NCBI GenBank assembly: GCA_964187785.1
Contig: OZ076418.1
Coordinates: 61,070,001-61,134,000, forward strand
Length of the DNA: 64,000 nucleotides
Source of the DNA: Amphiscolops sp. MND2022
Taxonomy: Eukaryota
Direction: 5' to 3'
Shown: positions 1 to 64,000 of the stretch, piece by piece
Position numbering within the stretch: position 1 is the first letter of the stretch
Layout: the number at the start of each line of letters is the position of its first letter
Translations under genes and position numbers: made by a program
Notes under the pieces: generated by a model
The model's database searches: none
What the model saw: only the letters and a program-made list of their open reading frames with translations
What the model was told of the DNA's origin: nothing

Positions 1-20
1 TCTGTCTGTTAAAACTTCGG

Positions 21-236
21 TTATCTTTTTTTAAATATGAGTTTTATTTTAAATTTAATTTTGGACGGAATTGAATTCGACACGACGATATTGGTTTCAC
101 GGAAAACACCACGACGAAATTGAAATTGGGAAGGACGAAAATCGGTTTGAAATTGTGTAACACAGGTGTTGATTGATCTTCTAGCAATAATCCTTAGAAT
201 TTTATCTAGTAATACTTTACTAATACTCTGAGACAA
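21..236 (-). mobile_element. Non-LTR retrotransposon (CR1/L2-like) reverse transcriptase fragment
   Basis: ORF reads SISKVLLDKILRII...QFQFRRGVFRETNI, resembling the RT segment (S)KxxEK...QxGFRxGxSxETNL; isolated and degenerate. Confidence 0.45.
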
Positions 237-801
237 TAATTATGAAAATTACAAACATCTCATTTTATTTGAAAAGTAGGTCTTTTGCCTTTTTTCATTT
301 TTTGAACGTTTTTCCTACATTTTGTTGGCTCGAGTAACTCCAAATCCACAGAATCCAAGGATCAACCGTTTTCCAAATATCAGGCTCAAAAGCGAAATTT
401 TCTTCAATTTACATGGATTAAAACAAAAAATTAGGCTTTGGCAGTGGATTAAAATGTGATTTTTAGAACGTATTTTTCTTCCTTTTAGAACGTATCAATT
501 GAGTCTAGACAATCCGCAAAATCCGATGAATCTCGAATTTTCAGAAAAAAAATCAAAACCTATGCTCAAAACTGGCAGTGGGAGAATAATTTTCTGCGCT
601 TAAGATTTTTATTATTGCACTAGTCAAAATTGACAGTGAGAGAGCGAATAAACAATTTTGATTGGTTGATAACGACTCTCAGCCTTCGAGGGAGGGAACA
701 ATTATTAAATCATATTCTAGTAGTTTCCAAAATGCGTTTTTGTGCGCTTAGGAAAAAATAGCACTTATATCCGGCCGGAATGGTTTTAGAAATGTACATA
801 C

Positions 802-993
802 TGCAGGAACCAGAGTTGCATTTCTTGGTCTTGATGTCGGGACCGTCTGGACAGTTCTGCGCGAATGTCTTGACCCTCTTGCATTTGCCATTCTTCTTCT
901 CGTAGGAGTAACACACTTTCTCCAACCTCTGCTGCCCGGGTCCACAGTCACAGGAACACTTGCCTTCCTCCTCGTACTCTGTATGGTACTTGG
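802..993 (-). CDS. Exon 4 of secreted ShK/coiled-coil/TSP1 gene: divergent thrombospondin type-1 repeat
   Basis: Acceptor tttgtttgcag at 994-995, donor GTATGT at 801; 192 nt, phase 1-1; encodes KYHTEYEEEGKCSCDCGPGQQRLEKVC...NCPDGPDIKTKKCNSGSC with GC3-rich codons. Confidence 0.85.
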
Positions 994-1015
994 CTGCAAA
1001 CAAAGAAAGAAAGAA

Positions 1016-1606
1016 AGTTTATTTCCCCATTGCCACGGGCGGGGTGGACACCGAATAAGCAGTTCTGCTTTTCTAAGTCGGCACCTGTAGTAGAGTCTAG
1101 AATACTGAACTTAATTGCTGAGAAAACAAATGTGTGAAAATGATTAAATTACGTAATAATAACAACCTGCCAAACTTAGCCAAAGTGGCAAATTAACAGC
1201 AACTGCCATAACATCAGATTTCTGTACTAATTCACAGTTGTTACGAAATTCTCTTCTTTCACCTAAGTTCGTTATCGTTAACAGCACCCTTTCGGATACT
1301 ATCTCCTATCTCCCCATAGCAAGCTATGGTACCATATTTGCAGCCAAATGGTCAAGTAAAGGTGGACTTGAAGCTGTAGTTTCAAAGTAACTTGCTCAAG
1401 GTCACAAAGCTCTGACTGCTCACCGTTGCGCTTTTTATTTTTGCTTTTCTCCGCCAAATGCGTTATTTTATGTCACTGACCATAACCATTAAACTAGAGA
1501 TGAAGGACTTGCTCAAGGCCCAACAATGGTGAGTTGAGAGAGATTCGAACCTGATACCGCCGCCCCAGTACAGACAGGAAGTTCTAACCACAACACTATG
1601 CTCCCC
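1016..1606 (-). mobile_element. tRNA-derived SINE with CORE-like motifs (copy 1, interrupted by a solo LTR)
   Basis: Pol III A-box-like start and B box GGTTCGAATC; two CCTTGAGCAAGT motifs; collinear with the copy at 6915-7299. Confidence 0.75.
1086..1283 (+). mobile_element. Solo LTR (Gypsy-related) with 5-bp TSD GCACC
   Basis: Starts TG, ends CA; GCACC at 1081-1085 and 1284-1288; absent from SINE copy 2; shares TAACAACCTGCCAAA...AAAGTGGCAA...ACTGCCATAACATCA with the Gypsy LTRs at 24.7/29.8 kb. Confidence 0.85.
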
Positions 1607-2596
1607 TGGTCCCCTCTCAACTAGACACTTCACTTCACAATTTGTCACAATTTCCTGTAAGATCCTGTCAGACCCTGCATTTTGCTATCAGAATCTTTCA
1701 CGATAATGAAAGAAACTCGTTTGCCGTTTCAAAATCGATCAAGACTCTTGAAAAAAGTGTCTGATGTTGCAAGAATCTTGCAGGAATTGTCGTATGTGTA
1801 AGACAATTGAAGCATTCAAACAAAATATTCTCCTATTTCGGATTTCTCCAAGAATCTGACAAAAATGTTGAGACGTTTGACTGAAGTTGATTCATATCAA
1901 GCATGGTGGTCGCTATCGATTGTCTAACAATTCAAAAACGTCTTCAAAAATTAGAAATTTCGAAATGAATTTCATTTTCAGCTTTTTGTCATGTCGCCTC
2001 TGCATGTTTGTTGAGTTCTCTCCAGATCGAAGTATATTCAAACATGTATAAACGCATCCAAGAAAAGTCAAAAAAGGCCTACTTTCGATTTCCTGATCGG
2101 CGTGAACACTTTGCAAAAAACTTGTTCCGAAAAGTGAGAAACTGTTGCTGAATGTAAATTGACCAGAAATGAAATTGAGGTCATTTGACCAGAAAACGAT
2201 AGAGCCAGGTTGATCGAAACGAAAGGTCATCTCTTTTATTTTCTTCGCTTTTGCTATTGATACTCTAAACTTCCCAATTAATCTGGGCCGCTGTAAATGA
2301 GCCCAAAGAATATTAAAATAGAACTACTTAAGGCAGAACCCCAACGTTTTATCATTTTTGGAGGACCTTCAGTTTACCTCTATAGCGTCACAACGTGCTT
2401 TTTCGCACTAAACTTTAGTATTTTTCAGTTTACTCGTCTCAAATTTGCGACAACGTTAGGGAAGTATCAAACACGAACAAGGCAGACTATCCTGGTGATG
2501 AAAAAGATTCTTGAAGAAACTGAGGGTTCCCATTAAGTGCCTTCATTTGTAGCATCTCAAAATACTTTCAAGTCTTCCAAACATCTTGCTTGCCTG

Positions 2597-3110
2597 TTTT
2601 TTAGTCGGCGCTTTTCTTAAGAAAAGAGCCCGACTATTACAGTCACTCGTTTTTTTTTCTTTTTTTTTTATTTAAGACAGACTCGAAGCGACGAACGTTA
2701 AAAGTTAAAATTAACGTTCAACTACTAAAAGTACTAAACTACTGGACCGCTAAAGGCAAACACGGGGAGCGCATTCATTCACTTTTTCAACGTTACATAC
2801 AAGCCCGGACGGGACTAAAGTTTCGTACACCCCCCCCCCCCTTTCGATTTTTTTTCGGCGCTGTGAGATTTTTTTCGAATTTTTTTTTAATGTCCCCAAA
2901 GGGTCCCCCCTTTGAGTTTTTTGTTATTTTGCTACAGAATGCGTGTTTATAAATCAAAAAGGGTCCCCCCTTTTACATTTTCCGGCACTGTGCGACATTT
3001 TCCGAAAGAAATTTTTTTTCCGAAAATTTCAAGTTTTTTTCCAAAAAAAAATGTTTTGCGCTTTTTGAGCCTTAGATATAGCGCCGACTTGAGGCGTTCT
3101 CGTCTTGTTT
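2597..3110 (+). mobile_element. DINE-1/HINE-like non-autonomous element (GGGTCCCCCC-core family)
   Basis: T-run then subterminal inverted repeats AGTCGGCGC ... GCGCCGACT, a short 5' inverted partner (GAGCCCGACT), a 3' hairpin region and TTGTTT end. Confidence 0.6.
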
Positions 3111-4580
3111 ACTCAAGACATACAAAAGAAACATACCGGCAAGTACCAAATGCATTGTTAGAAGACCTAACCCAAAACTATACAAGTAGAACTTTTTTGA
3201 AGGATAACACCCCGGGTTTCCCGACCAGGCCGATCATAATCTGACCATATTATGGCACCAAACAAGTCATACAAATTTCCTTACAATGATCTTGCCATGA
3301 TCGGCCTGGAATCATATAGGGTCCAGAGTATGATCAGCTTGGAATCATAAATTTCTGTTCCAAACGCGGGTTGACGTGACATGCAACCCAAACAAAAATT
3401 TCAAATATTGAGAACAGCCAGCGTTATAGGCTGAGGGCAATGGAGCCACATTCGACCTTTTGTATCTGCGAACGATACATTGCAGGTCAGAACTCCGTTA
3501 AGCTCTAAGTGGAGTTAAAAACCAACTATAGTAACTCAATTTGTTCTCAGCCACTCCTTAGTTAATAACTAACTCTTTTGTTATAGCGGTACCCACTTTG
3601 CAGTGTGATTTTTGATTATTTCGAGATAATTAATAACCAATAATTCAGCAAAAGCTGCCAAAAATTGATGATTGCTACCTTGTTTTTCCTTTTTTAAGGA
3701 ACATGGCGTATCATATACTGGACCATATATGTCCAGAGTATGGTCAGCCTGGAATCATACTGTGAGTATGGTGGCAGAGTATGACTGACCTGTTTTTGTA
3801 TGGGAGGGAAAACCGGGACAGTGAATTTCTCATGTTGCAACATTGAATTTGTTCACTTACGCAGACAAGCAGCTTCGCCATTCGCAGTTTTGCCCAGTAT
3901 TTGAGTGCAGGCGTTGCAACTCACTGAAACACAGAAACCAAAACTTACTGAAACCTTAAATTTGCCAAAAGTACCTAATGAGAAAATTCGTGTGATGCGG
4001 TATTTTTGAGAACATGAAAAACATGAAAGACAAACTTCTAAAATTGATTCAAAAGCCATTGATTTTATGATGATGAATTTATTGATGAATATCTCTTTTT
4101 TTTCAAACCACTGTTTCTGTGAAAAATCGTTTTGGGCAGTTTTAATCAGGTAAATTTTCCAGCCTTGGAACAAATGAGAAACCAAAATTCTAGGGTCCGA
4201 GTTTTTCAGATCGAGTTGAAAAGTTCACGTTTGTTCACACGATGATTTTAGTCGCAGTTCAAGTCTAATCTCTAAGTTCAGTGTGAACTACGTACTAGTT
4301 ATTCGATGACTTGTTCTTGCATCGAGATATTAATTGATTTTAGAGACTGAACTTTCGAGACTGAAATGATTTTCGAGATGCGTGAACAAGCCATCGAATA
4401 ATCAGTTTAAGCCAAACTTTGGCGTGAGCAAACTTTTCTAAACAGTGCATTAACATTTTGTTAATGCACTGTTTTGTCTGTTAATGCACTGTTTATAACT
4501 AAATCTGTTAATGCATCGTTAAGTTTCATCAATTCACTCTATTAATTAAGTGTGAACTACTTTTGTGTTCACACACTAAC

Positions 4581-4691
4581 CCGGTCGTTTTTGCAGTTCC
4601 TCTATCTGAGCAGCTAGTTTGGCTTCCAATTCGTCGTGTTTCTCCTCAACTATCTTGTCCACTGCGGCTGCGTCCACGTGACAAGGGGTGC
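4581..4691 (-). CDS. Exon 3 of secreted ShK/coiled-coil/TSP1 gene: coiled-coil linker (not in ORF track)
   Basis: Acceptor cattttgcag at 4692-4693, donor GTTAGT at 4580; 111 nt, phase 1-1; encodes (C)TPCHVDAAAVDKIVEEKHDELEAKLAAQIEELQKRP(A); in frame with exons 2 and 4. Confidence 0.8.
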
Positions 4692-5289
4692 CTGCAAAAT
4701 GTTGTAAAAACTGTATCTATACAGATATTATTCGAATCCTGAAAGAAAATATTCTATAGTTTCAGATAGAAACTGGGCTTTTTTTGCCCCCCCCCCCAAC
4801 TGCCAAAGTTTTTGAGAGTGAATTTCCTCAAAAGTTTTAGATTAGCCTAATTAAAAGTGAATCCTTTTTCAAAAACATGTAGTTAACGACGTCTATTATA
4901 ATATTTTTTTCGTTTGAACAAAACATGTTTCACTCACTTTGACTTTAATTATGTTCGAATTAGTTGTGACTCAAAACAGGAAGCTGTTGAACTTCCTATT
5001 AAGACTGCGTGAATTCACCAGGAAAAAGAGTGTGAACAAACAGAAAAGAGCCAAAAGTGGATATTTTATTATCCAATCAAGACCAAAAAAGCTAATATTG
5101 GTTTCTAAAGTCTAATTGGTGCAAAACTGTTTATTTATGGAGTGGAAATATGTTATACATAGTCTATAGTATCCTGCCACTCTTATATCGAAAAAAAGCT
5201 ACGGGTTAAGTTGCCGCAAACGTTACCCTAAAGATAAAGCATTCTTACAAAAACTTTCTTTTCACGATAACAAAACGAGATACAATAAT

Positions 5290-5960
5290 TTAGATATTAT
5301 TCGAATCTTGAAAAAATTCTATAGTTTCATGAAGAATAAACCAGGAATATGTATTATTGTTGGACGACCGTATTGCGTACGAAGATGTCGTGGCAGAAGC
5401 GTCCATTTGTCTAGTTCTTTCATCATTTTGTTCTAATAGTTTCTCCATCCTTGCTTTTAGAGCAGACATTTCATTTTGTAAATGATCAAACCTCTCATCA
5501 TTAGCTCTCTGAGAGACTAGTTCGTTAATTGGAGAATTCCGTCCTGACTGGACTTGTTCGTTTGGATTTTCACTGTTGTTTTCCATCATACTAAATCTTT
5601 CACTACCGCTGGATTTAACTGAAGTATCTGAACGAGGTGGAATTAGTGATTTTCCGTTTCTAAGTATTATAGAAAAACAAGAACTCATGCGATGAAGAAG
5701 AGATGTATTGGTGGATAAGAGTTGAATTACTAAGGCAAAAGGGGTAAAGTCAAATTTCTGGTTTTACAAATCTCTATACTTGATTGTACGTATAAGTTGT
5801 AGCTAAGTTACTGCGCGCGTTGTTGCTTGTAGTCTCTTGCTTGGTAAGACGCAATTCTTACCATCCGTTCGTCCTATTGGTTGCTAGGTAGGTGCTAGTT
5901 AGCACCTGGTCACGTGACTAGTCATTTTACATGTCGCAAGAGGGCTACTGGTTATAACTC
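5290..5960 (-). mobile_element. 5' portion of a retrotransposon (gag-like N-terminal coiled-coil ORF plus leader)
   Basis: 132-aa ORF with low-complexity N-terminus and heptad segment DERFDHLQNEMSALKARMEKLLEQ, truncated into AT-rich repeat; family assignment is by recall only. Confidence 0.35.
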
Positions 5961-6529
5961 GCGCGCCAATTTAGTTTAAATCAATTAGCATGAATATATA
6001 ACTCGTTCAAGTTGGTAAATGCGCAATAATCACTATCTGAGTCATAATAATCATCGCAAAAACATCATGATGGGATTCCAGTCAATCAGGGGTTCAATTT
6101 AAACATTTATAAGGGGGAGCGATGTGGAAACGATGATTCTACTGCAATAGAATGGTTTTAACGATTACAATTATCTAGTCAAGATCATCCAAAAAAGCAG
6201 TAGTAGCGACGCTAAAAGAGTTCATTAAGTAAGAAACTTGTGCAAAACACCATTTTTGTTAGGAAAGGTTAAGATTTCCTCAATGCCGAACTGAACAAGT
6301 ATCAGAGATTGTAAACATGGACTCAACTAAAGCTGCCATTCACAGAACTCTTGACATGCTGCATGCATATGGTCAAACAGTATTACATCCGGAATAGGGA
6401 CTATTCAATTAGTCGAACATTCAATTCGTTTATCACGTATTAATTTAGCGAGCATGGTATAACGTAATGGAATGAATTGATTCCGGCCAATCTAATTCGA
6501 GCATTCAAAATTATGATAACGTAGTCAGC

Positions 6530-6700
6530 TATGTTCACATACTCCTAGTGCCTTAAATGCAGGAGCGAAGCGAAGCGAAGCGAAGACGCGTATCAATATT
6601 GCTATTTGGAGAAGGGAGCGAAGCGACCGAGCCATACAACAAATATGCTATACGCCACAAAATATAACCAATTGAAAATAATCGGTGATATGGAATTCTT
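6530..6700 (+). repeat. Dispersed repeat with (GCGAA)n palindromic motif; inverted copy at about 32960-33130
   Basis: GGAGCGAAGCGACCGAGCCATACAACAAATATGCTA matches the reverse complement of 32967-33005. Confidence 0.7.
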
Positions 6701-6914
6701 TCGACGCATTGAATTGAAAGTTCGACGAGTTGAAGTTGCACCATCCGAAACAGTTCAACTTTTCTGGTTATTGGCGGGAAAGCCACAGGAACGTAGGCTT
6801 TCTTCAATACGGGAGATTATATTTTCATTATCATGCCAACAAAGTACATTGGTTAAACTTACACGATAATTACACAAGACATGTTTGCTTTTATTGATGA
6901 TAAACTAATGAGAG

Positions 6915-7299
6915 AGAATGAGAGAAGTTAATTTCACCATTACCGCGGAGTGGACGCCGAATAAGCAGTTCTGATTTTCTAAGTCGGCGCCCTTTCGGAT
7001 ACTATCTCCCCATAGCAAGCTATGGTACCATATTTGCAGCCAAGTGGTCAAGTAATGGTGGACTTGAAGCTGTGGTTTCAAAGTGACTTGCTCAAGGTCT
7101 CAAAGGTCTGACTGCTCACCGTTCCTTTTTTTGTTTTACTTTTTCTCCGCCAAATGCGTTGTTTTTGTCATTGACCATACCACTAAGCTAGGGATGAAGG
7201 ATAAGCTAAAGGACCAATATTGGTGAGTTGAGAGAGATTCGAACCTGATACCGCCGTCCCAGTACAGGCCGAATGCTCTAACCACTACGCCATGCTCCC
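6915..7299 (-). mobile_element. tRNA-derived SINE with CORE-like motif (copy 2)
   Basis: A box TGGCGTAGTGG, B box GGTTCGAATC, CCTTGAGCAAGTCACTT motif, 3' simple-repeat tail. Confidence 0.75.
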
Positions 7300-8059
7300 A
7301 TAATCATGACGAAACGATCAAAAGGAGAACATATGACGACAGTAGAAAAGTTTTGAAAAAAAATTGAATGATTGGGATCAAAAGCCCCAAATGGGGATAA
7401 TGTCACTGAATGAAAAGATGCAGGCTTTACCAAGAAAACTATTCAAATTAGCTGAAGGAACGTCGATTACTTATGGAGGCGATTGACCATTTTAACTATT
7501 CTGCACCAAGCTGGCAACTTGTGGGCACCGAATGATGGACAGCAAATGGGAGTGGAGCCCCGAAATGATGGAGCGTCAAGAACAATTGAGGAAGCTCTTA
7601 TGACAGCATCTCCGTTAAAAAAAGAAAACATTAAAACTCAAAAGAAATTTTTATTTACAAGAGATAGTGTACCTAAAAATAGTAATAAATTCAGCTTGGA
7701 AACTTAAGACAGCACAAAGGGGACAACTTATATCCAAGGGTAAGTTTTTTAAAAAGGATAGTTGTCTGTTCTCTGTTTCAAGCGATACTCACTCCACAAT
7801 TTTTTCGACTAAATTGTGGCCAATCTGCTTCATGAATGAACTTCTGGTGAAATTGTTGTTTCAGTTTTCCTTTCATATTTTCATGACTTTGAGCATTATC
7901 CATTCTTTTCTGCGGCGCCCCTACGTAATACCCCTACGAATTGTATCCGTTGCAACGAACAAAAGAAGGAAACGAATCTGAAGCAAAAAACCACAATACT
8001 TCGAACCAGAAAATCCGAAGTTTCAGTCTCGATGCCAACAACTTGTTATAAATTTACAC

Positions 8060-8230
8060 ATGTATCGTCATCTCGTAACCTTTTCGTCCAGCCATTGTCA
8101 TGCAAACTTTACATAAGGGTCATCCAGCGACACTGTGGTTGCAACGTTGGCGAATGTGTGGAGGCTGCACCTTCATCGTGAAGTAGTGACTATTGCAAGG
8201 ATATGCTCACATATACAGAAGTCGAACCTT
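8060..8230 (+). mobile_element. Gypsy integrase zinc-finger remnant
   Basis: Degenerate MQTLHKGHP...W..LHRE pattern with frameshifts. Confidence 0.35.
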
Positions 8231-10161
8231 TGCCAATTCACTTAGAAGATGATCTAAGATTGGATCTCTTACACTATGTCCCCCCATACATCAAAAAGGG
8301 GAGACAAAGTGAAACACCATTAAATACAATCAAATACATTGCACATTCTAATAGCGCAGATCTGCTCTTATCTAACAACGCTTCTGATTGGCTGAGCGGC
8401 GATTTTGATAATAAGAGCCAATAAAAAAGTGTCGGTCGATAGTTATGACGAGATCAATTGATTGACAGAATAGCATGAGAGATTAGCCAATGGGAGATGA
8501 ATATAACTGAGCCACAAACATTCTTTTTCTTTAGGGGAAAAAGAGTCTAACGAGTCATAAAGGGAGGACATAGTGAAAGACGATTTGGCCATCCTTGTCC
8601 TAGAACAAGCAATAGGGACTAAACCCAGTGCAAAACATCTTGAAAGTCATGCCAAGATCCTACATATTCTTGCATGTTCCCAATTACTCTTGAAAACCTT
8701 GATAAGATTTGGTTTATTTTTGCTTCAAATGAACCTCTCGAATTTCTTGATGTGAATTTTGGTGAGAGTCTTATCAAGAGTGTCAAGAAAATGAATGCAA
8801 AAATGCAAAACTTGCAAAACAAACAAAAATTTTGGGTACAATTACTATGCTATTGTTCGCGCTACCAGCTACATTGCCAATCGCTGCTTACATGACAACA
8901 CAAAGTATTATAATTCCGGACAGGATAGCTTGGGTGGTAGCGTTAACGGCTGCGGTAAAAGAAGGACGCTCATCAGGCCGAAGTGGGCGTCGGTTTTAGT
9001 TTGTTTTCATCCACGTTTATCAGTTTTTATTTTCAATTCTTGGTAATTTCTTCCAAGATCGTACATATTCTTGGGGTTCTTGATAAGAATCATGCGTAGA
9101 TTCTTACCAAGGGTTCCACGGAAAGGCAAGATTCTTATCAAGAGTTTCAAAAAGTTTCACACTGGGAAGTGAAATAATTTTCGCGCAAATATAAGGGACC
9201 CTCATCCGTAGCATGGGGTACTGCAAAATTAATTGCCAAAATATTTCATAGCTTCCATAAATAATTTTCATGGATGACAGCTGTCCATAAATTATTTCCA
9301 TAATCTCACAAAAATCAATAATGGCAGTTATTTTTTGAGCTAAAAGAAATAATACACAAGACAGAACGTGGAGACAAAAAGTACATGTACAATTATACCA
9401 GCGTAGAAATTAACTCAGCGTCCCAAAAAAAATTGTTGACGATTGGAAAAAGTTCGGCTTAAAAAAGCATGGGCGACAAGTTTTGACAACTAACCGCTAC
9501 CAGCCAGACTGGATGCTGTGAAAATAATGGCTGCCATAAATCTTAGGAATCCATAAACTATGACGAAACTCCTTTGTCCAAATATAAACTAATTTTATGG
9601 AAGGCCCCAAAAGTAAATTATTTATGGCCAATGTTTCCATTATGAATTATTTTTGCGGTACCCCGATCGCAGCGTACTAGCACATTCTTGCCAGCGGGGT
9701 GCGCGAAGCAGGCTATCATCTCAAAACAGATGTCATAAATGCACAATGCAGTTCACGAGAGGCCAGCAATCAGAAATTGAAGAAAACAAATATAATTATC
9801 TATACTCTCGGCTTTCTAAAAGTCGTTTGAAAACAGTGAGAGTGCAATACTACTTTCTTGTTCACTAAATACGGCCATTAACGAGGAATAGCATGGTGTT
9901 TTCACTTTGCATAAGTCACTAAGATTTACTTGAAAAATAATTTCTCTCATAATAGCTATGCATTTGTTATCGAACAAAAATTGGCCTGCTTCCGGAAAAC
10001 AGGTGGTACTTTTTTTGCACCAAAAATCATATGACGGCAGTGATGCAGTTGTGCACATTTTCACTTGGTACATATTTGCACCACCATGCATGGGCAATAC
10101 TGATGCGAATACGTACCACTAGGTTTAAAACAAAAATCATATGAAACATATCAATTCAGAA

Positions 10162-11500
10162 CTAGACTTCAACGCTATGGAAAGCCATGAAACAGTTATG
10201 TTGATTAATACAACAAAGGTGTGTATTACACTTCACACAGTTAGTTTTTGGCCGCGACGTGCTTGTTTGAATCTTGCAATGCGGACCTCGTTCCTTGGCA
10301 ACAGCTGGCCAGTGCCCAGTGATGTCCAAGCGAATATCCACCGTCGGAAGCAGAGTAGTAATTTTCTTTTGCGCCCTTCTGTCCAATTCTTTATGAAGTA
10401 CACTACGTCTTCCTCTTTGTTTCAGACCTATTTCACAATCCGCGAGGCCATACGCGACTTCAAGTTTGCAATCGAAAAGTGGTCTATTTTTTGGGATCTT
10501 TGAGCATTAGAGCATAGTCTTGATATTTTAGCTGAGCATTCGTTGCCATTATGTTCACAAAACGCAGAAAGATTTTTATATAGGCTCTCTTACGATTTTG
10601 TGTCGTTCTGAAACGACCAAGGTATGAGTTGATATCGTCAACACGACCCATATGAGTGTTATAATCAAGAATTGCTCTTGGCATAGTAATTGTCTCGTGT
10701 TGTTTAACTTTTTTTCGTATCTGAAAATGGTTCCACTAAGATTTCCATCTGAAGAGTACTGAGTATGTGCACGGTGCGGTTGTGCCCTCAATTTTTTTCT
10801 CAGTCTGCTCAGTCAAGTTTTTTGCTTGGGGAAATTGTAAAGTGCCAATTAACTGACTTCTTTTACGAAATAGCAGAACTTGTAACATGGGTGAGTTGAA
10901 CCAATTAAAACAGAACATTTAATGATTTTTACACTCAGGTATATTCTTGGCCATTCGTGGCACAAGTCTGTCCCAATTTGCCGACTGCGTTCCACTCAGG
11001 GTCAACTGTTACTTCTTGTCCATAAAATTAAACTTGATGTATGATTCCACCCTCGTCACAGAGCAAAAACGCTTCGTATCCCCACTTTTTTGGCTTTTTA
11101 GGGTTGTACTTGTGCACGCTTGATTTAATGCCTTTGGGGAAATAATTCGTTTGTCTATGCTGCCATGTTCGTTTATTTCGTATTCGCTGCACACGCTGTT
11201 GAAATGCTGTTAATTGCGCTAACTTTACATTGCTATTATAATGACATAGGATACATCATTCATCAATCAACAATAATTCAACATTGTAACAGGCACATAC
11301 CGATTTAATAAATAGCAAAACATAATTTATTCAAACTAAAAACATTAGTTTTGGTGTGGCTGTACGGACTGAAGGTCCGCATTATTTCAATAGGAAGCAC
11401 TCCTGGTAGAGGGTTGGTATTATAGTTTTCTGCTGGGAGTTGATTGAAATTGCCGTCACAGGCGGCAGCCTGCGACAGGTGTCTTGCAATTTGGAGTGCT
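10162..11500 (-). mobile_element. piggyBac-type transposase remnant (pseudogene)
   Basis: Collinear fragments HGSIDKRII, FNWFNSPML..IGT, PRAILDYNTHMGRVD, and C-terminal IRLDITGHWP...CVKCNTHLC...CFMAFH cysteine-rich domain; multiple frameshifts. Confidence 0.85.
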
Positions 11501-11671
11501 TTCCTATGCTTTCAAACGCTGGGACGGTTTTCTGTTAAGGGTCTAAACACGGAAAATCTGAACCCTTATAAAGTTTTCATGATGAAAAACTAATTTTTGT
11601 TTAGGAAAACTTCACATCGTTTCAGATGTTTCAGACCCGGTCTTTTTTTATACAAAATAGTGTCCGATCCG

Positions 11672-12156
11672 TTTTTTTAGTCGGCGCTTATATTAATAAA
11701 AGAGCCCGACTATTACAGTCACTCGTTTTTTCAACACAGACTCGAAGCGACGAACGTTAAAATTAACGTTCAACTACTAATTACAGTACTACTAAAATAC
11801 TGGCAGGGCATTTAAGGTAGTGCAAAGGGTCCCCCCTTTCAGTTAGTCCATTTTTATCGTAACCTACAAAACCGGCCGAGACTAAAGGGTCCCCCTTTTG
11901 ATTTTTTTTGGCACTGTGCGACTTTTTTTTCGAAAATCTTTTAATGTCCCAAAGGGTCCCCCCTTTGATTTTTTTGTTATTTTGCAACAGAATGCATGTT
12001 TATAAATCAAAAAGGGTCCCCCTTTTACATTTTTCGGCACTGTGCGACATTTTCCGAGAGAGAAAAATTTTCGAAATTTTCAAGTTTTTTTCCAAAAAAT
12101 GTTGCGCTTTTTGAGCCTTAGATATAGCGCCGAGTTTAGACGTTCTCGTCTTGTTT
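11672..12156 (+). mobile_element. DINE-1/HINE-like element copy
   Basis: Same ends as 2597-3110; 3' hairpin AGACG-TTCT-CGTCT at about 12138-12151. Confidence 0.6.
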
Positions 12157-12677
12157 ATAATTTCTATCATTTCATTCATGCTTTTAACATTAATTGAAAG
12201 GAAATTATTTGAAATTGTCAAACGTATGACATTCTTGGTATCTTGGTATGGTTTTCATACTTTATAATGGTCGGCCGTGGAAAATGCAACCAGTCACTTT
12301 TTTTGAGAACTCTTGAAATTGCTACAGTGTTTTCTGAATGCTGTTGTCATTGACAAAATTGTTTTTTGAAGATGTTCTTTCCGCTAATCTTGAAATCGTG
12401 ATGGAAGCATGTGATGAAATCTCAAGTAGTCTTTGGTTTTGTGATACCATATTTCATCAATTCTAGCTGTCCTCTTGAAACTTTGACAAGTGATTGAAAG
12501 AAACATCTGATTGGTTGATTGAAATTTCATTGTATGACTTTCCTGAATAGCTATTGAGTAACACTGAAGCATAGCAAGGAGAAACGATTGACTTCAGAGA
12601 ATTTTGAACTGACTAAAAAGTCATATAAGTGATGTATAAAATAAAATCAACTAAGACATACAATGACCAAGCCAGAG

Positions 12678-13230
12678 AAAAACAAGCCGAGAACGGCCAA
12701 AGTCGGCGCCATATCTAAGGCTCAAAATTTAAAAGGGGGACCCTTCGGGCTTTGTGAAACTCCAGCTGGTTGCAAAAAAGGAAAGAAAATTGAAGGGGAG
12801 CCTTTGGGGACATGAAAAAATTTCCCAAAAAAAAATTTTTAAATGAGATTTTTGAACAGTGTCACAGTGCCGAAAAATGTAAAAGGGGGGACCCTTTGCG
12901 ATTTTTTGACATCCATTGTGTTGCAAAATATCGAAACAAATGAAGGGGGGCCCTCTGGTGCAATCCAAAAAACTTCAAAAAAAGTCGCATAGTGCCGAAA
13001 AAAAGTGGGGCTAAGGTGGGATCTTTAGTGTGTTTTCGAGGTTCTGGACGTCTGTTTTGTTTTTTCTTTTCGTTTTGGGCGCGCTTCTGTGGTTGGAGTT
13101 GTTGAGGTTTGAAGTTGTTGAGGTTTGAGGTTGTTGAACAAATGAACAAAAAAGTGGACCTTTCGTGTCTAAAAAAAACTACCCACTGTAAGAGTCGGGC
13201 ACATTTTCTACTAAAATGCCCCGACTAAAA
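12678..13230 (-). mobile_element. DINE-1/HINE-like element copy (reverse)
   Basis: AACAAGCCGAGAAC...AAGTCGGCGCCATATCTAAGGCTC at left, AGTCGGGC...CCCGACTAAAA at right. Confidence 0.6.
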
Positions 13231-14182
13231 CATATTCAAATCATACAATAGCCCTAGTAAGATCTTTTTATGGACTAAATAGTTTCCATGCGTGCCAAAT
13301 TAGCATAACGTAGTCAATTAACGCTCAGGGTGAAAAATTTGAAGGTTTATCCTTTTTTCAAAAGGTTTGGAAAGGTCAAGGGGGTCAAAGTACTTTTGTC
13401 TCTAGCGTTCCATTAGAATCTAGAAGCTTTGACCAAAACTGGTTCAAAAAACACCATTGCTAAAACTAAGATTCTTCATTTTTCTCGAAAAAAAAAAAGC
13501 AAAAATATAATTGTTTAACTGAAGTGGATATGCAACTTTAAATTGGTGCTAGAAAGAGTCAGCAAATCACCAATGCTCGGTGACTGCGGAGGTTTTGTCT
13601 GACAACCAAACAATGATGTACTTGTGGAAAACAGAGGTCATATTACCAGACCGAGCTAAAGAAACATACACAGAGAGTTTTTTCTACAAACTCATTGTTT
13701 AGACTGTCATTTTCTGTCACATATGTTGTCGATACATCAGTATTGTTGTTTGATACCATAGATTTGAGATGAAGAGCTTATATTACCCTCTCAGTTTTAA
13801 CCTAGCTATTATAACTGTATTCAGAAAAAGAGACACCTGAATCTGAAACTACACCAAGCGACGGTTTAGGAAACTGGACAAGAAAACGTCTCTGAAATAG
13901 TTGTCGAACATGTAGTTCTTCTGCAAGCAACGCTTCCAGAAACTGAACAATGTCCTTACTCTGAGGTTGAGGCTCTCCAATGATGTGGTTTTATGTAACA
14001 CACGTGGCAGGAATCAGATATTCAAGGTGTAAAGACGAAATCAAAGATCTTGCCAAGATATTCAAGATGTCAAGACAAAGCCTAAGATCTTTCCAAGATA
14101 TTCAAGAATTCAAGATTTTCCTAAGATCTTGGCGAGATATTCAAGATGTCGAACGCTGGGTAGAGATCTCAACAGTACTAAC

Positions 14183-14371
14183 ACAATCCGCAAGATTGTC
14201 GGCATCCCACTTTGTAGAACTCGTCGGCGCAGTTGGGTTTGGGGGGCAAAGGAGCCTTGGAGAACTGACCCAACTCCTCGGCTGCGTGTTTGGCTGCATA
14301 CTTATCGTAGAAGGAGGCATCCTTGATGGCCGGACAGATTCTATGGGCGTCCCCACACTCATTTGAACACC
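14183..14371 (-). CDS. Exon 2 of secreted ShK/coiled-coil/TSP1 gene: ShK-like domain with insertion
   Basis: Acceptor gtgctttcag at 14372-14373, donor GTTAGT at 14182; 189 nt, phase 1-1; CSNECGDAHRIC-(34 aa)-CADEFYKVGCRQSCGL, with the terminal T joining GC of exon 3 to give the final Cys. Confidence 0.85.
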
Positions 14372-15482
14372 CTGAAAGCACACTCTTTGAGGAACTAAAA
14401 ATACAGTTTCCGAGAAAACCTTTTGATGGTTCAAGTTTCAAAAAACTCATTTTCCGTATGTAATGGATTTTGTACAATGGCGTTGAATGAATTAAATATA
14501 CTGACAAAAAAATATATATTTCTTTTTAGATATGAACAATACAAAATATTCATTTTTAGTTCCAATGTATTTGTGTTTCGAGCCAATAGATTTTGATTTT
14601 TATTTTAATGTTGAGAAGTATTGCCTGGTTGGAACTGCTTGAACTTTTTACATGCCTTTGTAGGTTACCAAGCTAATTTTCTATGATTTTATAAAATTCT
14701 CAAAGAAACGTCTATGCATTGAAACTTCACTGATTCGATTTAATTTTTCAAGCTGCCTAAAAGATGCATCCTAAATTTGGCGGCAATTATGCGCCGCAAA
14801 GTTTTAAAGGTTTCATTAAGACGCCGCTCTAATTTTGAAAGCAGCTGAGATTTCATTAATTTTATGGCAATTTCAATGCAAATGAACTTCAATCACATTA
14901 CAGATTTTAAAGTAGCACTATATTCAGCCTGCTATTCGACTAACGACGGTGATTACATAAGGTGATTACTTACTTGAGAAACTTACGCGTGAAACCAAAG
15001 TGATCGCGGCGGTGAAGAAGTAGAAATGTTTTCAGTTTTATTTCGAATTGTGGAGGCTGCATTGTAAACCTACAAAATGTTTCCATGCATGCTCCCGGAA
15101 CTTTGCGAGTATTGTAAAACCTTAGCTTGTATGTTTCCAAGCAGCATGTAAAAAAATCAAGCAGTCTAGACTATGGTTGTAAAATACTTCAGGACTGAAA
15201 CTATCCCGTTGCGCAATAAGCATCTTGATGAGTTGATTGAATGCAATTAACTTTTTAACACAATTTTGGTGTCAAAAGTAAACTGGAAAGTAGAAAAATT
15301 GGTTCAAGAAGATTGGTAAAATTATTGATGGTTATAAATACAGTCCAAGACGAGTACAAACAAAAACTTTTCCTCGCACAATATTGGACAATTTACTTAA
15401 TATATTATTTATTAAATAGAAATTTAAAAACTAATTTTTTGAAAAAAAATTAAGAGCAATATTTCACATCCCTGATGGTATC

Positions 15483-16260
15483 TGTTACAACGGATATTAC
15501 CCCTACGCTGTATTAAACATAGTTCGATAAACTAGAATTATAAAAACAAAATAGAATACAATGTCACATTCAGTTCATTCCGGCTTGACCTTTACCGAGT
15601 TTCGGTTAAAAAAACTGTATGTCTAGCCTTCCAGTTTATTGATAAACAAAATTTTTGCTACATACTTAATTAGATACTTCATTACATATTTATGGTATCT
15701 ACGATATAGTCAGTGAACTATAGAGATTCTCTTAACATTTCTTGTAACCTAGAGTTTAGGTTTTGAGAATAGAACATGGCGCAGTCAGCCAATTTTTAAA
15801 ACAAATTGAAAACTGCTTAACAAAACAAAGCCATGACAGAGAAAAACACAGTACCGAACCTAGAATCAAGGGCTTCGGACGGAAATGCAATATTCACACC
15901 GAGACAATAGTTAAAACGATTCCGGCAGTTTACTGAACGGGAACATAAAATAGTTATCGCACCACTAATAAAAGGAGGAGACATCACCGAAGGGACCGAA
16001 AAAAAACAACTTATCTAAGAAAATTTTATCTGGGGAGTGGGACCCGAAGCATTGTACCAAATAACCCGCGCCGAGTATAAAACGGAACCGGATAGTATCA
16101 AGATAAAAGACCTGATCCGGCTCTTTACCGAATACTACTTACCGAAACCAAACACGTACCACAACCGCGTAGATTTTTTGGGCAAAGCAAACGGAGGAGG
16201 AAACACCCGAAGAATTCTGGAGAAGATTGATCGAAATTGAAAAAAAATGTAATTTCAGCA
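15483..16260 (+). mobile_element. Gypsy 5' LTR + PBS + decayed gag start
   Basis: TGTTACA start, ...GAACA followed directly by PBS-like TGGCGCAGTCAGCC at about 15777; downstream frameshifted gag-like text (GPEALYQITRAEYKTEPDSIKIKDLIRLF). Confidence 0.65.
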
Positions 16261-17980
16261 CAATACATTTTCAATCAGTTCTTACATTTTCATCGTTCTG
16301 AAACGGGCACAAAGATGGCTAACTAATCATTAAGTTTTTTGGTTCACAGCTTAAACTCGTTTTGTTTCAAAAAATCCTAATTGATGAGAAAAAAGAGTTA
16401 ACAAGAAATAACGGCCTTATCTGAATCTGCTGGGAGGTTTTTTTGCGAAACACGGAAAACACCGGGAAAAATTTTGTAGAATTTCAATGCAGCTTTTCCC
16501 TTTTTTTCAAGTTGAGCTGAAACTTTGTTTTCACACTTCATTTTCTTGATCATTCAACTAACGTGATTACCATTATCCAAATTGCACGCTGAATATGGCA
16601 GTGAATGTTTGAAAATCCAATTGAACCAGTGAAATTTTATGGCATGGACGTTTCCTTGAGAGCTCTATATAATTATGATAACTTTTCTCAGCACCCTACA
16701 AAACTTGAAACAAGTTCCAGCAGTTTCAGGGATCCATACAATGTGTCTCAGTGTCTCTTTGGTAGAGCTGACAGCTCTTCAGCTAGGTTAGCACTAGTAA
16801 AAAAAGAAAGTTGGGATCATGTGTCGTATCCCCCCCCCCGGGGGGCCGCAGGGGAGAAGTAAGACACAAGGATCAAATACCATCATGTCGACATCGTTTT
16901 CGTTGAAATTTTAGTCAATAAAATACTTGATGTCGACATAATCCTATCCATCGCATTGACTGTCAGTTAAACGTTGCTCTTTAGATTGTATCACGGAGAA
17001 AATTTGCGTGGAAAAAGGGGCCTTTTTATACGATTTTAACTTGTTCCAAGTGTGAATTTCTCCTCTTTCGAAAATATTAACCAAACATTAAGGTATTTTT
17101 TTGCCTGCAGTGTCAAAACAGCTGTAATGATTATCCTTTAAGTATTTACATTGATATAATACCCTCTAAATGGTGAAACATTTTTATTCAGGAACAAAAT
17201 GTGCTCTCGTGCTGGGGGCGGGGGTAATTCTCAACAAGGTGTACCTGGGGGAAATAGAACACATGGTCCGAACGTTGTTGACCTACAGCAGATGTTAAGC
17301 TTCGGCTTAGCTGAGTTCTCTCACTATTTGGTCTCGTTACAATTCAGTTGTTTTTGGGATCTCTCTCTTTATCAAGAGGCTTCAAAACCATTGCAATTGA
17401 GGGTCCTTTTGCCAAACAATTCGAGAGAAAATTTTGAAAACGTTTCAACCGCAATGCCACAGTCTTCCATAAAAACTATATTTTGGGAAAAAACTATCCG
17501 TACTTCAAAACAAATAATAAAACCGAACCAAAAAAAGGAAAAAAAGGAAAAAACGAGGCTAGCACTTTTGAGACAAACAGCAAGTTAGCCAATAAGTTGT
17601 TCAGGGGCCTATGGAAAATTGGGTCGGTTCGTGAAATAGTTTTATTTTTCATCGAGATCAATTCTTGAAACGCCACCACACTAACTTTGTATTTTTCAAA
17701 TGTTTTTAATAAATTTAGACAACATACCAGAATCCATATCCAAAAAATAAAACTCCTATGAGACTATAAAGACAAAGCGTTTTTAATCGAATCTTTCGAA
17801 TGTTGTGTTCATAATTTTAAATAATTATTGTTTTTTCATTGTTAATTCTAATACTCTAATTATTTTTATTTAGACCAAGCAACTTTACACTACCGTTTTT
17901 TTACGAGTGATGATGTTTCTTTTTTTTCGTTTCGAATTCGGAATTAAGGGTGTTTTTTTTAATTTGAAAATTCGACTCAC

Positions 17981-18059
17981 CAGAAACTTTGGCGGACTTC
18001 TGGGCTATAGCATGACCGACAAAACATGATAGAAATACTATGCTGATGAAGTTTGTCAT
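17981..18059 (-). CDS. Exon 1 of secreted ShK/coiled-coil/TSP1 gene: signal peptide
   Basis: ATG at 18059; MTNFISIVFLSCFVGHAIA|QKSAKVS (hydrophobic core, AxA cleavage motif); donor GTGAGT at 17980, phase 1, in frame with exon 2. Confidence 0.75.
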
Positions 18060-18951
18060 CTCAAAACGCTCCACAATTTTTTTCCAAGTATTCTTCACAA
18101 AATATACTAGTTAGAAGACACGTTTTGATCTTGTATAGGAATAATCTGTAAATGACAAAACAAAATTTGTTGGAAAACATGGCAAATCTTGAACACAATT
18201 TGTGATCCTAAATACTGTCAATTAGCGTTGGTCATCGTACCAAACTGACAGTTCAAAGTAGAAAATTGAACACACGTTTTCTAGGGGAACTTAGAAAAAG
18301 AATGAAAGTTGAAATCGGAAGTCTTGTTTTTGATTGATATTTAAAACATAATTATCAGGTCAAGAGTCTAACGTTTTGCCTAGTCAATTGGTTTAGAAGA
18401 TATATAAACATATTTGACATGAGATGAAACTTGAAACAGCATGTAAATACATAAACAAGAATTTGATTAGTAGTTTCTCTTGCTTCGAAAACAGCTTTCA
18501 TTTGTTTGAAAACAACATATAAACAAATGCGCAAGTCGGCAGTAAAACTTAAAATTCAATCTTCTTCAGTTTAGCTACAGAGTCGGATAGTGCCGAACGA
18601 AGCTAAAAATAGACCGAAAGGAAAACATTTGTGAACGGCTTTCTAACTTTTCATAAGCATATTTGGCTTGCTCCCCGAAATGAATAGAAAAATCAGCGCT
18701 TCACTAAAGACTCGAAAAATGCACAGCTTTCTTTCTATTCATGGTTGAATGTTGTTTTTTTTTACATAAAAAGTCTCAATAATCTCACACTGCGGGAAAC
18801 TGTACAAAGATTTAGTACTTCGAGCGCAAAACTATTTTCCCTACTGTTATCCCATGAGTTTTACATCCCATTTTCAAAGTCTGTACAAGCATGCAATTAG
18901 AGTGAGTTCCAGTTTCAAGAACTACTTGTTGTCAGTTATCAGTAATGGAGT

Positions 18952-19397
18952 AAAACAAGCCGGAACCAGGCTAAGTCGGCGGCATATCAAAGTCTCAAAA
19001 GTAGCAGAAGGACTTCAAAAGGCCAAAGTGTTGGTGAATTGGGGACCCTTTTATAATATTTTTTTCGAAAAAAGTTTCACAATGCCGAAAAAAACTAAAA
19101 TATGGACCATTTGGGATTTTTCAACATCCATTCAGTCGCAAATTTCAATGTCTCACATTGCCGAAAAAACTCAAAGGTGGGACCCTTTATTCTCGCCCGG
19201 TATTGTATGCTACGCGGAAAAAAAGTAAAACCTTTTTTGTTCAGTTCTGTGGGCCAACAGGTACATTTTGGCGACACCCTAAAGTTTTGTAGAACTTTTG
19301 GCAGAACTTTTTTGGTAACTTCAAGTGTTTCGAAAAAAAAACACTGACAAAAAGCCATGACTATAGTCGACTCTTTTTTCCAGAAAAGCGCCGACTA
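18952..19397 (-). mobile_element. DINE-1/HINE-like element copy (reverse)
   Basis: AAACAAGCCGG...AAGTCGGCGGCATATC left end; GAAAAGCGCCGACTA right end. Confidence 0.55.
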
Positions 19398-19419
19398 GCA
19401 GACGAAATGTTTAGACACA

Positions 19420-21420
19420 AGGGTTAAAGGTCAAAAAAGTTGGTAGAACAAATCGGCTTGGTAGTTGCTTCGAATTGATAATTGAAAAAAAAGAAGAAAA
19501 GTGTATTTGATTGGAATCATTACAAACGGCAATACATATAAAATGAAATAAAAGAAACCAATTGTGACAGGAAAGTGCCCAGTGGCTAATCAATATTCCT
19601 GCCCTGAAGAACCAAATTCGAAAATTTTGTAGAATATTGTTTCAAAACTATTACCGCCCCCAAGGACTTTGCTTACGTTAGGCACTACTACCAAAAAAAC
19701 TTCATTATCACCCAAATTCCGTTTCAAAGTAATATGCCGAGAGATGCTTGTTATAAACTACAAAATTCAAGGTTATAATTGTCATGAGCTTTTTATATTG
19801 ATAGCTTGATAGTTTCCCCAGATCTATTGCAATCAATTCTGCATCCGTTAATCCTATAAAAGTTGAGACAGCAATTTTCTAAGGATACCCTCTTTACAGC
19901 AGTGCAAATGTATTTCGCCGGCATCAATTTTTTTCAAATTCCTTCGAGTTGTATATATTTTTACGTCATTGGCATTTAATACTATAAAAATGAAAATTTT
20001 AGGAACTTCTATCAGTTTTTTCTTGAGCAAATAACCCACAAGATTCATCGCTGCGCTTTTTCAATTCACAAGGTAATCAATGTGTTGTTAGAAGCGCAAC
20101 GTTTTGTCCACGTAAACACATGAACACTTGGACGCGTTTGAACAAGTAAATTTTTGCCTAAAATAAAATTTTCACTGGGATGACAGCGTCCGAATATGAT
20201 GGCTTGGCTCTTATCTCTGTTTATACCAAGTCTATTCTGACAAAACCACTGCATTAAATTGTCCATTTCTGATTGAATTGAACGAAAATCTTCGCGTTTT
20301 GTACTTTGAACCCAATATTGTTGTATCATTGGCAAACATGGCCATTGTACAACTTCCTACACACAAATTGTTGTCATTAATATACAAGAAATAGGAATGG
20401 ACTCAAAACAGTGCCCTGGGGAGCACTTGACACAATATAGAGGTTCTCCGTATGAATACCGTTATGACTGATGTACTGCCTACGGTATGAAGGATAATCT
20501 CTCAAAAATACCAAAAGTTTCCCCCTGAAGGCATCATCATTCATTTTTTCAAATAAAATATCATGATCCCACGTATCAAAAGTTTTTTGCAAATCAAAAA
20601 AGCAAGCTTGGCATTCTGCTTTCTATCAATTTCAGTCCGAAGGATTTCTGTAACTGCAGCGATAGCATCAACAGAAGACATGTTGTTTCTGGAGTCATAT
20701 TGGATTGGACAAATCAAGTTGTTTTTCTAAGTGAATCGTGACAATGGATTGCGATTGTGCAGATTTTCTCCAACACTTTACTCAAAGAGCTGAAGAGGCT
20801 AATTGGACAATAATTGTAGGATCGTGTTTACCCCTCGTCTTGAACAATCAGTAAATCAGAATGTCATTACTGGTGCCATCCATACCACAGCGTTTCTTGT
20901 TTTCAATACTTCGATGATACTTACAACTTCGAACTCTCCAGTTGGTTCAATAAACAAGGTTCTCTCACAATTAAGGGACAGCGAAAGGTACGCTGTTCGT
21001 GGTAGTCTAGGTGACAATGTTGACAATAGTTACCAACAAATAATTCATTTGTTCTAACTCAGGAAGTTCATTTGGTTGCTGTTCATTGTTTCTGCTGAGT
21101 TTCTAAAGTCCTTTATATTGCTCGTGCAGTAATATTCACGCCAAATTTTCCGAAATTATCTTGTTTCTGAATTTCACAAATCATTGAACAAATTTCTTAT
21201 TGGATGATTACCTCTTTGTTGGCTTTTCAATCCAAGTCTGGAAAAGCTTTTACGTTTTGTACTTGCCTTTTTGATTTTGTTAGTCATCCTACGATTGGAT
21301 GGCTCTTTACCCGAACAGATTCGTAGCGGTGCCAATACATTTATACATCTTCTGAATGAGTTAACAAAGGATTGCACATGAGATTCAGCCAATGCTTTTT
21401 CTGTCAATTTGTTATTTTCC
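19420..21420 (-). mobile_element. CR1/L2-like LINE ORF2 remnant
   Basis: KTFDTWDHDILFEKM...RRQYISHNG...APQGTVLSPFLFLVY and WFCQNRLGINRDKSQAIIF match RT core motifs; many stops. Confidence 0.8.
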
Positions 21421-23269
21421 GCCCATATTTCATATGGGAAAGGAAAATATTTAAATCAAACGGGTTTTTTTTTTTTTTTTTTTTTTACAAAATTTGCCAA
21501 GATTTTATTTATATTTAAATTTAAGGGTGTTACCCATAGAATTCAACCCACATAAATTTAGCTTCGTGCGATATGTATTTGTAGAGATTTTTGAAGTTTT
21601 TTTTAAAAAATGACGAAAATGACCCCTTAATGACAAAATGACCCCTTAATGACAAAAATTCCCAAATTTCTCATTTTTAAACGTTTTATGCAATTTTTGC
21701 CATTTTTTGAGAGACACCGCGAATTAGAAAAATGGACAAGATGAATCGAAGCTTTCTTTTCTTCGAACTTCTCAGCGTTTTTATAGTGCATTAGTTATTC
21801 TTGAGCCTCATTTATGTAGTTGTAGAACAGTTCGGGGCGGAAAATATCCCGCTCCTCAGCGGGCGTCTTGTTTAAATTTTTGATCTAAAAAGCACAGAAA
21901 TGCGTTGTCTCATTTCAGATTATTTTGTTTGTGTTCCAGGTCCTTGTTTGGTTCGAAACTGTTGTTCTATCGATGAATGAAGCAAAACACTAAAATGATC
22001 ACTAATGGAAGTGGGAAGTGTATCAGTGCAAACTACATTTTGAGATATAGTATCGTGTGATCAATGCAACTCTTAGAAGTAAGCGTGACTATTACTCTTA
22101 GAATGTAGCGTGACGTAAACTACTTTGTATCTCAAAATCAAACGCTTTCAAGAGAGCCACTTCTAATTATCCAGATCTTCTAATATACTGTTTCGATATC
22201 GAAGTCACCAAAAAAGAATGTTTCGCCGAGCACAAAGACTTCAAAAATACAATAATTTCTCTACTGTATAATCCTGTTATGTAGAGAAAACTTTTTGTGT
22301 CAATGCCTCTGTCACAGGTTGCCGCCAAACTTTACTAGAGGGAGATAATACCAACTCCCCTCCCGTTGTTCACTCAGTTTGAACCGTATGGACTCTTAGT
22401 CTACGCAGCCTCAATAAAATGTTGCCTCAATCAAAATGAAGTGTTTTATGTTATAATATGTAATTTTGTGTTCGTCATACCAAAAGGTTGCTGTTGTTTC
22501 GTAATATGTTAGAATAGCTGTTTGTAAAATGCAGTAGATTGATACGTAGCGTAAATAATTAGACAGCCATTATATCAGTTTAGTAAACGAGTTCAAAAGA
22601 ATTCTTGCTCTAGCGTGGTGTACTTGCTGTCTTAGTATTATTGTCCAATGAGAGTGCAGTCTTCATTTTTATTTCACTGTACCTGCGCGGACGGAAAGTC
22701 CGCCGCGGTGGAATTAGCACGTGACCTTCACCTTTGCTGTATTTGAATATATTTCTGTAGCTGCACGGACCTGAAGTCCACTACGGTTAAAATATATGCT
22801 TACATGAATTACCGTATTAAAATAACATGTAATGTTGCAGTTTAGATTTTGCATATGGAAATGAAATACCCAGGCAACTTGCTTTACCTTGATTGAAGGG
22901 CTAACCACATAAATTCTCCTTATTTAATGTGATCACAATATAATGACATCACCATGATGTAACCCAGAAAAGAGCTATTTTTGGAAATATAAGTGTTCAA
23001 ATTTAGCTGCATGACACGCATAATTTAGTTAGTCACCCCCAGCTATCTATAAATAGCAGGGATTGTCGGTACTGGGGACGATAACCGACACAAACTCAAT
23101 ACAAGCAAGGGTACTATTACCTACTATGTTACAATTGATTAAAATTTGGACCTTTGTCACTTTGTATAAACTTCACGATTTACATCAAACGTTCTCTATT
23201 TCACTCTTGAAAACGAATACATTCTCAAATGGCTTCAACTACAAAGCGGTAGGCCAAAGAGAGACGCTC

Positions 23270-23790
23270 TAGGCAGTTAGACATAAAGTCTGGTGTAGAA
23301 ATTGTTGATATGATGTTAGGGAGATATTCGAGATGACGAAAGAAATAATCAGAGTGAAGATGAATTGAATTTGGACTCAGGGTCCAGTAGGCCACAACGA
23401 AATTCCAGTTTAGTTGGAGAAAATTTTACGTCACCACTTAATACCAACAGTAGGGAAAACAATGAAATGTCAAAGAAACAAGTAGAATAATTAGCGATGA
23501 AATAGCTAATCAGGTCACGAGGAAACTTAACGACATCAGGACAAGCCTGAATTCTCAGGTTCAGGAGGCAGTTAGTACTGCAATCGCCGAGAAAGTGCGT
23601 CCATCTATCCAAAACACTCTAGAGGAGCAGGGGAGAGGTAATTTCACCAAGGTGGACCAAAAGTCCAGTGGGCTCTAAGGCAGCCTCGGAGCCGTAAATC
23701 CCCAGAAAACTTGAAAAAATCGCCTCAAATCGGGCTTAGCGCGTGAAAATCAGAGACAAACGTCTAGAGAGAGTTTCGTAGTTTCTTATA
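23270..23790 (+). mobile_element. Gypsy LTR end + PBS-like site + decayed gag start
   Basis: TGGTGTAGAAATT at 23291 followed by a degenerate gag-like coiled-coil frame (..EAVSTAIAEKVRPSIQNTL..). Confidence 0.45.
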
Positions 23791-24695
23791 CCGGCAACAA
23801 AATTGCGACAATCTCAGATACTTTTTGTTTGTAAGTCATTTCAGATTGAATGTCTTTTCAGTCGGCCGGTGTTTTTAAGGAGCGAACGCACCCGACAATT
23901 AAGGTGCTGGATTTTTTCAGATCGCGGTTTTTTTTGTCAATTGGACACTGAAAGTCAACTTTGTTGTTCAGTTTGTCGTCATTCGTCAGTGATTTTATAT
24001 CGCCGTGAAGCAAGTTTAATTGGATCCAGGATTTTTCTAATCTAGAGCAACTAACTTTGAACATCAACAAAGCTAGAAACTAGCAAAAGGTGCTCTCTTT
24101 GAGATTTTTTGGCATTGTCCGACAACTATTTTCAATGAAGTTTTCATTTCACCAAAAGATCTTTCTCTGTCTCATGCTTTTACAAAGCCTGTTGTGGTAA
24201 GTGATGTAACCTTAGTCACCTTAATTAGTAAACTACCCTCTAAATGCAGTGAGAAAGTTGATGTGTGAAAAAGATTGAACAAGTCTTTATTCCCTATTCC
24301 CAATCTGCCAAAATGATGTAATGTGACAAAAGATGACAAATTGGCACAACTTAAATTACCGTTAAAGAATACAGTTTTGCTAGTCCTCTTTCGTTTCTTT
24401 AAATTCCAACTTTTGGTTCGTTAGTCGTCAAGATAGTAGTTTCCTTGACACCAGAGCGTTTTTCCAGACACAGGGTGCCCCTTTGGGACTTTTTGATGTC
24501 TGAAACTTGTGCGAATTTACTAAATGCATAGTCATGAGACTTTGCGCTTTTTGAGATTTAAACACGTCGCCTTGTTCTCGAATTGAGACGTCATCGCCAA
24601 CAACAAAGCTCTCACTGACTGATCATTTCTGTTCGACTTTTGTGCGCAACTAACTATTTTTGTTTTTAATTATAGGCGGGATCAAAGAGACTCCC

Positions 24696-24864
24696 TGTTA
24701 CAGGTCGGGTAAAGAACTCAGAAGTAGTGAAAACAGTGAACGTGTGAATACTGTATTTATTGGCGTATCTTGATGTTATGGCAGTAAAGTGAATGTTGCC
24801 ACTTTAGTTAGATTTGGCTGTTGTTAATAACACTCAATGTGAATTTACTGTGTAATGGAAGACA
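24696..24864 (-). repeat. Gypsy 3' LTR
   Basis: Plus-strand TGTTACAGGTCGGGTAAAGAACTCAGAAG...; similar to 29781-29934; right boundary uncertain and no clear PPT seen. Confidence 0.75.
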
Positions 24865-27800
24865 TGGGGATAATTCTTTAACTCGATTCGGTACGAAAGT
24901 TCAACCGAGGATATTGCCGATTTGATACAAGTATACCACACAATAATGTTCAAACAATATTGCTCAAATAAAATTAAACACTAGCGCCAGGTTAATACAA
25001 GATTGGCTGGATTAACTAAAACCTCAGTATACAACTGATTCAACTTTTTAACAGTATTAATATAAACTGTTGAAGGTTTTTGAAGTTTGGGTAATTGTCT
25101 ACATTGGTTCAAGTTCTGGGTTGGGGACCTCGAATACACTTGGCATGCTGTCTGCGTTGGACTCCAGCTCAATTTTGGAAATCATGATATTGTTTCCCCA
25201 TCTACCAGGCTTTTTTGTAACTCTTGCTGAGCTGCGGGCTTTGTTGCTGCTTCACTTTCCCATTTAACTGATCCTTCAATTGGTGCATTTTCTTGGACAG
25301 CGATTGGTTCTGGATAATCAGCAATTTGGATGGTTTCTGGTTCTTGCTCATCTAGTTCAATTTGGTTTGTTGTTTCTTCTGGGGGCTGTTCATTGTCTGT
25401 GTTTTCTTCTTCTTCGATTTTGATTTAAGGTTCTGGTTAGCTGGATTCTTCTTCCGCAAAGTTAGTTGATGTAGTTTGTCCCATGTCAACTCTTTTTGCT
25501 TTTTGTCTTTTCTTTCTCACCTTTTCTAGGTCCTTGACTGGCCCTACTTTGCCTCTTTTCGACTTGTTCCCTTTTGTCGCTTTTGGCGAGTTGCTGGTTC
25601 TTGCACTATTTACATCTATTGCCCCTTCGTTGTTAATTGGCCTATTTACAGTGTTTGCCACTTCCCGTTTTGAATAGACCGTCTTCTTGCATGTACTTGG
25701 TAGAACCGTTATGGTATGACTTGACTGTCCCACAATTTGTCCTTTGACTTTCTTCAAAGCTCCCTCTAGCTTCGTCCCTCTTACTCTCTCTCTCTCTCTC
25801 TCTCTCTCTCTACCTCACACAAGGATTGTAGAGTCGGCCTCCTCACTGAAGTCTTCGGGCTCGATTTCGATTTGTGGGTCCCTGTCTAAAATGCATTTTT
25901 CAATAATTCTCGATTTTTCAGTATTAGGTTGTCTTCCGTTGTGTCTTTCCATTGCGGATTTTCCGTCTATTCCTATTTCTGATCTCAGCGCAAATAGGAG
26001 GTTTGAAATTCCGTTTTTGTTTCTTTTCAATTTAACTTTTTGAAGTTGTTCTCAATCTTTCGTTAATTGTCCGAATCATTCTTTCTACTTTTCCATTTCC
26101 CCTAAGATCTCTTACTGGGCAAATTATATGATCTTTGAATTTTTCTTTACAGAATGTTTCGAATTTTTCGCTGAAGAATACACTACCCGGATCTGTTCTA
26201 ATTCTTTTTGATATTCCGTTTTTTGCTACGTATTCTGTCAAAAATTCCACCACTTTATCAGTTGTAGGATTTGTCAAGAAAAATGCATCTGGCCATCCTG
26301 CGTAATTGTCAACTGATACGAGTAAATACTTTTTCTTCATATTGGCATTTTAAAATGGTCCGGCAAAATCTACTCAAATTTCCTCATTTTGATTTTTCGT
26401 TTCTGGTAATTTTCCTAATTCTTTTTGTGTTTTTATGCATTTTAGGTTTTTACCTGCTTGTTGACATTCGCGCTTTTTCTACAATTTCCTTGTGTACTCG
26501 TGGCCACCAGACATCTGAAGCTTCTCTTAACGTAGAGTCCCTTCCCGCGTGGCCGAAATGAATTGCGCGGAGTATGTTTTCAAGCATATCCCTCGGAATA
26601 ACGAGGCGGTTATCCATGTATAAAAGGCCATTTGTGTCGACCGAAAAGGAATTAAACTTTTCCCTCCATGGAGAGGAAGATGGACAATAACTGCAGAATT
26701 TCTATTTTGGCCAAGACTAGTAACTTTTTGTATAAGTCGGTCATTTTCAACAGTAGCGCGAACGTGAACTTGGCTAATTTTAGAATTGGCTAGTTTCTTT
26801 TGTTCTGGCATTTGCGCGTTTTCGCTTGAATTAGCTGATTGCCTGCTTGCTGTGATTGTTTGCATACGCTTGTGAACTGTCAATACTTCACTCTTTAGCT
26901 TTTGTTCAACTTTAGTAATTTCTCGCGTTCTGATTGGTTCTCGCGTATCTGCCAATCGCTTGAATTTTGGAGAAATTTCTTTTACTACATTTACCGTGAA
27001 CCAGTCGTTGAACAGCTCTTCTGCCTTTGCTACCGATCCTTCATATACTGAGGGATGTCTAGACAAGTAGTCCGCCATTCCTAGGGTTCTTCCCTAGGGA
27101 GTATGTACAATCGCAAAATCAAAAGGCAGAAGCCTGTTTACCCACCTAGTCAATTTGTTTGAAAATGTTTTGTTTCCCTTATTTGATTTAAGGACTGTTT
27201 GTAGTGCTTTGTGGTCGGAAACTATTCCAAACGCCACTCCGTACACATAGTTTTTAAACTGTTCTACAGACCACACTACCGCTAACAACTCTAATTCATT
27301 GATCGAATATTTTGACTCTAATTCTGATAAAAATCAGGAGGCGTCTGAAATAGGTTTCCATATGTTTTCTTCACACTGTTGTAATACCGCACCTAGTCCT
27401 TGTTTACTCGCTTCACATATAATTAGCAACGGTTTGTTCCTTTTGAAATGTGTCAGTTCTGCTACTTTTTCCACTTCTTGGTTCACTCCTATAAAAGCTT
27501 TTTCATGGTCTTTTGTCCATGTCCACGGGGCGTCCTTTTTTAATATCGTTCTGAATGGGAAACAAATTGATGCTAAGTCAGGAATGAGTTTGTTGAATTG
27601 ATTCACTGCGCCCAAGAACGATCTTAGTTCTTTTAAACACGTTGGTCTCAGTTTTTCCGTTATGCCTTGTACTTTTGAGTTTATTGACGAAATGCCTTGG
27701 CTTGTCTATTTATAGCTCAGCCATTCAATTTCAGTATTTGCAAAATTACATTTTCCCGCCTTTAGCTGCAATTTGGCCGCGTCCAATGATTTCAGAATTT

Positions 27801-29765
27801 CCCGCACTTTGTCTAATTGTTCTTTCTTGGTTCGCTTTGTTACTATTAAAATGTCATCTATAAATACAAAAACTTCTCTAAGTTTAGCAAATAATTTATC
27901 CATTACTTTTTGAAATTCTGTTGGCATAATCGACAGACCATAAAAACCAGTTATAAATCTATACGTTCCTGTTGACTATCCGCCAATTATTTGAAAATTG
28001 CAATGTTTTGCCGTTACCTGGTGTAAAGGGACCTAGCCATATTCGTACGTCATATCAACCGATGAAAACCACGCTTCTCCTTTCTCGGTATCTAGTTTTT
28101 CTGCCACCATACGTAGCAAATTATCTAGATTGGGCATTTGGTATTTGTCCTTATCAATTTCTTGATTGAGAGCTCTTGCATCTAGCGCTATTTCCACTGA
28201 ACGGTCTTTCTTTACCGTTATTACTCTCTGTTGAATGAATACATCGTCTTTTATTTTGTCGAGTTTTTCGATGTGGCCTTCTTTCAGCAATCTGTTTACT
28301 TCGGCATCTACTGATTCCTGTAACTGAATTAGAACTCTTCTCCCTTTTTGTTGGGTTATTTTGGCATTCGGTTTTAAAATTCTTTTCACTTGATAATTCT
28401 TTACTTTACCCTGTCTTTCGAACAATGCCGGAATTTCTCTTACCAGTTGCTTTCCTTCTTCACTTAGTTCCATTTCAATAGAGTTGACTATTAACTTACC
28501 CTGTTCAGGCTCCAGTTTGTATCGCAGTGTCGATAGCCATTCTCTCCCAATGATTGACTTGGATCTATTTTGGGCAATTAAGATTCTGGCTTTTCTGATG
28601 TAGCTTTCATTTACTTGTAATTCGCAGAAAACACATTCCAACAGTTGTAAGGGTTTACCGTTGAATTCCACATATCTGCTGCCCTCAATCATTGGTCTTA
28701 CTTGCAGCTTGTCGCGCTTCATAATTCTTTTGGCCTCATTCAATGCTGGTGATCCCGTGTCTATCATTATTTTGAATTTATTGCCATTTATGAAGCCTTC
28801 CATATAGAATGGTTTTGCGTCGTCGCAGCTCCCATCCACATTCAACACCATGTAGTCATCTTCGTCGTCTTCGCCAGTTCCATCCTGATCGACTAACTGC
28901 ACTCTATTGCCAAATGTTCTGGTTTTGCCACTATTCAGGTTAGCTTCTCTTTTCTTTTGTTTGCACAGGCGCTCTAAGTGGCCTTTTCGTCCGCAGTAGT
29001 TGCACATTACATTTTTTCACATGCATTTTTTCACATGATCTAGGGTGAAATTCCCTGCGCCGCATCACCAACATTTTTTTGAATTATTGCTGCTGCTGAT
29101 TGCACACACCGGTTCATCTTTCAGTTTTGGTTCTTGGTTTATGTATCCGTAAGATCTCTGACGCTTTAATCAGTCTTCGAAGGCGATGGCAAATTGTAAT
29201 GCTTCAGCGGGTGTTTCTTTGGGTTCTGTACAGAGTTTTTCTTGTACTTGCTTGGTATTCATATTAAGTATAAAAATGTCATGTACGAGACCTTCTGTTT
29301 GATTGCCGAAATCACATCTGGCTGTCAGTCCATTTAGGTTGTTCCAGAACTGGTTCAATGTTTCGTTAGGCTTTTGTTTGCGGGATAGGAATGAATGGCG
29401 ATCAAGGGTTCTGTTACGTCGAGTTTGGAAACACTCAGTACAATGTTGTACGATTTTTCTCAGTTCGATTATTAGAATGTTTATGTTGGGGAATTTATTG
29501 GCGGTTTTGCCGATTGAAACGTATAGTAAGCTAACCATTTTTCTTTTTGCAGGCACTTCATCTAGGTTTCCCATTAATGCTGCAACTCTTGGGTTTTGGG
29601 CGTCAGTCTCTCATACAAGCTCCGACCTCGAAATAGAATGACTCGCCAGCGCTGCGACTTCAAAAAGCTGGATCCATTGATCCCAATCGTATCCTGGCGG
29701 TTTTTCTGCATCTTGCCAGAAGTAACTTAAGCCTGGTAATGGCGAATTGGAACTGTCATTTTCAT

Positions 29766-29780
29766 CAGCTCGTAGCGCCA
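29766..29780 (-). promoter_or_regulatory. Primer-binding site TGGCGCTACGAGCTG
   Basis: Immediately follows the 5' LTR end (TGTAACA|TGG); cognate tRNA not identified. Confidence 0.75.
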
Positions 29781-29934
29781 TGTTACAGTTCGGGTAGAGA
29801 ACTCAGAAGTAGTGAAAACAGTGAACGTGTGAATCTTGATGTTATGGCGTATCTTGATGTTATGGCAGTAAAGTGGATGTTGCCACTTTAGTTAGATTTG
29901 GCAGGTTGTTAAAAACACTCAATGTGAATTTACA
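29781..29934 (-). repeat. Gypsy 5' LTR (possibly truncated at its 5' end)
   Basis: Matches 24696-24849 apart from a few substitutions and an internal CTTGATGTTATGGC duplication. Confidence 0.8.
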
Positions 29935-31226
29935 TATTTTCTCACATGTGTTTTATTCATTTACAATCAGAATCGAGACTCTGCCACACTCCCCTTTTCG
30001 TTTGTTAGCTGGCGCTTTTCGACAAAAAAGTGCCAGAGTTTTACAGTGACTAGGTTTTTTGTTAGACACAGAGTTCACCCTGTATAAACAACTTTTTGCT
30101 ACAGAAGTTAATCGGTTTAGTGGGAAACTATCGGTCGCAGGTTCTAGTCCGTGCTTTGGCCAGAAACTTTTTAATGCTTTTGCAAAACCGGACAAGACCG
30201 AAGGGGTTTTTAGTTTTCCGGCTTTGTTACTTTTTTCGACACCTTTTTAATGCCTCCTAAGTGTCCCCCTTAACGTTTTTGAGAATTTGCAACAAACTGG
30301 ATTTTGAAAACGCCCAAAAAGCCTTCCTTTACAATTCTCTGCATTGAGAGTTTTCAAAATGAATAATACTAGTTTCAAAAGTATGTTTCCTTTGCATTTT
30401 TGGCACTGTAAAAATGAATTTTTTGCATATTTGAAAAACTTAGCTCTTTTTGAATCTTGAGCGGGCACTAAAAATTTCTTGGTCTCCTGACAAGTTGGTG
30501 ACTTAAATAGCACCCTCTGGATATTCAACTTTGGATTTTGTGACATGTATTCTTTCCGCCTTAGTCCTATGTAACATGGTCGGCATCGGCATTTTTCGTA
30601 TAACGTTTGTTTCAATACCGTGTTTTTTACAAAATCATTTAGCAGATGCTTGACTCTTCGGAACATTGAGTGAGGTGACGTCATGTTTGCATTAGGCATT
30701 GACGATTCTCTCAAGTCAAGAAAACACTTGCGACCATTTCAAAGCAAGTGACTGTACTAAACTCAATCGATGGTAAAAATAGTTGGCAAAGTTAGAAGCG
30801 GATGTCTGTGAGAAGAGAGAGAACTGTAGTGAGAATGTCGCTCTACTGTGAGAACATTTTCTTTGCACGTTCGAATTAGCTTAATCATAGGTGTAAGTAA
30901 TCATATTAATCACTGATGGGAAAAAGCGGTTTTTCTCAGACTGTTTTCAAGTGTTTCCTTTAAAGGTAAATGTTTTTTTCTCACGAAGCCTCCAAAACCA
31001 TGTTTTTATTCAGCTGACAATGCAATAAAGCTTTCGTGCAATTTCGACATACATTTTGAGTCAGCTACATTTGCATAACCGAAACATTAGAAACCTTTGA
31101 AATTGATTCAAGTCAAACTTTTTTCGCTGCATTTCATATCATACTCAGTGTTTAAATACTTTGAGATATCTCGAAAACTATAACTTGTCGAAGTATCCAC
31201 AAAAACAAGAAAACGTGAATTTAATT

Positions 31227-32070
31227 AAAACAAGCCGGGAAGGGCCCAAGTCGGCGCCATATCTAAGGCTCAACAAATTCTGTGAAATTTTGGGGAAAAT
31301 CGATTGTTATACGAGAAATGAAAACGTTATATCCGAACTTTGAAAACGTTACATCTGAACTTTTAAAACGCTACATCCGAACTAAAACCAGAGTTGACCT
31401 CTCGGGTAAAAAAGTTGAACAAATGAACAAAAAGGTAGACCTTTCAGAGTGGACTGAAAACCAGAGCCGCATATGCGGTAAAGGAGTCGGCTTAGGTTTT
31501 TTCTTCTGACTCGCCCCAATCCCAGTCATAACAATTTATTGGAATTGCTCACATAGGACCATACTATGTGTAGAAAATGACTGTAAAAATTTTCCTTCGA
31601 ATCGTATGAACAGTTTTGGCAAAAGCCAAAAAAAGTCGAAAAGTGGCTATTTTTTGGCCATTTTTGGGTTAATTTAGGCTACATTTCTCACATCCCAGCA
31701 ATACGAATTTGTTGAAATTACACACAAAGGACCATAACATGGTGCGGAATGACTGTACAAAATTTCATTCGAATCGTATGGACAGTTTTTGAGAAAATAG
31801 AAAAAAAAACGAAAAATGAGTGTTTTTGGCCATTTTTGGGCTAACTTTGGCTATGTTTCTCATATCCCAGCCATACGATTTTGATGCCTTTGCGCACGCA
31901 GGGGCACCTTTGGGTGTAGAATGACTGTGTAAAATTTCGTGAAAATCGTATGGACAGTTTGAAAATTTCATGAAAAGGTCGGGAGAAAAAAACAGCACGA
32001 TTGCATGAGTAGTCGAAAAATTTTTTCAGACTCCTAAAAACTGCCCACTGTAAGTCGGGTTTTTTTCTTA
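31227..32070 (-). mobile_element. DINE-1/HINE-like element copy (long variant)
   Basis: Same AACAAGCC...AAGTCGGCGCCATATCTAAGGCTC end; internal about 180-bp imperfect tandem unit. Confidence 0.5.
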
Positions 32071-34009
32071 AAGGGAGTTCTGAACATTTTTCCTCGAGTT
32101 TGAAACTGTTTTTTACTTCATTTTCGCTAACCGTTGCATTGAGCCCTTTAATACAATCTGTTCACATGAAGTAAAGACACGAAAGGCTGTTTAATCTGCT
32201 AACTGTTGATATTCTTTCATACCTCTATCCACAAACTCAGGTTATCGTTTGAACAGATTACGTACCAACTAACATAAGAGCAAATAACATAAAACCGAAA
32301 TTAATCACATTCAACATAAAAATTAAGTTTCATTTCACATAATGATAAAACCGAATATCCGCTTGTAAAATCGAACTCACGAAATTTTGGCAGTAATTTT
32401 CATACTTTTTCCAGTCAATCTTCTGAATTGTGAATGCTTTTGACCACTAAAACTTTCTCATGAACAATTTCATTTTTATGTTATTTGCTCGTTTTTCGGG
32501 AATCCAATATTGGAACTACTTTCAATGTGTTATTTTCAACAAGGCAAAGGTCAAGAGCCCTGTAAATGTTTCATGTTTTTTTGCAAAACTCAGTTCGAAT
32601 TCAGCTGTTTGTCAACATCCATTCATTTGTTCATGATTTTCTGTTTTTGTTTCATGAAAAATACTTGTATTTGGACCAAGAAAATATCAATTAACTGTTT
32701 TTGTACTGAAATTCTGGAAAATGGAATTCAATTCAGCTATTGCTCCAATTTTTTGTCCGTTCTTTCAGCGTGATTTTCGATTCAAAATCGCGTGAATAAG
32801 TGCGTGATTTTTGGCCATGTTCGCACGTGATTTCTTACTGGTCCTCTTAATGGGTAGCATATTTGAGGCCCGAAGCTAGTGTAATTTGAGGCCCGATAAA
32901 TTTGGTGACTATTAGCGTCAGATATTATACCAGCCAATATGTATTTAACTTCATTTATTTGAAGAGGTTAGCATATTTGTTGTATGGCTCGGTCGCTTCG
33001 CTCCCTTCGCCAAGTAGCAACATTGAGGTATGGCCATATGGCACGTCGCTCCGCTTCGCTTCGCTCCTGCATTTAGGGAACTAGGGGTATGTGAATATAG
33101 TTGACTACGTTGTAATATTAAGTTCGATGAACAAATTTTCGGGCCTCAGATAACATTTCATTATCGGGCCTAAATAAACGTTCCCCTCTTTATACCTGTG
33201 TCCTCCACAAATAGAAGTTAGAGTTTGAAAAGAGATTGGGTATTGCAACATTGAATTAATTTGGTACGTAGTCTTGATCCGTCTACTAACTTCTATTCAA
33301 ATATATCTGATTGTGTTGAGGATGCGAGCAGCCATATACAAATATCAATTTATTCAATTCAATTCAATTAGCTTCATGATTGCTGGAATGATTGGATCCC
33401 AATTTGGCACTGGACCTGATTAAAGCTACTGGGCCTGCAGTGAGCTATCACAACAATTCAGTCTGTTCTATTCTTTCTATCCATCCACACAGGTGAAAGA
33501 TGATGCTAGCTATTATATACTTTAAAAAAAACAGTTTTCAGGATTTCAACAAAATTTGATCTTTCTCGAATGTGTGCCCATAATGTGTTAAGTAAAAGCA
33601 AAAATCACGTCGGTTTTGGGAAATTCGGGCACAGATTTCGCTTGAAACGAACGTGAAAATGTTCCGGAATTACTCAAAAACTACGTGGTTTCCTTTTGTT
33701 TTGAGCAAACTATAGTCTTGAGACTGTTGAATAATTTGAAAACCATTTCACATGAGGTTTGGAAAGAATAAACAGACGCAGTTATATTATACTGGGTTGG
33801 GGGGGGGTTGTTGTTTTGGGTTGTTCAGGATTGGGGTTCACCTTTGAATGAGGATGATGAGCCAAGGGGGAATTTCGACACTCCTTGTAAGCTATTTACA
33901 AGCCAATCGCAAGCGAATAATTGAGGCCTTGAGCAATAAGCGGCAGGTAAACACTAAGCCACTAATCAAACAGGACTGGCCAAAATCACACTAGATACCA
34001 ATTTAATGG

Positions 34010-34345
34010 TTACATGGCATTTCGTCCTATGCAATTTCAAACGTTGCCATTTCAACCGCTCACAATTTCAACCTGCTAATTTTGGCTAATTACTCCTAAT
34101 TCGGTTGAGTTATAATTTCTGTACTGCAGTTGGTAATGAATAAAACAGCTTCAATTATTGGTAATAAATCATGAAGAAGCTAAAACGTATCAAAACTGGC
34201 ACAGTTGAATTGAGAAGTGTATGAAAATGAAAACCATTAAACTTCAAAAGATAAAACTAATTAGCCAAAATTAGTTTAGATCGAATTTGCGGAAGGTTGA
34301 AAATGCAATAGGTTGAAATTGCATAGGATGAAATGTCCTGACACA
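34010..34345. mobile_element. MITE with long terminal inverted repeats
   Basis: CATTTCGTCCTATGCAATTTCAA (34018) is inverted as TTGAAATTGCATAGGATGAAATG (to 34335). Confidence 0.7.
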
Positions 34346-34764
34346 CAATTTGTTATTTGGAGCCTTATTAGCCGATGATAAGAGCTGGTCGAAGAATGTC
34401 GATCCCCATGACTCATCATATGTTTGTTGTTTCATTCAAATTAAAAACCGCCGCGTGACTCACGGACTGACGATTGGTTGGTGATTAAATGAATCGGTGG
34501 TAGGGATTATAGCCGAACAGGATTGAGGACGAATATTTTTATAGCAGAACGAGATTGGATTCTTAATTGCACTTCACCGAACAACTTGAGAAAGAAGCTT
34601 CAATTTTAGCTGTTTATCTGTAACAATTAGCTGCAGTCAGAAGAAATGAAAGTTAATACGTGAAGATTCGGTCATAATCGCAATAGGCAACCATAATCTA
34701 ACCCTGTTCGGCCAAAATCACAACTACCGAATGGCTCATTCTCATCTCATTTAATCTCGTCTCC

Positions 34765-35037
34765 TTATTCGAGTACGACCACATCCAAGTCCTTGACCGA
34801 GTGTGGCTCCACTGTGACGTAGTAGAGATCTGCCCGGATGTTGAGAGTGGGGTGCTGCAGCGTGACGTGGAAAGTGCCGGGCAGCAGGAGGCGGAAGAAG
34901 TCTCCGTGGGGGGTGGAGGTCACGGCGTGACACGCAGTTGGGTCCTTCTCGTCCTCACTCAGCTGCACCGTCACTATGACGTCAGACAGCAGACGGCCCT
35001 GGCTGTCCGCCACTACGCCCTTGATCCCAGTGTGCAC
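34765..35037 (-). CDS. M14B carboxypeptidase, last exon (transthyretin-like domain)
   Basis: Acceptor cccattag at 35038-35039; VHTGIKGVVADSQG...TSTPHGDFFRLLLPGTFHVT...VVVLE*; TAA at 34765-34767. Confidence 0.92.
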   Translation of the reverse strand: MHTGIKGVVADSQGRLLSDVIVTVQLSEDEKDPTACHAVTSTPHGDFFRLLLPGTFHVTLQHPTLNIRADLYYVTVEPHSVKDLDVVVLE

Positions 35038-36243
35038 CTAATGGGGGAGGGACAAAGAAAAAGACATGGATGAATCATGGTGTACTACTAGGTGAACCAT
35101 AAGAAACGTAACGCAAGAAAAATTCTTTCTTCAAAACTAGTAACGTTTGTAAACAAGTAACAGAAGATCTTACACTTTGCCTGTCAATCAATCGAAGGTG
35201 TGAGAGACTTTAACAAGTTGAAGGTTAGAAACGATTTTCATTCAGATTGTAGAGAGAAATGGTTTGGCAGATTAAATTGTTAGCTATACTAGTAATTTCA
35301 AACAATTAAAAAACTAAAAAGTCTTATCATGCAGAAAATTGCAGCGTTTATATCAAATACTGGACGAGTTTTCAAGTTCATAATTCCAGTCTGAACCTAA
35401 CAAAAGAGGTATTCAGTGAATTAATGATGCTGTATGTTGACAAGCAATGAATTTAACCCTAAATGGACGATTGTACGATTTGGTATCTCGTCCCCTCTTG
35501 AAAAAAGTATAAGGACAGCGCGTACTGAAATCGGGGTTTGTTGTAGAGAGAGTAGAGATTTTTTGCCCATATTACATGGAGGGCGTGTCAGTGAAAAGAG
35601 TTTGGGTGTCAGTACGCTTCAAGCTGTAGAGCCTCCTTGCAGTGTAAATAACGGTCCTATAAAATAAATTTGGAAAACATCGGTAAGTGGAGAGTAATTT
35701 GAAATAGGCCCCTGCGGGGCACAGCATTATTTCTGCTTTTAGGCTTTCATCTTGAATAATAGCACATCTTAATCATTTATATAGCCCCCAATTAATCACT
35801 CTACCAGTTTACATCGCCTTTAATTCTTCTCGGACTAAAGAAAATATAACTACTAAGTGTAGACGAAGTTTCGCATTCGCAATTGAATGCAAGCGAAGCT
35901 CTCGACGAACGAATTAAGACTCGCTCGCTTCATCTCAATGAATTCGGCGTGCGAAAACATAATCACCACTCGCTCGTTCCATCGCACGAGAAACGAATTG
36001 TTGTCGGCAACTTGAGAAATTTAAATCTCACGCTTATACTCACTGCCGAACAAAATATCTGCATTTTTAAGTAGGTGCTTGAAATCACGACGAAAATTGA
36101 ACTGAAAAAAGTTGAATAATTCAGATTTCAATAATATTCCTGCATTTGCAGGAATAATAATAAATTAAGACTATGTATCTCAAATTTTATTGGTAGTCAG
36201 AAATTATTTGGTTTCATGGGAAGCACCCGAGGGATTGTCAGAT

Positions 36244-36470
36244 TTATGACAGCCCTCTCTCGTGAACTATAGCACTGATAGAAGACTCTACGATTGCTTG
36301 TTGGCGGCATGTCGCTCTGCAGCCTCTGAGACAGAGGATGGGGCTACGTAGAACAGCAAAACTTATTTTGGTTCTAATGTAGCTTATCGCGTCGGCGTAG
36401 CTTTCTGATCCTTTTTCGTTGATTTTTGCAGCTAGTACCAATTAGTTTCCGCAAACTTCTGAAGGCACTA
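36244..36470 (-). mobile_element. 3' end of a CRE-type (REL endonuclease) non-LTR retrotransposon ORF
   Basis: YADAISYIRTKISFAVLRSPILCLRGCR matches the conserved C-terminal IRxxLSFxxLRSxxxCLRGSR motif. Confidence 0.6.
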
Positions 36471-36639
36471 GCTGAACGTATGGAAAAGAAAATCCTTGAA
36501 TGAATAAGATTTTTAGACAAAATTACATTCCATAGCACGCATTTTCACGAAATTATCACGATGTCTCTAAAATCAAGTACCCGAGACCAGAAAATCGAAA
36601 AAACTGCACATTTTCAGTAATCAATTCGTTTCAAGGCGT

Positions 36640-36715
36640 TTGGCCTAATAGAATGCGTGGTAGCTGAGACAAGAGAGTGCGGGTTCGAATCCCGATATCA
36701 GCGAAGTTTATTATA
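36640..36715 (+). mobile_element. tRNA-derived SINE head (not a complete tRNA)
   Basis: A-box-like TGGCCTAATAG and B box GGTTCGAATCC; no closing acceptor stem seen. Confidence 0.4.
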
Positions 36716-37482
36716 CTCTATTTAAAATAGCAAAATTAGGAGTTGGTTTTTTGAAATAACCTTGAAAAAGCCGTGCTATTTATGTAGCACATATATTATT
36801 TGATTATTTTTGCTATCATTCAGCTTCGAATTGCTTTTGAAACTGGGCTATAGAAATAATCAATCATCTATTTTTAGTCGACGCAATTCAGCAGAGAATG
36901 AGCGCGACTGATACAGTGGCACACTTTCTTTCGTCAGATAACAGAATGTATGCATAGTGGACACTTTTTACAGAAACAACTAAACTAATGGACCGGCTGC
37001 GTGAACAAATTGTAAACGTCTATAGTTTAATAATATCCGGATATAACGTTGAATGTTCAGATATAGCGCATTTCGTCAGCTATACCGTCTATAGAGTAAA
37101 ATTATTTGCTCCAGTAGCTCTGATCTGTCCTTTTTTATGGACCACCGCTGCAGCAAATATAGGTTTGATAAAAAAGCGCTTCCATTTGTCCTAGCACGCT
37201 ACATCACAATTTCTGACATAATATCAGAAGTACAGTGTTTTACCAATGAGAAAGCGGGGGTTCGAAATTATTGCGCTATATCATGATCCGAATTTTGACG
37301 TTATATCCGAAGTAACTTGTAGTCTATCCCTTAAACATGGTATAGAAGACCGATTACCATAAATTCTACATTTTTGTGTAATATTTGTGCAAATGTCAAA
37401 ATTGTAAAATGAAATCATTTGTCAGTTCTTGCAAAGATGTACAACTGCATTGCATTGCTCTATCAAAGTGCTCCGTGCTTAC

Positions 37483-37614
37483 CTGTGCCATGAAGTTGAG
37501 GAGGGAGTCCTTGTTCTGGAACCAGTACATCCACATGTGCTCCTTCGGCGGGTACTTGTCACAGCCCAACTCCAGCGTCAGTTCCAGGCAGTTGGACGAG
37601 TCGTAGTTGTAGTC
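37483..37614 (-). CDS. M14B carboxypeptidase exon with catalytic Glu
   Basis: Acceptor gttgtcag, donor GTAAGC; 132 nt, phase 0-0; DYNYDSSNCLELTLELGCDKYPP... Confidence 0.93.
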
Positions 37615-38752
37615 CTGACAACACACAACACAACACACTCCAAAACACTACAAAGTCATCAACGCCCAAGTAGTCAGACAGCAGCCAAGAGAGTGATTTT
37701 ACAGCGGAAGTAGCGATTGGCGGAATATTATTGTTGTTTTCAAGTATCTATTCTAGTTTTCAAATATTGTCACTTCAAATCGCCAAAGATTGGACCCAAA
37801 AAACGCCAAACAACCAAATCTCCTTCCAGAATCCAATCAGAACGAACTTGATGCGTGCATAACATGCCACAAACATTTCCAATTTTCAACCCACCATTTC
37901 GTTCACTGTGTTGAGTGGTTTGAATCTAGAAGTCGTCTGTTGGCCTACTATGACTGCCAAATCTGATTATTCTAATGCCTTACTAGCGGTCGCGGAGAGT
38001 CTAAATCTGTGTCCACTTGTTCCAAACAACGCATATATCGGGAAACACTCTAGAGGTTATTCTGTCTACCTCCCTGAAACTTTTCAGTGTTCGTGGATAG
38101 GGATCTATACTCAGAACATCTAAATCCTGTTCGCTCTGTTCACTATCCCATCACCACGACTAAATCTAATACACAAGTGATTTACGATCTTTCAATGTCG
38201 TCTATCTCAAGAACAAGTTTCGATTAGTTCTTTTCTCCAATTTGTTGCGCACTCTGGTCTGTCCCCAAGTCGACCGTGTTGTCAATAAGTCTGGTCTGGA
38301 ACAATGTTTTATGCTATGGCACAACAATTTTCAATGATTGTGTTCAATCCCGTTCCAAGAAAATTTCTCGCCGACTGTAGTTTTCCTACTACTGCAACTA
38401 CTCGTCTCATACAATCCACTTAACAAGTTATAAACTGTCACCAAAACAACTGCAACCTTGATCACCTCAAAAAACTCAATAATGGAGATGCCTGCATCTG
38501 TATATTTGAGTGAGACAAAACTCTTCAGAAAGGTGGTAAGCGTCTGTTGTATGCAGACATCTGACACGTTCAGCAACCCGGGCTATATACATGATGAAAC
38601 TCGCAACCGATTGTCCATTTAAAAGGCGGAAAAACTGACTTTTTGCTTTCGATTGCTTCATTAATGTAATGAATACTCTTGAATAAAATTTTAAACGTCA
38701 AATTTAGTGATTTTTGTCTTTTCCGCACCCTGTCTTTGCTGCAGTGACTCAC

Positions 38753-38921
38753 CTGCATGCCCCCAGCGACAGGGTACCAGTCTGCGCCGTTGGTGATGCC
38801 CTGTGCGAAGGGGTGCGAGTCTCCGGGACACTTGGGGCTGTGGGCCATCAGCGAGTGGGGCAGCGAGTAGGACTTGGCCAGTTCTCGGAACAGCTGGTCG
38901 TCGGGAGTGCTCGAAAACTTC
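38753..38921 (-). CDS. M14B carboxypeptidase exon
   Basis: Acceptor gctgtag, donor GTGAGT; 169 nt, phase 2-0; STPDDQLFRELAKSYS...GITNGADWYPVAGGMQ. Confidence 0.93.
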
Positions 38922-39939
38922 CTACAGCACACAACACAACAACTACACACGTCAACAATCAACAATGAATGCAATTGGTCGGTCAATATTTCATAAACTG
39001 TCATGTACATTTATACTAATATAACAGAAATAATAATATATCAACAGACTTCATTTTACCTCGTGGGGAGTTTTCTGATGAACCAACCCTGAAGTTAACA
39101 GCGCTCTATACGAGTCAAATAAGTACTACAAGCTGTCATGTCCCACGACACAGCAGGTACCATGCTGCAATGAATTAATTCGACCTCTGATTGTTTAAAA
39201 AACCTTAGAGGTTAATTAGGATTTTTTGAGGTCTGCCAAGCAGAAGGATGTGTGGGTTCGGGTCTCAACATCCATTCTTTCGCAAAACTCCCAAAAAATT
39301 GAAGGGGGACCCTTTGGGAATTTTTTCCGAAAAAAGGCTCGCAATGCCAAGAAAAACTGAAAGGGGGACCCTTTAGTCTCGTCCAGTATTGAATGTTACG
39401 CGGGAAACCTTTTTGGTTCAATTCCTAGGGCCAAAAGGTACAATTTCGCGCCTCAAAATTTTGTAGAACTTTTGGTAGAACTAGTTTGGACACTTCAGGT
39501 GTATCGAAAAAAAATCACTCAAGAAAAGCGCCGACTAAAAATGCATCCGCCTCCTCTCAATGGTTGATACTTGTTATTCGAAAGAAAGGTTGTGTGTTTC
39601 GACAAATCAACATCAATGATTAGCATTGACCTGGTTTTTCAGCCACTTTTCACGATTGGGTCTGGGACCGGCAGTATGCGTCGCATTTACAGGAGCAGGC
39701 CTTTTGTTTCCACAAATGAGTTGAAGAGTTAGACAGATTGACAGAGGCAAATGCTACCGCCAGAGTTTTGACACCGCTCATTAGCGGCCGCGCCAAATTT
39801 TCCCACGATTTTATTGTTAAACATACTTGAAGTTAAATTTCACTAGTTTGAAACACTTTCAGCAAAATGGCGATTTCGAAAAGAGACCCCTGCGGGGCAC
39901 AGTATTATTTCTGCTGTTAGGCTTTCATGTTCAACACAG

Positions 39940-40790
39940 AGGCGAAGCCGTGCTTCGCAAACACTTGCGAAAACTTTTCAAAAAACAGAAAATTGAGGAA
40001 TTTTTTCGAAAAAAAAATTTTTGATGAAGGTCTCCGGTAAGTCGCCGGAAACCTTGAGTAGTCCTTTATGCTCGCAAAACGTTTCGTTTCTAGTAAAAAT
40101 TGAGGGGGGCTTCGATGAAAACTAATTTTAAAAAATCGCATAGAAAAAACACCTGTCTTTGAAAAAAGATCGGATATAGAGTGCTGGGCCTGAGAAAACC
40201 TAATTTTAAGACAAAAACGACTAATTTTGAAAAATCTCGCAATGCCGAAAACTGTGAAAGGGGGCTCTTCGAGATTTGTTAACAGCCATTCTGTTTTTAA
40301 AAATATCAAAAACTGAAGGGACCCTTTGGAGACTTTGAAAAATTTTCGAAAAAAGGCGAATTTTTAACAGTCTCATAGTGTCGAAAAATCTGAAAGAGAC
40401 CCGACCCTTTGGGATTTTTTAACCTTCGTTCTGTTGCAAAATATCAAAAAAATTGAAAGGAGGACACTTTGAGGACATTAAAAGATTTCGAGAAAAGTCT
40501 CACAAAGCCGAAAAGGGTAGGCAGGTCTCAGTGCCGGAAAAGTGAGCTTTTGCTTCGGATTACTTTTAAAAAAAATAGCGCATACGCAGGGGTTCGAACA
40601 CGGACCCTCTGGGTTGAAAAAAATTAGCGCATACGCAGGGGTTCGAACCCGGAGCCTCTGGGTTGAAAAGCAGGCATCTTACCACTAGACCAAAAAAGTC
40701 TGAATTATGCGACTTGCGGTCTGAAATGAGAGAGTTGTCACCCGGAAAAAAAAATTCGCACGTTCCCATAACACTTGCTTATCGCAAGTG
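39940..40790 (-). mobile_element. HINE-like element with CACTTGCG subterminal repeats carrying a tRNA-like segment
   Basis: CACTTGCG at 39962 and CGCAAGTG at 40783; terminal hairpins; GGGACCC core; interrupts another repeat (compare 35745-35775). Confidence 0.5.
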
Positions 40791-41948
40791 TAATGATAGA
40801 AGCATATCTTAATCATTTATACAGCGCACAACTAATCATTCTACCAAATTATACCGCCTTTAATTCTTCTCGGACTGAGAAAATATAACCACTAAACGTA
40901 GAGGAATTTCGCATTCGCATTTGAATGCAGGCGAAGCTCTCGGCGAACGAATAAGTAACACTCGTTCGCTTTATTTCAATAACTCAGCATACGAATGCAT
41001 AATTACCACTCGCTCGTTCTATCGCACGAGAAACGAAATTTAAATCTCACGCCAAACAAAATATCTCAATTTTCCAGTAGGTACTCGGAATCACGACAAA
41101 AATTGAAGTGAAAAACAGTTGAATAATTCAGATTTCTAAATTATTCCTTTTATCTCAGAAGTAACAATTGCGGTTTAGCGAAAAAAGCGATGCTAGTCAA
41201 AACTCTAAGTGGTTTTTTGTTTGAGAAATGAATGTAAGAGTGAGTATAACTACGTTGGCAGTTTCTGTGTATACAAGCAGTGACAGCGTCAACGTTGCCA
41301 ATTATAAGTAGAAGTCGGAGGAGTTGCTATCCATAGCTTCGAAAATGAATATTTGGTCGAAAAATGAAGTTTCACTAGCAACCATTCAGAGTTTAGCCTT
41401 TAATTGATCATAAAATAGCGAAATAAATTGATTGACTCGGCCTTGCTCCTTCGCGCCACTGGCCAGGAAATGGCACGTCACTTCACTCCTGCACGCAGGG
41501 CACTATAGATGTGCCTTTGTAGATGATCAGGACTACGTTATAGCAATTTCTGCCAATTTTAGAACATGTAAAATCATGATGATTTCTAGCCAATAGAATT
41601 AGCTTTCGACATTGTGGGACCAAATATTCACTTTCGACGCTGTGAGACACCCCTGGTCGAAGGTAACAATTGAGGAGAAATTAGTTTCAATTTTGGTAAA
41701 TGTTTCACAACTCTTGAAGTAAAATAAAAATAGCAGTCAACTAGATTCGAAACAAAGCTGCTACTTCAATGGCCTTTCTGGTGTGACTGACGCAAATGAA
41801 CAGTTTCAAGTCGGCGCTCCGCATTAGGCTCAAAAAGCCCTGTCTCTCAAATATGCTAAACGGCTGGTTTAATGAAATTTCTAAAAAATCTCACTTTGCC
41901 GAAAACTACCCTTTGGGCCTAAAAAAGCTTTTAAAACTAAAAATGTCA

Positions 41949-42386
<438 letters not shown>

Positions 42387-42433
42387 CTAGCATCGAAACA
42401 AGTGAAAATTTCATTCAGATTCTACCATTGCTG

Positions 42434-42828
42434 GGCTCTTTTCTGATCCAAATCCCCCCACCACCAAAACATTTTGGAAAATTAGTGAAATTTTAACAAA
42501 AAGACTTTCATATCAACCAGAAATCTCAATTTTAAATTTATTTACAGGGTGACAGTTCGGAATTGAAATAAACTTTTAATTTTTTGCCTATGAAGTCACA
42601 CATTCCTGATAAAGAACTCAACAGCTTCCTGTTTAAGTCACAAAAAACAGTGAATACGAACATAATCACTGCCCAAATGCGTGGAAAATGTTTTGTTGAA
42701 ACAAAAAGCTATTCCAATAGACGTTAGCTTCCTGTTACGAAAGATTTTACTTCTGATTAAGCTAGTCTGAAATTTTTGAAGAAAGTTATTTTTTTAAAAT
42801 ATGGTGGTGGGGAAAACAGAAAAGAGCC
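42434..42828. mobile_element. MITE with GG-starting TIRs and 8-bp TSD (Merlin-like), unit 1
   Basis: TIR GGCTCTTTTCTG...CAGAAAAGAGCC; flanks CATTGCTG / CATTGCTA. Confidence 0.75.
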
Positions 42829-42856
42829 CATTGCTATAGTGCCCTGTAAAATTAGA

Positions 42857-43225
42857 GGCTCTTGTCAGTCAGCTCCCCACCAAATTTTATGAGACTAACT
42901 TTTTTCGAAAGTTTCATACTAATTAAGAAAGCCTAATTAAAAGTAAAACCTTCTTTCATAACAGGAAGATAACGTCTAATTAAAATTATAATTATGTTCA
43001 AATTAACTGTTTTTTTGTGACTCAAAACAGGAAGCTGTTGATTTCTTCACCAAGAAAGTGAAGGAAATAGTGTGAACAAAGTTTGTATCTCAATTCCAAA
43101 CTGTCACCCTGGAAATTATTTTAAAATTGAAGGTTTCTGGTTTGCATTCAAGTCTTTTTGTTATAACATTTTCACTAATTCTTCAAAAAACTTCGTGGTG
43201 GTGGTTTCGGTGACAGAAAAGAGCC
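42857..43225. mobile_element. Same MITE family, unit 2, inverted relative to unit 1
   Basis: TIR GGCTCTTGTCAG...CAGAAAAGAGCC; flanks AAATTAGA / AAATTCGA; related copy at about 4775-5052. Confidence 0.75.
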
Positions 43226-43326
43226 AAATTCGACGTTAAATAATTCGACCGTAGAAATGACGGTAGTGTTTCCGTAGAACTTTCGATTCTAAACAAACAA
43301 TAAATAATTCGAGAGGCGGCAATTCC

Positions 43327-43501
43327 CTGAAAGCGGCCTTGTCCAGGTTGGGGAAGTTGCGGTTCAAGTCGACGTTGTTGGCGTTGGCGCGGCCCTTGAG
43401 CCAGTCGTTGTGGTTGGCCACTTGGTAGCCATCGGGGTTCATGCTGAACAGCAGATGAATTCGAGTCGAGTCCACCAGCTCGGTCGCCGTTTCGTTCACG
43501 C
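43327..43501 (-). CDS. M14B carboxypeptidase exon (SMNPDG, GRANANNVDLNRNFP); donor non-canonical
   Basis: Acceptor tttgaacag; 175 nt, phase 1-2 if it ends at TTC AG|GGAATT; the 3' boundary is inferred from collinearity with CPE-type enzymes. Confidence 0.85.
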
Positions 43502-44639
43502 CTGTTCAAACAACAACGCCTCCTCTTTACTATACATGTATGTACCTTTCCCATCTGAATTTCGCCGCCGAAATGAATGTCAATTCCGCCTGAACAAAAT
43601 GGAAAATCGCCAACGTGCAACTCAACTTTGCCAAAAAGAGAATCAATTTGGCATGAACAAAAATTCATTTCCGCCATAGCCAAACTCAATTTCAACACAG
43701 TTTCACACTCTAATTTGGCAAAAGTCATTTTCTTTTTGGCAAAATTCAGTTTCATATTGGCGATTTTTCACGAAAGCGAAATGGAAATTCGTTCACGCGA
43801 TCTTAATTTTCATCTTGGCAAAGTTCAATTTCATTTTGGCGAAAATGATATGCAAAAGGTATAGTGTATTTGTTGTGGATACGAATTTCAATTTCAAATT
43901 TAAGAATTCAAAGTTTTAAAAAAATCACAAATTTTGCATTATTTCCGATTGTGATTCAAAAAGGTAGTTTTTTCCACAAAACTGAAAAGGAAAAGAGTAA
44001 TGTTGGAATCATACTTTACAGGAAAAGTGCACGAAAATCAAAAAACAAAAGTAATTTTTCGTTCATTCATACTTCAAATGGAATTTAATGTATTTCTGTT
44101 GGTTTGATAATTGCTATAGTTTTTTTAGCAAACTTTTTTATTATTTTTCTTTTGAAACATTTTTGAGAGCTACTTTGTTGGAGTGTATATTTCATTGATA
44201 TTTATTCATTCTTCTCCAAAACTCAGAATGGAGTTGAAATAGAGACGAAAGAAGCTCTCCATAAACCAGCACGAAATGGTTAATTTTAACTGAGCGTCCG
44301 ATGCAGAGTTGATTGGTCAGTTTGAGAGCCAAGATGAGAAAGGAGAAATATTTAGGCATGAATAATAAATACCGTAGTTCGGAAAACACCTTACTTAAGA
44401 ATTTCACCGCAAAATGATAAGAGAATGCGAAATCTATAATTTTTATAACTCCGTAAAAATAATGTTCGACGAAATTACAACTGTTTTTGGCTGTTCATTT
44501 TTGAAGAATTTTTTACTTGACTTCAAAACTTTCCAAAATTATGAACAATACTGGTTTGGTGAAGAAACGTGACTTGAATGCAATAACGTGGAATTGGAAA
44601 GAGTGAACAAAATGAAACAAGTATTCATTTCTACAGCAC

Positions 44640-44926
44640 CAAAATTTTTTAGTCTCACAATGCCGAAAAAATTGAAAGGGGACCCTTTGGGAGAGTTTTT
44701 TTCCAAAAAAATCTCGCAATGCCAAAACTGAAAGGGGGGACCATTTAGTCTCATCCGGTATTGTATGGTATTGTATTGTTCAGTTCCCTGGGCCAACAGG
44801 TACAATTTAAAATTTTGTAGAACTTTTGGTAGAACTATTTTGGTCACTTCATGTGTATCGAAAAACACAGACGAAAAGCCACGACTATACTCGACTCTTT
44901 TCTCTCGAAAAGCGCCGACTAAAAAA
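44640..44926 (-). mobile_element. DINE-1/HINE-like element copy
   Basis: GGGGACCC cores and GAAAAGCGCCGACTAAAAAA end; similar partial copies at about 39200-39541, 41805-42050 and 45470-45541. Confidence 0.5.
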
Positions 44927-45595
44927 GAAGTTGACGGAAGTTCGAATAAACGGCGTAAAAGAGTAGTTCTTGAATGAGTCTTTGAAGCACGAGCGAATTA
45001 TTTCACTTTCGAGTGCCGAATGACAAAAGAAACGTGAACATAAGTCACGAGGGATCAAAAAACTCATGCAAGAACTGATTTAGTCAACGTGAATTCTTTT
45101 TCACCGCGTCACCACTTTCGTTGTTTCAACGTTTTCACATCTCAACAATGTCAATTCAAGATTGTTCCATGCTAGCTGATTCGAGTATTGAAAAGTCTTT
45201 TCTGAAATTTTTATGTTTTCCTAATTTCATTGATGCACGCAGTAACCTTAATCCGAAATTTTCACATGTTTCGTTTATTGAACCGTTGTCACGATTTCGT
45301 TCATGCATATGCCATTGAAGTGTAGCAGTTGACTAAGACACCTGTTCATGTCAAAACTTTCTAACTGCGAACTCTAAATTTTCTAAAATTTCATTCACCT
45401 CTATTTTGCTCTCTTCTAAATTTGTTCACTGAAGTTAGGGGAAGCAACAGCTTATGAAGCTTATAAAATCTGTCTTTTCGATGGTCTTTAAAAAAGCCAG
45501 TGCCATAGTCTGCGTTTTCTACGAAAAGCGCCGACTAAAAAGGAAGTTGAAGGGAGTTTGAATAAAGTAAAGGGCGTGAATAAATAATATCATAC

Positions 45596-45763
45596 CGTAG
45601 TTGGTGAGGAGCCAGTAGGCGAGGTTGATGAGAAGTTCGCGGCCGACCACCTCGTTGCCATGCATGTTGGCCACGTACTTGAACTCGGGCTCCTTCAACT
45701 CGTGCTTCTCCGGGTGGTCCGAGATGACCAACACCAGCAAAGGCCTTCCTTCCACCGACTCAC
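45596..45763 (-). CDS. M14B carboxypeptidase exon with HxxE zinc motif (first exon found)
   Basis: Acceptor ggcaacag, donor GTATGA; 168 nt, phase 1-1; [17 protein letters not shown]...[21 protein letters not shown]. Confidence 0.93.
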
Positions 45764-47799
45764 CTGTTGCCGCCAATCAAAACATCACACATTAAACAAG
45801 AGCGCAGTCTAAGGCAGGGTTACCGAAAATATTATTTTGATAATATTTCAGACAAAAATACAATTATTTCATTTCTATTCTCAAAAATAAATAATTGCAA
45901 AACATTTGTTCCGAAAATGAAAAACTTTGCAATAATTGCAAAAAATTTACAATATAAATTTACAATTAGATGAGTTCTGGAACAGTTTCTGCTGACCAGA
46001 GTTCCCTGTTATAATGGAGAAATTGAATGGCCTCCATATGCAGCGGTGAGAATGCATGTCGCAAATGAGTTTGTGTCAACAGACTACGACTGAAGCCACG
46101 ATCGCAGATAGAAACCAGCACTTGAAACAATACCGTATAAAATGCGACGCAATTCTATTGGCTGACGACGCAATTCGATATAGCAGAGTTATTTTGGCGG
46201 TTAAATAAACTATTTGTATTTTGAGTTTCGTAAATTAATTATTTTATTCCATCATTTCGAAAATAAATCATCATCGATTTATTGCAGTTATTTTCGTTGG
46301 AATAATTTTTTCGGTAAGCCTGGGCTAATGCGCAATAAGTAAAGTTAATTTTTCCATATGCATTAAACATTATAAAGTATAATAAATACAAGTCAAACAA
46401 ATGAACATTCAAAACGGACGAGGAACGAGCGTAATCGCTCTTCAAGTCTTCGCCCTCAAGAACCAATTTTAAACACTTTCATTCATTTATTCAAAAAATT
46501 TTTGAAGTATGAATAAATACACAATTAAACCATGTTGGCCATCAAACATGAGTAGCCAGTCTAAGGCGCAATGAAACTTGCAATTACCAATTGAAACAGA
46601 TGGGCTGCATAACAACCAAAGTAAAGTAAGATTGGCGCTACTGAAAAGCTGTCTTTTGTGATTCCGGGAGTATCCGTTCACTCGAACGATAACTTGAAAT
46701 CATCGATTCCGCGATCGGTGCAATAGTGGAAGAGGAAAGACTGTTTTAGTGGCACCACAGCAGAGTATCCCTTGACGTGCATTGATTTGCCAGATTTCCA
46801 TTTTACGACGAGCAATGTCTAACGTTGTGACATTAACCCTAATTGACCAAAACAGTTCAATTCTTCAAAGGCAAACAGTCAGAGTGTAAACCCCAAGATG
46901 GTCTTTTTGCGCAAGCGAATAAAGTTTAGCGAACAGACATGTCACTGAAGGATCGTACTGAGACTAACTGAACAATACTTGCTGGAACAACTACATTTCT
47001 TCCTGGATCATTCATAGTTGTGGACAAATTTTTTAAACGTGGCTTATAACGTTTTGCGAAAAGCCTTAACAGAGAGCAATTAGATTCTATCTTGAACAAA
47101 CGAGATTGCTTGACAGAATAATGGAAACAATCGGCGTCTACACGACCAGTTAAACAACTTTCACAAAACATCAGAGTATTGTAGATCCTCCTGGCACATG
47201 AAAAACGTTTGTAACGTTGGAATCATTACCTTGTGCGAAGGGTATGTGATTGGTTTTTTCTATTGATAAAAGTCTTGAGAAAAATGGATTTCGTCAAAAA
47301 CTGAATTTTGGAAAATTAAAACTTTTGTGCAAAAAAAACACACATTTTTCTCAGCTTTGGAGACACATTCACTTTTCTAATGCTTGGACCTTTCAAATCA
47401 ATCTAGGTACCAATGAATTGTTTAAAAAAACTGTGCTAGAGAATATGGGCTACTGGCAGAAGCAATCCGAAAGTGAAAAATAGGTAGGCTGCTTCAAAGT
47501 ACCACTAGATTCATTAGGGTTAATGCAGTAATTTGTAAATTCAACTCCACTTTCCAAGCTTTTCAATATTTATTTATATGGGACCGTTAGTGACACAGCA
47601 AGGAGGCTCTGCAGCTTGCAGTGCATACGACAACCTCTTCAACCCACTTTTTCCTACTCGCCCTCCTTTTAACACAGACAGGATACTTTCGTATTTCTCC
47701 CAACATGAAAATTGGTGTCAGTGTGCACGGTCCTTTTTTTTATTTGAAAGAAGTTGAGAATACTGAGTGATCTTCGAGAAGTGTGAGCCCGTCGGGGAC

Positions 47800-48466
47800 C
47801 TCCGTAAAAAGACTAGACCAAAACGACTCAAAACCAGGATGTCTGGAAATCGGCTGTTCAATAGAATGAACTTTTGCTAACTTTGTTCAACAGAACTGGA
47901 TGACAAAATGGCCATTTGCAGAGAATGGTTACTTTAATTCCAAAATGAGACAAAAATTCAGACCAAAAACCAAATCATCATACATGGGAAAACTAATAGA
48001 ACGCATGATGAAAAACCGTATCACAGACCATTTGCAAGAAAACAATTTGGAACTTTAGTCAAGAAGGGTTCAGGAAAACCAGATCAACTGGAAGGTACAT
48101 CACAGACCTGGTTCCAAATATTCAAGATTGTTGGGCAAGCAATAGTGTCCCTGTAGCGCTAGTGATCGATTTGGAGAAAGCATTCGACGTTGTGTGGTTT
48201 AACGGCTTGGAATTGATGGCAACATTTGAAGCCTAATCAAAAACGTTCTTGAACGCAAACTTCTCATTCGAATTGAAGGTTTTAAAAGTGCAGAATTCAA
48301 CTCAATTCAAGGCCTGCAATAAGGGTCAGATCTCATCTGTCCGAGGGATCGTGAAAAGTTTCAAAACTCTCAGCTTTGGCCCAAGATCGTAAGCCTGTAT
48401 ACTTGTTGGCTGTACCATCCAAAGAAGGATCTATTGGGAAAAATCGGCAATCTCATGCCCTTTGAC
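47800..48466 (+). mobile_element. LINE ORF2 (RT) remnant, same group as the 53-58 kb fragments
   Basis: QEGFRKTRST, VIDLEKAFDVVW and KFQNSQLWPKIVSL...YHPKKDLLGKIGNLMPFD. Confidence 0.7.
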
Positions 48467-48469
48467 AAT

Positions 48470-49300
48470 AGAATTGAAACACTAAAAAATTTCGTTGCGA
48501 TAACTATACATAAAGCAATGGGAGAAACCATTGGAAAAGTGATTACAAAAACAAGTTCAAGTCAAAGAGAATACTGTTTCTGGCAACGAGAACAACTATA
48601 CGTTATTGTTAGTCGTGTTAGAAAGTTGGAAGATATTACGTTTGTTGGTGATAAAGAAGAAACCTTGACATGTTTGTTGCTTACTTCAGAAAAATAACCA
48701 GTGGGCGAACTACTGTGACGCAATTATAAATTCAGCAGCAAATTGTTCTACTGTTACAGTTCCCCTGACACATGTGTCTCCTTTTAGACCGTCAAAGATT
48801 GAAGTGCCTGGTGAAGACGTTGGTTTTGTTTACCAATTAGTTAGTTTGAAAAAGACAGATGCTACTTTTATTGGGAATTGTCGAAATATGCGGAAAACCC
48901 TCTTCGAACACAATTCAATCTCAGAAAGTTTGCAATAATTTTATTGAAAACAATTCAGGATACATTATTCCCAAATATAATTTTTTCCTAATTAGTGTAC
49001 AAATGATATTTTTCCAATGATATATAAATCAAATATAGAGAAAATTACCAAACATTTGTGTTATTAGGGATAAAAATAACCAACATTATGAATAACTATC
49101 ATACCTGTTTTACAAATTGCAAACTTGGATATAAAAGATGACATTGAAACAGACCAAACAATGATGCCATGGGCGATTTTTGCTTTCGCTTGTGGATTCA
49201 ATGAAGATCCCCAAATCAATCATAAACAGAGAAAAGATGGCTGAAAAAATACATAAGTGTACAAAACTGCGGAGAAACAATACTTTCCACAAGACGTCTT
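48470..49300 (+). pseudogene. Pif1-type helicase C-terminus fused to SLX1-like GIY-YIG nuclease (Helitron-like element remnant)
   Basis: AITIHKAMGETI (motif V) and QLYVIVSRVR (motif VI); after a frameshift near 48670, GFVYQLVSL...TFIGNCRNMRKTLFEHNS; after about 200 bp of AT-rich sequence, PWAIFAFACGF. Confidence 0.7.
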
Positions 49301-50315
49301 AGAAATAGTCCAACAAGGAATCGAGTTTAAAATGTGAAATAAAAGACCTACGTCTTGTAATTTGTGGAAAATTCTTTTAATCTAGTATGAGTGAGTTAGT
49401 TATAATGCAAAATTTTGATTCCCTTTTAAATTATTGCTAACAGATGTAAAAATTCTTTATTATTTGTGCACATTGAGTTTGTTACCAGTAAACTTATTTC
49501 TGCACATCAAGATATCATTTTAATCTGAATTAAGACATATCAATATTGTTTTAATGAAAACATTTTGAATTCAATTTTTCTAAATACATTATTACAGTGT
49601 TCAAAAATTTGTTTGCAAAAATATCATAGTTAAAATAATCAACGTTAGATAGATATTACTTGTTAAACGTATGATATAGATTGTGAGCATTGTTTTGGTA
49701 CGCCTAAACAATGCTCACATTCAAAAAATTGAATGCGAACTTTTTTCATTTTATTGATTTAAATAATAATGATAAGAAATTTTAATATTATGGAAATGAC
49801 TTTAATATTACCAAGTAAAGCATCTTTCATATTAATTGTTTTCAAAATTAGTGAAAAAAAATTCCGATATAAAATTTTTAAATCACATATTTGAAAGTAG
49901 GAGACAAAGCAGAATTTTTCATTTCTTGTAAAATAAAGTAATTCTTAAACACATTTGTGATTTAATACAAAAATCAATAAAATGTAATACAAATGATAAA
50001 AACTATTTGAACTTATTTTTATTAGTTTATTTATTGTTTTATAGGACTCATATTCACAATTGAAAAAAGGGATGAAAAATCCTAATGTTCAATGGAAATT
50101 GATATTTAAATATATGATATAAAAGAATCTAAAAGAAAAATAATCATAAACTATTTTATTTCCCAGCGATATAATTTCTTTTTACTTCATGTTAATACTA
50201 ATAAGACAAAAAAACTTCTATTTGTTTCAGTGACCGAATCATAACTGTGTATCATTTGGTTACATTATGGAACAATTATTCGAGATGGCTACAACTTCCT
50301 TCTTCTTCAGATTAA

Positions 50316-50900
50316 ATGTCTGAATTCGAAACAAATAAAACAGCCGAAAAAGTGCTAGCAAAAGAGGTAGAGAAAAGAGGAGAAGATGATATGTTTCTGA
50401 CTGTCGTGCTAAAATCAAAGAGTTCCAAAACGGAAAAAGATTTCAATAATAAAAGAGAATGTTACGAGTACGCAGAAAATTTATTGAGACAAATGCAATT
50501 ATCAGCAGCTAAAGCTACTGTGAATGGATACAAACAAGTCTGGATTCATTTAAATTTCCAGATCATGAAGGTTAAAAGAAATTCTTTGTTTTTAAAATTA
50601 AAAAAAATGGTAAAATACATTTATAATTTCAAGGATGCAAGATTCTGCAAGAAGTGGTTGAGTGATAGTCCGGAAGTAAAAAAAAACTACCTTGTTTATG
50701 CAACCAATTTTCGAAAAAAACCAAGTATCATTCATCACAGTTGTAACCAAGCTTGAATAAAAGATCCCCACTTTATTGATCCCATCCAAAGTCATGCCAA
50801 GCCTACACGACAATACACAGCAAAAGATTTAACTTCTCGTAATGGGAAGATCAACTATGATACCTTCATAAAGAAGAGACCCGATGATTTCAACAAATAA
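50316..50900 (+). pseudogene. Unknown small gene with a probable 63-nt in-frame intron (50571-50633) and one premature TGA
   Basis: AAG|GTTAAA...TTTCAAG|GAT intron; the frame continues 47 codons past TGA 50754-50756 to TAATAA at 50898-50903. Confidence 0.4.
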
Positions 50901-51129
50901 TAATTGTAACAAAGTATCGTTCCCAATTTTCAAATTCTTTACTTTAATCAAATTAAACTTTTATTTAAAATGAAGTTTGTCTCAGAAAAAAGATTAGCAG
51001 AGAGTAATAAGATCATAACAATTTTTATAATAAAAATCTGGGAAATTACATTGGGAATTTTCATGTATTTTTCACGATGTGGAGAGTTGGTCGTACATCG
51101 CTGAGGCCGTGTATCTCTGGACGCGCGGC

Positions 51130-51720
51130 GAGCTAACGGCGGACCCGAGATTACTGGGCGACAGGCGTGATTGTCGAGAGCATGCCAGATTTTCAGATGC
51201 TGCTGGTCACTGGGCCGGCGTTTCGAAGGCCCTATGTGGATGGAGAACCGCAATTGCCAGTTATCGCTACCTTGCTCAGTGGACGGAAGTTGTGGGTCTT
51301 TCTCCCTGAGAATGGCACTGTAAAGCGATTCATCATCCGTAGAGGATGGAAGCTGTGGGAGTTCACCCAATTTTTGGCGGCGAGTAGTGATGGGCTAAGC
51401 AGTATGAGTGGCTCCCGTAAGCTGATTGCCTTTTCGTTGTTGTTGTTTTCCAGAATCAAGAGAATTTGGCCAACTTTCAAATGGCCATTCAGGAGCAGGG
51501 GATACAGTTGTGATGGAGGACAATGTGGGGCATACTGTGTTGACTGTTTCTAGCATACCCAATTGGGAAATCGGAATGGGGTCGTCTGGTGCGGCGCTAC
51601 TGTAATCAACAGTGGATCTGGGAGGACCATCAATATGGCTGATAAGGACGCGTCAGACTGGTTGGCTCCTTCCCACATGGGAGACGGAGGGGTCTGTCAA
51701 AGTCCCAGGGGCTGCTAAGA
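51130..51720 (+). pseudogene. Degenerate JmjC-like (cupin 2OG-Fe) domain gene
   Basis: RPYVDG (HxD with CAT>TAT), IATLLSGRKLWVFLP, then GAGDTVVMEDNVGHTVLTV; probable 52-nt intron 51402-51453 (GTATGA...TTTTCCAG). Confidence 0.55.
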
Positions 51721-52329
51721 AAAGGAAAAAAACCCGCGAAGTTTGGGCAAGTTGAACGAAACGAAGAAATGACTAGGTGAGCACCATTTTGTGAAAAAGT
51801 GATTAGATACATGTTCAAGAGCACCGAGTAGAAAGGCAGTTATTTGTTACATAAATAAAATGCTAGAGCAAAAGGAACAGCACCAAAACATACATCATGG
51901 TGTCCTGGGTGTGTGCCATCCGAAAAGCGGTCCGTGCATATAAAACTGCACTTGCGCTTAGGTCCGTAAGATATGAAAATAGGGAAGGGGGGTGTAAAAG
52001 GCAAATGCCCGGAAAGACTTAAACAAAATAGCCGTGGGGTATAGCAATGCGTGCATAACACGCAACAGGGAAAGTGGGGGACAGTGGGAGAAAATGTGGG
52101 CCCGAACAGTCAAAAGAACATTAGCGCTTACATGTACGTGAGATAGAAATTTAAGATAAATGAAAGTTGAGAAATCCATAGATTTGTTTGGAAATGATGA
52201 TATGTTGATAATTTATTGGAAAGACAATAAATTGACTTTTAACACCTCTCTTTTTTCTGTCCATACTGACAGAGCACCAAGGTTATACTCACGAGATTTA
52301 AATAACCAAAATGCTGATCATTGAATGTT

Positions 52330-52915
52330 ATTTCAGAAAGAACAATGGATCTCAAAATGAGTATTATGCTGATAGTACTGGTTGTGTTCGTGGAGCCGGT
52401 TGCACGTGTTGATAGGGCTCAGTGCACGGTCATATCAGCCAAAAACTGGAATGGTAAACACCTGGAGAGCACATGCTGCCAAGGAAAATTGTATCTGCGA
52501 CAAGATCAATAGATTACAGCACAAAATGGCGAGTGACAGAGGGGCACCAAAGTTATTGGCAGTATGGTGACAACTATTGTCGTCATGCAGGGTGGGAATG
52601 TTCTAAAACATGTTTTCTCCGATACTATACTGAGGAGGGTGACAGGTCTGTAATTTGTCACATCGTTTTTTCTTCCATCTTTAAATATTGGGACACCAAG
52701 CCGTGTTTCCACGCTTCTGGAAATTTCGCTAGTCTCACGGTACTATCAAAGAGAAATTTTAGGGACTTAGAAAGACTGTAGCAAGTTTCTCTAAAAATTA
52801 CTGGTGGTGGATTATCAGGTCCTCTCCTTTTATATTTTATATGTAAATACAGAACTTTAGAGATGAAAGTAAAAGAATTCGGTATTCTGCCCCAACATCT
52901 CAACAAAGCAAACAC
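52330..52915 (-). mobile_element. CR1/L2-like RT N-terminal remnant; partial duplicate at 55526-55850
   Basis: GPDNPPP...KFPEAWKHG and PIFKDGRKNDVTNYRPVTLLSIVS motifs. Confidence 0.8.
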
Positions 52916-52959
52916 TTGTCAAAGTCTGACAACATAGCATGCTTGGTAGTTTTTGAAAC

Positions 52960-53958
52960 TAGTCACTTGTTTGAAAAGGCTACCAACAAAGCTTCCCGAA
53001 CTCTGAGTATTATGAAACGGAGCTATGTTAACGTTCACAATTTCAAACCACACACTGAAAAAGTTCTGCCAATGGATTAAGGATTCCATTCCGCAGTGGA
53101 CATACCTAGCTTTTTTACGGGGGACAAGCTCAAGTTCCCAAACTAAGGCTGTGGTCCGAAACTAAAGCTTTAATAACCAAAAGTTGGAATTCTCCTAAAA
53201 GACTGCTAAAAGTGCTTGCCAATCTTGTCCCAGTAGATATTCAATTGGAATCACACGCAGCCAAATTTTGCATTCAAGCATCATCAACCAAAACGAAAGC
53301 CATGACTTTCAAAAAGAAGACAGTCGAATCTGTAAACGAAGAAAGCCTAACCTTTGGAGATCACAAAGTTGAATTTGTCGAGTCAGTAAAGGTCCTTGGG
53401 ATTCTCATAGGTGACAAACTGACATTCTCGCAACAATTCGCCGCGGCGACAAGCAAAGCGTTTTAAACATTCGGACACGTCAAAAGAAGCTACTTGAACA
53501 ATCAGTCAATGAGCCCCAATACATTCAAAGTACTTTGTCAAGCCGTAGTTATCCCTCAGTGGACTTATTTAGCTTTTATCTGGAGCGTGGAAAGTTTCTG
53601 AAGTCTCAACTCTGGTCTGAGATTGTAAGCCTGTCAACGTGTCTTCGTACCATCCGAAGAAAGAATTATTAGAAGTCATCGGCAATCTGGTACCCATCGA
53701 TATCCAAATTGAAACCCACGGAGCAAAATTTGCCATCAAAGTTTTCCAACAGACCGAGGACGATCGCATCTTGAGACTTTTTGAAAATAGCAAGTCAACA
53801 ATTACCAGAAAACTGCTGGCAGACAGAACGTTTGGTTCACTCTCATCCTACAGTCAAGACTCAATGAAAAAAATAGTCTACAGAAGATGGAACAACCGAT
53901 TGAGGAATTTCAGCTTCGGATTTCAGGCCAAGAGAAGGGATTCTGCCAAAACATTTAA
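52960..53958 (+). mobile_element. Chimera of two LINE ORF2 post-RT fragments (copy 1)
   Basis: LANLVPVDIQLESHAAKFCI joined to KTKAM...VKVLGILI..KLTF...IGNLVPIDIQIETHGAKFAI. Confidence 0.75.
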
Positions 53959-54448
53959 GGATTGATGTTGATTAACTGCCTTCCTATGCAATTAAATTTT
54001 TGCATTTACGCGTTGTTTTTACGAGATTCATTGTAGAAATAAGATAAAACATAAAAAACACTGTAATTTTTGAAAAAAACATGTTTGTTTTTTATCGAAA
54101 AAAAAACAGTTTTTCCCCACCCTGTCGTCATGGTGATCCGTCCGTTGGTGTGATGAGAGTTTAGAGAGACCAGAAAAGAAAGTGAGTGGATAATGCCAGT
54201 TGTTTGAAAAAGTTATCATGATAGAACAAACACAGAAGAGGATGTTTATTCGTGTGATATTTGTTGTTTGTGGTGAAAGCCAATCGTGATAACATAGTAC
54301 CAGTGTTGTATTGAATGCAGTAACAGATTTGTGATCAATACAGTTATGTAGAACCAATACAATGAGTGAATTGACGAACACAAGAATACCTAGATGAAAA
54401 CAAATTGAGTATTTGATGTCAAAAATTCTTCGTTGCATCTAAAATGAA

Positions 54449-54936
54449 TTATGCAGTTGTTTCTTTGGTAAAATCAGAATAAATTGAACCAGTAGGGTCA
54501 GGTACTATAAAAAAGGGTGCAGTAGGCGATGGCGTCAGTTGACATAGGGGTAGGTGTCGTTTCGGGTAAGCACAATTCCTTTTATGAATCGGGTGGTCGA
54601 GATGCGTCGGAATGGAAAACGACGATGTACGTGTAGGGTTCTATAAAATAAATAAGTCATCAAAAGGTGTAGCACCGTTGAAACGATAAAAACAAGAGCA
54701 CCAAAGCAGAGGTTGGGGTCCAACTTACTGTGTCATCAAAGTTAGCGGCAAGAGGAGGCGGCAATGTCTTCATGTTAGCTGCGAAAGGTTTCACAACTTC
54801 CGCTAAGACTTCTAATGGGCGTCGTTTGTGTTGGGGGACCTCGAGTGATTTTGTCTGCATTTCGGAAACTACTTTCACACGGACGGTGTGAAGGTCGGGT
54901 CTCTGGGTAAATCGGGCCCTATAATTCGTGTCCACA
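54449..54936 (-). CDS. Candidate orphan gene 3' end: exons 54936-54729 and 54640-54449
   Basis: Acceptor ttttgcag, donor GTAAGT, 88-nt intron ending ttttatag; both exons open in one frame (69 + 63 aa); no recognisable homology. Confidence 0.3.
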
Positions 54937-56039
54937 CTGCAAAACTATTATACAAACCTGGCATCCCGGCCGATGATTCACAGACATCGGCATCGAGGAC
55001 AAGCTATTGGACTCCGTGAACAAGAAGGTACGGCTGGCACTCAAAATGAGTCCCAATGGCTTATCACTGAGCCTTTTCTTTCAAAGGCAAGGTGATAGTT
55101 TTGATATGACACACTTCTAAAGCAGCAAAGACGTCTTTGTAAGATAAAGTTGCGAGACAAGAGTCCCTCGCCTTTTCCTTAGGGAAGGACACAAAACAAA
55201 TGGAATATGATTTAGAACCAATGCATTCGTTCAAGTCGAAGCGAGTTAGTAAAGCAGCCTCTTAGCTTCTGCTAGATACTCAGTTTCTATTTCTAACAGT
55301 AGCAGTCAGAGAGTCGTCAGGAGGCTTTGGAATGGGGATGGCATGAAAAACATCAAGAACTGTAGATTCTGAAGAAAAAGGAATCAAAAGCGTGAAGAGC
55401 AGGCCAAAATCAGTTGATACTACCTGGGATACTAACATGGGAAACCGTATCGGTTATCAGAGACCAGTGGTAGAAGACAATTCATAATAATTTTTGAGAT
55501 GAATTTTTCCATTATCTTCGATACGATACTGAGGAGGGTGACAGGTCTGTAATTTGTCACATCGTTTTTTCTTCCATCTTTAAATATTGGGACACCAAGC
55601 CGTGTTTCCACGCTTCTGGAAATTTCGCTAGTCTCACGGTATTATTATAGAGAAGTTTTAGGGACTTAGAAAGACTGTAGCAAGTTTCTCTAAAAATTAC
55701 TGGTGGTGGGTTATCAGGTCCTCTGCTTTTATATTTTATATGTATATACAGCACTTTAGAGATGAAAGAAAAAGAATTCGGCATTCTGCCCCAACATCTC
55801 AACAAAGCGAACACTTGTCAAATTCTGACAACATAGCATGCTTGGTAGTTTTCAGTTCATGTATGTATGAACCGGTGTGTACATGTATGTATGAAGAAGA
55901 ATCTTTAAAACGTTTCATTTCTATACAGGTGTAGCTAGTATTCGAATTTACGTCGAGATACCCAACCTAAACCAAGTGAGGAACTGGCCAGCGATAATAT
56001 TCCAGAAAACAAAACCAACAAGTTGAATTTGATTCCGTC

Positions 56040-57412
56040 TTTGAGCTAAACGGTCTGAAAGTCGATTTCCCCTCAACGCTAAAGGTGCTGGGTATTCTCA
56101 TAGACAGTCACTTGTTTGAAAAGGCTACCAACAAAGCTTCCCGAACTCTGAGTATTATGAAACGGAGCTATGTTAACGTTCACAATTTCAAACCACACAC
56201 TGAAAAAGTTCTGCCAATGGATTGTGGATTCCATTCCGCAGTGGACATACCTAGCTTTTTTACGGGGGACAAGCTCAAGTTCCCAAACTAAGGCTGTGGT
56301 CCGAAACTAAAGCTTTAATAACCAAAAGTTGGAATTCTCCTAAAAGACTGCTAAAAGTGCTTGCCAATCTTGTCCCAATAGATATTCAATTGGAATCACA
56401 CGCAGCCAAATTTTGTATTCAAGCATCATCAACCAAAACGAAAGCCATGACTTTCAAAAAGAAGACAGTCGAATCTGTAAACGAAGAAAGCCTAACCTTT
56501 GGAGATCACAAAGTTGAATTTGTCGAGTCAGTAAAGGTCCTTGGGATTCTCATAGATGACAAACTGACATTCTCGCAACAATTCGCCGCGGCGACAAGCA
56601 AAGCGTTTTAAACATTCGGACACGTCAAAAGAAGCTACTTGAACAATCAGTCAATGAGCCCCAATACATTCAAAGTACTTTGTCAAGCCGTAGTTATCCC
56701 TCAGTGGACTTATTTAGCTTTTATCTGGAGCGTGGAAAGTTTCTGAAGTCTCAACTCTGGTCTGAGATTGTAAGCCTGTCAACGTGTCTTCGTACCATCC
56801 GAAGAAAGAATTATTAGAAGTCATCGGCAATCTGGTACCCATCGATATCCAAATTGAAACCCACGGAGCAAAATTTGCCATCAAAGTTTTCCAACAGACC
56901 GAGGACGATCGCATCTTGAGACTTTTTGAAAATAGCAAGTCAACAATTACCAGAAAACTGCTGGCAGACAGAACGTTTGGTTCACTCATCCTACAGTCAA
57001 GACTCAATGAAAAAAATAGTCTACAGAAGATGGAACAACCGATTGAGGAATTTCAGCTTCGGATTTCAGGCCAAGAGAAGGGATTCTGCTAAAACATTTA
57101 ACCAAGGCACACACAAAAAGGATGGTACAACTCCTAACCCAACACATTGTTCTCTGCAACTTCCAGTTCCATATTGGACGATGTTTCACTCCGGTCTGCA
57201 CATGCATGTTAGAAGAAGAATCTACAGAGCACTTTTTATACAGATGCCCCTTCTACTCAAATTTGCGTAGCTCAGAACCACCCAAGCCTCTGGTTGATCT
57301 GCTGGATAATTGTAGTTGGGAGAATTGGAAAACAACCCTGAATTTTGTTGAATTCTCGCGGAGACTTCAGACGTCTCACGGGGAGTTCCGTAATTGTCAC
57401 AAGCTTTTCTGA
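56040..57412 (+). mobile_element. Chimeric LINE ORF2 fragments (copy 2) extending to the C-terminal CCHC finger
   Basis: Near-identical to 52960-53958, then CTCMLEEESTEHFLYRCPFYSNLR. Confidence 0.8.
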
Positions 57413-57859
57413 TGCAAAATAAAAATAACGTCACAATGAAACGACATTACTAGAATCACAGAGGGAGGAACAACATCAAAAGAAAGTTCAGAAGTCCGCC
57501 TCTGAAACCAAAAGTCCGCTCAAAATTAATTTTCTATTTCTTCAACCGAGGGCCCCAGCAATATTCGTGGAGGGAGCGGACTGAGCATTACCGGGCTGGG
57601 GTGTGTGCTCGAGGCCCGTAGGAAATTGGTCTCCAATCGAAAGAAACTCTCGTGTCTCAGCTTGACATAAGTTTACACATTGTAATCCCAACGATTATAT
57701 ATTTTTATTATCAATTTGTAAATCATGGCCAGCAATTAGTGGCTTCTTCGGTCAAATTGTTTATTTGATTGGTTTAGAATAATATAAATATGTCATCTGA
57801 CAATTGTTCTTTTGGTGGCATAGATCAACATAAAAATAATTCTAAATTTTCATGTTCAA

Positions 57860-58410
57860 AATTTTAAACCACATACATTGAAAAAGTTGTGCCAGTCGAT
57901 TGTTATTCCACAGTGGACATATCTTGCTTTTCTGTGGGGAGACAAACTCAAGTTCCAAAACTCAACACTGTGGTCCGAAATGTTAGCAATAATAACTTGC
58001 AAAACTTGGAATCCTCCAAAAATGTTGCTTGAACTGCTTGCAAATCTCGTCCCAATAGACATTCAATTAGAATCGCACGCAGCGAAGTTTTGCATAAAAG
58101 CGATGCAACAACAAGAAAGTGACCCCATTCGCTCTCTCCTAATGTTAAATACGAGTCAAATTGCAAGAAAAGTAAATGCAGACAGAAAGAATACTTGGCC
58201 AACTTGATACCTACAACCCTGAAACGATGACAAACGAAACTAGAAAGCGGTGGAACGCTAGATTAAGCAGTTGTTAGAAACGAAAATCTCGGAGCATGTT
58301 CCAGTTCAAATATCAAATCCTCTTGAACGAAATTTTGGGACACAATTTTGGATCAAAAGGAAAGAATTGGACCCGGCAATAATTAAAACTATGTTGAAGG
58401 AGTTTTTTAT
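57860..58410 (+). mobile_element. Third LINE subfamily fragment covering the same post-RT region
   Basis: LCQSIVIPQWTYLAFLW...LANLVPIDIQLESHAAKFCIKA. Confidence 0.75.
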
Positions 58411-58419
58411 GAAACATTT

Positions 58420-58836
58420 TGTTGATAATCGTTATATGATATAACTTTAGAGTCTGTTTGATGCCCTGTCTATTGATTGATGACATTTTAGTACATCAAA
58501 ACTGCTACGTGCTGCTGGGCAGCCAATCAAAATTGAAGTACGTTGACTTCTCATTGAGTTAATGTTGATTTTATGTTGAAGTTTCACCGCTGTTTCTGTC
58601 AGTAATGTCATGTTTGAGCCAAATTGGCTTCTTGAACCTGAGAATCACAACAATTGGTTTATATCTTTTTATAATAATTGTTTTATCTCACAAATTGTGG
58701 GTGGTCCGTCGACAGAGAAGGTTTGTTAACCCTTAAATAGCAAAATTGAAGACATTGATCGGTAAATTACCGAGTCTTGAAGGTTTGAAATTCAAACAAA
58801 AACTCTTTTTGAACTATTTTGAAGCTTTATCATACA
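58420..58836 (+). repeat. Probable 5' LTR of BEL/Pao retrotransposon (start approximate)
   Basis: TGTT start candidate at 58420; ends ...CATACA, then TTTAT, then the PBS; the 3' LTR is outside the window so this cannot be confirmed by pairing. Confidence 0.55.
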
Positions 58837-58841
58837 TTTAT

Positions 58842-58860
58842 TGGTCCTTACTGACCCGGA
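58842..58860 (+). promoter_or_regulatory. BEL/Pao primer-binding site TGGTCCTTACTGACCCGGA
   Basis: Follows CA+TTTAT; resembles the TGGTCCTTCGAGCCGGA-type PBS common in BEL elements. Confidence 0.7.
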
Positions 58861-59006
58861 CATTGAAGACCCAGGACACGATCTCTTCCATTAAAATCTT
58901 ATTGAAAAAAGAAGACCATCAGGACTTCCAGATTTTGTGAAATTATCAAGTTTCCGAGACTTTTACCGTCATAATTGTTAGTTTTAAGCTCTCAAAGTTT
59001 GAATTG

Positions 59007-59615
59007 ATGGTTTATATCGTTGGTGCAAGTTCTTTGAAGCACGCAATCGATCAACTTTCCCCTAGAGAAAAACGGTTTCTTGCAAAATTCGTTACTGCAG
59101 TCCCATCATTGAGTTTAAATCCCAACATTTCACCTAAAAGACCTCTTATAAGCCTTTCTTACCTTTTGGAACGAGGATTTTTACACCAAAAAACAAACTT
59201 AGTGATCTGGCACGACACTATCAACAACAGTATTACGAAACATAAATCTAATTCTTACACTGGCCAAGAAGGAAGTCAACTAGCGTCAATTTTATTGAAG
59301 TACAAGGAACGAATAGCAGCTATCGTGTATTGCCAGAGGTTTGGAGCCCCTCAAATCTTCGAAACATTACGGTCAACTAATATTGTGATCATCAGAATCA
59401 CAAAGAATTTAATCTCGCGTCGCAGACAACAAGATAAATTCCTCCTACATCAATATTTGCAGCTTCATCAAGAAGGACCGTTAGAAATTCGTTCTTTACA
59501 GCTGGTTTTGAAGCATTCTTCGAATTTGAAGGCCCTCGCGCAGAATACGAGGCGGCCAAGGAAACGACTCTCGCAGAAAAAACGCCGGTTTCTGAAAAAA
59601 TTGTCAAAAACTTAA
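59007..59615 (+). CDS. ORF0: intact 202-aa ORF inside the BEL element upstream of gag, SGNH-hydrolase-like with basic C-terminus
   Basis: Uninterrupted ORF; motifs VYIVGASSL, LVIWHDTINNS and LQLHQEG occur in SGNH block I/III/V order; ends RRPRKRLSQKKRRFLKKLSKT. The fold call is motif-based only. Confidence 0.6.
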   Translation: MVYIVGASSLKHAIDQLSPREKRFLAKFVTAVPSLSLNPNISPKRPLISLSYLLERGFLHQKTNLVIWHDTINNSITKHKSNSYTGQEGSQLASILLKYKERIAAIVYCQRFGAPQIFETLRSTNIVIIRITKNLISRRRQQDKFLLHQYLQLHQEGPLEIRSLQLVLKHSSNLKALAQNTRRPRKRLSQKKRRFLKKLSKT

Positions 59616-59833
59616 AAGGTTGGACTTTATCCTCGTTGTACTTTTGAAGTTAGTGTAACCTACAGACGTGTTCTCGTCGTGGGTTTATCTGATTTCAAAC
59701 GTTGGTCAGTAGATCTAGTGTAGCCTACTGACGTGATCTCGTCGTGGGCTTATCTAGAACTACCTGATAAGGACTTTCAAACCGTAAAAACTATCGTTTT
59801 TAGTAAAATTTAAGAAAGGCAACGGTCATTGCC

Positions 59834-62800
59834 ATGGATAACGAGCCCGCTGTGGAAAAACTAGATCTTAAGCAAAAAATTAAGGTGCGAGGTGGCCACA
59901 AAGGAGCATTTACTCGTCTAGAAAGCCGTTTAGACACGTTAGTAAATATCGGAATTAGTAATGAAGATCAGCTTTGTGAAGCTGAAGCTGTTCTCTCGAA
60001 CATGAAAACAAAGGCACTTGATATCCATCGTTGGAATTTGGAAATTCAGCTTGAAACTGAAGATGATGCTAAATTTGACGCCGAAGTTGACAATGCTACC
60101 GAGTTTGACATACGTAGTGGCATTGCAATTGCTAGATTAACCGCTTTAATAGAAAACTACAAAAAAAGGTTAGAAATGAGTGATTCTACTCCTTTGCGAC
60201 GAAGTTCTTCACCGAGGAGTGCCGGCAGCAAGCTCCGCTTGCCAAAACTGAACCTGCCAACCTTCAGTGGGTCATATACTGAATGGATGTCGTTCTTTGA
60301 TCTTTTCAGGGCAGCAGTAGATTCTAATACTCAATTGACTGACTCTGAGAAACTCAATTATCTGCGCGCATGCTTGAAAGGCGATGCCGCCAAATTGATT
60401 TGCTCGGTTTCCATAACTGATGCCAACTACGCTATTGCTATGGGCCTACTCACCGATAGATACGCCAACAAACGGAGCATCGTACAAGCACACCTTCAAT
60501 CTATTTGGTCTCAACCCTCAATGAAGGTTGAATCTGCCAGCGGTCTCCGTAAACTGCTAGAAGTCACGAATGAGCATCTCCGGTCTTTGAATGAACTTGG
60601 GCAACCCACTGACCAATGGGATTCGCTCCTCGTGTTTTGGCTGTCTGAAAAAATGGACCCCGAGTCCCGCAAACAATGGCAACTTGCTCATCCAGGCACT
60701 GAACTGTTAACTTGGAATCAACTAGCAGAATTTCTCAATACAAGGAGTCGAGCACTAGAATCGAGTAATTCGAAGCCGATTCCGCAACAAGCAAATAATC
60801 AGAATGCACGAGAGAGGCATTCACACGTCTATACGGCTTCAGTATCTTGTGTAGATGGGTGCAATGAAGAACACAAGTTACACGAGTGTCTGAAATTCAA
60901 AACTCTTTCAGTACCGGAACGCTTCAGAATTGTGAAAGCAAAGCGTGGATGCTACAATTGTCTTCAAATTGGTCATAATGTCAGTAAATGTCCCTCTAAA
61001 TTTACATGTAGAGAGTGCAGACAAAGGCATCATACTATGTTGCATCGCCCTTCTCAAACGAAAACCACTTGCGTCGAAGTTGAAAACACTTCCCAAGAAA
61101 CTCAAGCTACCTCCATTGTCGAAACAGTTTCGAATAACCAATGTGCAGCTGTCAGCCCCAAGAAAACTGTTCTTTTATCAACAGCATATGTGACAATCAA
61201 GGACGCCGATGGCACTCCAGTGACCCTGCGAGCCATGCTTGACTCTGGATCTCAAGCTAGCTTTATTAATGAAAGTAGAGCCAATGCCATGAAATCAAAA
61301 ATTCATGGAAACACGATCAGCATAACACCCTTTGGATCATCCTCTTCACAAAAATCAAAGGGAGTTTTGTCAACTGTCCTCAATGAAGCAGTACATGTTG
61401 ATCTTCACATTGTTCCTAAGATTTCGAATCTCGTGCCTCCTCAGAAAGTGAAGGTCCCAACGCTTGAAAGCCTCAAAAACCTCAAACTGGCTGATCCACA
61501 CTTCAACTCCCCAGGAAGAATTGATATTTTACTCGGAGCAGATGTTCTAGAAGATGTAATGAAAGAAGGAAAACTCAAAGAGAATGGTCTGCACATTAGA
61601 AATTCAATTTTTGGTTGGATAATTTCGGGACCTGTTCAACAAGGTAATGAAATCACCAAAGGTGACATTGTTCATGTTAATAAAGTCGATATTACCCAAT
61701 TTTGGGAACTTGAAAATGTACCGGAGAAGAAAATGTTGACAAAGTCAGAATCTGAATGTGTTGAACATTTCAACCGCACAACGAAGCGGAAAGATGATGG
61801 AAGATTCGTCGTTGAAATGCCTTTGAAATCTGATGGACCTACATTGGGATCAAGCAAAGCTATCGCGATGCGCCGATTTCTTAACCTCGAGAAGAAATTG
61901 AATTCTGATTTGTCATTGAAAGAAAGGTACGCTGCATTCATTCAAGAATTCCTTGATCTTGGGCACTTAGAAAGAGTACCGGATGATCAATTGGATAATC
62001 CTAGAAATTTTTATTTGCCGCACCATTGTGTGACAAAGGAAGAAAGTTCAACTACAAAACTTCGCGTCGTTTTTGATGCCAGTGCAAAAACTTCCACCGG
62101 TTTTTCGCTCAATGATTGTTTGTTAGTGGGACCGAAATGTCAAGACGATTTGTTCAACATTCTAATCAGATTTCGCATATTCAAAATTGCAATGTCAGCA
62201 GATGTGGCGAAAATGTATCGCCAGGTTGAACTCTCTCTCGAAGATCGCGACTTGCACAGAATTCTATGGCGTAAGAATCCAAATGAACCAATTTTGACCT
62301 ATCGGATGACTCGAGTAACCTATGGTGTTGCAAGTTCTTCCTTTCATGCAATCAGATCACTTCTTGATTGTGCCAAGTCTCCAAAAACACCTGAAATCGT
62401 CAAAGATGCCATTGAACGCGACTTCTATGTTGACGATATTCTAACTGGTGCCGAAAACTTGGAAGAGGCGAAAAATTTGCAGACCGGTCTCATCGACACT
62501 CTAAAACAAGGACAATTTGACCTTCGTAAATGGACTTGCAGTGATGCCAGGCTGACCCAAGGTCTTCCACCTGAGTATCGCGAAGCAAGTGAAGACTTCC
62601 AATTCCTGAATGAGAATCATATTATCAAGACACTTGGCATTGTCTGGAGCCCCATCAAGGACAAATTCACATTCACCGTCAAACACCTGAAGCTAGATTT
62701 AACCGAAAGGCTTTCCAAACGACGAATTCTCAGTGACATTGCTAAGGTCTTTGACCCACTTGGTTGGCTTTCGCCAGTCACCCTGCAACTGAAGCAGCTT

Positions 62801-64000
62801 ATGCAAGAAGTCTGGAAATGCGGAACCGACTGGGATGCTATCCTTTCTTCTGACATTTCGGAATTTTATTGCAAATGGAGATCAAAATTGAAATTTTCGA
62901 ACGAAATTGCGATTGATCGATTCGCTCTTTGCAACGAGCAAAATGATGAGATTAATCTACACCTCTTTTGCGACGCCTCGGAAAAGGGCTATGCAGCCTG
63001 TGTTTACATTGTCTCTTGTGACACAGAAGGTAACATGAAAGCCACTCTACTGACTGGCAAATCAAAGGTGTCCCCGTTAAAAACTCAAACTATTCCTCGA
63101 CTCGAATTGTGCGCTGCCTTATTAGGGGTGAATCTCTTGGACGCTGTAGTCAAAAGTCTTTCCAAGCTGAAAATGGAAATTCAGTCAAAAAATGCGTGGA
63201 CAGATTCCACAATTGTGTTGTCTTGGCTTTTGAAGGAGCCTAGTCAATGGTCAACCTTCGTGGCGAATAGAATTTCCAAAATTCATGAGTATCCGGATGT
63301 TACTTGGCGACATGTGCCAAGTGAAGATAACGCGGCGGATGCTGCATCCAGGGGAATCGATCCTCACACGCTGAAAGAACATTCGCTTTGGTGGTCTGGT
63401 CCCCAGTGGTTGGTCACTAACAAGTTTCCAGAACAGCCTCCATTTTGTGAGACAAAAGAAGAACTAAAGCGAGATCATAAAGTGAAGCCAAACAACTCTG
63501 ATCAAGTTGTGCTGACTGTTACAGAGGCAAAGAGTACGGAAGTAATCTTCGACTTGACGAAAGAAAATTCCTTCGAGAAAGCACTGCGAATTGTTTCAAC
63601 TGTTAAGCGCGCATTTTCACGGCTTAAAAGAGAAGGGAAAAATTTTCCGGAATACATAACATTTGATGAAAGGACTGAAGCGCTTTGCATCCTACTACGA
63701 CAGGAACAAGGCTTGTTCTACAAGAATGAGATATCGACCTTGAAGACTAAAAACCAAGTCGATAAATCCAGTAAAATGTTGAAGCTTTACCCATTTCTTC
63801 ATGAAGATGTTTTGTGTGTGGGTGGACGTCTTGTGCATGCGAACTTGCCTGACGAGGCGAAGTACCAAAGAATCATTCCTCCTGAGAGTCAACTTGCTCG
63901 ATTGATAATTGCTAATGCCCATGAGAAAACTTTGCATGGTGGCACCAACCAAGTTCTGGCACAAATCCGAACACGTTTTTGGATCCCAGCCAGTCGTGCT
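59834..64000 (+). CDS. BEL/Pao gag-pol polyprotein (open to the window edge, 1389 codons)
   Basis: LPKLNLPTFSG...KLNYL (DUF1759-type gag), three Cys-His knuckles, LDSGSQASF protease, YLPHH/KLRVVFDASA and YVDD RT, FCDASEKGY/TIPRLEL RNase H, start of integrase LHGG...RFWI. Absence from the ORF track is consistent with no stop before the edge. Confidence 0.95.
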   Translation, partial: MDNEPAVEKLDLKQKIKVRGGHKGAFTRLESRLDTLVNIGISNEDQLCEAEAVLSNMKTKALDIHRWNLEIQLETEDDAKFDAEVDNATEFDIRSGIAIARLTALIENYKKRLEMSDSTPLRRSSSPRSAGSKLRLPKLNLPTFSGSYTEWMSFFDLFRAAVDSNTQLTDSEKLNYLRACLKGDAAKLICSVSITDANYAIAMGLLTDRYANKRSIVQAHLQSIWSQPSMKVESASGLRKLLEVTNEHLRSLNELGQPTDQWDSLLVFWLSEKMDPESRKQWQLAHPGTELLTWNQLAEFLNTRSRALESSNSKPIPQQANNQNARERHSHVYTASVSCVDGCNEEHKLHECLKFKTLSVPERFRIVKAKRGCYNCLQIGHNVSKCPSKFTCRECRQRHHTMLHRPSQTKTTCVEVENTSQETQATSIVETVSNNQCAAVSPKKTVLLSTAYVTIKDADGTPVTLRAMLDSGSQASFINESRANAMKSKIHGNTISITPFGSSSSQKSKGVLSTVLNEAVHVDLHIVPKISNLVPPQKVKVPTLESLKNLKLADPHFNSPGRIDILLGADVLEDVMKEGKLKENGLHIRNSIFGWIISGPVQQGNEITKGDIVHVNKVDITQFWELENVPEKKMLTKSESECVEHFNRTTKRKDDGRFVVEMPLKSDGPTLGSSKAIAMRRFLNLEKKLNSDLSLKERYAAFIQEFLDLGHLERVPDDQLDNPRNFYLPHHCVTKEESSTTKLRVVFDASAKTSTGFSLNDCLLVGPKCQDDLFNILIRFRIFKIAMSADVAKMYRQVELSLEDRDLHRILWRKNPNEPILTYRMTRVTYGVASSSFHAIRSLLDCAKSPKTPEIVKDAIERDFYVDDILTGAENLEEAKNLQTGLIDTLKQGQFDLRKWTCSDARLTQGLPPEYREASEDFQFLNENHIIKTLGIVWSPIKDKFTFTVKHLKLDLTERLSKRRILSDIAKVFDPLGWLSPVTLQLKQLMQEVWKCGTDWDAILSSDISEFYCKWRSKLKFSNEIAIDRFALCNEQNDEINLHLFCDASEKGYAACVYIVSCDTEGNMKATLLTGKSKVSPLKTQTIPRLELCAALLGVNLLDAVVKSLSKLKMEIQSKNAWTDSTIVLSWLLKEPSQWSTFVANRISKIHEYPDVTWRHVPSEDNAADAASRGIDPHTLKEHSLWWSGPQWLVTNKFPEQPPFCETKEELKRDHKVKPNNSDQVVLTVTEAKSTEVIFDLTKENSFEKALRIVSTVKRAFSRLKREGKNFPEYITFDERTEALCILLRQEQGLFYKNEISTLKTKNQVDKSSKMLKLYPFLHEDVLCVGGRLVHANLPDEAKYQRIIPPESQLARLIIANAHEKTLHGGTNQVLAQIRTRFWIPASRA

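Follow-up and report, generated by a model that had tools for sequence, protein, structure and literature searches.

The locus examined here raises the question of why an intact open reading frame with the motif order of an SGNH hydrolase should lie between the primer-binding site and gag of a BEL/Pao retrotransposon: does it belong to the element, what might its product do, and how could both it and the gag-pol frame behind it be translated? The window, i.e., the whole stretch of DNA analysed, comprises 64,000 nucleotides of Amphiscolops sp. MND2022 (contig OZ076418.1), and all features discussed below lie on its plus strand. A candidate 5' LTR (TGT...ACA, 58420..58836) with a TATAA at 58670 is followed by a primer-binding-site-like sequence (PBS; 58842..58859), which begins with TGG five nucleotides past the terminal CA of the LTR (58835-58836), a leader without ATG (58860..59006, within an upstream stretch from 58613 to 59006 in which ATG is absent), the frame in question, hereafter ORF0 (59007..59615, 202 codons without a stop), a spacer of 218 nt (59616..59833) and a gag-pol frame that begins at 59834 and is still open where the window ends at 64000. 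These positions coincide with those of an earlier sequence-only reading of this DNA, which had likewise taken ORF0 to be uninterrupted in the manner of gag-pol. The 3' end of the LTR is placed by the PBS and its 5' end was guessed among several TGT starts, with 58420 being a plausible start. The PBS resembles the primer sites of BEL elements; no tRNA gene occurs in the window, and neither a second LTR, a solo LTR nor a target-site duplication is seen within these 64 kb, which stop before the 3' end of the element. Outside the element, upstream similarity to a degenerate repeat (57846..58272), which by our reading is LINE-like and which is without a Pfam match, stops at 58272; related copies of this repeat lie at 53025-53909 and 56170-57052.

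The assignment of the element itself rests on its single gag-pol frame, of which 1388 residues can be read in the window and which matches the Pfam families DUF1759 (E 8e-38) and Peptidase_A17 (E 4e-50). Inspection of the translation reveals a triple Cys-His box in gag (60848-61045; boxes at residues 339, 373 and 392, the first with three residues separating its cysteines), followed by the protease motif LDSG (61235-61252), the reverse transcriptase motif YVDD (62426-62437), the RNase H motif DAS (62966-62980) and the beginning of the integrase zinc finger (63920-63943). The triple Cys-His box is a defining Pao-like character that accompanies the order protease (DSG), reverse transcriptase (YVDD), RNase H (DAS) and integrase (PMC554778); the window gag-pol displays both the box and this order, together with the Pao-type Pfam domains. 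The integrase core lies beyond the window and is present in P0189, a complete polyprotein of 1737 residues which is 98.8% identical to the window gag-pol and belongs to a cluster of 25 near-identical gag-pol sequences, and on account of this complete and clustered copy the element family can be regarded as young and multicopy. Named gag-pol relatives are from insects and reach at most about 41% identity, and in a quick reverse transcriptase tree, which took those 94 of the 109 gag-pol matches that were long enough, the window sequence groups with ENA records at 53-60% identity (SH-aLRT 93). The element resembles Pao, BEL, Ninja and Sinbad in its single gag-pol frame, triple Cys-His box and enzyme order, and is unlike them in carrying an additional ORF of 202 codons and two hairpins between the primer site and gag (PMC554778). 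A decayed gypsy element is also present in the window, and no copy of ORF0 lies near it.

ORF0 cannot be dismissed as a chance frame: of 192 candidates, 40 are related to it at E<=0.001, a profile retrieves 967 clusters (at 50% identity) at E<=0.001, 193 of them at 1e-30, and its structural model has a mean pLDDT of 90.8. Its closest relative, which sits in a cluster of 12 near-identical sequences, differs at 2 of 202 residues, and the 150 profile matches listed range from 110 to 377 residues, with most being about 200 residues long. The family statistics given below derive from 187 sequences, namely the query, the 40 relatives and 146 new sequences among the best 150 of the 967 clusters, and the median pairwise identity of their aligned rows is 32%. 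These proteins usually begin with the domain itself: the reading frame of ORF0 opens directly with the first domain strand, and 136 of the 151 rows that cover position 1 start there with a methionine. No Pfam match was obtained for ORF0, and 36 family members gave merely scattered weak matches; likewise, NCBIfam yielded nothing for five proteins of the family, and the ESM Atlas did not recognise it. Hence, the family is overlooked by standard annotation. Queries of the PDB sequences with ORF0 and with two profiles gave no match, the actin rows that appeared in this search (E 1.9) being due to chance. Further, none of five pattern matches from bacterial and archaeal genomes was confirmed, no other copy of ORF0 occurs within the window, and no ORF0-like stretch was found inside the 109 gag-pol proteins. 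Fused or longer forms of 561-2000 residues were also absent among 7999 candidates, which is weak evidence, and lengths of 355-560 residues fall outside its range.

The first part of the question is whether ORF0 is a component of the BEL element, as the sequence-only reading had claimed, or a separate insertion or neighbouring gene, with the true element beginning downstream or normally lacking it. For the latter possibility one might point to the missing second LTR in a window that stops short of the 3' end of the element, to the size of the ORF0 family, which far exceeds that of the close BEL clusters, and to P0177, a relative found in another setting. Against it stands, first, the PBS-like site upstream of ORF0, a counterpart of which recurs in translated form upstream of ORF0 in the relative P0036: this protein is 79% identical to ORF0 over the matched part, and its N-terminal extension of 55 residues corresponds to a translated PBS and leader like those of the window (E 5e-9). 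Second, the run free of ATG that follows the ORF0 start terminates exactly at the start of gag, and so ties the two frames functionally. Third, copies at 99% identity of both ORF0 and gag-pol exist on other records, in keeping with young multicopy clusters of both ORFs. We consider it very probable from these sequence features that ORF0 lies inside the LTRs, as first proposed, and a location outside the element appears far-fetched. Among 25 N-terminal extensions, P0036 is the single one clearly matching the leader, and none of 30 C-terminal extensions matches the spacer. Additionally, a relative of ORF0 (P0035, 44% identical) and a BEL gag-pol (P0197, 56%) come from records of equal size, which is one such case among 231 pairs with a chance probability of 1-11%.

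Membership of ORF0 in this element does not imply that the family is restricted to such elements. PHD fingers are known from the ORF1 proteins of LINEs, and P0177 continues into a PHD finger (E 3e-9), a junction that may be fortuitous or may reflect a genuine second setting. In view of this junction, and since the 967 ORF0 clusters far outnumber the close BEL clusters, a distribution limited to BEL elements is disfavoured, and the family probably extends beyond a single BEL lineage.

AlphaFold2 models of ORF0 and of its relative P0043, which is 39% identical to it (mean pLDDT 96.8), support the presence of an SGNH fold. In searches of 48,161 chains the ORF0 model finds OatA as its best match (Z 10.5, rmsd 3.2, 139 residues aligned) and the P0043 model an acetyl xylan esterase (Z 11.1, rmsd 3.6, 154 residues aligned), with the majority of 50 fold-match rows being titled as GDSL/SGNH esterases, O-acetyltransferases or OSK, at sequence identities of 5-18%. 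Foldseek returned no chain at E<=0.001 for the ORF0 model (best 5.7e-3) and four for that of P0043 (best 4e-4, a GDSL lipase); a viral structure library likewise contained nothing at E<=0.001 for ORF0, its top rows including phage SGNH domains. The esterase of ZfL2-1, the structure of which (4C1B) is a domain-swapped dimer, is absent among the listed rows of every fold search. A homodimer prediction for ORF0, run without an alignment, was uninformative (score 0.00). As the top Z-scores are tied, the fold searches say nothing on the substrate of ORF0.

Within this predicted fold, the three motifs from which the sequence-only reading had deduced an SGNH order are all present, and the models and the register of the active site now add to that reading. 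The nucleophile position of block I is occupied by Ser8 (59028..59030; 157 of 173 rows), which falls on the block I nucleophile in all 11 proteins common to the fold lists and to Table 2 of PMC10792757, and the base position of block V by His154 (150 of 163 rows), which falls on the corresponding position in seven of these 11, the other four being off by 1 to 7 residues; this register was obtained by arithmetic from the ends of aligned ranges, as distinct from a residue-level superposition. Of 145 rows, 123 carry both residues. At the block II glycine position, assigned by motif, the window copy and its nearest relatives bear a serine, Ser34 (59106..59108), a feature that the sequence-only reading had not mentioned; across the family glycine is found in 145 of 173 rows and serine in 23. 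Block III (59208..59228) comprises Trp68 (180/185), His69 (176/185), Asp70 (170/185), Asn73 (160/186) and Asn74 (173/186), with Asn73 being assigned to this block by motif, after a strand formed by residues 65-67. In block V (59457..59468), Leu151 takes the site of the usual catalytic aspartate, the lack of which had been remarked on in the window copy and proves to be family-wide: three positions before the histidine, aspartate is found in none of the 133 histidine-bearing rows and glutamate in five. The acetyl xylan esterase Axe2, known from its S15A, D191A and H194A mutants, agrees with this picture, in that His154 corresponds to H194 and Leu151 to the aspartate.

An SGNH protein devoid of this aspartate need not be inactive. 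Of 30 SGNH structures surveyed, 23 have the aspartate and five use a main-chain oxygen in place of the acid (PMC10792757), so that a dyad enzyme is plausible for ORF0. We lean with modest confidence, judging by the conserved positions, towards a catalytically active ORF0. Given that the serine nucleophile, the oxyanion asparagine and the histidine base are kept while the aspartate is not, ORF0 would most likely be a slow Ser-His acyl hydrolase or transferase.

The conserved positions also offer hints of the source of the domain. His69 lies four residues before Asn73, just as H191 lies before N195 in the ZfL2-1 esterase, a correspondence at the level of the motif, and H191 has been termed transposon-specific (PMC3905857). 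The combination of Pro-Gly in block II, a histidine four residues before the asparagine in block III and Leu-His-Pro in block V is found, among the 30 structures of the survey, in 4C1B alone (PMC10792757). In the strand after block III, a conserved serine comparable to S228 of ZfL2-1 is absent and Tyr108 (171/184) furnishes the conserved hydroxyl, as judged from position and not from a residue-level alignment. At the level of motifs, the combination shared with 4C1B hints that ORF0 descended from retroelement esterases. The esterases of this kind in ORF1 of ZfL2-1 and in the CR1/L2, RTEX and Penelope-like elements share with ORF0 an SGNH domain encoded 5' of the reverse transcriptase, a basic surface and, in the case of 4C1B, this motif combination (PMC3905857). 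ORF0 differs from the ZfL2-1 type in being a stand-alone protein of an LTR element with its own Gag, in lacking a preceding coiled coil and the catalytic aspartate, in having its basic segment at the C-terminus and in giving no detectable sequence match.

Beyond the LINEs, extra SGNH ORFs are spread over unrelated retroelements: Vesta, a gypsy-like element of a bdelloid rotifer, and the Terminons carry a GDSL ORF3 (PMC5408684). The ORF3 of Vesta lies downstream of pol and has catalytic residues described as intact, and ORF3s are said to be expressed, as a rule, from a spliced RNA (PMC5408684); ORF0, by contrast, precedes the gag of a BEL element and is apparently read by leaky scanning. Ngaro elements also possess an SGNH accessory ORF, ORF4, in an element of different retroelement order in which the ORF follows the recombinase (PMC9210276). 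Position upstream of gag likewise has its parallel, in that the extra ORF of the plant Ogre elements lies there. For Ogre and Retrosat2, which are plant gypsy elements, extra ORFs are described without an assigned function or fold (PMC6431247). A literature search, which was conducted mostly at the level of titles and covered main publications, found neither an SGNH ORF in a BEL/Pao element nor one upstream of the gag of an LTR element, and in the text of a BEL/Pao survey the words 'esterase', 'hydrolase' and 'upstream' do not occur (PMC3118150). Within the scope of that search, the suggestion of an undescribed lineage holds as regards a BEL element with a 5' SGNH ORF; it has to be qualified in that the ORF0 family is probably wider than one BEL lineage and in that SGNH ORFs are already known from Vesta LTR elements (PMC5408684). 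Every ingredient has a precedent elsewhere, and it is the combination and the ORF0 family that appear to be undescribed.

The C-terminal tail (residues 177-202, 59535..59612), described as very basic at the outset, contains 12 lysines or arginines in 26 residues and no aspartate or glutamate, and closes in a predicted helix; at least 30% lysine or arginine is found in the tail of 117 of the 132 family rows that bear one. The predicted pI is 11.1 for the whole protein and 10.3 for the core, and the domain is preceded by no hydrophobic, transmembrane or coiled-coil segment (maximal 19-residue hydropathy 0.86). The ZfL2-1 esterase has been described as a slow enzyme whose binding to acidic liposomes is charge-driven (PMC3905857), and by analogy we tentatively propose, at somewhat less than an even chance, that the target of ORF0 would be a lipid or membrane.

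The same charge can be read differently, with ORF0 being mainly an RNA-binding protein of SGNH fold like the OSK domain of Oskar (5A4A; Z 7.7 and 8.6), which supplies a precedent for RNA binding in this fold. Under such an interpretation, ORF0 bound to the hairpins described below might block scanning and so act as a packaging switch, or it might shuttle the RNA between nucleus and cytoplasm. The pI, the conserved basic tail and the absent catalytic aspartate would suit this role, as would the appearance of OSK among the fold matches (Z 7.7, rmsd 3.9, 144 residues aligned) and the two structured copies within the scanning path. However, OSK lacks the serine, asparagine and histidine (PMC10792757), all of which ORF0 has, and the ORF0 family keeps both Ser8 and His154 in the rows counted above (123/145); further, the ZfL2-1 esterase bound lipids and not oligo-A RNA (PMC3905857). 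We therefore hold a chiefly RNA-binding ORF0, and likewise its use as a switch or shuttle, to be unlikely.

An enzymatic ORF0 could alternatively be directed at the host, deacylating a protein, a glycan or a signalling lipid and thereby weakening silencing or immunity, with the tail serving as a nuclear or nucleolar signal. O-acetyltransferases and acetylesterases do stand beside lipases among the top fold matches, the domain is not preceded by a transmembrane or coiled-coil segment, and suppressors of silencing are among the products of pararetroviral accessory ORFs (PMC5902531). Yet the Z-scores are tied, and a common fold does not give the substrate; moreover, the ZfL2-1 esterase did not deacetylate histone peptides (PMC3905857), and nothing in the present analysis points to a host target. 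This option strikes us as doubtful, and a lipid- or membrane-directed acyl hydrolase or transferase remains our tentative choice.

The manner in which ORF0 and gag-pol could both be translated is suggested by the distribution of ATG, which the sequence-only reading had not considered. On the plus strand, the ORF0 start is the only ATG from 58613 to 59833, and the 824 nt from there to the start of gag (59010..59833) are free of it in all frames, where 13.9 would be expected from base composition and 7.8 from dinucleotide shuffles, 0 of 3000 of which lacked it entirely. ATG is the sole one of the 64 trinucleotides missing from this run, the opening 824 nt of gag contain 17, and neither strand of the window has a longer gap than the one that separates the ATGs of ORF0 and gag (827 vs 465). 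The start of ORF0 has a moderate context (T at -3, G at +4) and that of gag a strong one (G at -3 and +4). A weak or moderate first AUG followed by a strong downstream AUG is given as a sign of leaky scanning in a review on pararetroviruses, where AUG-cleared accessory ORFs mark this mode of translation in RTBV and the badnaviruses and scanning across about 900 AUG-free nt is reported for RTBV (PMC5902531). Both sequence features of the RTBV type, i.e., the two start contexts and the complete lack of AUG between the two starts, are found here.

As this depletion was noticed after the fact in the window, it was examined family-wide via the methionine content of the ORF0 proteins. Internal methionines make up 84 of 34,281 residues and are entirely absent from 107 of 155 near-complete rows, against 286 of 18,032 in 13 related gag-pols, a control drawn from gag-pol and not from other esterases and set beside family rows that are related to each other. 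Methionine is the most depleted of the 20 residues in the family (0.16-fold, i.e., about sixfold), and dipeptides able to hide an out-of-frame ATG stand at 0.71 and 0.38, vs 1.07 and 1.27. Broken down by source, methionine accounts for 6 of 6,492 residues in the single-sequence matches and 70 of 24,029 in the profile matches, a search that may favour methionine-poor rows. Once the protein sequence of the window ORF0 is taken as given, its lack of out-of-frame ATG falls short of significance (P 0.13). The simplest reading of these counts is that ORF0 proteins in general would be encoded by 5' cistrons which ribosomes must pass. For the window element, the sequence makes it likely that leaky scanning yields both the ORF0 protein and Gag-Pol from one RNA. 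The resemblance to RTBV and the badnaviruses, in which small AUG-cleared ORFs I and II precede a Gag-Pol-like polyprotein, with a scan of about 900 nt, is one of arrangement: these are plant pararetroviruses with unrelated proteins and a shunt across a structured leader, and scanning is experimentally established for them (PMC5902531), as against inferred for ORF0. AUG-purged scanning past an accessory ORF was not found for any animal LTR retrotransposon in the literature search, mostly of titles.

A further feature new to this analysis is the structure of the spacer, which harbours two tandem hairpins of the same build at 59643..59699 (-25.6 kcal/mol) and 59708..59764 (-28.2 kcal/mol for 59707-59771), each with an outer stem, a 3x3 internal loop, a 7-bp stem, a one-base bulge, a 4-bp stem and a hexaloop. 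The spacer folds more stably than its shuffled versions (z -4.9, 0/200) and yields the strongest of 53 windows of 120 nt tested over 58400-60599 (z -10); the leader around the ORF0 AUG, by comparison, is unremarkable in its structure (z 0.67). Taken together, the two hairpins reach -57.1 kcal/mol on the plus strand vs -35.6 on the minus strand. Every one of the 16 pairs common to the two hairpins is preserved, three via double changes and one via a single change, with two more differences sitting in the bulge and the loop; with two copies this covariation control is a weak one, as 64 of 500 shuffles scored equally high. Rfam gave no match to the hairpins at E<=1. A trace of a hairpin in the C-terminal extension of the relative P0020 was not significant (p 0.11) and was set aside. 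Packaging signals of retroviruses are situated between the primer site and gag, and from their equivalent position we give the tandem hairpins an even chance of being a packaging or protein-binding signal.

The hairpins also bear on the route to gag-pol, since as structures in its path they could slow scanning, which counts against pure scanning and in favour of regulation. It is conceivable that ORF0 is part of the element and that gag-pol is reached in another way, be it from a spliced or trans-spliced RNA, by a ribosome shunt or by internal initiation at the hairpins; the stability of these structures just before gag, an acceptor-like run at 59797 and the sheer length of an 824-nt scan speak for this. 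Yet none of these routes requires an ORF0 free of AUG, and the window copy lacks internal AUG, with the family being strongly depleted of it; furthermore, a donor-like site is absent from 58601-59834 by the patterns used. A route replacing scanning therefore seems rather improbable to us, although along the final 200 nt scanning could be combined with a shunt or with internal entry. Leaky scanning remains the preferred reading.

Taking these strands together, the reading that we hold to, with slightly better than even confidence as a whole, is that of an accessory SGNH cistron, read by leaky scanning and encoding a membrane-linking enzyme, accompanied by a hairpin signal. A young, multicopy BEL/Pao element would have acquired an accessory gene in the interval that separates primer site and gag, the probable donor being the pool of retroelement esterases, and a single genomic RNA would serve ORF0 and gag-pol. 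Ribosomes would reach the ORF0 AUG first, and a share of them would initiate there and make the ORF0 protein; because the context of this AUG is only moderate, part of them would pass it, scan 824 AUG-free bases, melt the two hairpins and initiate at the strong AUG of gag-pol. The ORF0 product would be a soluble, very basic Ser-His acyl hydrolase or transferase that binds acidic membranes by charge, in analogy with ZfL2-1, and the RNA of the element via its Arg/Lys tail, and it may help particles to assemble on, or travel with, membranes.

These observations extend a pattern in which retroelements captured SGNH esterases repeatedly, both as fusions in the ORF1 of LINEs and in rotifer and Ngaro elements. 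As ORF0 is small and stand-alone, and belongs to a young element with its own Gag, the role of the esterase would be separable from capsid formation. The purge of AUG suggests that a translation strategy of plant pararetroviruses operates in an animal LTR retrotransposon, and it provides a simple sequence signature for locating other 5' accessory genes. More speculatively, and at a level of likelihood that we consider slight, ORF0 may represent a large family, missed by annotation, of 5' cistrons that plug into diverse retroelements of one animal lineage and encode AUG-purged Ser-His SGNH enzymes, which with their basic tail bind the tandem hairpins behind their own ORF, switch the RNA between Gag-Pol translation and packaging, and bring it to membranes. 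If this were true, ORF0 would replace a matrix or envelope function in LTR elements that lack an envelope.

In the spacer between ORF0, the 202-aa SGNH-fold reading frame, and the BEL/Pao gag, the outer stem of the second of two tandem hairpins contains an 8-nt palindrome (59710-59717), which could be used for RNA dimerisation. A further, small hairpin (59818-59833; -6.1 kcal/mol) is predicted immediately 5' of the gag AUG.

Elsewhere in the window, the minus strand carries exons of a host zinc carboxypeptidase (38570-42386; Peptidase_M14, E 3e-8 and 1e-4), as well as several pieces of a decayed gypsy-type element (about 26000-29600; integrase core, E 9e-9, with a weak protease match), near which no relative of ORF0 was found. 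A degenerate LINE-like remnant has been recently duplicated, its copies at 52613-53958 and 55512-57101 sharing 95-99% identity at a spacing of about 3.1 kb, and further relatives of it lie at 48347-48481 and 57846-58272. A dispersed repeat family, abundant and built around a G-run/C-run core, occurs in both orientations (2600-3100, 11700-13000, 19000-19400, 39300-40500 and 44600-44900). Within an AT-rich island (49000-51000; 27% GC), a 146-aa ORF (50316-50756) returned no match in a Pfam search.

Among related records, P0192 and P0193 show 53-54% identity to the gag-pol of the window; their contigs, of 6775 and 7052 nt, have about 1.5-1.8 kb to spare, which could accommodate a leader and an ORF0. 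Further, in P0177, a relative of ORF0 itself, the same reading frame leads on into a PHD finger, matched in Pfam at E 3e-9, a junction which suggests either that the ORF0 family also adjoins LINE-type ORF1 genes or that this member was struck by an insertion.
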